In this document: piece after piece, positions 1-64,000 of the stretch
How the letters are laid out: each line of letters opens with the position of its first letter
Position numbering within the stretch: position 1 is the stretch's first letter
Source: an uncultured Rhodobacteraceae bacterium
GTDB taxonomy: Bacteria; Pseudomonadota; Alphaproteobacteria; Rhodobacterales; Rhodobacteraceae
Assembly: GCA_913043905.1 (NCBI GenBank)
Contig: CAJWNQ010000007.1
Coordinates: 391-64,390, forward strand
Length of the DNA: 64,000 nt
Direction: 5' to 3'
Made by a program: the position numbers and the translations under genes
Notes under the pieces: model-generated
Database searches by the model: none
What the model saw: only the letters and a program-made list of their open reading frames with translations
Told to the model about the DNA's origin: nothing

Positions 1-901
1 CCACAGCTGTGCCCATCTGTCTGGCGGGCAGATTAATAGTGGTCAATGCTGGAGTTATTTCTTTGGACCAATCGAGATTGTCAAATCCCATGACAGATAC
101 ATCCTTCGGAACGTGCAGTCCTGCGTCCCCTAAACCAAAATATACTCCCAGAGCCAACACGTCGGAAAAACAAAGAATTGCTGTAGCTCGTGGTTGAATG
201 GCTAAAACTTCCAAGACTGCAGTCTTGCCACCTGCAACACTCAAATTTGTTTCCACGAAACCTAACCTATTCAAGAGGTGACCCGCAGATATAGCGCCCA
301 CCTTGCGAGCGACAGTGCGGTCACTTTCGACAAGCGGTCCGTGAACAACGACGATTTCGGAGTGCCCTTTTTCAGCAAGGTAGCGAATCGCGGAAGCCGC
401 TAGGGCGCTGTTATCATATCCTATCGTCGCAACATCACTGGTTGGGTCAAAAACAGATGTGAATGCAAATGGGATCTGTCGGCGCCTGAGAAGGTTAATC
501 AGTATGTCGCCATGATCCCTACCACTAAGGATAAAGCCCTCTGCCCCCATCGCTAGAAGTTTTTCTGCAGCTGCCAATTCTAGCGCGTCATCGGCATTTG
601 AAACGGACAAAACAAGAGAGTAATTTTGTTTGCTCATTGCTTGCTCAATCGCGGCTACAAATTTTGCAAATACCGAATTTTCGATGGTGGGAATGATTGC
701 GGCAATCGTTTGTGTGCGCTTTGTTGTCAATGCACGCGCTGCAGGATTAGGAACATAGTCAAGACGTTTAGTCGCTTCCAAAACGCGCTGCCGTGTTTCA
801 GGTTTGACGTTCGAATTACTGTTCATAACACGAGAGACAGTTGCAATTGAAACGCCTGATTCGCGGGCAACATCGCGAATACGACCAATTTTTTTTCTCA
901 T
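1..901 (-). CDS. LacI-family transcriptional regulator (C-terminal end runs off the window; absent from the ORF track because it has no stop in the window)
   Basis: Own translation of the minus strand from ATG (complement of 899-901): MRKKIGRIRDVARESGVSIATVSRVMNSNSNVKPETRQRVLEATKRLDYVPNPAARALTTKRTQTIAAIIP... This is the canonical LacI/PurR HTH followed by a periplasmic-binding-protein-like effector domain. The frame stays open to position 1. Confidence 0.85.
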   Translation of the reverse strand, partial: MRKKIGRIRDVARESGVSIATVSRVMNSNSNVKPETRQRVLEATKRLDYVPNPAARALTTKRTQTIAAIIPTIENSVFAKFVAAIEQAMSKQNYSLVLSVSNADDALELAAAEKLLAMGAEGFILSGRDHGDILINLLRRRQIPFAFTSVFDPTSDVATIGYDNSALAASAIRYLAEKGHSEIVVVHGPLVESDRTVARKVGAISAGHLLNRLGFVETNLSVAGGKTAVLEVLAIQPRATAILCFSDVLALGVYFGLGDAGLHVPKDVSVMGFDNLDWSKEITPALTTINLPARQMGTAV

Positions 902-938
902 ATTTTACTCACCTTTTTAGTGGATAAAACTATTTTTC

Positions 939-967
939 TTGACACAAGGCTTCCTTGCGGTTTTATT
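939..967 (+). promoter_or_regulatory. Candidate sigma70-type promoter for the tdm-like operon (TTGACA-N17-TTTATT)
   Basis: TTGACA at 939-944 and TTTATT at 962-967 with a 17-nt spacer, in the 150-bp divergent intergenic region. Sequence pattern only. Confidence 0.3.
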
Positions 968-1023
968 CACTCTATTCTGATTTTAACAACATCACAACGC
1001 TCAGAGATAGGTACAAATTAGAA

Positions 1024-1039
1024 ATGTAACCGGTTACAT
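1024..1039. promoter_or_regulatory. Perfect 16-bp palindrome ATGTAACCGGTTACAT, candidate LacI-family operator
   Basis: Exact dyad with a central CG, as in LacI/PurR-type operators (TGnAAnCGnTTnCA-like). It lies 12 nt upstream of the ATG at 1051 and between the divergent LacI gene and the demethylase gene. Confidence 0.55.
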
Positions 1040-1050
1040 AGGTGGACTGA

Positions 1051-3387
1051 ATGGATAAATTGATACACAATCACGATCCACAAAGCGCAAAGGCGCGACG
1101 TATGTTTCGGGGGTTGCAAACACCAACATCCCATCGAGTTGATGTGTTGTGCGGCGAGGCAAATCGCGTTGATTTGCTGGCGGGATCCATATTGTCGATT
1201 ACCAATACTGATGGCGGTGCGCCTGCATGGATTACGGCCCTTTTGCCCAAAGCACATAAATTTGACCCAAGCGTTGTCACCAACATCTCTACCGAACACC
1301 AACCTCTACCTACCGATCTGTTTGACAGCCGAGAAATGTCGAGCTTGATCGCAAATCGTGCTGGTACGTTGGATGATGCGACTGCCCTGCAAATCTTTGA
1401 CCCAGGCTCTGAAGCCGGTTCAATGTTTGTAACAGCAATCGAACAAGACGTGATCATCTTTGTTATTTCTCCCATCAAACGCGATTTTGTGTCCAATGGC
1501 GGCGGTGGTCGATTTGCCGTTCTTGTTCAACCTCCTGCAAGGCATACACCAGACCTCATTTTACCTCGGCCCTTAGGGCGCATCCGTGACGAATTTCGTA
1601 TTAGTCGCGGGACGGCGATGGCGTATGAAGTCAATAAAGGTCAGTTCGTTCAAGTGATCGACGTTGAGGGCCAACAATGTTCTGACTTCACAGCAATGCG
1701 CGCATCTGCTCTTGATGCAGGACAAGAGCGTTACATCGATTCTACCGTTTCGCGCACGATGGCACGGTCAGCTTACCCACAGCCTGGGCTGTATGACAAA
1801 TTTTATGATCAAGACATACGCCCCTTATTGGCGGTACGCCAAGACACCGTTGGCCGTCATGATACGTTCGCACTCGCCTGCACTGCACGCGGCTATGAGG
1901 AACGCGGCTTTCCAGGCCACCTCAATTGCTCGGACAACATCAGTGAGGCCTTTGCACCTTACGGGGTCGAGGCTCGCACTGCCTGGCCTGCCATCAATTT
2001 CTTTTTCAACTCGTGGATCGACCCAGCTCATAATCAAATTGCCTCTGACGAGGCTTGGTCTCGGTCAGGCGATTACGTCGCGATGGAGGCCTTGACCGAT
2101 TTGGCCTGTGTCTCAACGGCCTGCCCTGATGACGTTGATCCCATCAATGGTTGGAACCCAACCGACATACACATCCGCATCTACGAAGAGGATACATCAA
2201 TTTCACATTCTGTTTCATGGCGAGCACAGCCAGAGGATGCTGCGCAAATGACAAAACATTCAGCATTTCACCCACGCACGTCAAAGCTGACCAGCCATTA
2301 TCAGGTCTCGCGTGATCTGTGGGTTCCAACCCATTTTGATGCGACAGGTGCGATCGAGGAATACTGGGCTTGTAAAAATGCAGCCACCCTTCAGGACATG
2401 TCAGGTTTGCGCAAATTTGATGTGGTGGGCCCAGACGCGGCGGCCTTGTTACAGCATTGCCTGACTCGCAACGTTGAAAAGCTTGCGCAGCATCGCGGAT
2501 TTTATGCCCTGATGTGTGACGAGCGGGGCAGTGTTTTGGATGATGGCACACTATTCTGCATCGAGCCGACAACATATCGCTGGTGCTGTGGATCAGACAA
2601 TTCAGCTTTGCATTTGCGCGAACAAGCCGAAAAGCTTGGGCTTGATGTGTGGATCAGATCGCTTGGGCACAGAATGGTGAACCTCGCGCTTCAGGGACCT
2701 GCGTCGCGCGATATTTTGCGTGAAGTTGTGTTCACACAGCCAAGTCGTCCCGCACTAGACAACCTTAAGTGGTTTGGCTTCACCGTTGCACGGCTGCGGG
2801 ATCGTGATGGCCCGATGTTCATGCTCTGCCGCAGCGGATTTACAGGCGAACTGGGATATGAGTTGTTCTGCGATCGCGATGACGCGACTGAAATCTGGGA
2901 TGGGTTGATGGACGCTGGTGTGCCGGCGGGCCTTGTACCAATGGGCGGTACTGCGTTAGACAGTCTTCGGATCGAGGCTGGCCTGATGAGTGCAGGCGCA
3001 GAATTTGGCCCCGACGTGGATGCGATGGAATCTGGTTTGGGGTTTGCTGTCGATTTCAAAAAAGACACCTTTATCGGCCGCACAGCCCTTGAGCGAAATG
3101 CAGTGGCACCACGTCGTAAACTCGTTGGGCTGACATTTGCCGGTTCAGAGGTTCCCGCCCATGGCGATGGCGTCTTTGACGGGCGCGAACAAGTTGGCGT
3201 CGTCACGAGTGCGTGCAACTCGCATCAACTGGGTCACGCAATTGCGATGGCTCGAATAGCAATTGAAGATGCTATCGACGGACGCGCGCTAGAAGTAGGC
3301 CGCCTTGACGGACATATGAAACGGCTACCTTGCAAAGTCGGCCCTCTGCCATTCCTAGATCCAAAACGAGAAAAGGCCAGGGCGTGA
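1051..3387 (+). CDS. tdm: DUF1989 + GcvT-fold (aminomethyltransferase, folate-binding) fusion protein; trimethylamine N-oxide demethylase (Tdm)-like
   Basis: 778-aa ORF. The N-terminal half carries DUF1989-type sequence (YEVNKGQFVQVIDVEGQQCSDFTAM). The C-terminal half carries GcvT signatures (LQDMSGLRKFDVVGPDA, FTGELGYELF, GTALDSLRIEAGL). Architecture and size match characterised Tdm, and the gene sits next to a betaine-type ABC importer. Confidence 0.75.
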   Translation: MDKLIHNHDPQSAKARRMFRGLQTPTSHRVDVLCGEANRVDLLAGSILSITNTDGGAPAWITALLPKAHKFDPSVVTNISTEHQPLPTDLFDSREMSSLIANRAGTLDDATALQIFDPGSEAGSMFVTAIEQDVIIFVISPIKRDFVSNGGGGRFAVLVQPPARHTPDLILPRPLGRIRDEFRISRGTAMAYEVNKGQFVQVIDVEGQQCSDFTAMRASALDAGQERYIDSTVSRTMARSAYPQPGLYDKFYDQDIRPLLAVRQDTVGRHDTFALACTARGYEERGFPGHLNCSDNISEAFAPYGVEARTAWPAINFFFNSWIDPAHNQIASDEAWSRSGDYVAMEALTDLACVSTACPDDVDPINGWNPTDIHIRIYEEDTSISHSVSWRAQPEDAAQMTKHSAFHPRTSKLTSHYQVSRDLWVPTHFDATGAIEEYWACKNAATLQDMSGLRKFDVVGPDAAALLQHCLTRNVEKLAQHRGFYALMCDERGSVLDDGTLFCIEPTTYRWCCGSDNSALHLREQAEKLGLDVWIRSLGHRMVNLALQGPASRDILREVVFTQPSRPALDNLKWFGFTVARLRDRDGPMFMLCRSGFTGELGYELFCDRDDATEIWDGLMDAGVPAGLVPMGGTALDSLRIEAGLMSAGAEFGPDVDAMESGLGFAVDFKKDTFIGRTALERNAVAPRRKLVGLTFAGSEVPAHGDGVFDGREQVGVVTSACNSHQLGHAIAMARIAIEDAIDGRALEVGRLDGHMKRLPCKVGPLPFLDPKREKARA

Positions 3388-3395
3388 CAGTAACA

Positions 3396-4454
3396 ATGCC
3401 AACCCAAGAAAATGATGTTGTGGTGGTGCAAAACGTCTGGAAAATCTTTGGGGAACGCGCAAATGAAGCGATGGAGGCTGTCCGTCGTGACAATCTTTCA
3501 AAAGCTGAAGTTCTTGATAAGTATGGATGTGTCGTAGGTGTACGCGATGTATCAATCAGTGTGGCCAAGGGTGAGATATTTTGCATAATGGGATTGTCTG
3601 GTTCGGGCAAATCCACACTGGTGCGCCACATCAACCGCCTGATTGAACCAACAAACGGAGATATATTGATCAATGGAATCAATGTTGGAGATCTCGATCC
3701 TGAAGCCCTGCGTGAAATGCGCGCCGACAAGATTGGTATGGTTTTCCAAAACATGTCACTGTTGCCCCACCGCACAGTACGCGACAACATCGCCTTCGCA
3801 CTAGAACTTCGAGGGGTTGATGCTTTTACCCGCGCTGAGCTCGCCGATAAGGTGATTGGGCTTGTCTCGCTCCAAGGCTATGGTGATCGCTATCCGTCTG
3901 AACTTTCAGGCGGTATGCAACAACGTGTTGGGTTGGCGCGCGCTATGGCGGCGAACCCTGATATTTTACTGATGGACGAACCGTTCTCTGCGCTTGACCC
4001 ACTGATCCGTCGCGGACTCCAAGACGAGTTTCTGGAACTCTCACATTCGATGAAGAAGACCACTTTGTTCATCACTCATGATCTGGATGAGGCGATCCGC
4101 ATGGGCAACCGCATCGCAATCATGAAGGATGGCGAGATCGTGCAAATCGGAACGCCAGAAGAGATTGTGACAAAGCCCATTGACAAATATGTGTCTGATT
4201 TTGTGGCAGGCATCTCCAAACTTAAACTGGTTTTCGCGCATACCGTGATGGAGCCAATTGATGCTTATATAGCTAGAAGCAAGACCTCACTTTCTACCGA
4301 GAAATACCCCAAAGCTGGGCCAGAAGATGATCTGGATGCGTTGGTCACGCTTGTCGTGGATCAAGAGCATCCGATTCTAATCGAAAGCAATGGAAAACCA
4401 ATAGGAATTGTGACCAAAGATGCGCTGCTGCGCGCTATAAAAGGCGAGAGTTAA
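3396..4454 (+). CDS. proV: Glycine betaine/proline-type (TmoV-like) ABC transporter ATP-binding protein with C-terminal CBS pair
   Basis: Walker A GLSGSGKST, signature LSGGMQQRVGLARA, Walker B LLMDEPFSALD, C-terminal CBS-like tail. I prefer the ATG at 3396 (MPTQEND..), 9 nt after the upstream stop, over the ORF-track start at 3330. Confidence 0.9.
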   Translation: MPTQENDVVVVQNVWKIFGERANEAMEAVRRDNLSKAEVLDKYGCVVGVRDVSISVAKGEIFCIMGLSGSGKSTLVRHINRLIEPTNGDILINGINVGDLDPEALREMRADKIGMVFQNMSLLPHRTVRDNIAFALELRGVDAFTRAELADKVIGLVSLQGYGDRYPSELSGGMQQRVGLARAMAANPDILLMDEPFSALDPLIRRGLQDEFLELSHSMKKTTLFITHDLDEAIRMGNRIAIMKDGEIVQIGTPEEIVTKPIDKYVSDFVAGISKLKLVFAHTVMEPIDAYIARSKTSLSTEKYPKAGPEDDLDALVTLVVDQEHPILIESNGKPIGIVTKDALLRAIKGES

Positions 4455-4459
4455 GACCT

Positions 4460-6004
4460 ATGGACAACGAACCAAACCCGTTTATTGAATTCGCAGAGAA
4501 AAATGGTGCGTATTACGCTGATGTTTTTATACGCATTCAGAAATCGACACTAGGCTTTTTACATTTCAACATTTCCGCTCTGATCGGAAGCTTTATTTGG
4601 GCCGCACTGCGCGCAAATTGGACCTTGTTCATCATCGGATTTGTGATTGATTTGATCGCGTTGGTTAATGTTTCGCTTTATGCAAAATATGAACAAGCTG
4701 CGATTGCAAATGCCCATAAAGGCTTTCTTGTAGTAAGGTATGAAGGTTGGTCTCAAAATCATTTAATCACGGCGATTATTGTTTTTATCATGGGTCGCAT
4801 TCTCTTTGCATGGTTGGCGGACAGGCTCTATGCCGCTCAATATAACAAGTGGCGGGTCAACCGTGATATTAATAGTGGTTTCTCACTGTCTCGGCTGACT
4901 GTAGTGGCACTAGTTTTTGCCCTGATCGTGCCACTAATGATTTACCGTAGCAGCCAATTTGCACCCAACGAGCGTAGCTGTATCCGACAAGATCGCGCCA
5001 TTTCGGCTGGTGAGTCTGTTCTATTTAAAAACCGTTTCGACTGCTTCATGATAGGGGAATTCCCGACACTTATCTGGATCGACCGCCCTGATAAAGTCAC
5101 ATATCCGCGTGACGAAAAAGGTAACCGCACAGTCCTGCATACCCCACCGTCAGAAAATGCACCGCCTGTCACTCTTGCCACGTATGTTGCCGATGCTGTC
5201 GACAACAGCATTGGGTACCTTACGGTGTTTTATGGATATTTCTTTGACGGAATAACGCTGTTCCTGCGAACCATGCTCAATGCGATCAGCGCTGTCTTCG
5301 TAGGAACGCCGTGGATGATTACAATGGGTGTTCTAGTGCTCGGCGCTCACAAGGCAGCTGGACCTCGCGTTGCAACTTTTGTCGGTGCGTCATTGGGATA
5401 TTTGGCAATCTTCGGCTTTTGGCAGGCCGCGATGGATACCCTTTCGCTTGTCATGGCATCATCGATCATCTGTGTCGTGATGGGATTACCGTTGGGCATC
5501 TGGGTTGGAAAATCTAGGCGGGGTCGAACGTTCATGACCCCAGTTCTTGATGTGATGCAAACCATTCCATCCTTCGTATATCTACTGCCCGCAATTGCAT
5601 TTTTCTCAATTGGCAAGCCACCTGGAATCCTCGCAACTGTAATTTTCGCGATGCCTCCAATGGTACGTCTGACGGCCTTAGGGCTCCAACAGGTACCTGA
5701 AAGTACAAAGGAAGCCGCCCTCGCATTTGGCGCGAACCCTAGACAACTTTTGACAAAGGTAGAACTACCGCTGGCTTTGCCTTCAATAATGGCTGGGATC
5801 AATCAAGTTGTGATGATGAGCCTGTCAATGGTCGTTATCGCGGCGTTGATTGGCGCAGGTGGCATGGGCTTCATCGTCGCCGAAGCACTGGAAAACACAG
5901 AAACCGGACGCGGCATTCTTGCCGGATTAGGCATCGCTCTATTGGCCATGATGATCGACAAAGTTGTCCAGAAAGGAAGTCAACGCACCAACTCAAAACA
6001 TTAA
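4460..6004 (+). CDS. proW: Glycine betaine/proline-type (TmoW-like) ABC permease with a long N-terminal membrane extension
   Basis: The C-terminal ~280 aa is a typical BPD-type permease (EAA-like loop ..EAALAFGANPRQLLTKVELPLALPSIMAGINQ..). The first ~230 aa are extra hydrophobic segments. The gene starts 6 nt after proV. Confidence 0.9.
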   Translation: MDNEPNPFIEFAEKNGAYYADVFIRIQKSTLGFLHFNISALIGSFIWAALRANWTLFIIGFVIDLIALVNVSLYAKYEQAAIANAHKGFLVVRYEGWSQNHLITAIIVFIMGRILFAWLADRLYAAQYNKWRVNRDINSGFSLSRLTVVALVFALIVPLMIYRSSQFAPNERSCIRQDRAISAGESVLFKNRFDCFMIGEFPTLIWIDRPDKVTYPRDEKGNRTVLHTPPSENAPPVTLATYVADAVDNSIGYLTVFYGYFFDGITLFLRTMLNAISAVFVGTPWMITMGVLVLGAHKAAGPRVATFVGASLGYLAIFGFWQAAMDTLSLVMASSIICVVMGLPLGIWVGKSRRGRTFMTPVLDVMQTIPSFVYLLPAIAFFSIGKPPGILATVIFAMPPMVRLTALGLQQVPESTKEAALAFGANPRQLLTKVELPLALPSIMAGINQVVMMSLSMVVIAALIGAGGMGFIVAEALENTETGRGILAGLGIALLAMMIDKVVQKGSQRTNSKH

Positions 6005-6047
6005 CTTGGCGCAACCGCGCCTATCACCTAGTAAAAGGAAAAGTATT

Positions 6048-7004
6048 ATGAAACTTACAAGAACACTAATGGGAGCCACTGCGGCGCTGGCAATTTCTGC
6101 CTCGGCTGTGATGGCACAGGACGCAACAGTAAAGATCGGCGACCTCACTTGGACGGGGGCCCGCGCAATCGCTTATGTCGTCAAGGCTGTGATTGATGGC
6201 CCGCTCGACTCTGAAGCCGTAATCGTTTCTGGTCTGTCCGACGGCAACGTCATTGCGGCTGGCATGGATAAGGGTGATGGTTCGGTTGACGTATATTCTG
6301 ACCTTTGGATGCCCAACCGGCAGGCTGTATGGGACGAATATATTGATGGCGCAAAAACCGTTGGTCACAATGTGCCGTATGAAGGCACTCAACGCATGTA
6401 TGTGCCGTCCTATATGGCCGATCGTGTCAAATCTATCGAAGACTTGAGAGACCCTGAAATTGCCGCAATGTTTGACAAAGATGGGAATGGCCTAGGCGAA
6501 TATTGGGCTGGTGATGCTGGCTGGGCTTCGACTAAAACATGGCAGGTTAAATTCAAAAGTTACGGACTGTCTGAACTTTGGGAACCTGAAATTTTGCCAG
6601 ATGCAACCTTTAAAGCCTTGCTTGAATCTTCGGTCCAGCGTGAAAAACCCGTGCTGTTTTACTACTGGACACCTGAATGGGTTCACGCTGCTTATGATAT
6701 CACTCCGATCGAAGAACCAGCCCGGACTGAAGGCTGTGAAGACGTGAACCTTGATGCTGAAGATTGGCTTGAAGTCTCCTCGTTTAGCTGCATGGCTAGA
6801 AACGCTAAAATTTACGTGGCTTATTCGCTCTCTCTAGAAGAGCGTAATCCGGCCGCAGCTAAGTTTCTTAGCCAAATGGCGCTTGATCCCGCAACTGTGA
6901 ACCAATGGGTTTTGGAGATTGGACGTGATGGCCTTGACCCACAGGACGTTGCCGAAGACTGGGTAGCAGCGAACATGGATATCGTGAACAGCTGGATCAA
7001 TTAA
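6048..7004 (+). CDS. proX: Betaine-type (OpuAC/ProX family, TmoX-like) periplasmic substrate-binding protein
   Basis: ATG at 6048 preceded by AAAGGAA. Signal peptide MKLTRTLMGATAALAISASAVMAQD. Third gene of the ProVWX-type set. Confidence 0.85.
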   Translation: MKLTRTLMGATAALAISASAVMAQDATVKIGDLTWTGARAIAYVVKAVIDGPLDSEAVIVSGLSDGNVIAAGMDKGDGSVDVYSDLWMPNRQAVWDEYIDGAKTVGHNVPYEGTQRMYVPSYMADRVKSIEDLRDPEIAAMFDKDGNGLGEYWAGDAGWASTKTWQVKFKSYGLSELWEPEILPDATFKALLESSVQREKPVLFYYWTPEWVHAAYDITPIEEPARTEGCEDVNLDAEDWLEVSSFSCMARNAKIYVAYSLSLEERNPAAAKFLSQMALDPATVNQWVLEIGRDGLDPQDVAEDWVAANMDIVNSWIN

Positions 7005-7019
7005 ACCACAGTCATTCAG

Positions 7020-7049
7020 TTCCGCCGGCCTTTATCAGGGCCGGCGGAA
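7020..7049 (+). terminator. GC-rich hairpin after proX (operon terminator candidate)
   Basis: TCCGCCGGCC (7021-7030) pairs perfectly with GGCCGGCGGA (7039-7048) around an 8-nt loop. It lies 16 nt after the stop. No clear U-tract follows. Confidence 0.55.
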
Positions 7050-7138
7050 TGAAGTATTCACTCTTAACAGTCAAACAGTTTACCGCGCAGATAAAAACTA
7101 AGACTGGCGGACAGAACTCTCACAGGCGCAGATTTTGA

Positions 7139-7866
7139 TTTGGCAACAGCCGTAAAATTCCTGGTGACCGATGTTAGCGCGTAAAAAGGCAAAGCTATAT
7201 CTACGGCAACTTCTGTGCCCACAAAGTTGTTAAATACTACAATGGGAATGGGTAAACTCTAACATCTGTTATTGAATCAGCCATCAAAAAGCTCTTGCTC
7301 AGAAACGCCAATCTCACGAAAAGTGGCGCCGTAGGACGCCAGCTTGTCTGTTATAATAATCTTGGGTGATCCGTTTTTTCGTATTGTTTTTATAAGAAAT
7401 TTCTTAGCTGTAAGCTTGTTGCGTAGCTTTGTAACATAGCATTCCAGAACCTCACCGTCATGATCAACAGTACGCCACAAGTAAAAGCGTTATCCATTTA
7501 TTTTGACGAAAACTTCTTCCAAGTACCATTGCCAGTTCGAACATTGACCTGCCCTCTTCTTTCAAGTTCCAGTTACAAACCTCGCACCAAACCGGTTCAT
7601 GGCAAATATCTATTCCATGGTCATGTAAAATATCTTTAATTTGGCTAAAACTCAGTGAGTAACGCACGTAATGCATCACTGCCAAAAGGATGATACTAGG
7701 CTCTTCTTGAAATACTTGAATTGGTTTTGTTTTATCATTCACCAGAATTAAGGACTAACCACAACACCACCAAGTTTGCCTGACGATACCCTTTACCCCA
7801 TTTAATTTTTCATGGCTAAAATAAAGTTAATATTTTTCTAAATTCATTTTAATGGATGTTGCAGTT
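7139..7866 (-). mobile_element. Decayed IS6-family (IS26-like) insertion sequence relic
   Basis: Transposase fragments lie inside (see pseudogene). Candidate terminal inverted repeats are GGATGTTGCAGTT (7854-7866) and the complement of TTTGGCAACAGCC (7139-7151), resembling the IS26 IR GGCACTGTTGCAAA. The element sits exactly at the GC-content step. Confidence 0.5.
7277..7742 (-). pseudogene. IS6-family DDE transposase, frameshifted and C-terminally degraded
   Basis: ORF 7464-7742 (..FQEEPSIILLAVMHYVRYSLSFSQIKDILHDHGIDICHEPVW..) aligns by eye with the IS26 Tnp N-terminus (FQRDIILWAVRWYCKYGISYRELQEMLAERGVNVDHSTIYRWV). ORF 7277-7480 (WRTVDHDGEVLECYVTKLRN..AKKFL...PKIIITDKLASYG) aligns with the central YLYRAID..G...D.......A..FL.....P..I.TDK..AY region. 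The two fragments are in different frames and an FNNRC*S remnant lies downstream. Confidence 0.75.
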
Positions 7867-8013
7867 TTATTCCACAAGAATTAAGTTTTTAACAACTTTA
7901 AGTGTAATGAAATACACTTTATAATTCCAAATTATACATTATTTATAAAGATCCAGACTGCACCTCACATACCAGATTAATGGATAAAGCTTGATTATTA
8001 AAATAAGAAATTT

Positions 8014-9225
8014 ATGATTATGAAAAATCAGAAGTCTCAATGGCTAGCGTTAAGTATGACAGCTTTGGGAATTGTACTTACATTATCTACATGGTTTTCT
8101 ACTACATCAGTAGCTGGTGAAATTAGTGTTGCTTTAACACTGAACAACTCACAAATAGCTTGGCTAACAAATGCGGTTCAGGGAGGTTTTGTAATTGGAG
8201 CAATGATTTCTAGCTTATTTGCTTTGGCCGATATCTGGCCCATAAAGTGGCTTTTATCCTTTGGTGCTATTTGTGTAGGATTGGCTAATTTATTAATTCT
8301 GTTTGATACAAATTTTGCTATTGCTGTTGCTTCACGATTAGCCACTGGTGCCTCACTTGCTATCGTATATCCAACTGCAATGAAATATATCAGTACATGG
8401 TTCATAAAGAGCCGAGGGTTGGCTATGGGGATACTTGTTGGAGCATTAACAATTGGGTCAGCGTTTCCACACCTCATTAATTCTTTCAATTTAGGACTAG
8501 ATTGGAAATCTGTTATAAAAGCTACTTCGCTCGCGTGCTTTATAGCAGCAGCTATATTCATAAACCTTAAGGATGGACCATATCAATTTAAGTCTGCTAT
8601 TTTTCAGTGGGGTCAGCTTTCAAGTGTACTGAAAAATAGACCAGTAATGTTGGCAAATTTTGGATACTTTGGCCACATGTGGGAAATATATGCGCTTTGG
8701 GGCTGGTTTTTAGCGTATTCTAGTGCAGCCCAAGCGTCAGGGTTAGATATTGAAAATACATCTTCTTTAACATTTTCTGTTATAGCAGTTGGCGCATTAG
8801 GATGTATTTTTGGAGGAATATTAGCCGATCGTATTGGTAGGTGTTTAACAACTGCTTTAGCTATGAGCATTTCCGGTCTTTGCGCAATCATGATTGGATT
8901 TCTTTATGATGGTCCAACAGAATTATTTGTGATTGTTGCATTAATCTGGGGATTTTCAGCCATTGCAGACAGCGCTCAGTTTTCGGCTACAGTAGCAGAG
9001 GTTTCTGATCCAACATTAGTTGGCTCTAGTCTTACCTTTCAGATGGGTATTGGATTTTCAATTACAGTCTTTGTAGTTTGGATACTGCCTAAAGTTGCAG
9101 AATTTCTCGGCAGCTGGCAATGGGCATTTAGTATTCTTGCGATAGGACCTGTATTTGGCATTTGGGCTATGCTCACTTTAAGAAAACACCCTGACGCTAA
9201 AAAAATAGCAAATGGAAAACGTTAA
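8014..9225 (+). CDS. MFS transporter
   Basis: 403 aa, about 12 hydrophobic spans, MFS motif-A-like GGILADRIGR. Confidence 0.85.
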   Translation: MIMKNQKSQWLALSMTALGIVLTLSTWFSTTSVAGEISVALTLNNSQIAWLTNAVQGGFVIGAMISSLFALADIWPIKWLLSFGAICVGLANLLILFDTNFAIAVASRLATGASLAIVYPTAMKYISTWFIKSRGLAMGILVGALTIGSAFPHLINSFNLGLDWKSVIKATSLACFIAAAIFINLKDGPYQFKSAIFQWGQLSSVLKNRPVMLANFGYFGHMWEIYALWGWFLAYSSAAQASGLDIENTSSLTFSVIAVGALGCIFGGILADRIGRCLTTALAMSISGLCAIMIGFLYDGPTELFVIVALIWGFSAIADSAQFSATVAEVSDPTLVGSSLTFQMGIGFSITVFVVWILPKVAEFLGSWQWAFSILAIGPVFGIWAMLTLRKHPDAKKIANGKR

Positions 9226-9329
9226 GATTGACGAAAAATTTATAATAGGAATAATTAAATAAATAATCAGCCCCTATTATTCTTAACCTTATAGCTTTAG
9301 GAAAAGTAGTATCTTAAGGAGAATAAATA

Positions 9330-9872
9330 ATGGAAGCTTCACAAAGCTTACTTGAACTAGTTACAGCAGCACAAAGCAATGCAAAGGCATCTGAAAATCG
9401 CATTATAAATATTTTAAACCTTATGCGTGAACAAAAACTTTCAGACGCACAAGTTGAAGAACTCCACAAAGCAACTCTTGCTCTTGAATTAATTGCTGTG
9501 GACACTTTTTCTCTTTTTGAGGCGCGAATGCAGCACCATTTTAGGCGAGGCCCATTTTCACGGAAACTAAAATCTCTACTGCTTGAGTCCAAAAAAACAA
9601 ACTTAGCAAATAGGGTTCATCAATATTATCTGGCAATCAACGTTCTCAAGCATGGAAAAGGCACAAGTTATCGGGAATTATCAAATGACCCAAGTTCTCT
9701 TTTTCTTGTAAAATCAGCCGAAAATATCAACCACCATGATGATAATGCTACATCTGGTCTTATTGATGTCACTATTCCTGATTTTTTTAATGGACTGGCT
9801 ACCACCATTCTAGAGGCTTATCATTTTCTTGAAAAAAATAAAAAATCCATGCTTAAGCCCATTTCGAAATAG
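9330..9872 (+). CDS. Hypothetical all-helical protein (no family recognised)
   Basis: 180-aa ORF preceded by AAGGAG. It ends 9 nt before the next gene, so it is likely co-transcribed. Confidence 0.6.
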   Translation: MEASQSLLELVTAAQSNAKASENRIINILNLMREQKLSDAQVEELHKATLALELIAVDTFSLFEARMQHHFRRGPFSRKLKSLLLESKKTNLANRVHQYYLAINVLKHGKGTSYRELSNDPSSLFLVKSAENINHHDDNATSGLIDVTIPDFFNGLATTILEAYHFLEKNKKSMLKPISK

Positions 9873-9880
9873 GGAATACT

Positions 9881-10879
9881 ATGAATAAAACTGTACTCTT
9901 GACTGGAATTTCTGGCTATATTGGGCTGCATTGTGCACAACAGCTTCTTAATGCAGGTTATACTGTACGTGGATCAGTACGCAGTAAAATAAAAGAAAAA
10001 GAGGTTTTAGAAACCCTTAAAGCCGCTTCAGTTAATACAAAAGAACTATCTATTATCGAACTAGATCTAACATCAGATATTGGATGGGATAATGCCGCTG
10101 AGAATTGTGATTATATTATGCATGTTGCGTCACCTTTTGAGCTTGCAAACCCAAAAAAGGAAGATGAAATGATTATACCAGCAGTTGAAGGTACATTGCG
10201 TGTATTTCAAGCAGCAAAAAATATGGGCGTAAATCGTGTCGTTCTTACTAGTTCAATTGTGGCCATGATTGGAAGTATGAAAAATGGTACATTTGGCCCA
10301 AAAGACTGGACAGATATAACAGCTAAAAACATAAATACTTATACGAAAAGTAAAACTTTAGCAGAAAAAACAGCATGGAATTTTGCTAAATTAAATAACA
10401 TTGAACTTGTTGTTATAAATCCTGGTGGAGTATTTGGTCCACCACTTGGTAAGAACCTTAGCGGGCAATCAATGTCGAGCCTTGATCAAATGTTGCGTGG
10501 TAAACTCCCGATGGTTCCTAAAATAGCATTTCCGATGGTAGACGTTCGAGATGTTGCTAGCCTCCACGTTCAAGCTTTATCAAACTCAAATGCTACTGGA
10601 AAAAGAATAGTAGCCTCTACAGGTCAACCAAACGGATTTGATACTGCAGCTAAAATTCTCATAGATGCCGGCTATAAAGGACCAAGCACACGAATAGCAC
10701 CAGATTTCATCTTTTACTTAATGGCTATATTCAACCGCGAAGCTAAAGGAATGCTTGGACTATTAAAGACAAACCTCAGTGCAGATAATTCAGAAACACA
10801 TACTCTTTTTAACTGGACGCCAATCCCATTTAAGAAGTCAGTTTTGGACACGGCTAAAGCTGTCAAAGCTCTTCAGTAA
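9881..10879 (+). CDS. NAD(P)-dependent extended SDR (dihydroflavonol/cinnamoyl-CoA reductase-like aldehyde reductase)
   Basis: N-terminal Rossmann motif TGISGYIGLH and catalytic YTKSK (YxxxK). Confidence 0.85.
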   Translation: MNKTVLLTGISGYIGLHCAQQLLNAGYTVRGSVRSKIKEKEVLETLKAASVNTKELSIIELDLTSDIGWDNAAENCDYIMHVASPFELANPKKEDEMIIPAVEGTLRVFQAAKNMGVNRVVLTSSIVAMIGSMKNGTFGPKDWTDITAKNINTYTKSKTLAEKTAWNFAKLNNIELVVINPGGVFGPPLGKNLSGQSMSSLDQMLRGKLPMVPKIAFPMVDVRDVASLHVQALSNSNATGKRIVASTGQPNGFDTAAKILIDAGYKGPSTRIAPDFIFYLMAIFNREAKGMLGLLKTNLSADNSETHTLFNWTPIPFKKSVLDTAKAVKALQ

Positions 10880-11027
10880 GGTCTAACTATTTCTTCAAAA
10901 AAGAGCCATTTGTAGTTGACCAATCATTTAAGAACCCAAGAAATTAGGTTGTTAGTTTGTAAAGATACATCTGGAAAAAAACTTAGATATAGCGTAATTT
11001 TATTTATAATCATTGTGGATTTCTAGT

Positions 11028-11666
11028 ATGAGTGTGATTCTGTGTTATGGAGATAGTAATACTCACGGGTCTAAGCCCGCAAAAGAAAACCAACCATTCG
11101 CTCGCTATGCAAGGGGCGTTTCCTGGCCCGATAAAATGGGTGCAGTATTAGGGACCAACCATCTAGTCATATCAGAGGGCTTGCCCGGACGTACAACAGT
11201 CCACGACGACCAAATTTCTGGAGGAATGCGTTCAGGCATAAAACTATTGTCAGCAATACTACACACCCATGACCCTCTTGATCTCTTAGTTCTTATGTTG
11301 GGAACAAATGATCTAAAATCTCAATTTTTATCATCATCTTTTGAAATTGCTCAATCAGTTGATAGAATAATAAAAGAAACCAAATGGCATGCTCCTGGAC
11401 TTGATATAATAATTATTTCTCCAGCGTCAGTTTTACCAAGTGGCGTAATGGCTGATCTATTTTCAGGAGCGGAAATACGTCAAAAAGATTTATCCACTCA
11501 TTTGCAGCATATTGCCCTAATACGAGGAACTGGATTTATAGATGCTGATAATTACGTAAAGGTTTCTCCAATTGATGGCGTGCACTGGGACGAAGCTGCT
11601 CACAACACTTTTGGTACGGCTGCAGCCCAAGCTGTTTTAGAACGCCTAAATAAAATTAAGACTTAA
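11028..11666 (+). CDS. SGNH/GDSL-family hydrolase (arylesterase/lipase-like)
   Basis: Block I CYGDSNTHG, block III LGTNDL, block V DGVHW. I prefer the ATG at 11028 over the TTG at 11013. Confidence 0.85.
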   Translation: MSVILCYGDSNTHGSKPAKENQPFARYARGVSWPDKMGAVLGTNHLVISEGLPGRTTVHDDQISGGMRSGIKLLSAILHTHDPLDLLVLMLGTNDLKSQFLSSSFEIAQSVDRIIKETKWHAPGLDIIIISPASVLPSGVMADLFSGAEIRQKDLSTHLQHIALIRGTGFIDADNYVKVSPIDGVHWDEAAHNTFGTAAAQAVLERLNKIKT

Positions 11667-11762
11667 TCCCATCAGGAATGCCTAAATTGGCTAAAGCCAA
11701 GCAACACTTATTCCTATTTATTACAAAAACTTGATATTAAAGAAACAAATGATATTTTTTAA

Positions 11763-13796
11763 TCAATTTTTTGACTGCTTAAACTGCAAAAATAGAATTG
11801 GTAGCATGAGCACAATTCCAATAACCATCGTTATTAACCCTGGTGCAATAAAAAAGAATGATACAAGTGCCACCCACCATCGTTCCCATTTTTTCAAGGG
11901 AGATTTGAAATATCCTGAAAAAGCAACGCCAAGTGATGCTATACCCAACATTGCACCAACCAAAGTCACTGTAAACAACCACCATGTAAAGCCATCTGCA
12001 ACCAATAATAACGCTGGTGAATAAACAAAGACAAACGGCACCAGTGCTTTAGCTATACCAAGACGGAATGCAGTGTTTCCTGTCTTAAATGGATTAGAAC
12101 CCGCAATTCCTGCTGCAGCATATGCTGCTAAAGCTACTGGCGGCGTAATATCTGCTAGAACACCGTAATAGAAAACAAAGAAATGTGCTACGATTGGTTC
12201 AACATTCAGTACCGCGAGTGCAGGCGCTGCTACTGCTACCAAAATGATATAAGTCGCTGTTGTAGGAATTCCTGCTCCCATAATTATACAAGAAATTGCT
12301 ATTAAAATAAGAGATGTAAACAATGCCCATTGTCCTACAGTGAAATAACCGAGCAAGGGCAGAGAACTTAGAAACGTGCCAATATCAGTTGCTGTTTGCA
12401 CAACAACATACCCCAGTCGGAAGCCAACACCTGTTAGGGTGACAACACCTACAACCACTCCTACGGTCGCTGCTGCAGCACCGACCGCTAAAGTATTTTT
12501 TGCACCAGCAGCTAGGCTATCCCATAAATCTTTAAAAGATAGTCGGTGCGTAGGATTTAAAAACCCAACAACAACACAGGCAATTATTCCATAAACTGCT
12601 GCATAATCTGGAGTTTTACCAGATAGGATCATGTAGACTAAAATTATCAAGGGTATGAGGCTAAGCCAATGATCTTTTAAGACTACGCCAAGTTTAGGCA
12701 GCTCTTCTGAGCGCAAACCTCGAAGTCCCAACTTCTTGGCTTCAAGGTGAACCATAATGAAAATACCAAAATAGTGAAGCAAAGCTGGGAAGAGCGCTGC
12801 AGCCAACACATCACGCAATGGAATTTCTAGGTATTCTACCATTATAAAAGCAGCAGCACCCAAAATTGGTGGGGTAATTTGACCACCTGTTGAAGATGTA
12901 GCCTCAACTGCGCCTGCAAAATGTGCAGGATAGCCTACACGTTTCATTGCAGGAATAGTAAGTGCCCCCGTGGTCACAGTATTTGCAATAGACGAACCTG
13001 AAATTGTTCCCATAAATGCACTCGAAAAAATAGCCACCTTAGCTGGGCCACCAGAATACCGGCCAGCAATAACCATTGCCATATCAATAAAGAGTTGCCC
13101 TAATCCAATACGAGTAGCCAACACACCAAATAGAATGAAAAGAAAAACATATTGCGCCATCACACCAATCGCGATGCCATAGATGCCTTGGTTTGTCATA
13201 TACAAGTGGTTAATAATACCAAGCCATGATGATCCACCATGTTTTAACGCTCCAGGCATCCAAGGTCCAAAATATGCAAACCCAATAAAGATTAAGCCAA
13301 TGATGGGCAATGTAGGGCCAACGCTACGCCTAGCAGCTTCAAGTGTAAGTAAAAGTAGTGCCGATCCCATGAAAATATCTGATTGTGAAGGGTTTCCTAC
13401 TCGCTGCGCCAAAGCTGATGCGGGCAGTAGCGGCAAATACATTGCTGCACCAACTGCCAAAATTGCAAAAATAATATCAATTAAGGGCACACCATCAAAT
13501 CGATACCATGCTTTAGGGAGCAGAGTATCACTTGTCTTGCGTGCACTAAACAATAAAAATACTAACCCAAGGACAAATGATAAGTGAATACCACGGTGTA
13601 CCAGTTCTCGTACAAGGCCAAAACCAGAAGCATAGAAGTGATAGACAGACATTGAGACCAAAATAGCACCAATCAAATATCCAAATAACTTACCAGTTTG
13701 GCGAAATGCTGTTTCAGGATCAAATTTACGCTCAATTTCAGCTAGCTGTTCAGGTGTAAGCTCAGGTGTAGTGTCTGCCGGCATAATGGGTTCCAT
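11763..13796 (-). CDS. TAXI-type TRAP transporter fused permease (DctQ/DctM-like 4TM/12TM fusion)
   Basis: 677-aa polytopic protein immediately downstream of a TAXI solute receptor. Size and architecture are typical. Confidence 0.85.
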   Translation of the reverse strand: MEPIMPADTTPELTPEQLAEIERKFDPETAFRQTGKLFGYLIGAILVSMSVYHFYASGFGLVRELVHRGIHLSFVLGLVFLLFSARKTSDTLLPKAWYRFDGVPLIDIIFAILAVGAAMYLPLLPASALAQRVGNPSQSDIFMGSALLLLTLEAARRSVGPTLPIIGLIFIGFAYFGPWMPGALKHGGSSWLGIINHLYMTNQGIYGIAIGVMAQYVFLFILFGVLATRIGLGQLFIDMAMVIAGRYSGGPAKVAIFSSAFMGTISGSSIANTVTTGALTIPAMKRVGYPAHFAGAVEATSSTGGQITPPILGAAAFIMVEYLEIPLRDVLAAALFPALLHYFGIFIMVHLEAKKLGLRGLRSEELPKLGVVLKDHWLSLIPLIILVYMILSGKTPDYAAVYGIIACVVVGFLNPTHRLSFKDLWDSLAAGAKNTLAVGAAAATVGVVVGVVTLTGVGFRLGYVVVQTATDIGTFLSSLPLLGYFTVGQWALFTSLILIAISCIIMGAGIPTTATYIILVAVAAPALAVLNVEPIVAHFFVFYYGVLADITPPVALAAYAAAGIAGSNPFKTGNTAFRLGIAKALVPFVFVYSPALLLVADGFTWWLFTVTLVGAMLGIASLGVAFSGYFKSPLKKWERWWVALVSFFFIAPGLITMVIGIVLMLPILFLQFKQSKN

Positions 13797-13814
13797 ATCA
13801 GAATAAATGAAAAC

Positions 13815-13842
13815 AGCCTCAGGCGTACAGACGCCTGAGGCT
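13815..13842 (-). terminator. Intercistronic perfect 12-bp hairpin between the TAXI receptor and permease genes (partial terminator / mRNA stabiliser)
   Basis: AGCCTCAGGCGT-ACAG-ACGCCTGAGGCT. On the minus strand it is followed by GTTTTCATTTATT. Confidence 0.6.
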
Positions 13843-13862
13843 TATATAATTGTTTGAATGAT

Positions 13863-14867
13863 TTATTTAATCAAACCAGCTTCACGGTAAAAACGCTCAG
13901 CACCAGCGTGCAATGGCACACCTACACCAGCTAAAGCAGTGTCTGGCGTGATAGTTTTACCTTTGGCATGGCCAACATCAAGTAGCTTGCGAGACTCTTT
14001 GTTCCACAATGCTTTTGTAATGTTGTAAATTAACTCATCATCTTGACTTGCAGAAGTGAACCACTGCGCTCCAACAGATACTGTTGTTGTAGCTGCAACA
14101 CCTTCATAGGTACCTTCTGGAATATCAGAAGATGCAAAGAAGCCGTATTTTTCAGTTAAAGCATTTGCTCCTGCTCCATCGATTGGTACTAATTTGATAT
14201 CAGCAGCAGATGCCAATTCAACTAATGATCCAGTCGGGTAGCCAGCAACAACAAAGAACGCATCAATCTTACCATTTCGCAATGCTTCAGCTGCCGCACC
14301 ACCCTTTAGGGCTTCTGCAGTAACATCTTCAGCAGACAAGCCATTGGCGTCTAAAATAAGGTTAGCATCAACATATGTACCTGAACCAGGCTCATCCAAA
14401 GATACGCGCTTGCCAGCCAAATCAGCAACTGAATTTATACCACTATCAGCTAAAGCTACGAGGTGAATATGCTCTTCAAATAATGCTGCTATTGTACGAA
14501 GGTCTGTGGCAGGCTTACTGCCTTCCATTGTTCCCGTACCAGTGTAAGCCCAATAAGCAACGTCAGACTGTGCGAAACCAGAGCTACGTAAACCAGAAAT
14601 AATTGCATTTACATTATCTACAGATCCACGTGAAGATACAGCAGATGCTATTAAGCCATCTACACCACAAGATCCGCCTTTACCACATTCACGTGACCCG
14701 GGTGGTTTAGAAATTGCATTAGCAATTACACCACCAACTGGGTAATAAGTATAAGCTGTGCCCCCTGTACCTATTGTGAAGAAATTAAGCTCTTGAGCCG
14801 AAGCGTTTCCAACAAAGCCAAGTGCCAACACAGCACTTAAAGCAGCTGTTTTAAATAATTTAATCAT
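13863..14867 (-). CDS. TAXI-family TRAP transporter solute receptor
   Basis: Signal peptide, then FFTIGTGGTAYTYYPVGGVIANAI, the hallmark N-terminus of TAXI receptors. Confidence 0.9.
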   Translation of the reverse strand: MIKLFKTAALSAVLALGFVGNASAQELNFFTIGTGGTAYTYYPVGGVIANAISKPPGSRECGKGGSCGVDGLIASAVSSRGSVDNVNAIISGLRSSGFAQSDVAYWAYTGTGTMEGSKPATDLRTIAALFEEHIHLVALADSGINSVADLAGKRVSLDEPGSGTYVDANLILDANGLSAEDVTAEALKGGAAAEALRNGKIDAFFVVAGYPTGSLVELASAADIKLVPIDGAGANALTEKYGFFASSDIPEGTYEGVAATTTVSVGAQWFTSASQDDELIYNITKALWNKESRKLLDVGHAKGKTITPDTALAGVGVPLHAGAERFYREAGLIK

Positions 14868-15168
14868 TTTTTTTCCTTTTTTGGTTTTGTGTTCTCTTAA
14901 AAAATTAAATAGCTTAAAAGAGTAACAAGCTAATTTACATTTAAAATATAATTAACTCTGTATATTTTAATAGTGACTTTATGCAAAAAGTACAACTTCA
15001 TAAGATCCTATTTTATATCAATACGATATTACACAGTATAAAATAAAAAAGTTTATGGCCTTACCAAAGCAATATATCTGCTTAACAAACAACGAAGTGG
15101 CCGCTAAATATCAAAAATACTGATGTGATTTCTGCATAAAACGCATAAGGGCAATATTACTTATGAAG

Positions 15169-15876
15169 TCAACTTAACAGCGCGCCACCATCAACATCCA
15201 CTGTGGTTCCAGTTATGAATTCATTTCGTATTACAAACATAATACCTTCAGCTACTTCATCAGAAATTCCAACACGTGGGATTAAATTTTTCTGGGTCAT
15301 TTTTTTATAGAGAGCATCTCGCTCAGTGCCCTCTAACAAAACCATGGGTGTATCTATTACTCCAGGTGAAACAACATTTACACGTATGCGCGGAGATACC
15401 TCCCGCGCAGCAGCGCGTGCCATAGCTTCTATTGCACCACCAACTGAGGAAAGCGCTATTTGCCCAGGCCTAGGGTTTCTTGCTGGCGACCCTGATACAA
15501 GTGTTATAGATCCACCATCAGTCAAATGTTTCGCACCATAGCGAATAACATTCGCATAACCCCATAATTTATCAAAAGATCCCTTAAAACCATCCATATC
15601 CATTTCAAGAAATGGCCCAATTGCACGGCTGCCACCTGTTGCTGCGCTAACTAAGACATCAAAAGGTGCAAGCTTATTTAAAAGCTCCTCCATAGCGTTA
15701 ACATCACGAACGTCACAGCTTTCGAGTGTCACACCACTCGGCAACTCCTCCATTTTAGAAGTGTCCCTACTAACAGCAACAACAGACGCTCCAGCCTCAG
15801 CTAACATCTTAACAGTTGCCAGCCCAATACCTGACGTACCACCAAATACTATGGCTTTTTTTTCAGAGAGTTTCAT
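15169..15876 (-). CDS. Short-chain dehydrogenase/reductase (classical SDR)
   Basis: MKLSEKKAIVFGGTSGIGLA (TGxxxGxG). The ATG at 15876 is preferred over the upstream ORF-track start. Confidence 0.85.
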   Translation of the reverse strand: MKLSEKKAIVFGGTSGIGLATVKMLAEAGASVVAVSRDTSKMEELPSGVTLESCDVRDVNAMEELLNKLAPFDVLVSAATGGSRAIGPFLEMDMDGFKGSFDKLWGYANVIRYGAKHLTDGGSITLVSGSPARNPRPGQIALSSVGGAIEAMARAAAREVSPRIRVNVVSPGVIDTPMVLLEGTERDALYKKMTQKNLIPRVGISDEVAEGIMFVIRNEFITGTTVDVDGGALLS

Positions 15877-16123
15877 ATGACATTCCTTTTTTAGTATGTG
15901 GGATATATAGTTAGGCATATACTTTTTTAAGCTTACTAACATTCAAATAATTCAAAACCATAACTAAAGTCAAAGTTGTGATCGAGCATAAAAAATAATC
16001 ATATTTCAAATTAGGCAGATCGCATTGACAAGCCTACAAATACAGGGCCTCTATATAGGATGATTTCTACTTTATCAGGTATTACTTTCATTAAAATAAC
16101 TATTATAGCTTGGTGAATAATTA

Positions 16124-17335
16124 GTGTTAAATTTTCTAATCAATAATAGCAGATGGTTAACTGCTGGAGCCTTGCTGACACTTATGTCTAGCTTTGGCCA
16201 GACATTCTTTATTTCAATTTTTGCTGGTGAAATTCGAAGTACGTTTGATCTCTCCCACGGAGATTGGGGTGCAATTTATGGCTTTGGAACCTTTGCCTCA
16301 GCAATTGTTATGGTTTGGGCTGGTGGCCTCACGGATATAATGCGCGTGCGGCAGCTTGGACCAATTGTGTTAGTTGCACTATCTGCATCTTGCCTATTTA
16401 TGGCCTTTAATCCTTTGGTAGCCTTGTTGCCTGGCGTAATATTTTGTTTACGTCTTACAGGTCAAGGTATGTCGACTCATTTAGCAAACGTTGCAATGTC
16501 CCGTTGGTTTATCATCAATCGTGGCAAAGCCCTATCTGTAGCAAATCTTGGCTTCTCTTTAGGCGAATCAGTATTTCCAATTTTACTTGTTACGCTGCTA
16601 GCTTACTTTGCATGGCAAGGAATTTGGGTTATCGCAGCCTTAATTGCTTTAATCTCTATCCCTACTCTAATTTGGTTATTACGCCAAGAACGTAGCCCAC
16701 AATCAATGGCAGGCGACAACCATTCTAAAGGAATGCTTGGACGCCATTGGACTCGAAAACAGACTTTAACTCATCCCTTATTTTGGTTTATGTTGCCTGC
16801 ACTTTTAGGGCAGTCAGCATTTAATACCGTATTCTTTTTTCTTCAGGTTCATTTTGCAGAAATTAAGGGTTGGGATCACATTCAATTAGTTGCAATGTTT
16901 CCAATTTATACCATGGTTGCAATCGGAGCGATGATTTTATCTGGTATTTTATTAGATAGACTTGGAACGGCTAGGTTAATTCCTTATTTTCAATTGCCGA
17001 TGATATTAGCTTTCTTATTATTTGCATTTGGGGAGAGTTTGATGACTACACTTTTAGGTTTTGTCTTTTTAGGAATTACATCAGGAGCAAACTCGACACT
17101 TACAAATGCTTTTTGGGCTGAATTTTTTGGAACCAAACACCTTGGCTCGATAAAAGCATCTGCAGCTGCAGCGATAGTTTTTGGATCAGCCATTGGTCCA
17201 GCAGCTACTGGAATTTTATTAGATTATAACGTTCCACTTGAAGTTCAATACGTTTGGATTTCCTCTTTTTTCGCTTTTTCATCATTGATGATGTGGGTTG
17301 GTATTTCTCGAAACCGTAAATTTCTAAACACCTAA
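16124..17335 (+). CDS. MFS transporter
   Basis: 403 aa, about 12 TM spans, LLDRLGTARL motif. The start is uncertain: GTG at 16124 or ATG at 16184. Confidence 0.8.
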   Translation: MLNFLINNSRWLTAGALLTLMSSFGQTFFISIFAGEIRSTFDLSHGDWGAIYGFGTFASAIVMVWAGGLTDIMRVRQLGPIVLVALSASCLFMAFNPLVALLPGVIFCLRLTGQGMSTHLANVAMSRWFIINRGKALSVANLGFSLGESVFPILLVTLLAYFAWQGIWVIAALIALISIPTLIWLLRQERSPQSMAGDNHSKGMLGRHWTRKQTLTHPLFWFMLPALLGQSAFNTVFFFLQVHFAEIKGWDHIQLVAMFPIYTMVAIGAMILSGILLDRLGTARLIPYFQLPMILAFLLFAFGESLMTTLLGFVFLGITSGANSTLTNAFWAEFFGTKHLGSIKASAAAAIVFGSAIGPAATGILLDYNVPLEVQYVWISSFFAFSSLMMWVGISRNRKFLNT

Positions 17336-17468
17336 TTAATAAAAAAACTGTAAAACTGAAAGACACGTGTTTTTAAACCAAAACATGTTTAATTAGATAA
17401 GCTATTAACAATTAATTTTTATATAGTTACTTTGATATTTTAAGATTAGAAGTTAGATTATAAGCGAA

Positions 17469-18158
17469 CTAAAGTAAGCACCATTTTTCGTAATCAGACA
17501 CTAATAAATGAATTGGGTCTGTATCTTCTTCAATTTCTGAAAATCTACCAATAGATTCAGCAAAAATATTATCAGCTATATCATCGTTTACAGTTGAGAC
17601 TTCGCCAATTAGTACATCCCCATTTTCACCCCAAAACTTATGCCAATTACCTGGTGAAAGAGTTACACTTTCCCCAGGTGCAAGTCTGAGAATATCTCCA
17701 GCTTTGGACGTTTTTGCTACACCATCACAAAATACCCGTACAGATGCTTTTTGATCAATCTCACCATTTGCATTACTTTCAAACATCTCTATGGCCAAGG
17801 TTGCACCACCTCGATTTATAATATCTTCAGTTTTAATTATATGCCGGTGTAATGGCGATACCTGATCTTGGCGCGAGATCATTATTTTTTCAGCATAACA
17901 CATGCCTTTACCACTTTTCAGATCAGACATTGAGCCATTTCGTAAAGTAAACAGGAACAATCCCATTTTATCAAAACGATCTTCACCATAATCAGTTATA
18001 TCCCAACCTAGGCGCGCATCAAAGATTGCTTGAAATTCAAGCTTTCTGGCAACAAGTTCATTGGGTTGGAAATAGGCAAAGGGTGGTAACCTAAATCCAT
18101 GGGACTTAATAAATTCGTCAGATTCTTGAATGATCTTATTGATAGTTGAACGTTTCAT
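17469..18158 (-). CDS. D-lyxose/D-mannose ketol-isomerase family cupin
   Basis: The N-terminus MKRSTINKIIQESDEFIKSHGFRLPPFAYF and the size (~229 aa) match the YdaE/D-lyxose isomerase family as I remember it. Cupin His residues are present (SPLHRH.., NWHKFW). Confidence 0.7.
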   Translation of the reverse strand: MKRSTINKIIQESDEFIKSHGFRLPPFAYFQPNELVARKLEFQAIFDARLGWDITDYGEDRFDKMGLFLFTLRNGSMSDLKSGKGMCYAEKIMISRQDQVSPLHRHIIKTEDIINRGGATLAIEMFESNANGEIDQKASVRVFCDGVAKTSKAGDILRLAPGESVTLSPGNWHKFWGENGDVLIGEVSTVNDDIADNIFAESIGRFSEIEEDTDPIHLLVSDYEKWCLL

Positions 18159-18233
18159 ATTATTTCATTACCATTGCATTCAACAATTTACATATAAAAT
18201 TATTTGGATGACAAACCAACCACCATATTTTTA

Positions 18234-19265
18234 TTAGCTTATTTCTGATGATTTAGCCCACAAATTGATATCCTGATCTGAAGTAATAGCATCAATATGT
18301 AAAAGCTCTTCATTACTAAACTCTAAATTATTTACAGCGCCAACACAGTCTTCAATTTGCTCAGGCTTTGAGGCTCCAATTAAAGCAGTTGTCACTCTGC
18401 CATTTCTTAACACCCATGAAAGAGCCATCTGAGCTAAAGATTGGCCTCTATTAGCAGCTATTTGGTTTAAATCATTAAGTGTTTGAATAAGCTGTGGCGT
18501 AATCTTATCTTGGGCTAAACTTTTACCTTGAGCTGCACGGCTTTCACTTGGAATTTTATTTAAGTATTTATTGGTAAGCATACCTTGTGCAAGCGGAGTG
18601 AAGGCTATTGATCCTAGCCCAAGATCGTCAAGCGTATTTAAAAGATTATCTTTTTCTACCCATCGATTAAACATATTATAGCTAGGTTGATGAATAAGGC
18701 ATGGTGTCCCCAACCTATTAAGGATCTCAACGGCCTCTTTCGTTCTTTTGCTATTATAACTTGAAATCCCCACATAGAGAGCTTTTCCTGACTTTACTAT
18801 ATGATCTAGCGCACCCATTGTTTCTTCTAAGGGGGTGTTAGGGTCAAAGCGATGAGAGTAAAAAATATCTACATAATCTAGTCCCATCCGCTTAAGAGAT
18901 TGATCGCAAGAGGCAATTAAATATTTTCGGCTGCCCCATTCACCATAGGGACCTGGCCACATATCATAACCAGCCTTTGAGCTAATAACTAATTCATCTC
19001 GCAAACCAGAGAAATCAGTTTTTAAAATTTCTCCAAATGCTTCTTCTGCACTGCCTGGTGGGGGACCATAGTTATTAGCTAAATCAAAATGAGTAATGCC
19101 GTTATCAAATGCTGTTTGGCAAATATCTCGTTTTATTTGATGTGGAAAATCATGGCCAAAATTATGCCATAATCCTAATGAAATTACTGGTAGTTTCAAA
19201 CCAGACTTTCCACAATTTCGGTAGACCATTTTCTCATATCGATTGGCGGCTGGAACGTAATTCAT
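18234..19265 (-). CDS. Aldo/keto reductase, YghZ/Gpr-like (L-glyceraldehyde-3-phosphate reductase family)
   Basis: The N-terminus ..RYEKMVYRNCGKSGLKLPVISLGLWHNFG closely parallels E. coli YghZ ..RYGQMQYRYCGKSGLRLPALSLGLWHNFG. Confidence 0.85.
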   Translation of the reverse strand: MNYVPAANRYEKMVYRNCGKSGLKLPVISLGLWHNFGHDFPHQIKRDICQTAFDNGITHFDLANNYGPPPGSAEEAFGEILKTDFSGLRDELVISSKAGYDMWPGPYGEWGSRKYLIASCDQSLKRMGLDYVDIFYSHRFDPNTPLEETMGALDHIVKSGKALYVGISSYNSKRTKEAVEILNRLGTPCLIHQPSYNMFNRWVEKDNLLNTLDDLGLGSIAFTPLAQGMLTNKYLNKIPSESRAAQGKSLAQDKITPQLIQTLNDLNQIAANRGQSLAQMALSWVLRNGRVTTALIGASKPEQIEDCVGAVNNLEFSNEELLHIDAITSDQDINLWAKSSEIS

Positions 19266-19538
19266 TAAATCTCATCTCAAATAATAATACATATTTTATA
19301 TTAGGGGCATATATAAATAAACTACAATGACTTTATGATTTATCATAATAAAATTATTGAGTTAAGATTTGTGGCATTATTTTACTATTTTGAAACTAAA
19401 AAATTAGCTGTAAATTATAGTAAATTTAAGGTTTATAGATAATATCAAATTGTTATTATCTAGATGTATACTTTTATCCGTTACCCTCTTATGAAAAGTA
19501 AGTTTACAGATTTATTACTATATTAGTTAGGATTAGAA

Positions 19539-19697
19539 ATGTCTAAATATTTTACTATCATTGCAATCATATTCTGTGCTTTTAGCACGCCAACAATAGC
19601 TAATGATGTTCAAAATACTCAACAGCTATTAACAGAGCTTGAATATAATCCAGGGCCGATAGATGGTAGCTATGGTGGTAAAACAAAGCGAGCGTAA
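19539..19697 (+). pseudogene. Truncated secreted protein with a peptidoglycan-binding-like (PG_binding_1-type) motif; probable relic
   Basis: Own translation: MSKYFTIIAIIFCAFSTPTIANDVQNTQQLLTELEYNPGPIDGSYGGKTKRA*. The stop falls inside the motif (NPGPxDGxxGxKTxxA..), and the reading frame collapses downstream. Confidence 0.4.
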
Positions 19698-19923
19698 GAA
19701 AATTTTATGCTAGCCAAAATAAATCATTTGACACTGAAATGAGTGCAAATGAGATAAGTGCATTATAAACTGCACTAGGAAAAAATAAAGTTTTAGTTAA
19801 ACCTTCAAATTATGCTGAAAAGATTGGTTTAATCAATGGAAGCAAGCCATCATCTTTTGTTCTAACAAGTAATTAGCTACCTAACTTAAGTCTGACCGTT
19901 CAATGAAGTTACTAGTAATTTCA

Positions 19924-20478
19924 TTAAGGCGACAACCAAGTGCCTAACCAATTATTATGACAAACAAAGGAAGCTCTGCGATGACTTGTGCCAAGGTGCA
20001 CAAGATCTATTTCTTTCAAATTGCATTTTAATACCGCAAACCGATTTTGTTCGGCTGGCTTTTTGTAGGCATATGCATCTTCAATGGTTGTGCCCGGTGA
20101 AGGCACAGTGCCATAAGAAACTCGCGAACTGGGGGGCACTTTTGCCCATTGCACATCAGTATCTGAGCCAGTCAGAATTTCAACAAAAGCTGTTAACCTG
20201 ATTTGTAATTCTGCTTTTGGCAGCCAAATGTGAAATGCAGCATATGGATTATGTTCAAGTGCTGACACTTTAGGTGTTGCAATGTCAGTATGGACTTCAA
20301 GAACAGATCCAAAGCGAGAAGCTCCACGCAAAGCTACTGTGCGGGCTTCTGGCTTTCCCTCTCGTGAAACAGTGGCAAACGTAGGGTAACGGGCTGGCGA
20401 ACTACTATCAGTAACACCTAGGGCAAGGTGAACCCATGCCTCATCTAGAAAAGCCTTTAGATCGTTTGCATTATTCAT
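19924..20478 (-). CDS. Pyridoxamine 5'-phosphate oxidase-like FMN-binding split-barrel protein
   Basis: 184 aa with ..ARYPTFATVSREGKPEARTVALRG.., typical of PNPOx-fold proteins. It overlaps the upstream gene by 8 nt. Confidence 0.7.
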   Translation of the reverse strand: MNNANDLKAFLDEAWVHLALGVTDSSSPARYPTFATVSREGKPEARTVALRGASRFGSVLEVHTDIATPKVSALEHNPYAAFHIWLPKAELQIRLTAFVEILTGSDTDVQWAKVPPSSRVSYGTVPSPGTTIEDAYAYKKPAEQNRFAVLKCNLKEIDLVHLGTSHRRASFVCHNNWLGTWLSP

Positions 20479-21517
20479 AACCAGTCATCTCTAAATATCC
20501 TTGCCCTATATGGCTGCCCAAAACGTTAACTGGCCCTTCCCAATAAGGGATTGAAAGTTCCATCCAAGCATCAGGGTTCTGAGCAGTTACAATAATATCA
20601 ACGTTTTTATCTGGCAAAGTTACACGCCATTGAATAGGCAAATTACGATCTTTTGTAGTTTTATTATTTAGTGGAATAGCTGAAAATGCACCATTTGGAT
20701 AGGATGAAGTGCTTCCATCCGGTGTGATCCAAGTCGATGAGCTGTAAAGTGATCCATCGGTTTGGCGTAGTTGAAAACCCATCAGCTTTGCACCATCCAC
20801 AAACGATAACGAGAACCAGTCCCAACCAGATTGATCATCTGACAAAGGCTGTGACGACCATTCGCGGTCAAGCCAGGCATGCCCACTTACTTCAACGTTA
20901 CCTGTAGGTAGTTTCAGCGTTCCATCAATTGTAAAAAATGGCTGTGAATAGTAATAACTGGCTTGTCCTTGTTCCGATTTAACCGAATAGCCTTTATCTC
21001 CATGAAAAACCAATGGACCATTAGCTTGAAGCGACATGTCATATCCAAAATTAGGACCGTTTGCAGTGAGTGCCATTTTTTGGAAGTCTTCACCCTCTAA
21101 CACCCATTCATCAATCCAAGCACGAAATGGAGTTGCCTCCACACCCGCCTGCCCAATTCCACCACGGGCAAAACGTTCAGTGGCAAAGTGTTGGTCAGGC
21201 GTGGTAACTGCAGCATGCGCAAACCATACTTGTGGCGATAGCCAACCTGGGGCCTCTCCTGGCCTCAGCCCAGTTCTAAAGAGAGTCCATTGCAAACCAT
21301 AAGCTGTACCATCTGGACCATTTAAGTTCGCAGTTAAATACCACCACTCAATCCGATATTCAGGGTGTGGCCCATGGTCAGTAGGAAAGCTGAAAGTTGG
21401 ATTTAGCTCTGGATTTGCAAACCCATCAGCCCTAGAGCCAAGGTCAGAAAACCCTTGTGCCACAACACTCAAAGGCCAAAAAAATATAAGAAATAATATT
21501 TTAACGTTCACTAGCAA
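20471..21517 (-). CDS. AttH-like secreted protein (CrtC/hydroxyneurosporene-synthase-like N-domain + lipocalin-like domain)
   Basis: Signal peptide and the motif EYRIEWWYLTANL typical of AttH/CrtC-family proteins. It follows the FtsX-type permease as in attEFGH. The start codon is uncertain (TTG at 21517). Confidence 0.7.
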   Translation of the reverse strand: MLVNVKILFLIFFWPLSVVAQGFSDLGSRADGFANPELNPTFSFPTDHGPHPEYRIEWWYLTANLNGPDGTAYGLQWTLFRTGLRPGEAPGWLSPQVWFAHAAVTTPDQHFATERFARGGIGQAGVEATPFRAWIDEWVLEGEDFQKMALTANGPNFGYDMSLQANGPLVFHGDKGYSVKSEQGQASYYYSQPFFTIDGTLKLPTGNVEVSGHAWLDREWSSQPLSDDQSGWDWFSLSFVDGAKLMGFQLRQTDGSLYSSSTWITPDGSTSSYPNGAFSAIPLNNKTTKDRNLPIQWRVTLPDKNVDIIVTAQNPDAWMELSIPYWEGPVNVLGSHIGQGYLEMTGYE

Positions 21518-23882
21518 AGACTCTCAATAAGGTTGATGGCGGCGTGCGCATGAGGCGAACAGCAGGCCACATGGCAGCTAAAAACGCAGCAATTAAAGCG
21601 TAACCTCCTAGTTCTAAATATTTAAGCGGAAACAGATACATTGGCAATTGCCATCCAAATGCCTCAACATTGATAATCGTTAGTAATATCCATGCAAGTG
21701 CGAGACCCATCGGAATAGCACAGACAAACACTATCCCAGCAAGCAAGACAGCACGCAATAGCTCTAACCACGCCAAACGGCGACGTGTGAGCCCTAATGC
21801 CCAGACAGGTGCAAGCTGTGGGACACGCAAATCAGCCAATGTCAGAAGGCTCATCAAAATGGCAAAGCTAGCAACGCCTAATGTTAAAACATTTAAAGCC
21901 GATGTTACTACAAACGTTCTCTCAAACACTTCAAGTGATAGTGCTTTTATTCCCACCTGGTTAATAATTGCGTTATTTTTGATGCCAAGTGTATTCACAA
22001 TTTGCGTGCGTAAAAAAGATGCATCTTGAGTACGCACCCCAAACTTTGATGCGTAGAGGTTTGGATATAAATCTTTAAAAGTTCGTTCAGTTATAATAAC
22101 CTGCCCTTGTGGATTACCATAATCACCGACCACTCCCGCAATAGGTAGTATTAAATCACGGTTCACTTGCACCAAATTTCCAACCCATAGGTCTGCACGT
22201 CGTGCAAATTGTTCATTGACAACAACCGCCTTGCCACTCTCAATGATATCCCATGCATTAAGAGTATTATCTAAAAAAATCCAATTATTTCGGTAGGTTT
22301 GGCCGACACGGATGCCATATAGATCTACAGGCAAGTCGGCTATTACAACTTGTGTTGTAAGTAAGGGCAAAACCTCGATCTGGCGGTTCATTAAAAATAT
22401 TTCTAATGCAGCACTTTGGTTAGCTGTTTCTACTTCCACGAAGAGCTCTGGCGCAAGCCTTTGATCAAGAAATTCTATAAAGGTTTGCCGAAAGCTTGAT
22501 ACCATAGTTGAGACACCAATATTGGCTGCGACTGCTAGTAAAAGAGCTATAAGCGCAAGACTAAGGCCTGGTAGTTGCTGTCTGGTATCAGCCCAGAACC
22601 ATACCCAAACTGGTGCAACAGTATACTTTTGAACCACAGTTAGAATGCCTCCCAATAGGGGGGGTAAAGCCAATGCTGCACCAACCAGCAAACACCCCAG
22701 TAAAATAAACCCCGCCAACAAGCCTTCCAAAATCAAGGCTAATGGTACTGTGGAAAATAACAGTGTAATGGCTATAATTAATTGCAATCGAAACCGTGAC
22801 CCAGTTGCAATAACCCATGCACGAGGCTTAGCACTTGCTAAAAGTGGCATTTGTATAATCTGCCAGATCCGTGATGAAAGTGCTAGTGCTGTCCCAATTA
22901 ATGCAAGTATCATACCTGATAACCACCAAGATGCACGTAATTCGAGTGTACCTGAGATTTGCGCGCCATAAAGGCCCTTCAATGTAGCAGCAACATCTGG
23001 TAGCAAGAAAGCGGCAATAAAATAACCCAAGGCAATACCAAACCCCGCCCCAATAACAGCTAAAGTCATCATCTCAAGAGTAATCAGCGAAATAAGGGTA
23101 CGCATTGGCACGCCAAGTGAGCGAATAGTACGGATCATGCCCCGCCTTTGCTCAAATGCTAAACCAATAGTGCTGTTTACTATAAATAAACCAACAGCAA
23201 AACTTAACAGGCCAAAGGCAGTCAAATTCAAATGAAAGCTACTCGTAAGTTGTGCAACATTCGTTACTGTATGTGCAGATTGAACCCGTAAGTTGGGCGC
23301 TATCATACTTAGACTTGGCTGGGTAATAGGCTGGTTTGGCAACAAAATGAGGTGGGTCAAATCATCCCGCTTTAGCATCCTTTGAACAAGGCCAATGTCA
23401 CCTATGGCTATGCCCGGTGCAATACTTGTATCCACTGTAACATTAGCCAACATAGCAACTTTAAGCGCGGTTTCTTCATTTGCAAGTAAGGTATCGTAGG
23501 TAATCCCAGATGGCTCTTTAGCTAAATTAGGTAATCCTGTAGCAGAAGTCACAAGATCAATACCGAAGAGGCGTACATCGTTGATCCGCGCGTCAATTAC
23601 CGGTGAGACTAGCCAACCTGATTTTCTAAGCAAAACATAAACATCTTGTGGAATGCGGTTACCTTGCTTTGGGATCAATAGGTCATACTGGCCCTCACCT
23701 AATGTTTTGGCCGCCGCATCGTAGCTAGCGCGGGCTTCCGAATTAATAGCCTGCACCCCAGACCAAAGTGCCGTGGCTAAGGCAAGACCTGCTAAATATG
23801 CGAATAATTGAACCGGATTACGCCACCAATGAGATAAGAGTGCCCTCAGGCACCAGGTGGTCATACCAAAAAACCATTGCAA
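21501..23882 (-). CDS. FtsX-family ABC permease with duplicated 4-TM modules (YbbP/AttFG-like, MacB superfamily)
   Basis: 793 aa, two FtsX-type TM bundles separated by large extracytoplasmic domains. An alternative start at 23864 gives an ATGA overlap with the ATPase stop. Confidence 0.85.
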   Translation of the reverse strand: MQWFFGMTTWCLRALLSHWWRNPVQLFAYLAGLALATALWSGVQAINSEARASYDAAAKTLGEGQYDLLIPKQGNRIPQDVYVLLRKSGWLVSPVIDARINDVRLFGIDLVTSATGLPNLAKEPSGITYDTLLANEETALKVAMLANVTVDTSIAPGIAIGDIGLVQRMLKRDDLTHLILLPNQPITQPSLSMIAPNLRVQSAHTVTNVAQLTSSFHLNLTAFGLLSFAVGLFIVNSTIGLAFEQRRGMIRTIRSLGVPMRTLISLITLEMMTLAVIGAGFGIALGYFIAAFLLPDVAATLKGLYGAQISGTLELRASWWLSGMILALIGTALALSSRIWQIIQMPLLASAKPRAWVIATGSRFRLQLIIAITLLFSTVPLALILEGLLAGFILLGCLLVGAALALPPLLGGILTVVQKYTVAPVWVWFWADTRQQLPGLSLALIALLLAVAANIGVSTMVSSFRQTFIEFLDQRLAPELFVEVETANQSAALEIFLMNRQIEVLPLLTTQVVIADLPVDLYGIRVGQTYRNNWIFLDNTLNAWDIIESGKAVVVNEQFARRADLWVGNLVQVNRDLILPIAGVVGDYGNPQGQVIITERTFKDLYPNLYASKFGVRTQDASFLRTQIVNTLGIKNNAIINQVGIKALSLEVFERTFVVTSALNVLTLGVASFAILMSLLTLADLRVPQLAPVWALGLTRRRLAWLELLRAVLLAGIVFVCAIPMGLALAWILLTIINVEAFGWQLPMYLFPLKYLELGGYALIAAFLAAMWPAVRLMRTPPSTLLRVFASER

Positions 23883-24517
23883 AGATGCAATTGACGATTC
23901 ATACGGGCAGCTATGTTTTTGGAATGGGTTACAATCATCAATGCTGTACCTGTTTGTGCAACTAATTTTAGCATTTGATCTAACACATTTTCAGCAGTTG
24001 CCTCATCAAGATTGCCAGTAGGCTCATCTGCAAGCATCAGCTTTGGCTTTGCTGCAATTGCCCGCGCGATGGCAACGCGCTGCTGTTGCCCACCGGATAA
24101 AGCCTCTGGATATTTTTGCATTTGCTCTAGTAAGCCTAAGGAGGACACAATCTGTTTTATATGAACCAAGTCTGGTGTTCCTGATAGCGCCGATTGAAAT
24201 GCAATATTTGCAGCCACTGTCAAGGAAGGAATTAGATTGAACTGTTGAAAAACCAAAGCAATGTCTGTCCTACGTAATTGAGCACGTGCGCCATCATCGA
24301 GCTGTGATAGCTCCTTCCCAGACACCCATACTCGACCTGCATCTGCTGCCTCTAAGGCGCCTGCTATATGCAGTAACGTACTTTTTCCACTACCAGATTC
24401 TCCACGCAATGCCAAAGTATGACCAGCCTCAAGATCAAAGCTGACGCCTTGTAAAACAGGCACGAGCTCTTCGCTATTACGAAAAGATTTTTTAACCCCT
24501 TCTAATCTTAGAACCAT
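23861..24517 (-). CDS. ABC transporter ATP-binding protein (YbbA/LolD/AttE-like)
   Basis: Walker [10 protein letters not shown], signature [14 protein letters not shown], Walker [13 protein letters not shown]. The ATG at 24517 is preceded by TAAGGAG. Confidence 0.9.
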
Positions 24518-24802
24518 GATAAACTCCTTACATGGTTTGATGTATATCGCACCTACACTTTTGACAAGTTTACTTAAATTTACGTGTATTTTAAAGTAGA
24601 TTACAAAATTTATATGCACCAAAAAGACAATGGCCAAATAAATCTAATAGCACTCTCCAAATTTTTTATATCATTCAATAAAATTGACTTGTGTTTTGAT
24701 ACTTACTTACTGAAAATAATAGTGCTTTTTTATAGTTGATACTTGCATTAAAAATGTTGAAAATAATTTTTTAAACTATTTTTAAATTTGGAGAATATAA
24801 AT

Positions 24803-25090
24803 ATGAGTTATGCACGCATAAATAATATAACGTTTATATCAGAAGAATTCGGCGATAAAATACAAGCTAATTATTCTGCAACTGCACCTGCAGGCTTTCC
24901 CGAAGCTGAAATATTAACATTTGTAAGAACTGGCCCACTAACAGCATCTTTAACTTCAATTTATCCAAACAAAGCAGCATATGATAGGTCGGCAGACGAA
25001 AGAAAAAAACGTATGGCTGGAAATGAAAAAATGATTGCAAACGTTGAAATGCAGGAAGGTGACGTAGCCTTAGCTCATATTAATAAATAA
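24803..25090 (+). CDS. Small hypothetical protein (possibly dimeric alpha/beta-barrel fold)
   Basis: 95 aa starting from an ATG preceded by TTGGAGAA. No motif recognised. Confidence 0.5.
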   Translation: MSYARINNITFISEEFGDKIQANYSATAPAGFPEAEILTFVRTGPLTASLTSIYPNKAAYDRSADERKKRMAGNEKMIANVEMQEGDVALAHINK

Positions 25091-25140
25091 TATTTAAAAA
25101 TAAATTTAATGTTCAATTCCACAAATACACGGAGAAGATT

Positions 25141-25425
25141 ATGCGAAAACTATCAATAATACGTTTCAAACCAAAACCTGAGCACTATCAAGAATTCATT
25201 CAGAAAATAACAGTTTACCACAAGGCATCTTTTTCAGTCAAAGATCATTACTTAATGACTAAAGGAGAAGAAGTCGTCGCAGTGGTAGTCAGAGATGAAT
25301 CCACACTTCAAGAAAATATAGATAAGGGTGTTAGTTGGTTGAATACAGTGCGCCCACTGTTGCTTGAATTTAATGATGTTGACCACCACACAATACCAAT
25401 GACTGGTGACATTATTGAGATGTAA
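25141..25425 (+). CDS. Small hypothetical protein (possibly dimeric alpha/beta-barrel fold)
   Basis: 94 aa, preceded by the RBS GGAGAAG. Confidence 0.5.
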   Translation: MRKLSIIRFKPKPEHYQEFIQKITVYHKASFSVKDHYLMTKGEEVVAVVVRDESTLQENIDKGVSWLNTVRPLLLEFNDVDHHTIPMTGDIIEM

Positions 25426-25595
25426 ACTAAAAAATATCGATATCCCAAAGCAGCTAATACTTACTTAGCTACACTAACAATATAAAGCTGAGTAAAACAT
25501 ATTAATTAACTTTGATTAGTTATTACTATTTTTCTCAGCCTAGATCGAACAACTAAAATATCATGCATTTCACTACACCTAACCCAAGAGGTCTT

Positions 25596-26243
25596 ATGAA
25601 AAAAATAGTAACAGCCATCATTTACATTTTGGCAATAACACCTGACTTGGTTAATGGCCAACAAATTGACTTTGGCAACGCTTGGAAAGAGCAGCGTTTT
25701 TCAATATTTAGTAGTAACGATTATACCTTAAATGGCGATAGCCTTGACATAAAGTCCAAGGGAACAGTATCTCTTTTATGGAGTTTTTTACCTCCAGAAA
25801 TGTGGAACAAAAAATATGCTTCTTGGGAATGGGCTGTGGAAAAATCAGTGCCCGCCTCGGATCTCACACAAAAGGGCGGTGATGATCGAAATTTAGCATT
25901 ATATTTTATATTTTTGCCAAAGGAATTAGCAAAAGTAGCTCAGGATAATAACGTAAGAGCCCTTCTAAACAATCCAGATGTACGTATTTTAATGTACGTT
26001 TGGGGAGGAGCTCATAAACTCCAACAGATAGTCTCCAGCCCCCACCTAGGCTCACGAGGACAAAGCATCATTAAACAACTTTCAGGCACAGGCACGGCGT
26101 TAGAGTTTGTAGATCTGAGACTAGATCATAAGCGTGCATTTAGTGAAGATGCAGAAAGCCTGGTTGGCTTGGCAGTATCATCAGACAGCGATGATACTCA
26201 AACAGAAGTCTTAGCGAAGATATCGCAGTTACGAATTGAATAA
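25596..26243 (+). CDS. Secreted DUF3047-like protein
   Basis: Signal peptide MKKIVTAIIYILAI... Size and the GGDDRNLALYFIF segment resemble DUF3047 (..DDY.aRvYvvF..). Family assignment is from memory. Confidence 0.55.
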   Translation: MKKIVTAIIYILAITPDLVNGQQIDFGNAWKEQRFSIFSSNDYTLNGDSLDIKSKGTVSLLWSFLPPEMWNKKYASWEWAVEKSVPASDLTQKGGDDRNLALYFIFLPKELAKVAQDNNVRALLNNPDVRILMYVWGGAHKLQQIVSSPHLGSRGQSIIKQLSGTGTALEFVDLRLDHKRAFSEDAESLVGLAVSSDSDDTQTEVLAKISQLRIE

Positions 26244-26313
26244 ACTTTTTTAATCTACTTAACTTTGTAATTACTTTGGTAATATTGACAAATTTAATTT
26301 TCAGAAAAAACTA

Positions 26314-27051
26314 TTATCGTAAGACTGATTTCAAAAACTCTTGCGTCCGTGCAACCTTTGGTTTGCTAAACAATTGATTTGGGGGGCCCTGTTCAACAAT
26401 CATGCCACCGTCAATAAAACACACACGGTCTGCCAATTCACGAGCAAAACCCATCTCATGAGTAGCGAGGATCATGGTCATACCCTCAGTACGTAATTGG
26501 CGCAGAACATCTAAAACTTCGCCCACAAGCTCTGGATCAAGGGCTGACGTAATTTCATCAAAAAGCATTATTTCTGGGCGCATTGTAAGTGCACGAATAA
26601 CTGCCACGCGTTGCTGTTGCCCACCTGACAATTGGTCTGGATATTTGTCTTTGTGCGACAACAAACCGAACCGCGCAAATTTTTCTTCTGCACGTAGTCG
26701 TAAAGATTGAGGATCCTCATTTAAAACTCGGCGTGGCGCTAGTAAAACGTTATCCATAGCTGTCATGTGCGGAAATAGATTAAAGGATTGGAAGACGATG
26801 CCAATGCGCCGTCGAATGGGGCCTAAATCAAGGCCCGGTTCAGAAATATCCACTCCATCCAGCCAGACAGTGCCCTCATCAACTGGCTCTAGCTGGTTGA
26901 TGCAGCGTAAAAGTGTGGACTTTCCTGAGCCCGATGCCCCAATTAGACAAATCATTTCGCCCTCAGTGACCTCTAAATCAATATTTTTCAAGACAGCCTG
27001 ACCACCAAACGATTTGGTTACACCACGCAGGCTTAACTTAGCTCCTGGCAT
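26314..27051 (-). CDS. Polar amino-acid ABC transporter ATP-binding protein (GlnQ/HisP-like)
   Basis: [37 protein letters not shown]. Confidence 0.9.
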   Translation of the reverse strand: MPGAKLSLRGVTKSFGGQAVLKNIDLEVTEGEMICLIGASGSGKSTLLRCINQLEPVDEGTVWLDGVDISEPGLDLGPIRRRIGIVFQSFNLFPHMTAMDNVLLAPRRVLNEDPQSLRLRAEEKFARFGLLSHKDKYPDQLSGGQQQRVAVIRALTMRPEIMLFDEITSALDPELVGEVLDVLRQLRTEGMTMILATHEMGFARELADRVCFIDGGMIVEQGPPNQLFSKPKVARTQEFLKSVLR

Positions 27052-27847
27052 TGCGATCCCTATTCATCAAATAATCTGCATAACGGGTTGCTGGTACTGT
27101 CACACACAAAAAGATTAGTGCAGCTGCAACATATGGGGTAAAATTTGCTAGCAAACTTTTGAAAATACCAGCTTGGCGCAATATTTCAACTGGACCAATA
27201 AAGCTCAGCAATGCGACATCTTTCTGCAATGCAACGAGCATATTCATATTGGCAGGGATCACACGTCGAATGGCTTGGGGTAAAATGACGTACCTCATTG
27301 TATCACGCTCAGACATGCCAAGGCATATAGAGGCAGCACGCTGGCTCGCATGAATGCTTTCAATACCACCACGCAAGACTTCAGCAATATAAGCAGAATA
27401 TGTCAGGACTAGAGCTACTGTGCCCCAAATGTAGGGACTATTCCAAGGGCGGGGAAGCCCGAGACCAGGAATCCCAAAGCCAACCAGATAGATAACTAAA
27501 ACAACAGGGACACCCCTAAAAATATCGACATAGGCTGCGCCAAATATTCGCAATGGAAACAATGCAGGAGAGCGGACAGCACGCGCTAAAGCAATCGCTA
27601 GACCAAGAGAAAATATTAGTGGAACTGACCATGCAAATATAGCCATATCCCAAAGAAAAGCTTTTAGTAGTTTCGGGAAGGTCTTTGCAAAGACCTCCCC
27701 ACTAAAAAAACTCGCTTTCACGCCTTCCCAACCTGGAGCTAAGGGCACAAGCATCACAATGGCCAGAACAACCAATGCAGTGCTCCCCCCAGCTATAAGC
27801 ATAGACTTTCGGCGCAGGCGCGTTTCGTATTTTTGACGTTTATTCAC
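27038..27847 (-). CDS. Polar amino-acid ABC transporter permease (HisM/GlnP family)
   Basis: 269-aa polytopic protein with an EAA-type loop (ESIHASQRAASICLGMSERDTMRYVILPQA). It overlaps the ATPase gene. Confidence 0.9.
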   Translation of the reverse strand: MNKRQKYETRLRRKSMLIAGGSTALVVLAIVMLVPLAPGWEGVKASFFSGEVFAKTFPKLLKAFLWDMAIFAWSVPLIFSLGLAIALARAVRSPALFPLRIFGAAYVDIFRGVPVVLVIYLVGFGIPGLGLPRPWNSPYIWGTVALVLTYSAYIAEVLRGGIESIHASQRAASICLGMSERDTMRYVILPQAIRRVIPANMNMLVALQKDVALLSFIGPVEILRQAGIFKSLLANFTPYVAAALIFLCVTVPATRYADYLMNRDRNARS

Positions 27848-27849
27848 TG

Positions 27850-28659
27850 TTATTTAATTAATGGAACGCCGGTTGTTTCTTGCAACCAAGTAGCTTCGAT
27901 GCCACCCAGAGTACCGTCAGCCTTCATACTTGATAATGCTACATCTACGCATTCTTTCAGTGAATTACCCTCAGCCATGATCATACCAAACCGATCAAGA
28001 TCAGTTGCTTCATTTGCTGGAAACTGACCCAAGACCTGACCTCCATCTAATACAACGGCAGATAAATACAGCGCGGTTGGAAGGTCAAATAATGCCGCAT
28101 CAATCTGGCCAGCTTTCATCGCTTCGACGATGTTCGCATTGTCATCATAAATTAGGGTACTTGCAGTCGGGGCAATAGTATCTGTAATCATTGGCAATCC
28201 AGTGGTTGATGCAGCAGCACCCCAAACTAAGCCTTTTAATTCTGCCATCGATGGCTCAAGCTTGTCCGCACTCCGCACCAAGACAGCCATCGGGGCAGTA
28301 TAATAAGAAATTGAGAAATCAACGACTTTATCACGATCTTCTGTAATGGAGAACTGTTGGATATTCAGATCAAAATCTTTTGCACCAGGCTGAATGGCTT
28401 GATCAAAAGATGTCCGTGTCCATTCAACATTACTTGCTGAAAATCCCATCCTTTCGGCTAATGCATAAGCTACAGCAGCTTCATAACCCTTTCCTGATTC
28501 CGGGGCATCGTCCATTACCCAAGGGTAATACGCTGGATTACCAGTCGCGATAGTTAATGTGCCCTCTGTTAAGGTTTTGCCATCAGCACATGATTGAGCA
28601 AACACAGGAGCCGCCAAAAGCATAACAGCCAAGGTTGTAGTAATCAGTTGAGTTTTCAT
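27850..28659 (-). CDS. Family-3 periplasmic amino-acid-binding protein
   Basis: Signal peptide plus size and position at the head of the ABC operon. Confidence 0.85.
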   Translation of the reverse strand: MKTQLITTTLAVMLLAAPVFAQSCADGKTLTEGTLTIATGNPAYYPWVMDDAPESGKGYEAAVAYALAERMGFSASNVEWTRTSFDQAIQPGAKDFDLNIQQFSITEDRDKVVDFSISYYTAPMAVLVRSADKLEPSMAELKGLVWGAAASTTGLPMITDTIAPTASTLIYDDNANIVEAMKAGQIDAALFDLPTALYLSAVVLDGGQVLGQFPANEATDLDRFGMIMAEGNSLKECVDVALSSMKADGTLGGIEATWLQETTGVPLIK

Positions 28660-29037
28660 AATTTTCTCCTAGAATTTACTCAATCCTATACTAAGATTAA
28701 AAGTAAAATTATTTTTAAATTTATATTTTAAAGTTATTCTCCCTACCCTTTAATTGGCAAGCGCAAAATGTTTTATTTGTAAATTATTAACATATCTCAT
28801 TATGCTTCTTTATCCCGAAGAGTGGCAAATTTCATTAGTTTTGCATTCATAAAAATAATAGATGAGCTCTTTATATTTAATCAATAGATTACAAATCATA
28901 ATTTTTGCACATCTCTCCATTTAATCTTCAAATTAATTTCATCATGGCTGCATTTTCACAAAGCATTGCTGTCCAAGGCGGCAGGAAAGAGTCGTTGAGC
29001 AGAAGTTAGTAATTTACCTCAGCTAACCTCCTAACTT

Positions 29038-29083
29038 CCCCCTAGCAACGTTTCATGGTCGCATGTCGCTGGGGGGCTTTTAT
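29038..29083 (+). terminator. Orphan intrinsic-terminator-like hairpin + U-tract upstream of a small secreted-protein gene (attenuator or 3' end of an unannotated sRNA)
   Basis: CCCCCTAGC (29038-29046) pairs with GCTGGGGGG (29068-29076), giving 9 bp with one G:U. It is followed by CTTTTAT. No plus-strand gene ends upstream of it. Confidence 0.35.
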
Positions 29084-29106
29084 GAATGACCAATATGGAG
29101 AATAAA

Positions 29107-29349
29107 ATGAAACTTTTAATGACAGTAGGGGCATTGAGCCTATTTGCAATATCAGCATCTGCTGGAGTAATGCTTGAAGATAGCCATAAACCAAAAATAA
29201 GTAAGGTAAATACAATAAAGAAAATGCCAAATTATAAAACTGGTTATAAGGATCAAACATTAGAACAAGCGCAGCAGGGCGAATTATACACGATAGCCAA
29301 TACTAATGTTTACGCACAGCGCACTAGTAAGAACCCTGTTGCACGTTAA
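29107..29349 (+). CDS. Small secreted hypothetical protein
   Basis: The ATG at 29107 is preceded by GGAGA. Signal peptide MKLLMTVGALSLFAISASA. 80 aa. Confidence 0.55.
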   Translation: MKLLMTVGALSLFAISASAGVMLEDSHKPKISKVNTIKKMPNYKTGYKDQTLEQAQQGELYTIANTNVYAQRTSKNPVAR

Positions 29350-29370
29350 TTTGTGAAACTCGGTTACATA

Positions 29371-29402
29371 TGTGGTGGTAGTTAAAAGTAGTTACCACCA
29401 CA
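29371..29402 (+). terminator. Perfect 10-bp hairpin after the small secreted-protein gene
   Basis: TGTGGTGGTA (29371-29380) pairs with TACCACCACA (29393-29402) around a 12-nt loop. No adjacent U-tract. Confidence 0.35.
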
Positions 29403-29521
29403 CCACAATTATAATATATGACTACCCATCCAAAACCCCATTTTTTTTCTAAACTTTACTAAAAAAATTTGATATCAGTTATTTGATAAAATTAGCACCA
29501 GTAATGCTACTAATAATTGAT

Positions 29522-30553
29522 TTACCCCTTTAATTTCCGACAAAATAAAAAATTACTGCCTTCGTGGTTTACAAGTTTTAATAAATGCTTTTCATTTTTA
29601 TTTACAGCGTTAGGATCAAGTCCAATTTTTATTAAATCCGATTTATCTTTAAGATTTTTTTGATCTTTTATAAAAGCTTTACTCAAAAGCTCTAAGCCTG
29701 GACTAGATAATACTTCACCCATACCCTTATCAGTGAAGCTCTTTTGCAAACACAATAATTTCTTATTCATAGATTTTTTTGTACGATTAAATTTTTCAGA
29801 GCAAGCTAAAATTTTAAAAGTATAAGTCGTTCCATAGCTGTCTATATAATTATTAGACCCTAAAATTCCCGCTTCAAGAGTAGAGGGCTTTGTCGCCTTT
29901 ATATAATTTTCACCCAAAGTTATGTATTGTACTGGTTTTGCTACCTCACCCTCACCTACGTAAGACAGATGAGGCATTATCCCACGTAAACCATTTTGGG
30001 TGAGCTTCAAATTAGCTTCTTCAATCAAAAATCGTTGGCTTCCTTCTGATGCAAGCCCAACTTTCCATTTATGAGTTTTAAAAACTAATTTACCATTATC
30101 AATCTGAACTTTACCAGATGCTCGCTTGAAACCCTTGCGGTGCAATATAACAAAATTACAATTATAATTGATATTATTACTTATATCAATTTTTGAAAAA
30201 TCAAAATCTGTTACAGATTTAATTTCCCCAATATCAGCTAATATTTCTATAGGAAACCTCTTAAATTGACCTATTTCAAGTAGCTTTAATGCCTGATTAC
30301 CTTGAAGCATTTTACATACATTTTCTGCATCACTCTTTTTAAAGTTTGGGGATTTAAAATTGTTCGCTTGGCTTATTAATTGATTAATAGCAGTTTCTGT
30401 TTTCTTCCCCCAAAGACCATCTGAGGGGCCTGGGTTAAACACAGTCTTAGCTAAGAATTTTTGAATGCACAGGATATTTTCTTCAGCTTGAATCTGAGTA
30501 CTAAATACCATCAACATTAGAAATAATGTGATCTTTAATTTAATTTTAGTCAT
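29522..30553 (-). CDS. Secreted hypothetical protein with an N-terminal peptidoglycan-binding-like motif
   Basis: Signal peptide, then IQKFLAKTVFNPGPSDGLWGKKTETAINQL (PG_binding_1-like). It overlaps the DUF1501 gene stop by 4 nt. Confidence 0.7.
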   Translation of the reverse strand: MTKIKLKITLFLMLMVFSTQIQAEENILCIQKFLAKTVFNPGPSDGLWGKKTETAINQLISQANNFKSPNFKKSDAENVCKMLQGNQALKLLEIGQFKRFPIEILADIGEIKSVTDFDFSKIDISNNINYNCNFVILHRKGFKRASGKVQIDNGKLVFKTHKWKVGLASEGSQRFLIEEANLKLTQNGLRGIMPHLSYVGEGEVAKPVQYITLGENYIKATKPSTLEAGILGSNNYIDSYGTTYTFKILACSEKFNRTKKSMNKKLLCLQKSFTDKGMGEVLSSPGLELLSKAFIKDQKNLKDKSDLIKIGLDPNAVNKNEKHLLKLVNHEGSNFLFCRKLKG

Positions 30554-31689
30554 CCAAATATATGTTCATAAATACGTGCTATTTTTTTATCTTTAAAAAC
30601 TTTATCTACAATTAAGTCATGATCAAGACTGAATGCAGCCTCAATACATGCAGCACACACTGAACGATAATCAATAGTCGCAAACAGATCTCTTTTTTCA
30701 TAAAGATTTTTGTTTGACAGCCCTGGCCAATTTGAAACCACGCTTGATTTATTGATTAAGCCACCAGCTAATAAGCCAACTGACCCATAACCATGATCTG
30801 TTCCAGCAGACCCATTCTCCTGAACAGTTCGGCCAAATTCAGTTGTTGTTAGTACAATTGTATTATCCCATTGTTCCTTTAATGCACTTCTGAGTTGATA
30901 AAATACATTATCTAATAGAGTAAACAGTTTAGGGTGATGGCCTGTTGTGGAGCCAATACTGGAGTGATCATCAAATTCTGGTATCGTGAGAACCGCAACT
31001 CGAGGACCATTTAACTCCCTCATAGACTCCCCTGCTTTAGTTGCTAAACTCAATGGATCCCTAGCTCTGAGCTTACTGGGTCTATTCATTGAAGCTTGGC
31101 TTAATTTATCAATTGCTACCATAACCTCTCCATCGTGAGTATTTTTTATAAGATTTAAAAGTTCACTTTGTGGGGTTCGTGTTTTTCCAATATTTGCAGG
31201 GTAAAAATTATCAAATGCTGGCGCACCCCTAATTAATAATGGAGCATCAAGAGATAATGCTTTACCAGTTATCTTTGCGAGATCCATCGCGCGTCCTAAC
31301 CAGCCTGTATTTATAGAAAATGGTATTTTAGATCCAGTCTGAGAGACATTTTGCCCTTCAAAATGCGAACGTGCAGTATATGGAAACGAAGTAGCATGGA
31401 CTATTGACGCTTCATTACTTTTCAGCATTTTTGAAAAGTTTTTGAAATTAGGGTGTATTCCAAAAAGTGGGTTAAGCTTTAGTGGATTTGAGGCTACTAA
31501 CGCTTTCCTTTGCTTGAAAAGATCATCATCACCTATTGGCGGAACTGCTAGGAGGCCATCCATTCCCCCTTGCAACATAATAACTACAATGCGGCCTTCT
31601 ACTGGCCCTTTTGTGAAGCCATGTACAGGATAGCCCGACAAAGCTAAAGCTGGGGCAGCCGCTGATAAAAAATGCCTGCGATTTATCAT
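30550..31689 (-). CDS. DUF1501 protein (sulfatase/alkaline-phosphatase-like fold) with Tat signal
   Basis: Twin-arginine N-terminus MINRRHFLSAAAPALALSG. The C-terminal TEFGRTVQENGSAGTDHGYGS matches the DUF1501 signature. Confidence 0.85.
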   Translation of the reverse strand: MINRRHFLSAAAPALALSGYPVHGFTKGPVEGRIVVIMLQGGMDGLLAVPPIGDDDLFKQRKALVASNPLKLNPLFGIHPNFKNFSKMLKSNEASIVHATSFPYTARSHFEGQNVSQTGSKIPFSINTGWLGRAMDLAKITGKALSLDAPLLIRGAPAFDNFYPANIGKTRTPQSELLNLIKNTHDGEVMVAIDKLSQASMNRPSKLRARDPLSLATKAGESMRELNGPRVAVLTIPEFDDHSSIGSTTGHHPKLFTLLDNVFYQLRSALKEQWDNTIVLTTTEFGRTVQENGSAGTDHGYGSVGLLAGGLINKSSVVSNWPGLSNKNLYEKRDLFATIDYRSVCAACIEAAFSLDHDLIVDKVFKDKKIARIYEHIFG

Positions 31690-33201
31690 CTAAATCTCCA
31701 TAAAATCTGAGCTACATAATGCAATAATAAACTTTTCTTCAGAGTTTCTACCTTTTGAGATAGCTACTTTTGTTCTATCTGAAAAATCTAAAAGATTAGC
31801 TATTTCCTCACCTGACCTAGATGGCCCTGCATTAAAAATTCTTGATGCTATTCTAACTCTACGATCTAAATGTTCTGTGGATACCCAGTCTAGTTTTTTT
31901 TCTGAGTAGCCATCAGGTTGTCTAGAGGCCCAGAAGCTATGGCCAATTTCTTCAAGAATGCCTAATGGTTCATGAATGGGTGTGCCATCATCTCTAATAC
32001 GCCCAAAGCCTCCAGCTGATTCATTTTCTTTCATGAAATTAGCCCCAGAAACCCGAATACCCTGCAACATCCATGTTGATGGCCAAAGGAATTTTTTACC
32101 CTTTGTTACTCGTGTAACTTTTAACGTAGCCTCATGGATTTTAACTAAGTCACCCCTTGAAGCTTTCCAAGCATCATAAATGATTTTAATTTCATTTTTA
32201 TTTGCGTTTTCACCAATGAAATGGATCGCTAATTTTTTTGAAAGATGTTGAGCAGTAAAATCATCCTGGGCCAACATGTCTGTTAATTTACGGAGTGCTT
32301 TAGGACCAGCAGGAAACGGCTTTCCCATTATAATCTTTTTCCCAGGTTCTGCTTTATTCTTAAGATAAGGTGATAAGGTAAATTCCTCTAATGACATATT
32401 ACCAATTGGGCTTCCTTTTTGTATTTTCAGTTTGTTATAGCGCTTAACAAAACTACTAAGGTTCACCCCCCAACCAGCTAATACTTTAGCAGCATTTTTT
32501 ATATCAGTTTCGGTATATTTTCTTTCAGGTGAAACTGTATGTAGCTCCATTAACTCTCGAGCTAGGTTATCATTTAAACCAGCGGTTCTCCCAATTTTTC
32601 TAAAGTTTATTGCTTCCTTCGAATTTTCACCAGAGTTAGCCGTGTTATCAAGATAATCCAACATACCTGGATGAGTTGTTGCCAAATATAATAAATCATC
32701 AAAAGATCCACCCAAGTTTTCATAAATTACATTATGAATTAGATCTCCGATCACATAATTTCTAAATCCAGATGAACCACCAACTGTGAAATGATTTGCC
32801 CAAAAGTGTAGTAATCTTTGCTTAAATATATCATCTCCATATACAGCAGAGTTCCAAAGCTTTTGTACGTCATAAAGATGAATATCGCTTTTTCTCTTTG
32901 AAGCCCGCTTGCGAAGTTTTTTTTCTTCTCGGCTAATCTTTTCTTTTTCAGTTTTTTCTACATATCTCAAATGCTTATGAAGTCTATTAAGCCTTTGCTC
33001 GATTGAGAAATTATGCTCTTCAGGCCATAATCCCACTTTATTGAGACCAAATAATTGAAACTTGCCATCTAACTGATTGCTATTCCAAACATCAATATTT
33101 GAGGGTACTTCATCGTCTGGCCTAAATCCAAAACCAACTTTTCTTGCCCAATTATTTTTGTTTTCATACATTTTTTGACCCAGTAGCTTATCTGATATCA
33201 T
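31690..33201 (-). CDS. DUF1800 protein
   Basis: LLHFWANHFTV matches the DUF1800 FWxNHF signature. It abuts the DUF1501 gene with no gap, the usual pairing. Confidence 0.85.
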   Translation of the reverse strand: MISDKLLGQKMYENKNNWARKVGFGFRPDDEVPSNIDVWNSNQLDGKFQLFGLNKVGLWPEEHNFSIEQRLNRLHKHLRYVEKTEKEKISREEKKLRKRASKRKSDIHLYDVQKLWNSAVYGDDIFKQRLLHFWANHFTVGGSSGFRNYVIGDLIHNVIYENLGGSFDDLLYLATTHPGMLDYLDNTANSGENSKEAINFRKIGRTAGLNDNLARELMELHTVSPERKYTETDIKNAAKVLAGWGVNLSSFVKRYNKLKIQKGSPIGNMSLEEFTLSPYLKNKAEPGKKIIMGKPFPAGPKALRKLTDMLAQDDFTAQHLSKKLAIHFIGENANKNEIKIIYDAWKASRGDLVKIHEATLKVTRVTKGKKFLWPSTWMLQGIRVSGANFMKENESAGGFGRIRDDGTPIHEPLGILEEIGHSFWASRQPDGYSEKKLDWVSTEHLDRRVRIASRIFNAGPSRSGEEIANLLDFSDRTKVAISKGRNSEEKFIIALCSSDFMEI

Positions 33202-33352
33202 TAACTATTTTCGTTAAAATTGATATAATCATTTTAATAGGTTATTTTTCATGAGCAAAAGTTCAATTATTTAAAAATATAGCACAACAGCAATTGGTCT
33301 TAAATTTAATATACAATGGCCGAACTCATTACTAGTTAATTTAGCTTAACTT

Positions 33353-34099
33353 CTAGAGGATTTGGCTCAAAAATTCTTTGGTACGCGGATCCTTTGCATT
33401 TTCAAAGAATTTTTTTGGATTGCCATGCTCAACAATTAAACCACCATCAGTAAAATATATATGATCCGCCACCTCACGAGCAAAACCCATTTCATGGGTG
33501 ACTAGAATACAGGTCATACCATCTTCTGCCAATTTTTTTATAGTCAACAGAACTTCATTTACTGTTTCAGGATCTAGTGCTGCTGTAACTTCATCAAACA
33601 AAATCACATCTGGATTCATTGCCAAAGAACGCGCTATGGCAACGCGCTGCTGTTGCCCACCTGACATTTCACCAGGATAGGCATTAACTTTATCTTCTAA
33701 TCCGACCTTACGTAGTAGTTTAATAGCTGCTTTTTGTGCTATTTCTTTGTCGTGTTTCAACACTCTTATTGGTGCCATCATAACATTTTCAAGAGCAGTT
33801 TTATGTGGAAATAAGTTGTACTGCTGGAATACCATACCAACTTTTTTGCGTAGCTCCAGCTTGTTTAATTCTGGGTCATTTACCTCTTGGCCTTCAACAA
33901 GTATTGAACCAGACTGAATGTCATTTAGGCCATTAATGCAGCGGATTAAAGTAGACTTTCCAGATCCAGATGGCCCAATAATGCAAATAACTTCACCTTT
34001 CATTACATCCAGAGAAACCCCCTTTAAAACTTCAAGTGTACCAAAGGATTTATAGACATCTTTGATAGAGACCATTGGTTTAGTTTCATCCCAGTTCAT
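33353..34099 (-). CDS. Polar amino-acid ABC transporter ATP-binding protein
   Basis: [37 protein letters not shown]. Confidence 0.9.
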   Translation of the reverse strand: MNWDETKPMVSIKDVYKSFGTLEVLKGVSLDVMKGEVICIIGPSGSGKSTLIRCINGLNDIQSGSILVEGQEVNDPELNKLELRKKVGMVFQQYNLFPHKTALENVMMAPIRVLKHDKEIAQKAAIKLLRKVGLEDKVNAYPGEMSGGQQQRVAIARSLAMNPDVILFDEVTAALDPETVNEVLLTIKKLAEDGMTCILVTHEMGFAREVADHIYFTDGGLIVEHGNPKKFFENAKDPRTKEFLSQIL

Positions 34100-34111
34100 A
34101 TTATATCTACC

Positions 34112-34957
34112 TTAATTAATAACAGAAAATTTGCGCTCTAGGCGCACAGTTAATCGTGCGATTGGGTAACAATAAACGAAAAATATTAGTAATACGAATG
34201 CATAAAAGGGCGCCAGCAAATCTGGCCTTCCACCCTCAGCTGCCAACGCTTCACCAGTAAGTGTCATGACTTCTGATACCCCAACAATAGAAGCCAATAC
34301 AGTTGCCATTGTAAGGATAGCATAAAGATTCATCCATGGTGGTAGCATGCGCTTCAAGCATTGGGGTAAAATGATTAGCCATAAAGTCTGTCGTCGGCTG
34401 TATGCTAGGCTTTCAGCTGCTTCCCATTGCCCACTTGGCAGCGAAAGAACTGCCCCCCTAATAATCTCAGAAACATTAGCCATAACTGGCAGCGCCAATC
34501 CTATTGTGGCCTTAACCCAATCAGGCAGTGGGATTATAATCCCAAAAACGTTAACTTCAAAAGGCAAAAGGAACATAGCAAAAAATAATAAAACTAACCA
34601 AGGTGCATTACGAAAAAATTGAGTTAAGAGCCATGAGCTACTACGTACAAAGCGATTTAAAGATAACTGCCCAATTCCTAAAGCTGCTCCCAATCCAGTT
34701 CCTATAGCCATAGCCATAACAGATATTAAAACATTAAAGATAAAACCTTGTAACAATAACGGCATCCAACGCATCAATGTTTGTAAAGCGCCAAGACGGA
34801 TATCTGATCCTGATTGAGCAATCGCAGATGTACCTAAAATCAATGCGAGAATTGGTACGACATACCATAACTTAATGGTAGACCCAAAACTCTCCGTCTC
34901 CACTGGCTTAAAGGGCAACATAACGGGCAGATCAGTTTTATATGGATGATGCTTCAT
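34112..34957 (-). CDS. Polar amino-acid ABC transporter permease
   Basis: Polytopic BPD-type permease, second of two, with an N-terminal extension. Confidence 0.85.
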   Translation of the reverse strand: MKHHPYKTDLPVMLPFKPVETESFGSTIKLWYVVPILALILGTSAIAQSGSDIRLGALQTLMRWMPLLLQGFIFNVLISVMAMAIGTGLGAALGIGQLSLNRFVRSSSWLLTQFFRNAPWLVLLFFAMFLLPFEVNVFGIIIPLPDWVKATIGLALPVMANVSEIIRGAVLSLPSGQWEAAESLAYSRRQTLWLIILPQCLKRMLPPWMNLYAILTMATVLASIVGVSEVMTLTGEALAAEGGRPDLLAPFYAFVLLIFFVYCYPIARLTVRLERKFSVIN

Positions 34958-35700
34958 TGTCCAAACCCCGGAATTTTTAATGATCTATCCCAAAAATTCA
35001 TCGCCCAAACTAAAATTCCAACCAAGACAAAATATGCAACTAACAAAAATAGCATCATTTCAGTTACATTAACATTATCTGACCAAATTTGATTAGATTC
35101 ATATAAAAGTTCTGGAACAGCAATAGCGTACGCGAGTGTTGTAGTTTTAACCAAATTAACCAAATTATTATTTAATGATGGTATAACTACACGAAGTGCC
35201 AATGGTAATGTAATATCTTTATAAATTTGTAATCGTGAAAATCCTAGTGCTTTGGCCGCTTCAATTGTTGACTTAGGTACTGCCTCAATCCCTGATCGAA
35301 AGATTTCCACGTTGAAGGCTCCTGCAAAAAAGGAAAGTGATATCACCGCCCAGCCAAAGCTATCTATTAAGGGGGATGTCCCACCCCAATCATTTTCAAC
35401 GCGAGGTATTAAAATGCCGACGGCAAAATAAAAAAAGTATAACTGTACTAAAGGTGGAGTATTTCGAAATAATTGAATGTAAACATTTACGATACGACGC
35501 GTTGTTTTCCAAGGTGATCCTTGTAGCCAGGCTCCCACCATCCCAATTATTACTGAAAATAAAACACAAATAGCAGACAGCTTTATAGTGGCCCATAACC
35601 CATTTAGGATACGTCCACGATCATATTCGTCATACATGAAGGGTAAATTAATTCCCGTATCCTCATAGAGAATGCGAAACCATTCATAGAAAGCTTCCAT
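34954..35700 (-). CDS. Polar amino-acid ABC transporter permease
   Basis: Polytopic, with the loop EAAKALGFSRLQIYKDITLPLAL. 4-nt overlap with the next permease. Confidence 0.9.
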   Translation of the reverse strand: MEAFYEWFRILYEDTGINLPFMYDEYDRGRILNGLWATIKLSAICVLFSVIIGMVGAWLQGSPWKTTRRIVNVYIQLFRNTPPLVQLYFFYFAVGILIPRVENDWGGTSPLIDSFGWAVISLSFFAGAFNVEIFRSGIEAVPKSTIEAAKALGFSRLQIYKDITLPLALRVVIPSLNNNLVNLVKTTTLAYAIAVPELLYESNQIWSDNVNVTEMMLFLLVAYFVLVGILVWAMNFWDRSLKIPGFGQ

Positions 35701-35756
35701 TATTCCCCCAGGGAATGATTGTGGACAAGAATTTTAACGCCTTGCCCACAATTTTA

Positions 35757-36557
35757 TTATTTTTCGTTCATAGTTTTCGCAAATGGTGTGTTTGTAACAC
35801 CCCACTTAGTTTCTAAATCAAGAATACGTCCTGACTTGTGCCACGCTATAATTATTCCACTCATCATTGCATGAAATTTATCTTCACCCAACTGTACAGC
35901 TAGGCCCCAAGGCGCATCATCAATTGTTGCTAAAGGCATTTCATACCCGGCCCACTCTGGATCCTTTGTTTTAGCAACTATTGCAGAATCATCATAGACA
36001 AATGCTGCGCAGTTACCCGCTTTTAAAGCTGCATATGCTTCTGCGGTTCCTTTAAATGCAACAATTTTGGCACCATAATTTTGTGACGTTGCCTTATTGT
36101 AAAATGCACCTTGAATACCACAAACAGGCTTACCCTTAAGATCAGACCATTCTTTTAAACCTAATGATTCTAAGGCTAAAATATTAGTACCTGATGAGTA
36201 ATAATTTGGATCAACAATCGAAACTACTTTGCGGCGATCCGGCTTGTCTGTCATAGTCGCAATCATTAGGTCTACTTTGCCTTGCTCCAAGAATTGCATT
36301 CTATTTGAGCTAACAACTGGAATATATTCAATATCTACGCCAAGCATATCAGCAACATCTTTTGCTAGCTCTGGCTCTATACCTACAATACTTCCATCTG
36401 TGTCACGAAAACCGTACGGCTTATAATCTGCCTTAACGCCAACTCTTATAACGCCACGCTCTTTAATATCATCAATTACGTCAGCATAAACAGCTGTTGC
36501 TGTTGAAGCAGTTATAACAGCAGTTATCGCTAGTCTTTTTACAAAATTTAATTGCAT
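35757..36557 (-). CDS. Family-3 periplasmic amino-acid-binding protein
   Basis: The ATG at 36557 is preceded by AAGGAAA. Signal peptide MQLNFVKRLAITAVITASTATAVYA. Confidence 0.85.
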   Translation of the reverse strand: MQLNFVKRLAITAVITASTATAVYADVIDDIKERGVIRVGVKADYKPYGFRDTDGSIVGIEPELAKDVADMLGVDIEYIPVVSSNRMQFLEQGKVDLMIATMTDKPDRRKVVSIVDPNYYSSGTNILALESLGLKEWSDLKGKPVCGIQGAFYNKATSQNYGAKIVAFKGTAEAYAALKAGNCAAFVYDDSAIVAKTKDPEWAGYEMPLATIDDAPWGLAVQLGEDKFHAMMSGIIIAWHKSGRILDLETKWGVTNTPFAKTMNEK

Positions 36558-36922
36558 ATACATTTCCTTTATTAAATTACTAAGTATCATTATGTCATTT
36601 AAATCATATGTTACTAAATGATTTTGAGTCAATGTAATTAAATATCTTCTGAAATAATCAGAATTTAATTTTAAGAAGTAAGCACTTCATCTTTGGATTT
36701 AAAGCGAAGCACAGCTAATTAATAAATTAGATAAATTCTAAGCCTAGCATCACCAGCAAAGTTACCCCTTACAGTAAGTTTTTAATGCAGCTATGTTCGT
36801 TAAGCATTCATAGCATTATTGAGAGCTAGTTAGTTTTTAGCCACACTCGAAAAATTAACTATGTTGATTTACTAGTTTGCTGAAATAAAGCTATAAATTA
36901 AATAAACGGGGAATAGTTTGAC

Positions 36923-37951
36923 ATGGCAAATCTAGCTCAGCGTCTTATCGACAATCTTCCAAAGGCAGAACTACACCTCCACATTGAAGGAACACTAGAG
37001 CCTGAAATGATGCTAATTTTAGCTAAGCGCAATGGGGTTACACTGCCTTATGAAACAGTGGAAGATGTCCGAAATGCATATCAGTTTGATTGCCTTCAAG
37101 ATTTTCTTGACCTTTATTACTTAGGCATGTCCGTACTTCTTACAGAGAAAGATTTTTATGATTTAACATGGGCTTACTTGGAACGGGTTCATACCGATCG
37201 GTTAACACATGTGGAAATGTTTTTTGACGCCCAAGCACACACGGATCGAGATGTCGCATTTGAGACGGTACTAGGGGGTATCACAACTGCTCTAGAACAG
37301 GCGCGCAAAGAGTTTGGAATAACATCGAAATTAATTATGTGCTTCCTGCGGCATCTCCCCGAAGAACAGGCATTTGAGGCGCTTGAATGTGCCTGTAAGC
37401 ACAAAGAGCATATTTTTGGCGTTGGATTGGACAGTGCTGAAAAAGGAAATCCACCTAGTGCCTTTGCTCGAGTGTTTGAGGCGGCACGAGAGAAAGGGTT
37501 CGTACCTGTTGCTCACGCTGGTGAAGAGGGGACGGCAGAAAATGTAAGGGAAGCATTAGATGTCCTGAAAATCGAGCGCATAGATCATGGGAATCATGCG
37601 CTAGACGACCCTGCCCTGACGCAGCGCTTGGCCAAACAACAGACACCTCTTACTATGTGTCCAATTTCTAATTGGCGACTAAAAGGGATCCCATCACTAT
37701 CGGTAAGCCCAGTGAAAAAGGCCCTTGATGCAGGTTTATTGGTGACAGTAAATTCAGATGATCCCTCATATTTTGGCGGATATTTAAATGATAACTACCG
37801 AGCGGTTCACGAACATCTAGGGTTATCTGAGAAAGAAATAATACAATTGGTAAAAAATTCGTTTGCAGGTTCGTTTCTGAGCGATAGTGAAAAGCAAAGT
37901 CAGTTGGATAAAGTTGACCAACAAATTGGCACACAGATAGGCCGTAAATAA
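36923..37951 (+). CDS. Adenosine/adenine deaminase-family amidohydrolase, adenine-deaminase (ADE) subtype
   Basis: LPKAELHLHIEGTLEPEMM (metal-binding HxH), ..HAGEEG.., ..VNSDDPSYFGGYL... The HLHIEGTLEP form is the one I associate with the adenine-deaminase-type clade rather than E. coli Add. Confidence 0.8.
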   Translation: MANLAQRLIDNLPKAELHLHIEGTLEPEMMLILAKRNGVTLPYETVEDVRNAYQFDCLQDFLDLYYLGMSVLLTEKDFYDLTWAYLERVHTDRLTHVEMFFDAQAHTDRDVAFETVLGGITTALEQARKEFGITSKLIMCFLRHLPEEQAFEALECACKHKEHIFGVGLDSAEKGNPPSAFARVFEAAREKGFVPVAHAGEEGTAENVREALDVLKIERIDHGNHALDDPALTQRLAKQQTPLTMCPISNWRLKGIPSLSVSPVKKALDAGLLVTVNSDDPSYFGGYLNDNYRAVHEHLGLSEKEIIQLVKNSFAGSFLSDSEKQSQLDKVDQQIGTQIGRK

Positions 37952-37997
37952 TACTTTCAAAACTAATAATTGAAACGATAAACTGATGAATTGAAAC

Positions 37998-39092
37998 ATG
38001 AACAATCCTTTTACAAACCCACCAATAAAACCCGACACGCAGGACGGTCATTATGACCACGCCGAACTTGGGTTGGCCAATCGCAACTCAGGCACATTGT
38101 TGGAAACCCTAGCACTGGATATTACACCTTCCGGAGCACATTATCTGCTGACCCATTTCGACACTCCTATCTTGGATCCTAATATTCATCGATTGCAGTT
38201 TGAAGGTGCTTTTGCCAACCCGTTTGAAATGAATATGAACCAAATCCGTAGTCTGCCCCAGATCACGATACCTGTGACACTTGAATGCGCAGGAAACGGG
38301 CGGGCGGGCCTTTCTCCACGCCGATATTCAATGCCCTGGGGGGTTGAAGCAGTGGGCACATCAGAATGGATTGGAACACCACTTGCGCCACTGATTGCTC
38401 AGGCAAGTCCAAAATCTGATGTTGTTGAAATCTCTTTTACCGGGGCTGATTACGGATATGACGATGGAGTTGGACATTACTTTGGCCGTAGCTTAACCCT
38501 TGATCAACTTGGTACGCTTGATGTTATTTTAGCATACGGAATGAATGGCCAACCGCTCTTACCCCAGCACGGTGCTCCACTCCGAATTGTAGTACCAGGA
38601 TGGTATGGGATGGCATCAGTTAAATGGTTAGATAGAATTGGAGCACTGACCCAACCTTATGATGGTTATCAGCAGATCCGCACGTATCGTTTCAAGGAGA
38701 GCGCTGAAGACGAAGGTCGGCCTGTCACCCATATAAGAGTAAAGTCGTTGATGGTTCCCCCGGGTGTGCCCGATTGGCTCAGCCGAGTGCGCTGTGTGGA
38801 AGCGGGAGACGTACATATTCAGGGACGGGCATGGTCTGGATTAGGCCGTACAATTACCAAAGTAGAGTTTGCTGCAAATGGAACTTGGCAAGAGGCTAAA
38901 CTGAAAGAGCGCAAAGGCAAATTTGCCTGGACTGGATGGGAGCATACTTGGAGCGCTGAACCTGGCAAATACGTTTTGCAGTGCCGAGCCACAGACGAAA
39001 CAGGCGCAATTCAGCCAATCAATCCGCCTTGGGACCTCTCCGGCTTTGGCAACAATGCTGTCCAGTCCGTTCGCGTCTTTGTGAAGGCCTAA
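37998..39092 (+). CDS. Sulfite-oxidase-fold molybdopterin oxidoreductase (Mo-binding + dimerisation domains), no signal peptide
   Basis: TLECAGNGR (Mo-ligand Cys motif), GAPLRIVVPGWYGMASVKWL, and a C-terminal Ig-like domain (..QGRAWSG..). Confidence 0.8.
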   Translation: MNNPFTNPPIKPDTQDGHYDHAELGLANRNSGTLLETLALDITPSGAHYLLTHFDTPILDPNIHRLQFEGAFANPFEMNMNQIRSLPQITIPVTLECAGNGRAGLSPRRYSMPWGVEAVGTSEWIGTPLAPLIAQASPKSDVVEISFTGADYGYDDGVGHYFGRSLTLDQLGTLDVILAYGMNGQPLLPQHGAPLRIVVPGWYGMASVKWLDRIGALTQPYDGYQQIRTYRFKESAEDEGRPVTHIRVKSLMVPPGVPDWLSRVRCVEAGDVHIQGRAWSGLGRTITKVEFAANGTWQEAKLKERKGKFAWTGWEHTWSAEPGKYVLQCRATDETGAIQPINPPWDLSGFGNNAVQSVRVFVKA

Positions 39093-39164
39093 GTCAAAGT
39101 AAGAAATTGTAGAGCTTATGGTTGGGTACTGACTAGGACAAACGAATTAAGCATAACTCCATTA

Positions 39165-40709
39165 TTAATTAATTCTCTTCATCCAATAGCCACCCGCTTC
39201 ATCTTGGACTTCCTTTAAGCGGTTGGACCATATATTTGCTTCAATTTCTGGTAGTTTATTTTTGAGTGCTTCTACTTTTTCAATTATATAATTAGCTCTT
39301 ACATCACCATTAGATTTAGCAATAAGTGCCCAAAAATACGCACTCTCATATGATTTTGGACTACTGTTACCTGTTAAGTAACCTCGAGCTAAAGAATAGA
39401 ATTGTGGTTCATCCTTATTTTTTGTTTCTTTAAAATTAGTTGTTTCTTGTTGTAACTGAATTATTTCTGAAAGGCTAAGTTGCTTTTCTATAGTATTCAA
39501 ATAAGTCGGTGCATTTTTATTTCCTTGAGATCCCATTTTTTGAGCTACTATATACGCATCACTGAAGCTGCCTTCAGATAGGTATAAATCAATCAACATC
39601 TCATTAGCCTTTTCATGGCCATTTGAAGCTAAATACTCAAATATTTTCCTAGATAAGTTTGAATTCTTTATTGTGCCAATGCCACTATTAAAAGAAATCC
39701 CCAATTCAAATAATTTTTTTGTTTCAAATCCAGAAAGATTACCATTTAGTATTTTATCTAAATCAGATTTAGAAACATGCTTTGATTGTTTAGCGTTATT
39801 TACAGAAATAACAGGATTTAACCTAATATATGTTAAGTTTGGGTTTTGGAAAATTTCATAGTCCAGATTTACTCCATCTGCAGATGAAATTTGAGTGGAA
39901 ATTGTTATAGACTTAGGCTCCTCTATAAAGTCATCAACAGCCTGAGCTACTTGCCCAGATATTTTATCTACCAAATTTTGATTTAAAATATTTTTTAATT
40001 CTTGCGCAAGAAATAGAGATACACCGGTTCCAGCAATTCCACTTTGAACAAATTGCTTGGGTAATTGTTTAGATATATTTTCCCAAAGACCATTGTTTTC
40101 AAATCTTACATGCAAAGCCTGCAGTTTAGCAACGAATGTAAGGTCTGAATTGGTTGCAACAGAAAAATAGCCCAAATCAGCACCCATTGTAAAACTTACT
40201 GAATCTTGCAACTCACCATATAAAGCAAATGTAGTGGCTGCTGATTTATATTCATGCCCAATATCAATTTTTAAAAATGGAATATTTATATTTGAAATTC
40301 CAGATAAAGAAAGCATTGCACGTGTTTCAAGTGGAAAGCAAAATTGATTTATTTCAAGGTCAGATACTCCAATTGAAAATTGTTCAGAAGATAAGTTTTC
40401 ATTACGGGTGCCTGATATATTTAATGCCCCCATATCAATTTCGCATCCGTCTAATGCCTCAAGTGAAAAAGGTATAATCTTTAGCCCAGAGACAAAAAAA
40501 GTTTCTAAATTTGGATCGTACCTAACATCCTCATAACTGATCTCAGCAAATGACCTAGCTGTTGAAACACCAATCTCAAATAATCGATTTGATATTTTAT
40601 TTATTATTTTTATTGGATCTATGGATAAGCCTTCAGCAGACGCACTGGTGGAAACACTTAAAATCAACAACACTGATATTATTTTTGAAAATCTATAAAT
40701 TATTTTCAT
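39165..40709 (-). CDS. Large secreted hypothetical protein with C-terminal Sel1/TPR-like repeats
   Basis: 514 aa with a signal peptide. The C-terminal segments (..AYIVAQKMGSQGN.., ..ARGYLTGNSSPKSYESAYFWALIAKSNGD..) resemble Sel1 repeats. Confidence 0.65.
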   Translation of the reverse strand: MKIIYRFSKIISVLLILSVSTSASAEGLSIDPIKIINKISNRLFEIGVSTARSFAEISYEDVRYDPNLETFFVSGLKIIPFSLEALDGCEIDMGALNISGTRNENLSSEQFSIGVSDLEINQFCFPLETRAMLSLSGISNINIPFLKIDIGHEYKSAATTFALYGELQDSVSFTMGADLGYFSVATNSDLTFVAKLQALHVRFENNGLWENISKQLPKQFVQSGIAGTGVSLFLAQELKNILNQNLVDKISGQVAQAVDDFIEEPKSITISTQISSADGVNLDYEIFQNPNLTYIRLNPVISVNNAKQSKHVSKSDLDKILNGNLSGFETKKLFELGISFNSGIGTIKNSNLSRKIFEYLASNGHEKANEMLIDLYLSEGSFSDAYIVAQKMGSQGNKNAPTYLNTIEKQLSLSEIIQLQQETTNFKETKNKDEPQFYSLARGYLTGNSSPKSYESAYFWALIAKSNGDVRANYIIEKVEALKNKLPEIEANIWSNRLKEVQDEAGGYWMKRIN

Positions 40710-41005
40710 ACTTTACCTTTCACGTAGATTAGCATCTATCAGATTAGTCACCTCTATCTTTTGAGATATCAGGAGGCGTCATTAGACATCATATCTATAC
40801 CGATACCTTGCTCAGAAGCAATAAACCCCAGTTTTCCAAGTGGTATTTATTTCAATTTACCGTGCTTTATAATACTACTCCATTAATATTACCTCAATTT
40901 ATGGTAATATTATTTATGGCATAATTAAAGTATATTTTATTGCCTTAAATATGATAATGTATCCCGAAGATTGGCTGAACAGATTGAAACTAATAAATAA
41001 CAGAT

Positions 41006-41893
41006 TTAAAATTCTTGTAGCAACTTTTCAAGAGTATCAACGGCAGCTTCACCCTTAAGGCTATGTTTCCATAAGTTTTCAGTAACACTTTGGTGTAACT
41101 TAATGACCTCTCGAGCAGAGGTTATTGTCGCAACGCCAATTCTTACATTTGCAGAAGCACCTAATCTATAAGGACTAGTAGCTACTTGCGCATTAATACC
41201 TTTGCGAAGGATCTGAAAGCTGGTACCTGGCATAGAATCTTGCACCACTCCTATTTGGACACCAATTGGCTGCTCTTTAAGAAGAGAAATAACATTCCTA
41301 ACTTCCAAGACAGCTGCTTTTTTACGAGTATCAATTTTATTTGGATTTAAATTTGTACTTCCAACAAAGCCTGATCTAACAAATTGTTCAAGTTCCAAGG
41401 CTGAGATTAGAGCTATGATATTGGGTTTCCGTTTTTTAAACGCTTTTTTGCGACTAAGTAAAATTTCAATTAATTGAGATATTGAACTTTCCAGCCCCCC
41501 CCTGTTTGCAGCACTATCTGGCACACTTTCAAGTAACACTTGAGGAAGCAGTTCATCATAACTGTCTGATGTCAATAAATATGGAACAGGACCAAACAAA
41601 ACTGTAATCTGGTCTGCTTCAGCCTCAATTTGTCTGAGGCGTTCAAAAAATGTAACTGCTGAAGCAATATTTTCAGATCCAACACCAAAAAGTGAGGCAA
41701 GTGAAACATCCAGTAAATCTGCAATTTTACCAAGTGCATCAACACGAATGGGTTTTCCTGCTTCATACCTATAAATTGATGCTATAGAAATCCCAGTTTT
41801 CTTTGCAACATCTTCTGGAGATAATCCCATCCCCAAACGATAAGATTTTAATCTGTTACCAATTTCAGAGATCATTTGGAACTGTGAGGTCAT
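41006..41893 (-). CDS. XRE-family HTH transcriptional regulator with ~220-aa C-terminal (effector?) domain
   Basis: IGNRLKSYRLGMGLSPEDVAKKTGISIASIYRYEAGK = Cro/C1-type HTH. It is divergent from the TRAP/pyr operon. Confidence 0.85.
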   Translation of the reverse strand: MTSQFQMISEIGNRLKSYRLGMGLSPEDVAKKTGISIASIYRYEAGKPIRVDALGKIADLLDVSLASLFGVGSENIASAVTFFERLRQIEAEADQITVLFGPVPYLLTSDSYDELLPQVLLESVPDSAANRGGLESSISQLIEILLSRKKAFKKRKPNIIALISALELEQFVRSGFVGSTNLNPNKIDTRKKAAVLEVRNVISLLKEQPIGVQIGVVQDSMPGTSFQILRKGINAQVATSPYRLGASANVRIGVATITSAREVIKLHQSVTENLWKHSLKGEAAVDTLEKLLQEF

Positions 41894-41968
41894 TTTAATA
41901 TATTTCTAAATTTATTATATGAATAACATAATAAAAACTTCTTTTACTGTATAGTCATATCTTATAAT

Positions 41969-41986
41969 TTTATCAAATTTGATAAA
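41969..41986. promoter_or_regulatory. Perfect 18-bp palindrome TTTATCAAATTTGATAAA, candidate operator for the XRE regulator
   Basis: Exact dyad in the 151-bp divergent intergenic region. It begins immediately 3' of a perfect TATAAT (41963-41968) and is 4 nt upstream of TTGACT (41991-41996). Confidence 0.5.
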
Positions 41987-42044
41987 TTTCTTGACTCTTT
42001 CACATTACTGGGCTCTTTTTCTTCTATTAACAGTGGAGGAAAAA

Positions 42045-43058
42045 ATGAAAAATAAATTTAAGATTAGCCGACAACGATTATCTACAATTGCCCTATGTGC
42101 TTTAGCATTTACATCTAACCCCGCTCTGGCACAGGACTTCGTAGCAAGAATTGGGCACCTAGAGTCACCCCAACAAAGCCGACATGTTCATCTTGAACGA
42201 GTGGCTGGATTAGTCTCAGAACGAACTGGCGGCGCAGTTGAATTCCAACTTTTCCCGCAAGCCCAGCTAGGAAACCAACGAGTAATGACAGAAGGCGTTC
42301 AATTAGGGACATTAGAAGCGACCGTTTCGCCAGCAGCCTTTCTTGGCGGTTTTAATTCAGCCATATCTATATTGGATATCCCCTACTTAATGCCAGCAGA
42401 TTCAGCAAAGGCCCAGGCTTTACGTGAGGGCCCTTTTGGAGATGCATTGCTTGAAAGCTTTAGCAGTAAGGGTGTCGTTGGTGTAGCTTGGTGGCCAAAT
42501 GGAATGAAAAACTTTACTTCAAATAAGCCTCTAAATAACATTGCAGCATTTGCAGATCAAAAGTTTCGTGTGATGGACTCAAAAATCTTAATTGAACAAT
42601 TTAATGCACTTGGCGCATCTGCTATAGCATTACCATTTGGCGAATTATATACATCTTTGCAAACTGGAGTTGTCGACGGACAAGAAAACCCTCTTGATAC
42701 TATTCTTCGTATGAAGTTTTTTGAGGTCCAAGATTACCTAGTAATTTCAGAGCATGGCGCAATGGAAGACCTCGTTCTTTTTAATCCAACCTGGTGGAAT
42801 AGCCTTCCAGATGAATATCAAGGCATTATCAAAGATGCGTTTAACGAAGTTGTTCCTGATTTGATTGTTCACAAGGGAGAGGCCGTAAAAGGCGCACTTG
42901 ATGCAATTGCGAAAAGTGACATAAACATTCGGACAGCTTCTGCCGATGAGCGAAGCGCATTCCGTGATGCTATGTATGATGGTTCAGCCGCTGCATACAT
43001 CGATCGTGCCGGAGATGCAGGCCAAAAGCTTATCGATATATATACAGCGAACCATTAA
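42045..43058 (+). CDS. DctP-family TRAP transporter substrate-binding protein (carboxylate-type)
   Basis: The ATG at 42045 is preceded by GGAGGA. Signal peptide present. The conserved DctP features FRVMDS (carboxylate-binding Arg region) and LQTGVVDGQENP are present. Confidence 0.9.
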   Translation: MKNKFKISRQRLSTIALCALAFTSNPALAQDFVARIGHLESPQQSRHVHLERVAGLVSERTGGAVEFQLFPQAQLGNQRVMTEGVQLGTLEATVSPAAFLGGFNSAISILDIPYLMPADSAKAQALREGPFGDALLESFSSKGVVGVAWWPNGMKNFTSNKPLNNIAAFADQKFRVMDSKILIEQFNALGASAIALPFGELYTSLQTGVVDGQENPLDTILRMKFFEVQDYLVISEHGAMEDLVLFNPTWWNSLPDEYQGIIKDAFNEVVPDLIVHKGEAVKGALDAIAKSDINIRTASADERSAFRDAMYDGSAAAYIDRAGDAGQKLIDIYTANH

Positions 43059-43160
43059 AAAAGATTTTAATGTAGCCAGGCCTACCAAAAATAGGCCTGG
43101 TGAAAGTTTTATTTAGTTCATGAGACTTAATCTCTTTGCAGGTGATTAAAGGAAAATACA

Positions 43161-43670
43161 GTGAAATTATTATTTTACATACGCCTAGCAGAGCGGTCAT
43201 TTTTAGTAGCACTATTCTTAGCAATGGTAGTACTTTTTTTTGGTAATGTTATCGCCAGAGAAATAGGTGGAACATTTGCAAGCAAATTTGCTTGGATAGA
43301 GGAAGCCGTGAGGTTCATGAATATATTTTTAGTATTTATAGCACTTGGGCTTGCTTTGGAAAAAGGTCGCCATGTTGGAATAGATACGCTTCGAGACAGA
43401 TTACCCAAAAATCTAAGAAAGTCTCTTCTAAAAATTATTGATGCCACAGGTTTTTTCTTTGCAATCTACCTCTCATGGCTTGGAATTGGTCTTGTTAAAT
43501 TCGTCCTAATGACAGGCCAAAGAAGTCCCACGCTAGATATTCCTGTAGGTTGGGTTTATTCTGCACCAGTAATTGGCTTTGGCCTCTTAGCGCTACGATT
43601 TGCACTAAGCTTCTTTGGCTACATAGACCGCTTTACCATATATGATTCGAATGTGGAGGCTGAGCAATAA
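43161..43670 (+). CDS. TRAP transporter small permease (DctQ)
   Basis: 169 aa, 4 TM. GTG start preceded by AAAGGA. Positioned between dctP and dctM. Confidence 0.85.
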   Translation: MKLLFYIRLAERSFLVALFLAMVVLFFGNVIAREIGGTFASKFAWIEEAVRFMNIFLVFIALGLALEKGRHVGIDTLRDRLPKNLRKSLLKIIDATGFFFAIYLSWLGIGLVKFVLMTGQRSPTLDIPVGWVYSAPVIGFGLLALRFALSFFGYIDRFTIYDSNVEAEQ

Positions 43671-44950
43671 TGCTTTTTTTAATTATTGGTTTAGCCGCGA
43701 TTTTGCTTATTCTTGGATTTGAAATGTTTCTTGTGTTGGGAATACCTGCACTTGCAACTAAAGAAGCTTTTTATGGAAATATTCCAGATCTAGCAGTTAT
43801 TCAGAAGATTTTTGGTGGAATTGATCACACCACACTTCTTGCAATTCCATTTTTTATATTTGCCGCCCACCTTATGGGCTCTGGGCAAATATCAAAAAAC
43901 TTAACAGGCCTAGTTAGATCACTTATTGGCCATACTCGCGGAGGTATGGGCCATACAGTAATTGGCGCATCAATGGCCTTTGGGTCTGTGTCAGGATCAG
44001 CACCAGCAACGGTGGCAGCCATGGGCAAAATGGTATACCCAGAAATGCGCAAAAATGGTTTCTCAGAAAAATTTAGCCTTGGTCTGCTTGTTGCCAGTGC
44101 AGAAACAGCACTTTTAATTCCTCCTTCTATTACATTTATTATCTATGGCTGGATGACGGGTACATCAATTGCTAAACTTTTTGCTGGCGGCTTAGCTGTT
44201 GGTATATTTTTGGGCTTAGCCTTTGCTATTATGGTATGGATTGAAGCCAAACGCTGCGGAATCCAGCCTGATAAAAAAACAACTTGGGGTGAAAGATATA
44301 CAGCAACCAGAAAGGCAGTATGGGCACTTGGCATGCCATTTATTATCCTAGGTGGTATATACTCTGGCACAATAACACCAACTGAAGCTGCCGCTGTGAG
44401 CGTTGTCTATGCTATTTTTGTTGAGATGGTAATTTATCGTAATTTTAGTTTTAAAGATTTGGTAAATATTACAGAACAAAGTGCTATAGCGACTTGTGTG
44501 ATATTTATCCTGCTCGCGATGGGTGGTCTAATTTCATTTTATGTCACACTAGCTCAGGTTCCAACGCAAATTACAGACTTTTTAACCGCTATAGATGCTG
44601 GGCCATTCCAGTTTCTCTTAGCTGTAAATATATGCTTTCTAATTGCAGGTATGTTTATTGATCCAAACTCTGCATTACTTATTCTTGTCCCCCCCCTCTT
44701 CCCAGTAGCAACAGCCATGGGTGTCGATCCTGTTCACTTTGGCATGATAGTAACTCTTAATATTAGCCTTGGAATGATCACACCACCTTTTGGCCTAGAC
44801 ATATTCGTTGCATCTTCCACTTTAAACAAACCTGTCCTTAACATTATAAACGGTGTCTGGCCGTTCGTATTTGTCAACATTTTAGTTTTAATGGTTGTTA
44901 CTTACGTACCCCAAATATCACTTTTTATTCCACAATTAATCTTTGGTTGA
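43670..44950 (+). CDS. TRAP transporter large permease (DctM)
   Basis: 426 aa, about 12 TM. ATGA-type overlap with dctQ. Confidence 0.9.
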   Translation: MLFLIIGLAAILLILGFEMFLVLGIPALATKEAFYGNIPDLAVIQKIFGGIDHTTLLAIPFFIFAAHLMGSGQISKNLTGLVRSLIGHTRGGMGHTVIGASMAFGSVSGSAPATVAAMGKMVYPEMRKNGFSEKFSLGLLVASAETALLIPPSITFIIYGWMTGTSIAKLFAGGLAVGIFLGLAFAIMVWIEAKRCGIQPDKKTTWGERYTATRKAVWALGMPFIILGGIYSGTITPTEAAAVSVVYAIFVEMVIYRNFSFKDLVNITEQSAIATCVIFILLAMGGLISFYVTLAQVPTQITDFLTAIDAGPFQFLLAVNICFLIAGMFIDPNSALLILVPPLFPVATAMGVDPVHFGMIVTLNISLGMITPPFGLDIFVASSTLNKPVLNIINGVWPFVFVNILVLMVVTYVPQISLFIPQLIFG

Positions 44951-44962
44951 GAGAGGCACATT

Positions 44963-45808
44963 ATGACAATTCAACAATTGCCAAACATAGAAAATGCTTC
45001 TCCAGCCACCAAAAATATTTACGAAGTGGACACATTTGTAAAAAGTAACACAGCAATTACTGAAGAGTACCGCCTCCTCATTCTTGAAGCACCAAAAACT
45101 ATACTAAATTGTCAACCAGGACAATTTTTTCACCTTCAATGTCCAGTTACAAGGTCCCATCAACCTTATTTGCGACGTCCAATGAGTATTTACAGTTACT
45201 CTCAACAAGATTGCGAACTTCAGTTTCTCTTCAAGGTAACGGGTGAAGGAACTCAGGCTCTTTCAGAACTTAAAAATGGTGATACCCTTAACGTCCTAGG
45301 CCCCCTTGGTGTTGGATTTTCTATAGAGCCTGAGTGGGAAAATCTTTTATTGCTCGCTCGCGGTGTCGGCCTAGCAACTCTAGCACCGCTCGCTCAAGAG
45401 GCAAACAGACTGGGGAAAAAACTAACAGCAATCTGTTCGGCTCGTTCACCAAATGCTCTTATGTCTATAGATTACTTTAAAGATATGGGAGCAGATGTGA
45501 TCACCATTACTGATACAGAGGGTACCTCTACATTAGATAATATGAGACATATCATTGAGTTAAAAATTTCCCAAGGCGCCGTCGACGTAATGTATACATG
45601 TGGCTCAAATCGCATGCTGAAATTGCTTCAAGAAATTGGAAATTTACACTCACTTCCTGGAGAAATAGCTCTAGAACAGCAAATGGCTTGTGGTTTGGGC
45701 ATGTGCCAGTGCTGTGTACGCTCCTTCAACCGATGCGGGGTTATAACCCAAGAACGTGTGTGCCGGGAAGGCCCTGTCTTTAAGATTCAAGAAGCAATGC
45801 CATGGTAA
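44963..45808 (+). CDS. pyrK: Dihydroorotate dehydrogenase (class 1B) electron-transfer subunit, FAD/[2Fe-2S] (PyrK-like)
   Basis: Ferredoxin-reductase-type fold (RRPMSIYS FAD motif, GPLGVGF NAD motif) and the C-terminal cluster motif CGLGMCQCCV....C. Confidence 0.8.
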   Translation: MTIQQLPNIENASPATKNIYEVDTFVKSNTAITEEYRLLILEAPKTILNCQPGQFFHLQCPVTRSHQPYLRRPMSIYSYSQQDCELQFLFKVTGEGTQALSELKNGDTLNVLGPLGVGFSIEPEWENLLLLARGVGLATLAPLAQEANRLGKKLTAICSARSPNALMSIDYFKDMGADVITITDTEGTSTLDNMRHIIELKISQGAVDVMYTCGSNRMLKLLQEIGNLHSLPGEIALEQQMACGLGMCQCCVRSFNRCGVITQERVCREGPVFKIQEAMPW

Positions 45809-46746
45809 ACCTTAAGACAAAAATAGGTGAATTAATCCTTAAAAACCCGATCATGCCAGCTTCGGGAACCTTCTCTGAAGACCTTGCAGAAGTACTAGAC
45901 CTTAATAAACTTGGCGCACACGTAACAAAGACAATTACAGAAGAAAAACGTTGTGGAAATCCTTCCCCTCGCGTGTGCGAAGTAAGTGGTTCAATGTTGA
46001 ATTCGATCGGTATTCCCTCAAAAGGAATTGAGTATTTTATTGATACAGTTATTCCTTTTTATAGTCAGTATAATGTTCCTCTTATTGTTAGTATTTCCGC
46101 ACAAACTTCAGATGGGTTTGCACGAATTTGTGAACGCGTTTCAGTACCTGGGGTAGATGCTATTGAAGTTAATATATCATGTCCAAATATTGAAGAAGAC
46201 GGCAAGGCATTTGCCATGCGCCCATCCACAACTCAAAGCGTTATGACTAAATTACGTAGTGCTACAGATCTTCCTCTCTGGGCAAAATTGAGTCCAAATA
46301 CTGGTGAAACCATTGAGGTGGCTATGGCAGCTGAAGAATCAGGGGCAGATGCACTTGTCGTCTCAAATACAATGCTATCAATGGCGATCGATATTCATAG
46401 TCGTAAGCCAAAACTTGGGAACCTTATGGGGGGGCTTTCTGGGCCATCTCTAAAGCCGATAGCACTACGCATGGCTTATCAGTGCGCCAAATCAGTCAGT
46501 ATTCCAATTATTGGTTGTGGTGGCATTTCAACAGTTGAAGATATTATTGAATATTTAATTGCAGGCGCTACCGCTATTCAAGTTGGCACTGCAACTTTTA
46601 TTAATCCAAATGCAATGGTCACATTACTTGCCGACCTCGAGAACTTTCTACAAAAGCAAAACATACAGAATATTTCAGATTTAATTGGATCAGTTCGAGA
46701 TGAAGATGCAACTGATGACGTTGTATTCATGGAAACAGCACCATGA
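45802..46746 (+). CDS. pyrD: Dihydroorotate dehydrogenase class 1B catalytic subunit (PyrD-like; DPD/PreA-like is the alternative)
   Basis: NPIMPASGTF, the active-site NISCPNI (class-1 Cys base), and the FMN-binding GCGGIST..D. It overlaps pyrK by 7 nt. Confidence 0.8.
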   Translation: MVNLKTKIGELILKNPIMPASGTFSEDLAEVLDLNKLGAHVTKTITEEKRCGNPSPRVCEVSGSMLNSIGIPSKGIEYFIDTVIPFYSQYNVPLIVSISAQTSDGFARICERVSVPGVDAIEVNISCPNIEEDGKAFAMRPSTTQSVMTKLRSATDLPLWAKLSPNTGETIEVAMAAEESGADALVVSNTMLSMAIDIHSRKPKLGNLMGGLSGPSLKPIALRMAYQCAKSVSIPIIGCGGISTVEDIIEYLIAGATAIQVGTATFINPNAMVTLLADLENFLQKQNIQNISDLIGSVRDEDATDDVVFMETAP

Positions 46747-48020
46747 ATGTAAAACACAAATTTACGATAGATACTGCGGAATTATTGCTTGCAAATTCAT
46801 GGTTTACAGCTGTTGAATACATGAGCCCCGATGAAGAAGGTGTCACCCGACCTGCATTTTCAGCGATGGAAACCCAAGTTCTTGATTACCTAGCAGACCA
46901 AGCAAGGTCTGCAGGGTTAGCAGTCACATTTGATGCAGGTCAAAATGCAATTTTCTCTTTGCCAGAAGATGCAAATGTTGAAGAATATGTACTAGTTGGT
47001 TCACATGTTGATACTGTTCCCATGGGCGGGAACTTCGATGGCTTAGCAGGCGTACTGGCAGGGTTACTCTGCCTCATTAGAGCTCAAGCCAATAATATCA
47101 AATTCAAACGTCCAGTAAAAGTTATTGCCATGCGTGGTGAAGAAAGTGCCTGGTTTGGGCCATGCTATATAGCTTCTAAAGCTCTTTTGGGTGTTCTTTC
47201 GGGCGCTGAACTAACTTCACCCCATAAAAATGATGGCCGAACACTTAGTAGTCACATGTCAGATGTTGGTATAAATATGGAACCAATTATTGCAGGGAAA
47301 CCATTACTAAAAAAAGAAAAAGTTCTTGAATACATCGAGTTACACATTGAACAAGGACCACTCTTAATTGGAAAAAATATGCCAGCTGCAGTAGTATCTG
47401 CTATTAGAGGTAATATTCGCCATAAAAAAGTTAGGTGCATTGGCGAAGCTGGACATTCTGGGGCAGTACCTCGAGCATTTCGCAAAGATCCCGTACTTGC
47501 AATGGCTAACTTACTCAATCGTTTAGACGAAAGCTGGCTGACAATTCTTCAAAAAGGTGATGATTTAGTGCTCACATCTGGAATTGTCTCTACAGATCCC
47601 AAAAGACACGCCATGTCGCGAATACCAGACGAAGTTGGTTTTAGTTTAGATATTCGGAGCCAAAGTCAAGATGTTTTAGACGCTATGACTATTCTTCTAA
47701 AAGAAGAAATTAATGACATCGAGTGTGAACGTCATGTCAAGTTTGATCTTGATCCTGCTCATATTACTCCACCTGCACTTATGGATACTGAGGTTGTAAA
47801 AAATCTTGAAAAGGCAATGTCGCGAATTGGTTTAAAACCTACAACTATGGCGTCAGGTGGCGGCCATGATGCAGCAATATTTGCAAATGCAGGCATTCCT
47901 ACAGCAATGATTTTTGTCAGAAATCAAAATGGTTCCCATAACCCTCTAGAAGCTATGAAAACTGAAGACTTTCTTGTTGGCACCTCAATTATTTATGAAC
48001 ACCTCACAGGGGCTAACTAA
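46743..48020 (+). CDS. M20-family Zn amidohydrolase of the N-carbamoyl-L-amino-acid hydrolase / allantoate amidohydrolase / beta-ureidopropionase group
   Basis: GSHVDTVPMGGNFDGLAGVLAGL is the hallmark of the AmaB/HyuC/AllC group. The gene is 425 aa with 4-nt overlaps on both sides. Confidence 0.85.
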   Translation: MNVKHKFTIDTAELLLANSWFTAVEYMSPDEEGVTRPAFSAMETQVLDYLADQARSAGLAVTFDAGQNAIFSLPEDANVEEYVLVGSHVDTVPMGGNFDGLAGVLAGLLCLIRAQANNIKFKRPVKVIAMRGEESAWFGPCYIASKALLGVLSGAELTSPHKNDGRTLSSHMSDVGINMEPIIAGKPLLKKEKVLEYIELHIEQGPLLIGKNMPAAVVSAIRGNIRHKKVRCIGEAGHSGAVPRAFRKDPVLAMANLLNRLDESWLTILQKGDDLVLTSGIVSTDPKRHAMSRIPDEVGFSLDIRSQSQDVLDAMTILLKEEINDIECERHVKFDLDPAHITPPALMDTEVVKNLEKAMSRIGLKPTTMASGGGHDAAIFANAGIPTAMIFVRNQNGSHNPLEAMKTEDFLVGTSIIYEHLTGAN

Positions 48021-49078
48021 TGATCCAAACAGAAGTTCTATTGAACATGCCTGATGATATGCACCTTCACCTTAGGGATGGAAACATATTAAATGGGGTC
48101 GTTGGCTATAGTGCCCGCAACTTTGGGCGCGCAATTATTATGCCAAACTTAGTACCACCAATTTCTACGTCTGATGCTGCATTAGATTACAGGCGTCGCA
48201 TATTAAATGCACTTGACCATAAATCAACATTTCAGCCTTTGATGACATTGTACCTAACAGAATCTACAACATCCCATGAAATAGAAAAGGCTGCAGCCTC
48301 ACCATTCATCAAAGCTGTGAAGCTTTATCCAGCGGGTGCTACAACAAATTCAGAGAGTGGTGTTCGTAATATAAAAAAATCCTATCATTTATTCAGGAAA
48401 ATGGCTGAGCTTGACTTGCCATTACTTGTTCATGGTGAGGTTACAGATCCAGATATAGATATTTTTGATCGCGAGGAAGTATTTATAGACAGAATTCTTG
48501 AACCATTAAGACGCGAGATTCCTGATCTTCGAATAGTTATGGAACATGTTACAACAAAAAATGGAGTGGATTATGTAAAAAATTCAAAAAAGAATTTATT
48601 TGCAACCTTAACTACACACCATTTAATGCTGAACAGAAATGCAATGTTAGTTGGCGGTCTCCGCCCTCACTACTATTGCTTACCAATATTAAAACGTGAA
48701 AAACACCGCGCAGCCTTGCGCTCAGCAGCAACATCAGGTGATCCACGATTTTTCCTCGGAACAGATTCCGCTCCACACCTCACACATACTAAAGAAAGTG
48801 CATGCGGTTGTGCTGGAGTATTTTCAGCAGTAAATTCAATGGGCTGCTTGGCCACAGTTTTTGAAGAAGAAAATGCGCTCTCTAAACTTAATAAATTCAC
48901 AGCTGAAAATGGAGCTAACTTCTATGGACTAAAGGTAAACAAAAATAAAATTCGTTTAATTCGAAAGTCAAAAGTAGCAATTTTTCCAGATACCATTAGT
49001 ATAGGAAATGAGACTATAACTGTGTTTGACCCTGGCATACCAATTTATTGGCACATCGATTATATGATAAACGAATAA
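48020..49078 (+). CDS. pyrC: Dihydroorotase, homodimeric (E. coli PyrC) type
   Basis: It aligns by eye along its whole length with E. coli PyrC: DDMHLHLRDG, GRAIIMPNL.PP, AVKLYPAGATTNS, LPLLVHGEVT..DIDIFDRE, LRPHYYCLPILKR, FLGTDSAPH, KESACGCAG. Confidence 0.92.
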   Translation: MIQTEVLLNMPDDMHLHLRDGNILNGVVGYSARNFGRAIIMPNLVPPISTSDAALDYRRRILNALDHKSTFQPLMTLYLTESTTSHEIEKAAASPFIKAVKLYPAGATTNSESGVRNIKKSYHLFRKMAELDLPLLVHGEVTDPDIDIFDREEVFIDRILEPLRREIPDLRIVMEHVTTKNGVDYVKNSKKNLFATLTTHHLMLNRNAMLVGGLRPHYYCLPILKREKHRAALRSAATSGDPRFFLGTDSAPHLTHTKESACGCAGVFSAVNSMGCLATVFEEENALSKLNKFTAENGANFYGLKVNKNKIRLIRKSKVAIFPDTISIGNETITVFDPGIPIYWHIDYMINE

Positions 49079-49096
49079 GCTACCGAAAGAACAAAA

Positions 49097-49789
49097 ATGT
49101 CGAGTGAATATCCATCACGAAAATTAATAGCAGAAACTACTGCAAAAATGTTACTTGAAATAGACGCTATTCATTTCAATTCAGATAAACCATTTACATT
49201 TACATCTGGAATTGTGAGCCCAGTATACATAGATTGTCGTAAAATAATATCATATCCACATATTCGTGAAATGATTACAAATTTTTCAGTTTCAGTATTA
49301 TTGCGTGATGTTGGATTTGAACAATTTGATGCAATTGCGGGTGGAGAAACTGCTGGTATTCCATTTGCTGCATGGATTGCTAGAGAAATGGGTCTTCCAA
49401 TGCAATACGTTCGAAAAAAACCTAAAGGTTTTGGACGAAATGCACAAATCGAAGGCGTTCTATCAGAAAAACAACGGGTCTTGCTTGTGGAAGATCTCAC
49501 TACCGACGGCGGCAGCAAAATTAATTTTTGTAAAGCTTTGCGCAAGGCTGGTGCACAAGCAGATCACACCATTGTTATATTTTATTATGATATATTTGAA
49601 GAAACTCGCACAAAATTATCATCTGAAGGCATAACATTACACTCACTTGCGACTTGGTGGGATGTTCTTGCTGTTTGCAAATCTGAAAACCACTTTGATA
49701 CACGAACACTTAAACAAGTAGAAACTTTTCTGAATCATCCTCTAGAATGGTCAGGAAAAAATGGTGGTGCAACCTCCATCACAATGTAA
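49097..49789 (+). CDS. pyrE: Orotate phosphoribosyltransferase (long, alphaproteobacterial-type)
   Basis: SPVYIDCRK, AGGETAGIPFAAW, the PRPP motif VLLVEDLTTDGGS, and the C-terminal PLEWSGKNGG. Confidence 0.9.
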   Translation: MSSEYPSRKLIAETTAKMLLEIDAIHFNSDKPFTFTSGIVSPVYIDCRKIISYPHIREMITNFSVSVLLRDVGFEQFDAIAGGETAGIPFAAWIAREMGLPMQYVRKKPKGFGRNAQIEGVLSEKQRVLLVEDLTTDGGSKINFCKALRKAGAQADHTIVIFYYDIFEETRTKLSSEGITLHSLATWWDVLAVCKSENHFDTRTLKQVETFLNHPLEWSGKNGGATSITM

Positions 49790-49800
49790 GGAAAATACAC

Positions 49801-50130
49801 ATGATGTTTGATGAAATACTCCAAACTCTATCTGAAAATGGTAAAAGCGGTCGCGCATATGGCAAAGTTATTGAACTTACATCAACCGCAATGAAAGAAG
49901 ATCCAAGCCATGCAACCGGCTATCTATTGTTGAGTGTCTTAGCTGAACGCTTCATGGAAGGTACTGGTCGTCTACCAATAACTACATTGCAAGTAGAAAA
50001 TGCCTTTGAAGATTTTTCTAAAAATGCAAATTCTTTAAAGGATGCCTATGCATCAGGAGATTTTAAATCTGTTGAGGCAGCACTAAATAAAGTTTCTCAT
50101 GCTTGTATAAAACTATCTGGAGCTGAATAA
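49801..50130 (+). CDS. Small hypothetical protein, last gene of the TRAP/pyr cluster
   Basis: 109 aa starting at ATG 49801, 11 nt after the pyrE stop. No motif recognised. Confidence 0.5.
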   Translation: MMFDEILQTLSENGKSGRAYGKVIELTSTAMKEDPSHATGYLLLSVLAERFMEGTGRLPITTLQVENAFEDFSKNANSLKDAYASGDFKSVEAALNKVSHACIKLSGAE

Positions 50131-50405
50131 ACCTATTTAGTAGATCGAACTGTAAATTGATTTGCTGTAGTTTGGAGTTCTTAATCTTCATTCATTGACA
50201 CAAGTAAAAATTTTGATAGCTAGTTTTGACTGGATAGAACAAATATATAACATCAAAGTGATAATTTCCAAATAATAACAAACCAAACAGACCTATAATA
50301 TTTGAAGTAATAAATTTAGCTTAAGTAAGAGTTAAACTTCTGAGGCATTTCAAGTTTTTAAAGTTTGCTAAGCTAGCTTTTTAAGTAATTTTTGGGGAAA
50401 CAATT

Positions 50406-50858
50406 ATGAAGTTTATGCCTCTCCTATTTATTATACTTTTACTGAACTTTGCGTCTAGCGCAAATGCCCACAGTGCCGGCCTAAACAAACAGGGCTGTCA
50501 TGCAGGCTCCCAGCCATATCACTGTCACAAAGTACCATTAGTAGTCCCCCTAAATACAAAAATACTTACAGGTAAAGTAACTCATGTACGTGATGGAGAC
50601 ACCATTGAAGTTAAAGGAATAGCAGTTCGCCTATCAGCATTAGACTGCCCTGAAAGAGGCACTAAGAAAGGTGACTACGCAACAAAGATAGCCAAACAGT
50701 TTACTGGTTCTCAGGCTATGTGTGAACTTACAGGAGCAAAGACATATAATAGACTTGTTGGATACTGCAGCATCAATGGTACTGACTTTGGCAAATACAT
50801 GATGGAGAATTCTTCATGTAAAGTTTGGGAGAAGTATGATGTTTGGGATCGATATTAA
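50406..50858 (+). CDS. Secreted thermonuclease (SNase-fold) family protein with N-terminal Cys/His (YHYH-like) motif
   Basis: Signal peptide, then NKQGCHAGSQPYHCH, then the SNase-like GKVTHVRDGDTIEV..IAVRLSALDCPE... Confidence 0.75.
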   Translation: MKFMPLLFIILLLNFASSANAHSAGLNKQGCHAGSQPYHCHKVPLVVPLNTKILTGKVTHVRDGDTIEVKGIAVRLSALDCPERGTKKGDYATKIAKQFTGSQAMCELTGAKTYNRLVGYCSINGTDFGKYMMENSSCKVWEKYDVWDRY

Positions 50859-50915
50859 AACAGGTTTGCCACTTTCACCACACTCACTGGAATAGCTTTT
50901 GTTTGTACAGTTTAT

Positions 50916-51461
50916 TTAACAGTCACTGTAAAGCACTGAGCCATCTGGCATAGTTGTATTGCAAAAAATAGCACCCTTCATTTTGGTAGTTTCCAGATTA
51001 GTATCACGTAGACTAGCACCAGTAAGATCAGCCCCACTCAGGTCAGACATAATCAAATCAGCACCACTCAGATCAGCACCATTCAAATAAGTACTATTCA
51101 AATAAGCACCCGTCAGATCAGCATCCGTTAGATTAGTAGCACTCAAATTAGCACCATATAGTTTAGCACCCCTAAGATCAGCACCACTCAGATTAGTACC
51201 ACTCAGGTAAGCATCACCCAGTTTAATATCAATTAGATTTGCAGCACTCAGATTAGCGCCATTCAGATTAGCAATAACTAGATTAGCGCCTTCCAGATTT
51301 ACACCTTCTAGATTAGCACCCTCTAAATTAGCACCAATCAGATCACACTTCACACACTCATTTGTATTCTTCAGCCTCTGCAAATCATCTGGATCAAGAG
51401 CAAATGCACTACTGGCAAACATAGATACTGCTATGGTCAGAGCTGTCAGTATTAGTTTCAT
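50916..51461 (-). CDS. Secreted pentapeptide-repeat protein
   Basis: Signal peptide MKLILTALTIAVSMFASSAFA, then about 25 consecutive A(D/N)LxG-type pentapeptides (ANLEGANLEGVNLEGANL...). The DNA shows the corresponding 15-nt periodicity. Confidence 0.9.
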   Translation of the reverse strand: MKLILTALTIAVSMFASSAFALDPDDLQRLKNTNECVKCDLIGANLEGANLEGVNLEGANLVIANLNGANLSAANLIDIKLGDAYLSGTNLSGADLRGAKLYGANLSATNLTDADLTGAYLNSTYLNGADLSGADLIMSDLSGADLTGASLRDTNLETTKMKGAIFCNTTMPDGSVLYSDC

Positions 51462-51631
51462 TTAGAATAGTTCCTCTTGCTTTTATGAGCTACGCTTCTT
51501 GCAAAAAAGTTGCACCATATTTATGATTATCGATTAGTATTCTTGACATAGTTAAACCTCCCCTTCAAAATAAAACAAGATGCTAATGACAGTTATTTAG
51601 CCAATTAAGACCGAGACAACAGGGTACTACT

Positions 51632-51934
51632 ATGAATCGAATAAAAGACTTTATACTAAACAACTGGAACTTAGTAATGGATGACACACGCAATCCATTG
51701 AGGAACATACCCAACACAGCAACACGACATATGATCATGCAAGTACTCGCATGGATGTGGTGTATCGTATTTGGTATGGTAGTCGGAAGTTGGTATATAG
51801 GTTTGATAAGTCTGATTGGCCACTTTCTATTATTAGCAGCCATAGCTATAACAGTAGCCACATTTGAGACAGCAAAACGTAAACCACAAGTATTTACTGG
51901 AGGCCTTCGTGGTAAGGGTGGAGAGCACGAGTAA
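51632..51934 (+). CDS. Small membrane protein (2 TM), hypothetical
   Basis: 100 aa with two hydrophobic spans. TTGACA-N17-CAAAAT lies about 70 nt upstream. Confidence 0.55.
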   Translation: MNRIKDFILNNWNLVMDDTRNPLRNIPNTATRHMIMQVLAWMWCIVFGMVVGSWYIGLISLIGHFLLLAAIAITVATFETAKRKPQVFTGGLRGKGGEHE

Positions 51935-51994
51935 TTATTAACTCAGGCTCTAATAAAAGGTGAATATTACATGAAATGAAGCGACCCAAGAGCG

Positions 51995-52096
51995 CTACTG
52001 CCAAAGTGTACCTCCAGGTGGTGTTGGTACACCCGCTGTGATTACTTCACCTTCTGCATGGCAGCTGACCGTATGAATAATATTATTGCCCTGCAC
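51995..52096 (-). pseudogene. 33-codon relic of the N-terminus of a proline-racemase / hydroxyproline-epimerase-family gene
   Basis: Own translation: (GTG)MQGNNIIHTVSCHAEGEVITAGVPTPPGGTLWQ*. The pattern I..V..H.EGE......G.P..PG.T is the family's N-terminal signature. There is no continuation after the stop. Confidence 0.4.
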
Positions 52097-52377
52097 TGTT
52101 GCCCCCAAATAGTATTAATTTTATGGCGTTAGCCAATATTTTTGAAAATCAATTTTGACATATGAGATGCCAACCAATTAATACTACAAGAAAAAAAGCA
52201 TCAAAAAATAAAACCAGCACATCGCGTATTTGACAGTATTTTAATCCGCTAAGACTGCGATACACAGCTGCTTCTGTGGTCCATTGTTGCTCCGCGTTTT
52301 ACAAGTTAAGAAGTGATTCCATCAATCTTGCCCAGTGGTATTTAGCGCACTCATTGAGTTTTAAAGTATAATCTTTC

Positions 52378-53472
52378 TCAATTTTTTATACTTGCCAACA
52401 CCATTTGAACAAATTCGGCAATCTTTTCTTTTTTAATCCACCTTGCAACAATCACTAAATCATTCTCAGGATCGACATAAATAATTTGTGTCCCAACCCC
52501 CATTGCAAAATATGCCGATCTTGGCGCTCCAGAAAACATGCCATTTTGGGGATCGTTCAACCACCAAAGATATCCATAATGAGGAGCAAGAGGGCATGGA
52601 GTGAGGCATTCAGTAACCCATTTTTCTTGAATTATTTCATGGCCGTTCCACGACCCTTTATTCAGCATTAGTTGGCCGACACGAGCATGATCCAAACTAC
52701 TTATCCAGAGGCCGCCTCCCCAGTGCGCTCCACCAGAAACTGATTGTATTTTCTGCCCATTAATATCTAACCAAGAATTTTCATAACCGTGCCATTCCCA
52801 TGTATCGGTAGCCCCAATCGGATCCATAATTCGTTCTTTTAGAACTTCTGGAAGAGACCGGCCAAACGCATACATTAAGGCTAGCGATAATTGATTTACA
52901 CGAACATCGTTATACTCCCAATAAGTGCCTGGAGGCTGCAATTTACGTTTACTTCCTTTTTTGCCTGAATGGGAAGAATTACCGAGTACATCTCGATAAT
53001 GGTCAATCCAATCTGGCTTGCCCCAAAGCGTTCCCTCCCACTCACTTGTAAGCTGCAACATATGAGCCCATGTGATATTTTTGTTTTGTTCAGTGTCAAA
53101 ACTGCCATCTTTTACGATATTTTTTACAGGTGCATTTATATCAGGAATAATACCGTCCTTGACTGCAATACCCATGCACAACGAAAGATAGCTTTTGCTG
53201 ATACTGAAAGTCATATCAACATAGTCAACATCGCCCCAAGTTTTAATGAGTTGACCTCTACGAAAAATTACTCCTGAACCAGACTTTCTAGTCTTCACTG
53301 GCCCTATCGTTTTTCCAATAGGCCACGGCTCTTCGAAATGTCCCTGGTTCAAAGCAGCGCCTATATCACGTTTCATCGTAGACTCATTCTTAATCGCAAA
53401 GTTTATCGCTTTTGATAGTAGCTTTCCTTCGACGCCCACTTTTTTTGGATCAGTTACATTAAAGCTTTGCAT
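52378..53472 (-). CDS. Serine hydrolase of the beta-lactamase/PBP4* (class C-like) family
   Basis: 364 aa with an SxxK motif in FSISKSYLSL. Typical size. Confidence 0.75.
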   Translation of the reverse strand: MQSFNVTDPKKVGVEGKLLSKAINFAIKNESTMKRDIGAALNQGHFEEPWPIGKTIGPVKTRKSGSGVIFRRGQLIKTWGDVDYVDMTFSISKSYLSLCMGIAVKDGIIPDINAPVKNIVKDGSFDTEQNKNITWAHMLQLTSEWEGTLWGKPDWIDHYRDVLGNSSHSGKKGSKRKLQPPGTYWEYNDVRVNQLSLALMYAFGRSLPEVLKERIMDPIGATDTWEWHGYENSWLDINGQKIQSVSGGAHWGGGLWISSLDHARVGQLMLNKGSWNGHEIIQEKWVTECLTPCPLAPHYGYLWWLNDPQNGMFSGAPRSAYFAMGVGTQIIYVDPENDLVIVARWIKKEKIAEFVQMVLASIKN

Positions 53473-53903
53473 CTCAAAATACCTTTTATGGTGAATTTAA
53501 CTTATCAAAACAATGACTGAAAGCTAGATGATTAACTTTATTGATCATGATGGCTTACCTCATTTTAAGCTTTGCATAATTACTTCATAAAGTTGTGAAA
53601 CTTACAATAAGTTTTATATAACCTCTCATATAGCCTCAAGACAATATCCTTTCCCATACACTACCCCAATGGTTGCCACTGATTTTCTTACCCAAACAAA
53701 ACTCCACCCAAATGAATCCACCGCGCTAACATTAAAGAGCCTTTGTCTGAGGCGCAGTGCATATGATACAAAACCCCAATCCATCGTCCTGCGCTCTTGG
53801 TTTGGGTGGATTAAGCTAAGTAACCGCTGAAAGTGGAGTGTCATACAAAATTTGTCAGATAGAACGTCTGGACAGACACTTGTAGACATACTTATATGCG
53901 AAC

Positions 53904-54851
53904 ATGGCAAAAGTTACATCTTCCATATCATCCTCAGACAGCGTGCTTACTGGCGTTACGCTCATGCTCGGATTTTGCTTGACCGCACCCTTACTCGATG
54001 TCGCGGCAAAGCTCGCATCGTCAACCGTACCCATTGGGCAAATTACGGCGGCGCGCTTCATCGTTCAATGCGCGCTGATGGCACCATTTATCTGGGTCAT
54101 GGGGTTATCTTTACACGTAGAGCGTGAGCAATGGATAGCGCTGGTATCACGGGCCTTACTTTTACTATTCGCAACCTTTTTATTTATTGCCACGATCCGA
54201 GTTATGCCACTTGCAGATGCGCTCGCGATTGTCTTCGTCGCTCCATTCATTGTGTTGTTGGTGGGCAAATTTTACCTTGGCGAAGATGTAGGCCCACGCC
54301 GTGTTGGGGCCGCTCTAGTGGGGTTTGTGGGTGTCTTATTCGTCATACAACCCAGCTTCACAGCCTTTGGTGCGGTGGCGCTCTTTCCACTAGGTACAGC
54401 CATCGCATTCGCTCTCTACATTCTGGTGACGCGTGGGTTATCACGAAAGATCCATCCGGTTACCCTACAATTCCATACTGGTCTAATTGCCAGCTTGTTT
54501 TGTACCCCAATTCTAATACTAGCCGACGGCTCTGGCTCAGAACTGTTTGATCCCGTTTGGCCTACAGAGATTGCGTTACTCTGGCTCCTAGGGGTTGGTT
54601 TCTTTGCCACACTAAGCCACATGATGATAACCTACGCATTGTCTTTGGCACCTTCAGCCACACTAGCACCACTGCAGTATTTTGAGTTACCAGTGGCCAC
54701 CTTTTTTGGATATTTAGTTTTTAATGATTTCCCAAATACGCTCAGCCTCATTGGAATTATGATCATTATTAGCGCAGGGCTCTATATGATACATCGAGAA
54801 AGAGTCACTGCTAAACAATTAGTCACTGAGCGCATAGCTCCACCTATCTGA
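53904..54851 (+). CDS. DMT-superfamily (EamA-like) transporter
   Basis: 315 aa, 10 hydrophobic spans, duplicated EamA-type halves. Confidence 0.85.
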   Translation: MAKVTSSISSSDSVLTGVTLMLGFCLTAPLLDVAAKLASSTVPIGQITAARFIVQCALMAPFIWVMGLSLHVEREQWIALVSRALLLLFATFLFIATIRVMPLADALAIVFVAPFIVLLVGKFYLGEDVGPRRVGAALVGFVGVLFVIQPSFTAFGAVALFPLGTAIAFALYILVTRGLSRKIHPVTLQFHTGLIASLFCTPILILADGSGSELFDPVWPTEIALLWLLGVGFFATLSHMMITYALSLAPSATLAPLQYFELPVATFFGYLVFNDFPNTLSLIGIMIIISAGLYMIHRERVTAKQLVTERIAPPI

Positions 54852-55122
54852 AGGGTGCTGCCAGACAAAGGTACACGAACTACGCAACGGGTATAGCGGC
54901 AAATACAGCCTATTGTGTTACCTGCACTCAGTTGGCATTGGATGCAGAAATATTAGCTAAAGCGCATGGCACTGATAATATTTAAAAGACCTACAAAAAA
55001 TTGATGGTGCAATGTTTGAAAAATATACAATTTATTAAAAATAAATCTAAAGGTAATAACTGGCACTTTGTATTTTTTTACATATTATATTTAATTGAAA
55101 CTAATATTAGGAACCTTGAAAG

Positions 55123-55335
55123 ATGGCAGCAAATTTAAACAATACTGCACAAACATCTAATTTAGGGTTTGAAGCCAAGCTGTTTTTTGCCGCTGACAAA
55201 CTGCGTAGCAATATTGATTTAAGTAAATACAAGCATGGCGTTTTTAGCTTGGCGTTTCTCAAACATATTTCTAATGCCTACAATACCATCTTTGAAGGGC
55301 TCCAAATCTGGTTAAATAAGGAATTCCACATATGA
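55123..55335 (+). pseudogene. hsdM: Truncated type I restriction-modification methyltransferase subunit (HsdM N-terminal ~55 aa only)
   Basis: ..SNLGFEAKLFFAADKLRSNIDLSKYKHGVFSLAFLKHISNAY.. matches the HsdM_N signature NLGFE.KLW.AADKLRGNMD..EYKHVVLGLIFLKYISDAF. Homology stops about 15 codons before the stop, where the GC content jumps. Confidence 0.8.
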
Positions 55336-56186
55336 CTGAGGCAGAGCTACGCAGTTTCCTTTTAAAGATTGGATTGGTTGGTTCCAGTGCACAGCTTCAC
55401 AAATTTAGGGGTGGGTTGCATAATTCAGTTTGGCGTGTGTCCACTTGCGACCACAGTCTTGTTGCCAAGGAATTTTCAGCAGCTGCCACTGGCACCTTGT
55501 TTCCTAATTCGCCTGAAGATGAGGCAGCCGCGCTGCGCAGACTTGCAGGCCTTAAGGTGGCCCCTGATCTGATTGGATTTTGGCCCGAAGTTAAACTTCT
55601 AGTTTATGACTATGTTGAGGGTGAGATGTGGGATGATGATGTGGTGGGTGTTGCTGATCTCCTTTTGCGCAAAGAGGCCGCTGACCCAACTGGCTTTCGC
55701 CATGTGGTCCTAACGTGTGAGGACATTCTTGCAGAGGGTGATGCATTTTTTGCGCGATGTAAGCGTATACCAGAAGCGTCTCGGCCAAGTCTCACAGATG
55801 TCTCTAGGGCTAAAAAGTTATCGCTGATACATACTGATGTAGGTGTGAACCTTGTGGGTGCAGGTGTGGGTTTGCGTCTGATTGACTGGCAATGTCCCGC
55901 AGTTGGCGACATCTGTGAGGATATTTATAGTTTTCTATCTCCCGCTTTTCAAATCCTTGGTGAACGCCCTCCATTAACCGCACTGCAAATTAGAAATTTT
56001 TGGGATGCGTTGCAGCGACCCGACTTAGCTCAAAGATATACGCAGTTACGCGCCGCGTTTGCATGGCGATTTTCTGGCTATTGTGCATGGCGTGCTGAAA
56101 TTTTAAACGATGCCGATGTCTGCGCTATGTATAATCACGCATTAAATGCTGAACTCAGATATATGGAAACATCAAATGATTATTGA
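55332..56186 (+). CDS. APH/choline-kinase-like phosphotransferase
   Basis: The Brenner-like LIHTDVGVNLV and LIDWQ...GD..ED motifs. 284 aa. Confidence 0.7.
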   Translation: MTEAELRSFLLKIGLVGSSAQLHKFRGGLHNSVWRVSTCDHSLVAKEFSAAATGTLFPNSPEDEAAALRRLAGLKVAPDLIGFWPEVKLLVYDYVEGEMWDDDVVGVADLLLRKEAADPTGFRHVVLTCEDILAEGDAFFARCKRIPEASRPSLTDVSRAKKLSLIHTDVGVNLVGAGVGLRLIDWQCPAVGDICEDIYSFLSPAFQILGERPPLTALQIRNFWDALQRPDLAQRYTQLRAAFAWRFSGYCAWRAEILNDADVCAMYNHALNAELRYMETSNDY

Positions 56187-57138
56187 ACCAACCATACACA
56201 GCTTTAGCCTCAGGCAGCACTTTGCCCACAAACCAGGCTTTGATGCGATTGAATTTGCCAAGTTAGCGAGATCACTCGGATTTCAGGGGCTCAGCCTGTC
56301 GCTAAACGATGCAAATTATCGCCACCTCGGGGGAAAAGATACAGATCGAATGGATTGCCTGAGTGCGCATTTGGTATCGCATAAGATGAGCCTTGAGGTG
56401 GATACCTCAGACACGGCTCCCGCACACATGTCTGAGATGCTAAAAGTTGCCCATCGTATGGGCGCATCATCGCTTCGCACCTATACGCGCCATTTTGGAG
56501 ATATTGCCGGAATGATAGAGGCTACAGCCTCCGATCTTGCAGAGGTGGTGGATGAAGCTAACGACCTTGGCATAGTTATAGTTCTAGAAAACCATGAAGA
56601 CTTTACGGGCCCTGAACTTGTGCAAGTTATTGAAAAGGTGGATCATCAGAGTTTAAAAATTCTTTATGATTATGGCAATTCACAGATGGTCCTGGAGGAT
56701 CCTGAGTTAGCACTTACTGCCGTTTTGCCACATGTCCACTCAGTTCATTTTAAAGATCATGTCATGATTTCTGCTGAACACGCCAGTCAATTGACAGTGG
56801 CTGGGGTCCCAATAGGTGACGGTTTCCTGCCATTGGAAAGCCTAACACGCCGTCTGCTTGATCAGGGTCTGCGCCGGATAACGTTTGAAAATGTCTGGGC
56901 CTATACTGCAACTATCTGCACTGGCCGAGAGCCACTATCAGATGTGATCCTGGGTGAAGGGTCATTTGCCTATTCTAAACCTCCCTTTGATCCGTCCGTA
57001 GTTATTCTTAACCAATCTGAATTTGATTCCGAAGATCTTATCAAACTTGAACATGATGCTTTAATTAGAGGCAGTAAGGCGTTCTTTAATATACTAACCA
57101 GTCTCGGCGCTACGGGTGATTGGGCTGTCGTTGGTTAA
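56176..57138 (+). CDS. Xylose-isomerase-like TIM-barrel sugar-phosphate isomerase/epimerase
   Basis: VLENHEDF and H.KD motifs. I prefer the ATG at 56176, which overlaps the kinase stop, over 56146. Confidence 0.75.
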   Translation: MIIEPTIHSFSLRQHFAHKPGFDAIEFAKLARSLGFQGLSLSLNDANYRHLGGKDTDRMDCLSAHLVSHKMSLEVDTSDTAPAHMSEMLKVAHRMGASSLRTYTRHFGDIAGMIEATASDLAEVVDEANDLGIVIVLENHEDFTGPELVQVIEKVDHQSLKILYDYGNSQMVLEDPELALTAVLPHVHSVHFKDHVMISAEHASQLTVAGVPIGDGFLPLESLTRRLLDQGLRRITFENVWAYTATICTGREPLSDVILGEGSFAYSKPPFDPSVVILNQSEFDSEDLIKLEHDALIRGSKAFFNILTSLGATGDWAVVG

Positions 57139-57572
57139 CACAGATACGGCTAGACCAAGCAACATGCCCATCTTGCAGACTTACTCGGATGTAGACCGCC
57201 AAATCGCCCTCGGCGGGAATCTGTATAGGCCAGTCCAGTGTAACTTGGGCTTTGGTTAAGCGATCAATCAGGCGTTTCATCCCCAAAGACTTATCCATGC
57301 CGACCCAACCGATTCTATTCATGGGAATTTGGGCTAAAGTGAAATGGTGGAAATGGTCGCATTGGGCTGAAAGGTAAGGCATGTCTGGACCTTGTCAGAC
57401 AAAGCAGCCTCCAACGATTCTTCCAAGAAGCCAGAGAAAATAATGCTTGATTCGAATCAGTTACCAAAGCCAAGATAAAAAATAGATCTAAATAATTGAG
57501 ATTAATTAAAGCAATTCTTTTTTCATTGTTGTGTCGCAATGGAATGTTAACTGCAACTAACAAGGGGCCGCG

Positions 57573-59528
57573 ATGACCGAACAATATAGGCATCTTCTCT
57601 CGCCAATCGATATTGGCCCCTTCACACTTCGCAATCGGATTCTGGTCACAGCCCATGTCCCTGGACTTGAGGCTGGCGGTCACGTCAATGAGGACTACAT
57701 AGCCTATCAGCGTGCCAAGGCACGGGGCGGTGCTGCGCTTCAAATCACTGGCTCTACTGCTGTTCATCGTTCTGGCTCGGTTGGCGCAGGACGTGGATTG
57801 AATGCCAGCAATGATAGTTGCATAGATGGTTATCAACGGCTGGCTGATGCAATTCACAGACATGACGGGCGCTTTCTGGTTCAACTCGGTCATGCAGGAG
57901 CCAATGTGGTAGACACTGGTGCAGGTCGCCCACTTATTGCTCCGTCTCCAATCATGTCCCGCATTTCACGTGAGACGCCGAAACAGATGACCATTTCTGA
58001 AATTGACGAGATCGTTGACGCACATGGAACTGCTGCAATTCGAGTACGCAAAGGTAACCTTGACGGAGTTGAGTTGCTTTCTGCCTTTGGCTATCTGCCA
58101 GCTGCGTTCCTATCACCCTATTCAAATACACGCACTGACGATTATGGCGGCTCATTAGAAAATCGTATGCGGTTCCTACTCCGAATCATAGATGCTGTAC
58201 GTGCTGGTGTCGGGCGTGACCGCATTCTAGGTGTGCGTCTTCCTGGCGATGAAAAGGTTGCAGGTGGGCTGACACAATCTGCCCTGCAGGAAATTGCCAA
58301 ACTGCTAGCTCAGACTGGATTAGTCGATTATCTCAACATCATCGTTGGCACAAATTACGAACGTGCGGGACGCATGGATCACTGGCCACCTACCCCCGCA
58401 CCTCATGGTCTTTTCGTGCCACTAGCCGCCGGCATTAAATCCCAAGTTGCAGTGCCCGTTTTTACTGCAGGACGTATTACCGATCCAGCAATGGCCAACG
58501 CTATCATCGAACGAGGTGACGCTGACATGGTTGGTATGACTCGGGCGCAAATATCTGACCCTGACCTTGTACGCAAACTGATCGAAGGGCGCCCACAAGA
58601 CATCCGACCTTGCGTTGGCGCCAATCTTTGTATCGCGCAAGGAATGGCTTCAAAACCAATCCGTTGCATTCACAACCCCATGACTGGACGTGATGCATCT
58701 TGGGGCGATCTATCGCCAACTGATGCACCAAAGAACGTTACCGTTATCGGTGGTGGCCCTGCAGGGCTGGAAGCCGCACGCGTCGCGGCTGAACGTGGTC
58801 ATAGAGTAACTCTTTTTGAGGCATCTAGCGATATTGGTGGCCAGTTGGCAATTTGGTCTAAGGCCCCAATGACCCAAGAATTTCGCAAGACACTAAACTG
58901 GTACAAAATCCAGTTAACCCAGCTCCAAGTTCATGTTCGTACGGGCCAACGCCTTACACCAAAAGATGTTGCCGTGCTGGACACAAACGTATTAATCTTG
59001 GCAACGGGTGCAATCCCCAAAAAACCCCTGTTGATTGCGACTGGCTCTGATGCAATTCCTGTCATTGACCCATGGCAGGCCATTGCCGATAGTCCTACCG
59101 GAAAGCACATCCTGATCAATGATGAAGGTGGAGGCCGCGCCGCCTTGTCAGCTGCCGACGCCTTGCTGGACCAGAACCGCATCACATTAGTCACTGCTGA
59201 ATATGCCATAGGCGAATTGGTCACCCCAACGGTACGTGCGCCTATCTACAAACGTTTTCTTACGGGAAAAGTTGTGATGCACCCATCACAGGAAATTCAT
59301 GCCATTGTCGGGAACACTGTAACGCTCCGCTCAGTTCACACAGGTGAAGCATTGGATATTCAAGATGTCGATATTGTAGTGGACTGGCGTGGTGGCCTCG
59401 TGGAGGACACGTTGCAGTCTGCAGTTGAGGCTCGTGGCTTGCCACATAATATTATTGGCGATTGTGTCGCTCCACGTCAGGTTCATATCGCAATTGCAGA
59501 AGGAGCCATGGCAGCCCGCGCTATTTAA
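57573..59528 (+). CDS. Two-domain flavoprotein: Old-Yellow-Enzyme-like FMN TIM barrel + FAD/NAD(P)-binding domain (2,4-dienoyl-CoA reductase / N-methylproline demethylase / amine dehydrogenase group)
   Basis: LLSPIDIGPFTLRNRILVTAH (OYE N-terminus), GVELLSAFGYL, the Cys-containing linker RPCVGANLCI....RCIHNP, and then the dinucleotide motif VIGGGPAGLEAA. Confidence 0.85.
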   Translation: MTEQYRHLLSPIDIGPFTLRNRILVTAHVPGLEAGGHVNEDYIAYQRAKARGGAALQITGSTAVHRSGSVGAGRGLNASNDSCIDGYQRLADAIHRHDGRFLVQLGHAGANVVDTGAGRPLIAPSPIMSRISRETPKQMTISEIDEIVDAHGTAAIRVRKGNLDGVELLSAFGYLPAAFLSPYSNTRTDDYGGSLENRMRFLLRIIDAVRAGVGRDRILGVRLPGDEKVAGGLTQSALQEIAKLLAQTGLVDYLNIIVGTNYERAGRMDHWPPTPAPHGLFVPLAAGIKSQVAVPVFTAGRITDPAMANAIIERGDADMVGMTRAQISDPDLVRKLIEGRPQDIRPCVGANLCIAQGMASKPIRCIHNPMTGRDASWGDLSPTDAPKNVTVIGGGPAGLEAARVAAERGHRVTLFEASSDIGGQLAIWSKAPMTQEFRKTLNWYKIQLTQLQVHVRTGQRLTPKDVAVLDTNVLILATGAIPKKPLLIATGSDAIPVIDPWQAIADSPTGKHILINDEGGGRAALSAADALLDQNRITLVTAEYAIGELVTPTVRAPIYKRFLTGKVVMHPSQEIHAIVGNTVTLRSVHTGEALDIQDVDIVVDWRGGLVEDTLQSAVEARGLPHNIIGDCVAPRQVHIAIAEGAMAARAI

Positions 59529-59786
59529 TCACTTCGTATTAGTCAGCAGAGCTAATAGAATTTTACCCTAATTCAACATTTATAACTTTACTAATCAGGA
59601 GAAATCTTATTTCCGATATCTAATTTTACATAGTGTTTTTAAATTACAGGAACATTTGTTTCATTTGCAATTTTACTATACGCAGGGGCAAAAGTTCCAC
59701 TCTGCATTTTCATCTGGATAAGATGAAACTAAAGATTTATCCAATGCCAGCATGAATCAGGGGTATTAAAAGTTGAGGCTGCATAA

Positions 59787-60383
59787 ATGAACTCTTGGGA
59801 TAAACGTTTTTTATCAGATGAATATCTATTTGGTACAGAACCCGCTCAAGCATTAGTGAAACTTGAAGAGCACCTTCTGCCCAATGGAAAAACTCTTGTA
59901 GTAGCTGATGGTGAGGGACGTAACTCTGTATACCTAGCAAGCAAAGGTTTTCAGGTTACTGCGACTGATTACTCCGAAGTTGGCTTAAGCAAAGCACGAA
60001 AACTGGCAGAAATGCAGGGTCAGAAAGTAAATTATTTAGTTCAAGATATATATGAGACTAACTGGTCTAATAATCAGTATGACAATGTTATCGCCATCTT
60101 TATCCAATTTGTTCCGCCTGAAAAACAGCGTTCAGTACTAAATAGCTTGAGAAAAGCGACAAAGTTTGGGGGCACTTTACTTGTACATGGATATACGCCT
60201 GAACAGGTCGCTCTGAAAACAGGAGGTCCACCAAATACTGATCATATGTATACTACAGAACTGCTCAATGAGATTTATTCAGGAATGAAAATAATCATAA
60301 GCAATGAGTACCGCATCGTTATCGAGGAGGGCCAAGGTCACAATGGAATGTCTGCTCTGATTGATTTCGTTGCCAAGAACTAA
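59787..60383 (+). CDS. Class I SAM-dependent methyltransferase (small, TehB/TPMT-like)
   Basis: Motif I variant LVVADGEGRNSVYLASKGFQVTATDYS. Confidence 0.8.
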   Translation: MNSWDKRFLSDEYLFGTEPAQALVKLEEHLLPNGKTLVVADGEGRNSVYLASKGFQVTATDYSEVGLSKARKLAEMQGQKVNYLVQDIYETNWSNNQYDNVIAIFIQFVPPEKQRSVLNSLRKATKFGGTLLVHGYTPEQVALKTGGPPNTDHMYTTELLNEIYSGMKIIISNEYRIVIEEGQGHNGMSALIDFVAKN

Positions 60384-61183
60384 ATTGAATTTATTTTTTT
60401 ATATATATAGCCCATTAAATTGAAAATAATGAACGAAACTGCAGCAGTGCATACTATAGTTGGACCAGCTGGTGTGTCAAAAACATAAGCTGCCTCGAGT
60501 CCACAAAATGCAGATAGGCTTCCTATAATTGCTGCAATTATTGCCATTGCTTCTGGAGTACGCGCAAAAATTCTTGCAGTTGCGGCTGGAATAATCAACA
60601 TTGCAACTATTAATAAAACTCCAACAACTTTTATGGCAACGGCAACAGTTATAGCTAATGAAAGAGTAAGTATCATTTTATCACGCTTGGGTTTGAGACC
60701 ATTAGCATATGCCATTTCTTCATTTAATGTACTTATTAAAAGTGGAGACCATCTCCAATACATCAGTAAGAGAACTAGTATTACTCCAATCCAAATTATG
60801 GCAAGATCATTTTGTGAGACTGCTAATATGTCACCAAATAAATATGCCATCAGATCGATTCTAATACCTGAAAGAAATGACACAAATACAAGTCCAAATG
60901 CTAGTGATGAGTGAGCTAAAACACCAAGCAGTGTATCCATGGCGTAATTTTTTCCAGAAAGAAGTGTCACAATCCAAGCCATGAGAAGTGCAACCATTAA
61001 TGCACCAGCAAAAACTGAAATTTGTAACATAAGTGATATCGCTACACCTAAAATTGCCGCATGGGCAGTTGCCTCACCAAAATAGGCCATTCTGCGCCAA
61101 ACCACAAAGCAACCAAGCGGAGCTGCCGCTAATGCAACACCAATGCCAGCCAACACCGCTCTTGTCATGAAATCATCAAGCAC
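60380..61183 (-). CDS. znuB: Zinc ABC transporter permease
   Basis: 267-aa polytopic ABC-3 family permease downstream of znuC, in a zur/znuA locus. Confidence 0.9.
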   Translation of the reverse strand: MLDDFMTRAVLAGIGVALAAAPLGCFVVWRRMAYFGEATAHAAILGVAISLMLQISVFAGALMVALLMAWIVTLLSGKNYAMDTLLGVLAHSSLAFGLVFVSFLSGIRIDLMAYLFGDILAVSQNDLAIIWIGVILVLLLMYWRWSPLLISTLNEEMAYANGLKPKRDKMILTLSLAITVAVAIKVVGVLLIVAMLIIPAATARIFARTPEAMAIIAAIIGSLSAFCGLEAAYVFDTPAGPTIVCTAAVSFIIFNLMGYIYKKINSI

Positions 61184-61928
61184 TATGCTTTACCTTTTTA
61201 TCGGTGTGATCGTGGTCATAATCATGGTCGTGGTCGTGGTGGTGTTGATATAATGCCAATGTTCCTTCTGTTTCTGCCCCAAACATTGCCTTATATTCTG
61301 GATCAGAGGCAACATTAGCAGGTGTCCCAGAGCAGCAAACATGCCCGTTTAGGCAAATTACTCGATCTGAAGCACTCATAACTACATGAAGATCATGACT
61401 AATCATTAATACAGCACAGTTTGTATCTCTTCTAACCTCTTCTATTTGTTTGTAAAATAATGCAGATCCTGGTTGATCAAGTCCCTGTGTTGCTTCATCT
61501 AGCAATAAAATATCTGGTTTATTCATTATTGCACGTGCCAAAAGAACGCGTTGGAATTGACCACCTGAGAGCTGAGATATTTGGTTTCTGAAAATATCAG
61601 GGGCACCTGCTTTTTCTAAGGCGTTAAAGCATTCTTTTTTACTAATGTTGTTTGATAAATTCATGAACCGTTCGACGGTCATTGGTAGGCTAGAATCAAA
61701 ATTCAATCTTTGGGGAACATACCCTATCTTAAGGCCAGTCTTTAAGGTCACTTTTCCTTCTTTAAGGGGTGTAGCGCCAATGATTGCGCGAAGGAGGCTT
61801 GTTTTTCCTGATCCATTAGGGCCCACAATTGTAATAATTTCTCCTGCATCAACCTTAAGATCCACGCCATGCAATACAGTTTTTGCACCATAGTTTACGC
61901 ATAGATTTTCAATTGAAATTAAATTCAT
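61176..61928 (-). CDS. znuC: Zinc ABC transporter ATP-binding protein with His/Asp-rich C-terminal tail
   Basis: GPNGSGKTS, LSGGQFQRVLLARA, LLLDEATQGLD. The tail is HHHDHDHDYDHDHTDKK. I prefer the ATG at 61928 (MNLISIENL), which overlaps the zur stop. Confidence 0.9.
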   Translation of the reverse strand: MNLISIENLCVNYGAKTVLHGVDLKVDAGEIITIVGPNGSGKTSLLRAIIGATPLKEGKVTLKTGLKIGYVPQRLNFDSSLPMTVERFMNLSNNISKKECFNALEKAGAPDIFRNQISQLSGGQFQRVLLARAIMNKPDILLLDEATQGLDQPGSALFYKQIEEVRRDTNCAVLMISHDLHVVMSASDRVICLNGHVCCSGTPANVASDPEYKAMFGAETEGTLALYQHHHDHDHDYDHDHTDKKVKHSA

Positions 61929-62422
61929 ATTTGGTTTGCTTCTATACATGATTGGCAGATACCTTGGGCTTCTATAATCGTATGTTCAATCTGGAAGCCT
62001 GTAGCGTTAGCTGTCTCTTTAAATGAAATATTATGTGGATAGGATTGCGTTTCAGCAACTGTGTTACATTTTTTACATATCAAAAACGCTGGAGAGTGAT
62101 TTGCACCAGGGAGTGAGCAGGCAACAAATGCATTTAATTTTTCTATTTTATGGGCAAATCCGTGTTCTACAAGAAAATCCAATGCACGGTATGCTACTGG
62201 TGGTTGATTGCTAAAACCTTGATCACGCAGCATTGCAAGTATTGCATACGCACCAAGTGCTTGATGCTCTTGAAGTAACAATTCTAAAACTTTTCTTCGT
62301 ATTGGCGTTAGATTCAGCTTATTTTTAATGCAATAATCTTCAGCTGAATTAATTGCATTTTCTAGGCAAGCGCCATGATTATGATGTTTAAATCCAACTA
62401 AAGTTGAAGTTTTTTTATTCAT
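61925..62422 (-). CDS. zur: Fur-family zinc uptake regulator
   Basis: Winged-helix region (LTPIRRKVLELL..), metal sites (HNH..C, CKKC....C..C), and locus context. Confidence 0.85.
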   Translation of the reverse strand: MNKKTSTLVGFKHHNHGACLENAINSAEDYCIKNKLNLTPIRRKVLELLLQEHQALGAYAILAMLRDQGFSNQPPVAYRALDFLVEHGFAHKIEKLNAFVACSLPGANHSPAFLICKKCNTVAETQSYPHNISFKETANATGFQIEHTIIEAQGICQSCIEANQI

Positions 62423-62441
62423 GGGGAAATCTCCTATTGCA

Positions 62442-62488
62442 ATGTTATAACATATTACATTACTAACAATTAATGTAATAATATAACG
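62442..62488. promoter_or_regulatory. Zur-box region: perfect palindrome ATGTTATAACAT (62442-62453) within a longer imperfect inverted repeat
   Basis: The ATGTTATAACAT core matches the Zur/Fur-type AT-rich dyad. TAATGTAATA (62471-62480) is the exact complement of TATTACATTA (62453-62462). The region lies between the divergent zur-znuCB and znuA. Confidence 0.65.
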
Positions 62489-62499
62489 TGAGAAAAGTA

Positions 62500-63459
62500 A
62501 TGTCCAGAAAACTTATAACAATATCAACAATTTTGACCTTAATGAGTACTAGCGTCATGGCTGATGTGCCGAATGTGGCTGCAGATATTGCGCCAGTTCA
62601 TTCCCTCGTTTCTAGGGTAATGGATGGTATTGGTGCGCCGAAATTAGTCGTACAATCAGGTGCATCACCTCATGGTTATAGACTTCGGCCATCTGAGGCT
62701 AAGGCGCTACAAGACGCTGACTTAGTTTTTTGGATGGGTGAAGAATTGACACCATGGTTGGATGGCGCACTTAAAACGCTAGCTTCCAAAGCATCTATAA
62801 CGACGCTAATGGATCAAGAGGGTGTTATCTTACATGACTTCCGTGAAAGTGTTCTTTTTGAAGCTCATGATCATTCTGACCATAATGACGAAAAAGATCA
62901 TGACGACCATGATGACGACAAAGACCATGACGACCACGATGATCATGGTGGTCACGATCCCCACTCATGGTTATCACCAGAAAATGCTAAATTATGGTTG
63001 AATATTATTGCATCTAAATTATCTGTTTCTGATCCTGAAAATGCAGCAACTTACTTTATGAATGCGGCTGCAGGGCAGACGGAAATTGAGGAAATGATCA
63101 CTGAAGTCAGCGCTACACTGAAGCCGGTTCAAGGTGGTAAATTTGTTGTGTTCCACGATGCGTATCAATATTTTGAAAATGATTTTGATTTTTATGCATC
63201 GGGTGCGATTTCCTTGAGTGATGCATCGGATCCAAGTCCTGCACGTGTCGCTAAAATTCAAAAAAGAATTCGTGATGAGGGAATTCAGTGTGTATTAGCT
63301 GAACCACAATTTAAAAGGGGCTTAGTCGCGACAGTCATGGAAGGTAGTGAAGCTACTGCGAGTGTTATAGATCCACTGGGTGCTGATTTAAAGACAGGAC
63401 CTAAGTTATACACGCAACTCATAATAAACATGGCTAAAACACTAAGAAATTGTCTCTAA
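62500..63459 (+). CDS. znuA: Zinc ABC transporter periplasmic binding protein with His/Asp-rich loop
   Basis: Signal peptide, cluster-9 SBP fold, and the loop HDHSDHNDEKDHDDHDDDKDHDDHDDHGGHDPH (nt 62866-62964). The start is ATG 62500 or GTG 62488. Confidence 0.9.
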   Translation: MSRKLITISTILTLMSTSVMADVPNVAADIAPVHSLVSRVMDGIGAPKLVVQSGASPHGYRLRPSEAKALQDADLVFWMGEELTPWLDGALKTLASKASITTLMDQEGVILHDFRESVLFEAHDHSDHNDEKDHDDHDDDKDHDDHDDHGGHDPHSWLSPENAKLWLNIIASKLSVSDPENAATYFMNAAAGQTEIEEMITEVSATLKPVQGGKFVVFHDAYQYFENDFDFYASGAISLSDASDPSPARVAKIQKRIRDEGIQCVLAEPQFKRGLVATVMEGSEATASVIDPLGADLKTGPKLYTQLIINMAKTLRNCL

Positions 63460-63474
63460 CATACTGGAATATTG

Positions 63475-63524
63475 TCTGGATGGACTATTGGGTTCTGCGT
63501 CTCCGTACATCCAGAAATTTTTTT
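63475..63524 (+). terminator. Hairpin + T-run after znuA
   Basis: TCTGGATG (63475-63482) pairs with CATCCAGA (63508-63515), followed by AATTTTTTT. The loop is large (25 nt). Confidence 0.4.
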
Positions 63525-63738
63525 GAAGAGATAATGTCCAACACCATGCATATGGGTACTGTCAGGCGTTATGATTTAAGGCTCTTAGAGCAACAACATA
63601 AAGCTACTTAAGCCTACTTGAAAGTTTTGATTATAAGGAGTGTAGGTGAACGCCATAGAGCAATAACTCTTTGAATATTGATTATCTAAATTTGATATAC
63701 TAGCTTTGGCGCAAAGGGCGCAAAGAAAGGGTACTACT

Positions 63739-64000
63739 ATGAGGCTTATTACATCAGCGATAGCCACTGTATTGTCATTAGTTTTTACCCAATTAAGTGC
63801 TCAGGATTTTAATAAAGGCTTTGTTGCATACAACGCTGGAGATTACGCTACAGCCCTGCAGGAGTGGAAACCCTTAGCTGAACAAGGCAAAGCTTCTGCA
63901 CAATTAAATCTTGGGATTATATACGAGAGAGGTAAAGACGTTCTTGTAGACTACGCTAAAGCTGTGAAGTGGTACCGACTGTCAGCTGAACAAGGCAATG
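63739..64000 (+). CDS. Secreted Sel1-repeat protein (N-terminal part; runs off the window)
   Basis: Own translation: MRLITSAIATVLSLVFTQLSAQDFNKGFVAYNAGDYATALQEWKPLAEQGKASAQLNLGIIYERGKDVLVDYAKAVKWYRLSAEQGN = signal peptide plus canonical Sel1 repeats. Confidence 0.8.
   Translation, partial: MRLITSAIATVLSLVFTQLSAQDFNKGFVAYNAGDYATALQEWKPLAEQGKASAQLNLGIIYERGKDVLVDYAKAVKWYRLSAEQGN

Follow-up and report, generated by a model that had tools for sequence, protein, structure and literature searches.

A mobile TRAP-transporter and pyrimidine-enzyme gene cluster from marine Amylibacter: a candidate orotate-utilisation operon

Results

Gene organization of the cluster

The DNA analysed (64,000 nt, hereafter the window) derives from a marine Amylibacter of the roseobacter group and contains nine tightly packed same-strand genes, which encode the TRAP transporter DctPQM, a PyrK-like protein, a class 1B PyrD, an M20 amidohydrolase, a class II PyrC, PyrE and a 109-aa protein (U109), together with a divergent gene for an XRE-family regulator (Table 1). 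All ten ORFs were recovered in an ORF check, and every detail of the initial annotation that was checked (ORFs, family calls, spacings, the divergent XRE gene and the perfect palindrome) proved correct. The spacing between dctP and dctQ is 102 nt; further downstream, neighbouring genes either overlap by 1-7 nt or are separated by 11-18 nt. The dctP ORF opens with a TTG at 41979; the ATG at 42045 is favoured by the gene callers and by the signal peptide. A second 109-aa ORF (49305-49634) is an alternative frame inside pyrE and not the intended gene. Scans for promoters and terminators gave nothing above chance.

Table 1. Features of the cluster, in coordinates of the window
Feature	Position	Strand	Basis
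XRE-family regulator, 295 aa	41006-41893	-	HTH_3/HTH_31 match
Operator palindrome (predicted), 18 nt	41969-41986		Dyad core TATCA-N4-TGATA
DctP, 337 aa, Sec signal peptide	42045-43058	+	PF03480, 267 bits
GC-rich hairpin, dctP-dctQ spacer	43075-43101	+	RNA fold
DctQ, TRAP small membrane subunit	43161-43670	+	PF04290, 107 bits
DctM, TRAP large membrane subunit	43670-44950	+	PF06808, 383 bits; TIGR00786, 406 bits (cutoff 268)
PyrK-like FAD / 2Fe-2S electron-transfer subunit, class 1B DHOD	44963-45808	+	PF10418 and PF00970 above cutoffs
PyrD, class 1B catalytic subunit, 314 aa	45802-46746	+	NF005574, 352 bits (cutoff 269)
M20 hydantoinase/carbamoylase-family amidohydrolase	46743-48020	+	TIGR01879, 279 bits (cutoff 204)
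PyrC, class II (E. coli-type) dihydroorotase	48020-49078	+	TIGR00856, 439 bits (cutoff 293)
PyrE, orotate phosphoribosyltransferase	49097-49789	+	NF001729, 381 bits (cutoff 245)
U109, 109-aa ORF, last gene	49801-50130	+	ORF called likewise on metagenome contigs

The binding protein resembles an orotate-bound structure

The best PDB match of DctP was 4NN3 (E = 1.6e-128, 62% identity), a TRAP binding protein (SBP) that was crystallised with orotic acid and is the only such TRAP SBP. The pocket motifs QLGNQR, KNFTS, FRVMDS, PFGELYT and ENPLD are all identical in the two proteins, and Gln75 and Lys152, the positions that set 4NN3 apart, are kept in the window protein. Judged by sequence, DctP is an orthologue-level relative of the orotate-bound protein, and orotate as its substrate is strongly supported. 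In Maridesulfovibrio, close relatives of the 4NN3 protein are encoded in DctPQM-M20-PyrC-PyrE operons with an XRE gene upstream and PyrK-PyrD nearby, which is the same operon type with the same upstream regulator family as in the window. The acidic, orotate-type substrate expected in the initial annotation is thus backed by the 4NN3 match, the identical pocket and the Maridesulfovibrio operon context.

The region between dctP and dctQ (43050-43170) folds with a z of -3.0, and its hairpin has a 10-bp stem, a 7-nt loop and a U-rich tail. Perfect stems of at least 8 bp, unrelated in sequence, were present in 35 of 76 homologous dctP-dctQ spacers (median length 92 nt). The hairpin is probably an intra-operon attenuator or mRNA stabiliser that would increase the amount of binding protein relative to the membrane subunits.

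Enzymes encoded in the cluster

Among PDB entries PyrK was most similar to its L. lactis counterpart (1EP3_B, E = 7e-26), and the two align at the C-terminal cysteines CGxGxCxxC...C; because the window protein scored below the cutoff of all NCBIfam PyrK equivalogs (137 versus 314) it is regarded as a divergent PyrK. PyrD was closely similar to the DHODB PyrD structures 5UE9, 5KSW and 1EP1 (E about 1e-71); in the printed alignment around half of the residues are identical, and NISCPN is aligned. Class 1B is the NAD-linked class of DHOD, which includes the Clostridium oroticum enzyme, whereas Gram-negative bacteria normally use class 2; the module therefore carries an NAD-linked enzyme in taxa whose usual DHOD is of the other class. 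PyrC matched 4LFY and 1J79 (E about 1e-111 to 1e-114) and contains HLHLRD, KLYPAGATTNS, HGEV, EH and GTDSAPH. It scored closer to the housekeeping PyrC of E. coli and Burkholderia (about 374-386 bits) than to the PyrC of Klebsiella plasmids (318 bits), and may thus have been recruited from a housekeeping gene only recently.

For the M20 protein the best PDB match was the L-carbamoylase 3N5F (E = 9e-48), with GSHxD, FDG, EE, HIEQG and GHDA aligned. No specific NCBIfam equivalog, the AllC and ErtE models included, was matched above its cutoff. Its nearest solved relatives are L-carbamoylase and allantoate amidohydrolase, and characterised enzymes are only distantly related. In six of the six plasmid or chromid matches inspected the M20 gene adjoins PyrK-PyrD. 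It is gene context alone that makes the protein a candidate N-carbamoyl-L-aspartate amidohydrolase (ureidosuccinase, EC 3.5.1.7). The family signature motifs are intact in all enzymes of the cluster, which look functional.

U109 had no match in Pfam, NCBIfam or PDB. U109-like ORFs were found in 63 loci, including those of Nitratireductor, Pacificitalea and Klebsiella plasmids. The family (31 representatives at 50% identity) consists of all-helical proteins of about 105 aa with one conserved motif, conserved Cys or His being absent; all are stand-alone except one repetitive outlier of 883 aa. The single-sequence model was weak (pLDDT 59.5). From its recurrence, U109 is judged to be a core member of the module.

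Conservation and mobility of the module

A relative of this DctP was present in 261 species genomes, and module counts were based on the 70 loci with sufficient flank, one per species genome. PyrK, PyrD, M20 and the XRE regulator each accompanied DctP in 60 of these loci, PyrE in 57 and PyrC in 28. The neighbourhood, whose conservation the initial annotation had proposed to check, is therefore conserved, and the presence of PyrK, PyrD and M20 with the transporter, their motifs kept, agrees with its view that the enzyme set is of the C. oroticum type. PyrC is an optional part (absent from 60% of the modules), and PyrC-less modules therefore need a housekeeping dihydroorotase. Ten of the 70 loci lacked the PyrKD-M20 set, seven consisting of DctPQM alone and one having PyrC-PyrE only; importing orotate purely for salvage is therefore a genuine role of this transporter.

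The module was found on plasmids or chromids of Nitratireductor, Pacificitalea, Variovorax, Burkholderia and Roseomonas and in 53 Klebsiella plasmid records. In Nitratireductor and Pacificitalea the whole module is carried by a plasmid, and the Klebsiella plasmids are conjugative. In Variovorax, Burkholderia and the 53 Klebsiella records the TRAP transporter is replaced by a porin and an MFS transporter, or by an MFS transporter alone; the Klebsiella and Burkholderia variants keep transporter-PyrKD-M20 without PyrE. On these sequence comparisons the module is accessory, widespread and mobile across classes of Proteobacteria.

The regulator and its putative operator

The XRE regulator consists of an N-terminal HTH and a C-terminal domain of about 220 aa. 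Its AF2 model has a pLDDT of 80.6. Matches to PDB, by fold or by sequence, are confined to the HTH, and the C-terminal part has no Pfam domain in any homologue listed. The same regulator family occurs on Klebsiella and Variovorax replicons (41-42% identity). The interval between the divergent start codons contains the palindrome TTTATCAAATTTGATAAA, a perfect 18-nt dyad with the halves TTTATCAAA and TTTGATAAA, at a distance of 76 nt from the ATG of the regulator gene and 59 nt from that of dctP. Its core TATCA-N4-TGATA occurs twice in the window, 0.10 occurrences being expected by chance. Across genomes, the 250 nt preceding dctP contained a dyad of this form, mostly TCTCA-N4-TGAGA, in 49 of the 69 loci that have the regulator and in none of the 13 that lack it; most were located at -58 to -111. 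The background rate was 0.005 per 250 nt. In 7 of 17 same-strand loci the dyad instead precedes the regulator gene, at about -80, and the Klebsiella promoter region has two TATC-N6-GATA dyads. The palindrome is thus predicted to be one instance of a conserved operator (TCTCA-N4-TGAGA) whose occurrence is restricted to loci with the regulator gene, and this comparison confirmed the earlier idea that it is operator-like. The XRE protein is probably a sensor of the orotate pathway and a repressor rather than an activator.

As to the two lines of evidence on the dyad, the comparative one is much stronger than the statistics within the window.

Discussion

From the content and order of the genes, the families with their intact motifs, the relation of the SBP to an orotate-bound structure, the conservation and mobility of the module and the conservation of the operator, we propose, with a probability of roughly 0.7, that the cluster is an inducible orotate-utilisation operon which combines import, reductive breakdown to aspartate and salvage by PyrE. 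External orotate would be captured by periplasmic DctP and imported by DctQM. Part of it would be converted to OMP by PyrE and the rest degraded reductively, a route that is biochemically known from C. oroticum. PyrK-PyrD would act as NADH:orotate reductase and yield L-dihydroorotate, the ring of which would be opened by PyrC to N-carbamoyl-L-aspartate, and M20 would remove the carbamoyl group irreversibly to give L-aspartate, CO2 and NH3. The orotate/dihydroorotate couple lies above NAD+/NADH, so that NADH can reduce orotate, whereas the quinone-linked class 2 enzyme cannot run that way; neutral to alkaline pH favours the hydrolysis of dihydroorotate, and the decarbamoylation step cannot be reversed. 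The regulator would bind the TATCA-N4-TGATA dyad between both promoters and presumably repress until a pathway metabolite binds its C-terminal domain. U109 would be an obligatory partner of the enzyme and regulator core.

Orotate might instead be imported merely as a pyrimidine source, and not as a source of nitrogen or carbon, being converted to UMP via PyrE while PyrKD, PyrC and M20 serve as a safety valve or to balance pools, or are barely used. Uptake for salvage is the known physiological use of orotate in enterobacteria (DctA) and Lactococcus (OroP), and the frequency of PyrE, the stand-alone DctPQM loci and the one DctPQM-PyrC-PyrE locus fit this explanation. However, PyrK, PyrD and M20 share a single count of 60 of 70 loci, the Klebsiella and Burkholderia variants do without PyrE, a carbamoylase has no role in salvage and five extra plasmid-borne genes are implausible as a safety valve, which makes salvage as the sole function unlikely.

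Less likely still is the suggestion in the initial annotation that the pyrC and pyrE of the cluster, perhaps together with pyrKD, serve as housekeeping genes. They would then be the sole copies in a streamlined Amylibacter genome, and biosynthesis would be mixed with import of a late precursor. PyrC and PyrE do reach full equivalog level against the models of the biosynthetic enzymes, PyrC is closer to the housekeeping than to the Klebsiella-plasmid form, and the GC content of the cluster equals that of the rest of the window. As a general explanation it is nevertheless contradicted by the plasmid and chromid location of a module that moves between classes of Proteobacteria and by a class 1B enzyme in class 2 taxa; moreover, Ruegeria pomeroyi has its housekeeping genes for PyrE and dihydroorotase at separate, unlinked sites, and a repressed operon with a dedicated regulator and conserved operator is an odd home for essential biosynthetic genes. 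The Amylibacter pyrC or pyrE may also serve biosynthesis. A substrate other than orotate, the second alternative in the initial annotation, is very improbable. Candidates would be a different cyclic ureide or pyrimidine such as uracil, thymine, a hydantoin or a substituted orotate, with PyrD acting as a dihydropyrimidine-dehydrogenase-type enzyme, PyrC as a dihydropyrimidinase or hydantoinase and M20 as a beta-ureidopropionase or L-carbamoylase. Formally, the reductive routes for pyrimidines and hydantoins follow parallel chemistry, and the nearest solved relatives of M20 would suit this reading. Against it, PyrD scores 352 bits as class 1B DHOD and 136 bits as PreA (cutoff 335); the PreA model has 422 positions, about 100 more than PyrD has residues, so that PyrD cannot accommodate a large additional C-terminal domain. 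PyrC reaches 439 bits as homodimeric dihydroorotase, 57 of 70 loci include PyrE, and in its pocket segments the SBP does not differ from the orotate-bound structure.

Every part of the main reading in the initial annotation that was open to in silico comparison was favoured by it. The annotation knew of no described TRAP-coupled locus of this kind. A TRAP SBP that binds orotate has, however, been on record since 2015, and to that extent the locus type has a precedent; the catabolic operon, its regulator, the operator and the ureidosuccinase candidate appear to be undescribed. The M20 gene thus offers a candidate for ureidosuccinase, an old enzyme that apparently is still without a gene.

Organization of the locus

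The ORF map reproduced exactly the gene content and order proposed in the initial annotation, and the spacings claimed there were also recovered: dctP and dctQ are separated by 102 nt, and all later junctions are overlaps of 1-7 nt or gaps of 11-18 nt. The same genes were predicted by gene callers on independent metagenome contigs. In the assembly collection, 231 blocks contained the exact M20 protein, Tara Oceans samples among them, and the gene order was constant. Several ORFs were rejected. The ORF at 49305-49634 (+), which at 109 aa is as long as the real last gene (here called U109), is an alternative frame inside pyrE. Those at 49171-49545 (-), 47252-47518 (-) and 43175-43447 (-) lie inside pyrE, the M20 gene and dctQ, respectively, and are almost certainly not genes; the alternative-frame and antisense ORFs in these three genes measure 88-124 aa.

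Coordinates of the module genes, of the associated sequence elements and of other features observed in the window
Feature	Position	Strand	Basis
XRE/HTH_3 regulator, 295 aa	41006-41893	-	ORF map
dctP	42045-43058	+	ORF map, Pfam
dctQ	43161-43670	+	ORF map, Pfam
dctM	43670-44950	+	ORF map, Pfam, NCBIfam
pyrK-like	44963-45808	+	ORF map, Pfam
pyrD, class 1B	45802-46746	+	ORF map, NCBIfam
M20 amidase	46743-48020	+	ORF map, NCBIfam
pyrC	48020-49078	+	ORF map, NCBIfam
pyrE	49097-49789	+	ORF map, NCBIfam
U109, 109-aa ORF	49801-50130	+	ORF map; without Pfam or NCBIfam match
Operator-like dyad	41969-41986		
TATAAT hexamer	41963-41968		
Hairpin in the dctP-dctQ spacer	43075-43101		
Second match to the operator core	22908-22921		
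FtsX-like permease ORF	21501-23882		
Secreted protein, 514 aa, no Pfam match	39165-40709	-	
Adenosine deaminase and sulfite-oxidase-like molybdopterin oxidoreductase	36923-39092	+	
TAXI-type TRAP transporter	11763-14867	-	
DUF1989-GcvT fusion, 778 aa, and betaine/choline-type ABC transporter	1051-7004	+	

At NCBI the exact regulator sequence carries the label of an Amylibacter sp. MAG (roseobacter group, Rhodobacterales), and the closest DctP in the scan of one genome per species (82%) came from the Amylibacter MAG CBDEFU01. The GC content of the window is 41% and is flat across the cluster, with neither a dip nor a rise. The surrounding genes are mainly for uptake: two ABC transporters for amino acids and one of the betaine type, a TAXI-TRAP system, MFS transporters and znuABC. 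Adenosine deaminase, a Moco oxidoreductase and various unknown proteins are encoded there as well. Outside the cluster no further pyrimidine genes were present in the 64-kb window, and an Rfam scan of the window returned zero RNA families.

Some features of this environment were recorded separately. The adenosine deaminase and oxidoreductase genes are situated immediately upstream of the locus on the strand of the operon. The secreted protein adjoining the regulator measures 514, 500 and 422 aa on the otherwise near-identical metagenome contigs L001, L003 and L005 and is thus encoded by a strain-variable gene. On L006, another contig of this set and of the same population, genes for DehI, DUF3800 and an acetyltransferase (17127-21278) replace the EamA / HsdM_N-fragment / AP-endonuclease block of L001-L005 at the 3' side of a beta-lactamase-like gene, which marks an island variable between strains some 7 kb away from the operon. 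The second TRAP system in the window is unrelated; its permease is a DctQM fusion of 677 aa, and its binding protein is of the NMT1_3 type. The DUF1989-GcvT fusion is followed by the ATPase, permease and OpuAC binding protein of the ABC transporter; this segment has a GC content of 0.48-0.53, clearly above the rest of the window (0.34-0.45), and may be a methylated-amine catabolic unit.

DctP is a predicted orotate receptor

The TRAP set is complete, as its P (PF03480, 267 bits), Q (PF04290, 107 bits) and M (PF06808, 383 bits) components all scored above the cutoff; DctM in addition matched TIGR00786 with 406 bits (cutoff 268). The signal peptide of DctP ends in ALA-QD. When the PDB was searched with DctP, the structure 4NN3 was retrieved with an E-value of 1.6e-128, whereas the runner-up reached only 3e-49. 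According to two papers that cite the 2015 EFI screen of Vetting et al., 4NN3 is the Maridesulfovibrio salexigens protein Desal_2161 with bound orotic acid, and orotic acid was among the new TRAP ligands of that screen. The two proteins are 62% identical over 321 aligned residues (64% in the mature part), and the pocket segments QLGNQR, KNFTS, FRVMDS, PFGELYT and ENPLD are the same in both. Gln75 and Lys152 of 4NN3, which have been singled out in the literature as setting the orotate binder apart from its hydroxy-acid-binding relatives, correspond to Gln78 and Lys155 of DctP within the identical QLGNQR and KNFTS segments, and both positions are invariant across 17 homologues. The carboxylate-binding arginine that had been claimed for DctP could be located as Arg175 in FRVMDS, where it aligns with the arginine of 4NN3; the role of this conserved residue in TRAP binding proteins has been described in the literature. 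Judged from these alignments, DctP is an orthologue-level member of the Desal_2161 family and is predicted to be an orotate receptor. Import of orotate by DctPQM is proposed with high confidence.

The enzymes resemble those of reductive orotate degradation

PyrD exceeded the cutoffs of NF005574 (352 bits versus 269) and TIGR01037 (314 versus 270) and could be aligned from end to end with PyrD structures of the DHODB type, including the NISCPN motif (5UE9). Class 1B enzymes are NAD-linked and comprise the enzyme of Clostridium oroticum, whereas class 2 is the usual dihydroorotate dehydrogenase (DHOD) of Gram-negative bacteria. The suggestion in the initial annotation that PyrD could be of the dihydropyrimidine-dehydrogenase type did not hold: it scored 136 bits against the PreA model NF006183 (cutoff 335), and its 314 aa match only positions 5-319 of the 422-position model. 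A PreA/PreT pair was rejected also because the partner protein is PyrK-like and not GltD-like. This partner matched PF10418 and PF00970 above the cutoff, and its C-terminal cysteine motif aligns with that of Lactococcus lactis PyrK; all four NCBIfam PyrK equivalogs scored far below the cutoff (best 137 versus 314). By these matches it is classed as a divergent PyrK. It is quite likely that PyrKD acts as an NADH-linked orotate reductase.

PyrC was recognized as a homodimeric dihydroorotase (TIGR00856, 439 bits versus 293). It contains the motifs HLHLRD, KLYPAGATTNS, HGEV, EH and GTDSAPH and matched the Burkholderia and Escherichia coli dihydroorotases with E-values of about 1e-111 to 1e-114 (4LFY, 1e-114). 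PyrE scored 381.5 bits against NF001729 (cutoff 245) and 112.6 against TIGR00336 (cutoff 106.8).

The M20 protein belongs to the hydantoinase/carbamoylase-family amidases (TIGR01879, 278.6 bits versus 204), and its motifs GSHxD, FDG, EE, HIEQG and GHDA align with those of 3N5F and 1Z2L. Its relation to the L-carbamoylase 3N5F and to AllC is distant, and it fails every specific equivalog cutoff. Assignment as allantoate amidohydrolase AllC (TIGR03176, 194 bits versus 598) or as N-carbamyl-L-glutamate amidohydrolase ErtE (NF058540, 269 bits versus 520) was consequently rejected, and the closest subfamily model, PRK12891, gave 384 bits (cutoff 461). These scores place it in a distinct predicted subfamily of N-carbamoyl-amino-acid amidohydrolases, and its gene context makes it a probable candidate for the ureidosuccinase (EC 3.5.1.7). 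From their sequences PyrD, PyrK, PyrC and the M20 protein all look active.

Conservation of the module and of its last gene

Relatives of the window DctP were found in 261 genomes in a scan of one genome per species. The counts below refer to the best 80 of these 261 matching genomes, in which 70 of the 80 loci extend at least 8.5 kb downstream. The proposed neighbourhood proved to be conserved: PyrK, PyrD, M20 and the regulator were each present in 60 of the 70 loci, PyrE in 57 and PyrC in 28. DctPQM stood alone in 7/70 loci and was accompanied by PyrC and PyrE only in 1/70. The hosts are Rhodobacterales, Hyphomicrobiales/Rhizobiales, Stappiaceae, some Granulosicoccus and Desulfobulbales. One contig (L010, JBLHMP010000015.1) is labelled Granulosicoccus (Gammaproteobacteria) and has a Paracoccaceae label elsewhere. 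It was rejected as evidence for transfer between classes; the taxonomy of this MAG is doubtful, and MAG labels are not always reliable.

In the loci collected, a profile search detected U109-like ORFs in 63, which are essentially all those with PyrKD-M20; this constancy is far higher than tblastn had suggested. The protein is about 105 aa long and all-helical in a single-sequence AF2 model, which is weak (pLDDT 59.5). Its conserved pattern comprises G13, AY, PD/E-AAA-LL-AA-FVD-QPL and LN-VA, and a conserved Cys or His is absent. At 50% identity the family comprises 31 representatives, which are stand-alone proteins save one repetitive 883-aa outlier. Searches of Pfam, NCBIfam and the PDB gave zero matches, and an exhaustive search for informative fusions gave none. 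Because U109 is constant, even in the Klebsiella variant without the TRAP transporter and PyrE, it appears to work in concert with the core of enzymes and regulator.

Regulation of the operon

The operator-like palindrome claimed for this locus, TTTATCAAATTTGATAAA, has no mismatch. A dyad of the form T[CA]TCA-N(2-10)-TGA[GT]A, nearly always TCTCA-N4-TGAGA, was found within 250 nt 5' of dctP in 49 of the 69 loci with the regulator and in none of the 13 without it, which substantiates the claim. These dyads are mostly positioned at -58 to -111, against a background of 32 matches in 1.54 Mb. Of 17 loci that start with the regulator gene on the same strand, 7 have the dyad at about -80 upstream of this gene, and the Klebsiella promoter region contains two TATC-N6-GATA dyads. 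In the window the dyad is placed between the divergent start codons with a TATAAT hexamer just upstream. This suggests repression and autoregulation from one site, and it is very likely that the predicted regulator acts at the dyad. The operator core has one more exact match in the window, TATCATACCTGATA, which falls within the FtsX-like permease ORF and is probably due to chance.

The regulator matched HTH_3 with 45.8 bits. Its AlphaFold model, based on an alignment of 23 sequences, consists of the HTH and an alpha/beta domain of about 220 residues (pLDDT 80.6, pTM 0.71). The C-terminal domain had no sequence or structure relatives in the PDB, Foldseek matching the HTH only, and zero Pfam families cover the region beyond the HTH.

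Scans for sigma-70 promoters and intrinsic terminators between 40.7 and 50.6 kb gave no more matches than in shuffled sequences. The dctP-dctQ spacer (about 100 nt) contains a GC-rich hairpin of 10 bp with a U-rich tail (folding z = -3.0). Perfect stems of 8 bp or more recur in 35 of 76 homologous spacers of the related loci (L008-L088), although their sequences are unrelated; the structure is conserved and the sequence is not. This fits a role in tuning the ratio of binding protein to membrane subunits. No significant structure was detected by folding in the region 3' of U109 (z = -0.08).

Plasmid-borne and variant modules

The M20 orthologue matched 75 plasmid or chromid records. A complete module, HTH | DctPQM-PyrK-PyrD-M20-PyrE-hypothetical, is carried by pNK_1 of Nitratireductor kimnyeongensis and pDY25-A of Pacificitalea manganoxidans. 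Other arrangements are porin-MFS-PyrK-PyrD-M20-PyrC-HTH-PyrE-108-aa hypothetical on a Variovorax paradoxus chromid, porin-MFS-PyrK-PyrD-M20 on Burkholderia RPE67 p1, and LysR | PyrK-PyrD-M20-PyrE-hypothetical on a Roseomonas plasmid. A conjugative Klebsiella plasmid (NZ_CP069904.1, 234218-239834) contains MFS | PyrK-like-PyrD-M20-PyrC-HTH-108-aa hypothetical, and in this one inspected plasmid the module directly adjoins lacIZY. The Klebsiella proteins are 42-55% identical to those of the window, the HTH protein is of the regulator family found in the window, and the U109-like ORF was recovered by profile search. In total 53 Klebsiella plasmid records contain an approximately 45% identical M20 relative; they are from K. 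pneumoniae, K. oxytoca, K. grimontii, K. michiganensis and K. quasipneumoniae and originate from milk, wastewater and clinical sources. A module of the Klebsiella type was found in none of 5,426 complete E. coli genomes.

The chromosomes of Klebsiella, Variovorax and Burkholderia encode a class 2 pyrD, pyrC and pyrE. The module brings a class 1B, NAD-linked enzyme in addition, which makes the core of enzymes and regulator an add-on with exchangeable importers. A porin plus an importer preceding the enzymes is characteristic of catabolic operons.

The experimentally anchored orotate binder is found in the same operon type

A search with the 4NN3 sequence retrieved Maridesulfovibrio relatives at 94% and 88% identity, the neighbourhoods of which were inspected. 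Both contain a divergent XRE regulator and DctP-DctQ-DctM-M20-PyrC-PyrE, with PyrK-PyrD a few kb upstream, and their M20, PyrC, PyrE and regulator are 47-59% identical to the window proteins. The Desal_2161 system thus has the layout XRE regulator | DctPQM-M20-PyrC-PyrE in common with the window, and the match of these neighbourhoods places an experimentally anchored orotate binder in the same type of operon. The characterization of Desal_2161 covers the binding protein and its ligand alone. Unlike the window, the Desulfovibrionales loci are without the cluster-type PyrKD and without U109. The PyrKD near Desulfovibrionales and Desulfobulbales loci is only 29-41% identical to that of the window and may be the class 1B enzyme native to these anaerobes. 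In that case the module would supply the NADH-linked reductase only to hosts that are without one.

Two further proteins are encoded between the regulator and PyrK-PyrD in Maridesulfovibrio, where U109 is absent. A MIF/tautomerase-family protein of 112 aa was observed in two of the three loci (L090, 8409-8747; L091, 3918-4256), and so was a U32 peptidase (L091, 1904-3880; L092, 6517-8496).

Proposed route and alternative explanations

All functional assignments were made from homology and gene context. Taken together, they point to inducible orotate import with reductive catabolism and PyrE salvage, a reading to which a probability of roughly 0.7 is given. DctP would capture external orotate for import by DctQM. 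Part of it would be converted to OMP by PyrE, and the remainder would be reduced with NADH to L-dihydroorotate by PyrK-PyrD. The ring would be opened by PyrC, or by the housekeeping enzyme in loci without PyrC, and the M20 enzyme would cleave N-carbamoyl-L-aspartate, releasing aspartate, CO2 and NH3. For each NADH spent, two usable nitrogens and a C4 skeleton would be gained. Thermodynamically this direction makes sense: NADH is able to reduce orotate, and the quinone-linked class 2 enzyme cannot run backwards. Physiological pH favours opening of the dihydroorotate ring, and the decarbamoylation step cannot be reversed.

The stand-alone transporters and the near-universal PyrE would also be expected if orotate were imported for PyrE alone. 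PyrKD is constantly accompanied by M20, however, and the Klebsiella and Burkholderia variants are without PyrE, which implies that salvage cannot be the sole purpose of the module; this explanation is considered unlikely. In the Amylibacter genome itself the cluster pyr genes might double as the biosynthetic ones. This overlap is given still less weight. Beyond this one genome it is contradicted by the plasmid carriage of the module, the dedicated repression and the enzyme class. Another ureide as substrate is very improbable in view of the family scores and the identical pocket segments of the binding protein.

Comparison with known systems

Reductive degradation of orotate in C. oroticum was reportedly described by Lieberman and Kornberg in the 1950s. 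The steps of orotate reductase (a class 1B DHOD), dihydroorotase and ureidosuccinase are also those predicted for the window. The C. oroticum pathway was defined enzymatically in an anaerobic Firmicute, whereas the module is deduced from genes alone in mostly aerobic Proteobacteria, and it adds a predicted high-affinity importer, PyrE, a dedicated regulator and U109. To our knowledge the C. oroticum pathway has no known operon, transporter or regulator, and we know of no gene or reference sequence assigned to EC 3.5.1.7.

Pyd catabolism (PydA/PreTA, dihydropyrimidinase and beta-ureidopropionase) likewise consists of reduction, cyclic-amide hydrolysis and decarbamoylation by enzymes of homologous superfamilies. 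Its substrates are uracil and thymine, however, and its enzymes belong to other subfamilies; in the window no match to a PreA or dihydropyrimidinase model was above the cutoff. In hyu clusters an M20 enzyme of the Amidase_hydantoinase family removes the N-carbamoyl group from an L-amino acid, as is predicted for the window, and the nearest solved M20 structure, 3N5F, is a hyu-type L-carbamoylase. Unlike these clusters, the window has no hydantoinase or racemase, and its cyclic amidohydrolase is a true dihydroorotase. DctA of Salmonella and E. coli and OroP of Lactococcus also provide external orotate for PyrE, but they belong to other transporter families and are not known to have linked catabolic enzymes or a dedicated regulator. 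The Firmicute pyr operon unites the same enzyme families (pyrK-pyrD with pyrC and pyrE). In contrast to it, the window is without pyrB, carAB and pyrF, has an importer, a carbamoylase and a putative repressor, and has plasmid-borne relatives; we infer that the module is used in the opposite direction.

Literature searches for an orotate-degradation gene cluster, for orotate reductase and for orotate with TRAP returned nothing relevant, a search for a ureidosuccinase gene returned none, and one on marine exometabolites yielded nothing informative. The catabolic operon was not found in the literature searched, although the 2015 EFI paper may comment on the pyr-gene neighbourhood. The regulator family with its operator, U109, the transporter-swapping variants and the Klebsiella plasmid version were not found there either. 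What is already known is the orotate-binding TRAP protein (2015), the chemistry of orotate degradation (1950s) and the class 1B DHOD of C. oroticum. In principle the module comes as no surprise, but it is a solid lead that lends itself to experiments.

Implications

The locus and its approximately 260 relatives offer a complete, testable set of importer, reductase, ring-opening enzyme, decarbamoylase, salvage enzyme, regulator and operator, with culturable hosts in Celeribacter, Nitratireductor, Variovorax and the bearers of the Klebsiella plasmids. Two components are flagged, the sensor domain of the regulator and U109. The proposed function would account for a second, NAD-linked DHOD in Gram-negative bacteria that normally use class 2, and it would set right annotations such as "pyrimidine biosynthesis" or "Zn-dependent hydrolase", which are likely wrong for these genes.

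The chances are about even that orotate catabolism in Proteobacteria has its genetic basis in this module. If this is true, a distinct M20 subfamily would provide the first gene for the long-orphan ureidosuccinase, and bacteria with class 2 biosynthesis would have a dedicated catabolic lineage of class 1B 'orotate reductase'. The regulator would represent a new family of effector-sensing domains joined to an XRE HTH and would have a defined operator, and U109 would be an obligatory module protein. For the abundant marine roseobacters the module points to orotate as a scavenged source of nitrogen and carbon. Its abundance in ocean metagenomes and its presence on conjugative Klebsiella plasmids would then suggest that orotate is a nitrogen-rich public metabolite, exchanged in the sea as well as in host-associated niches.
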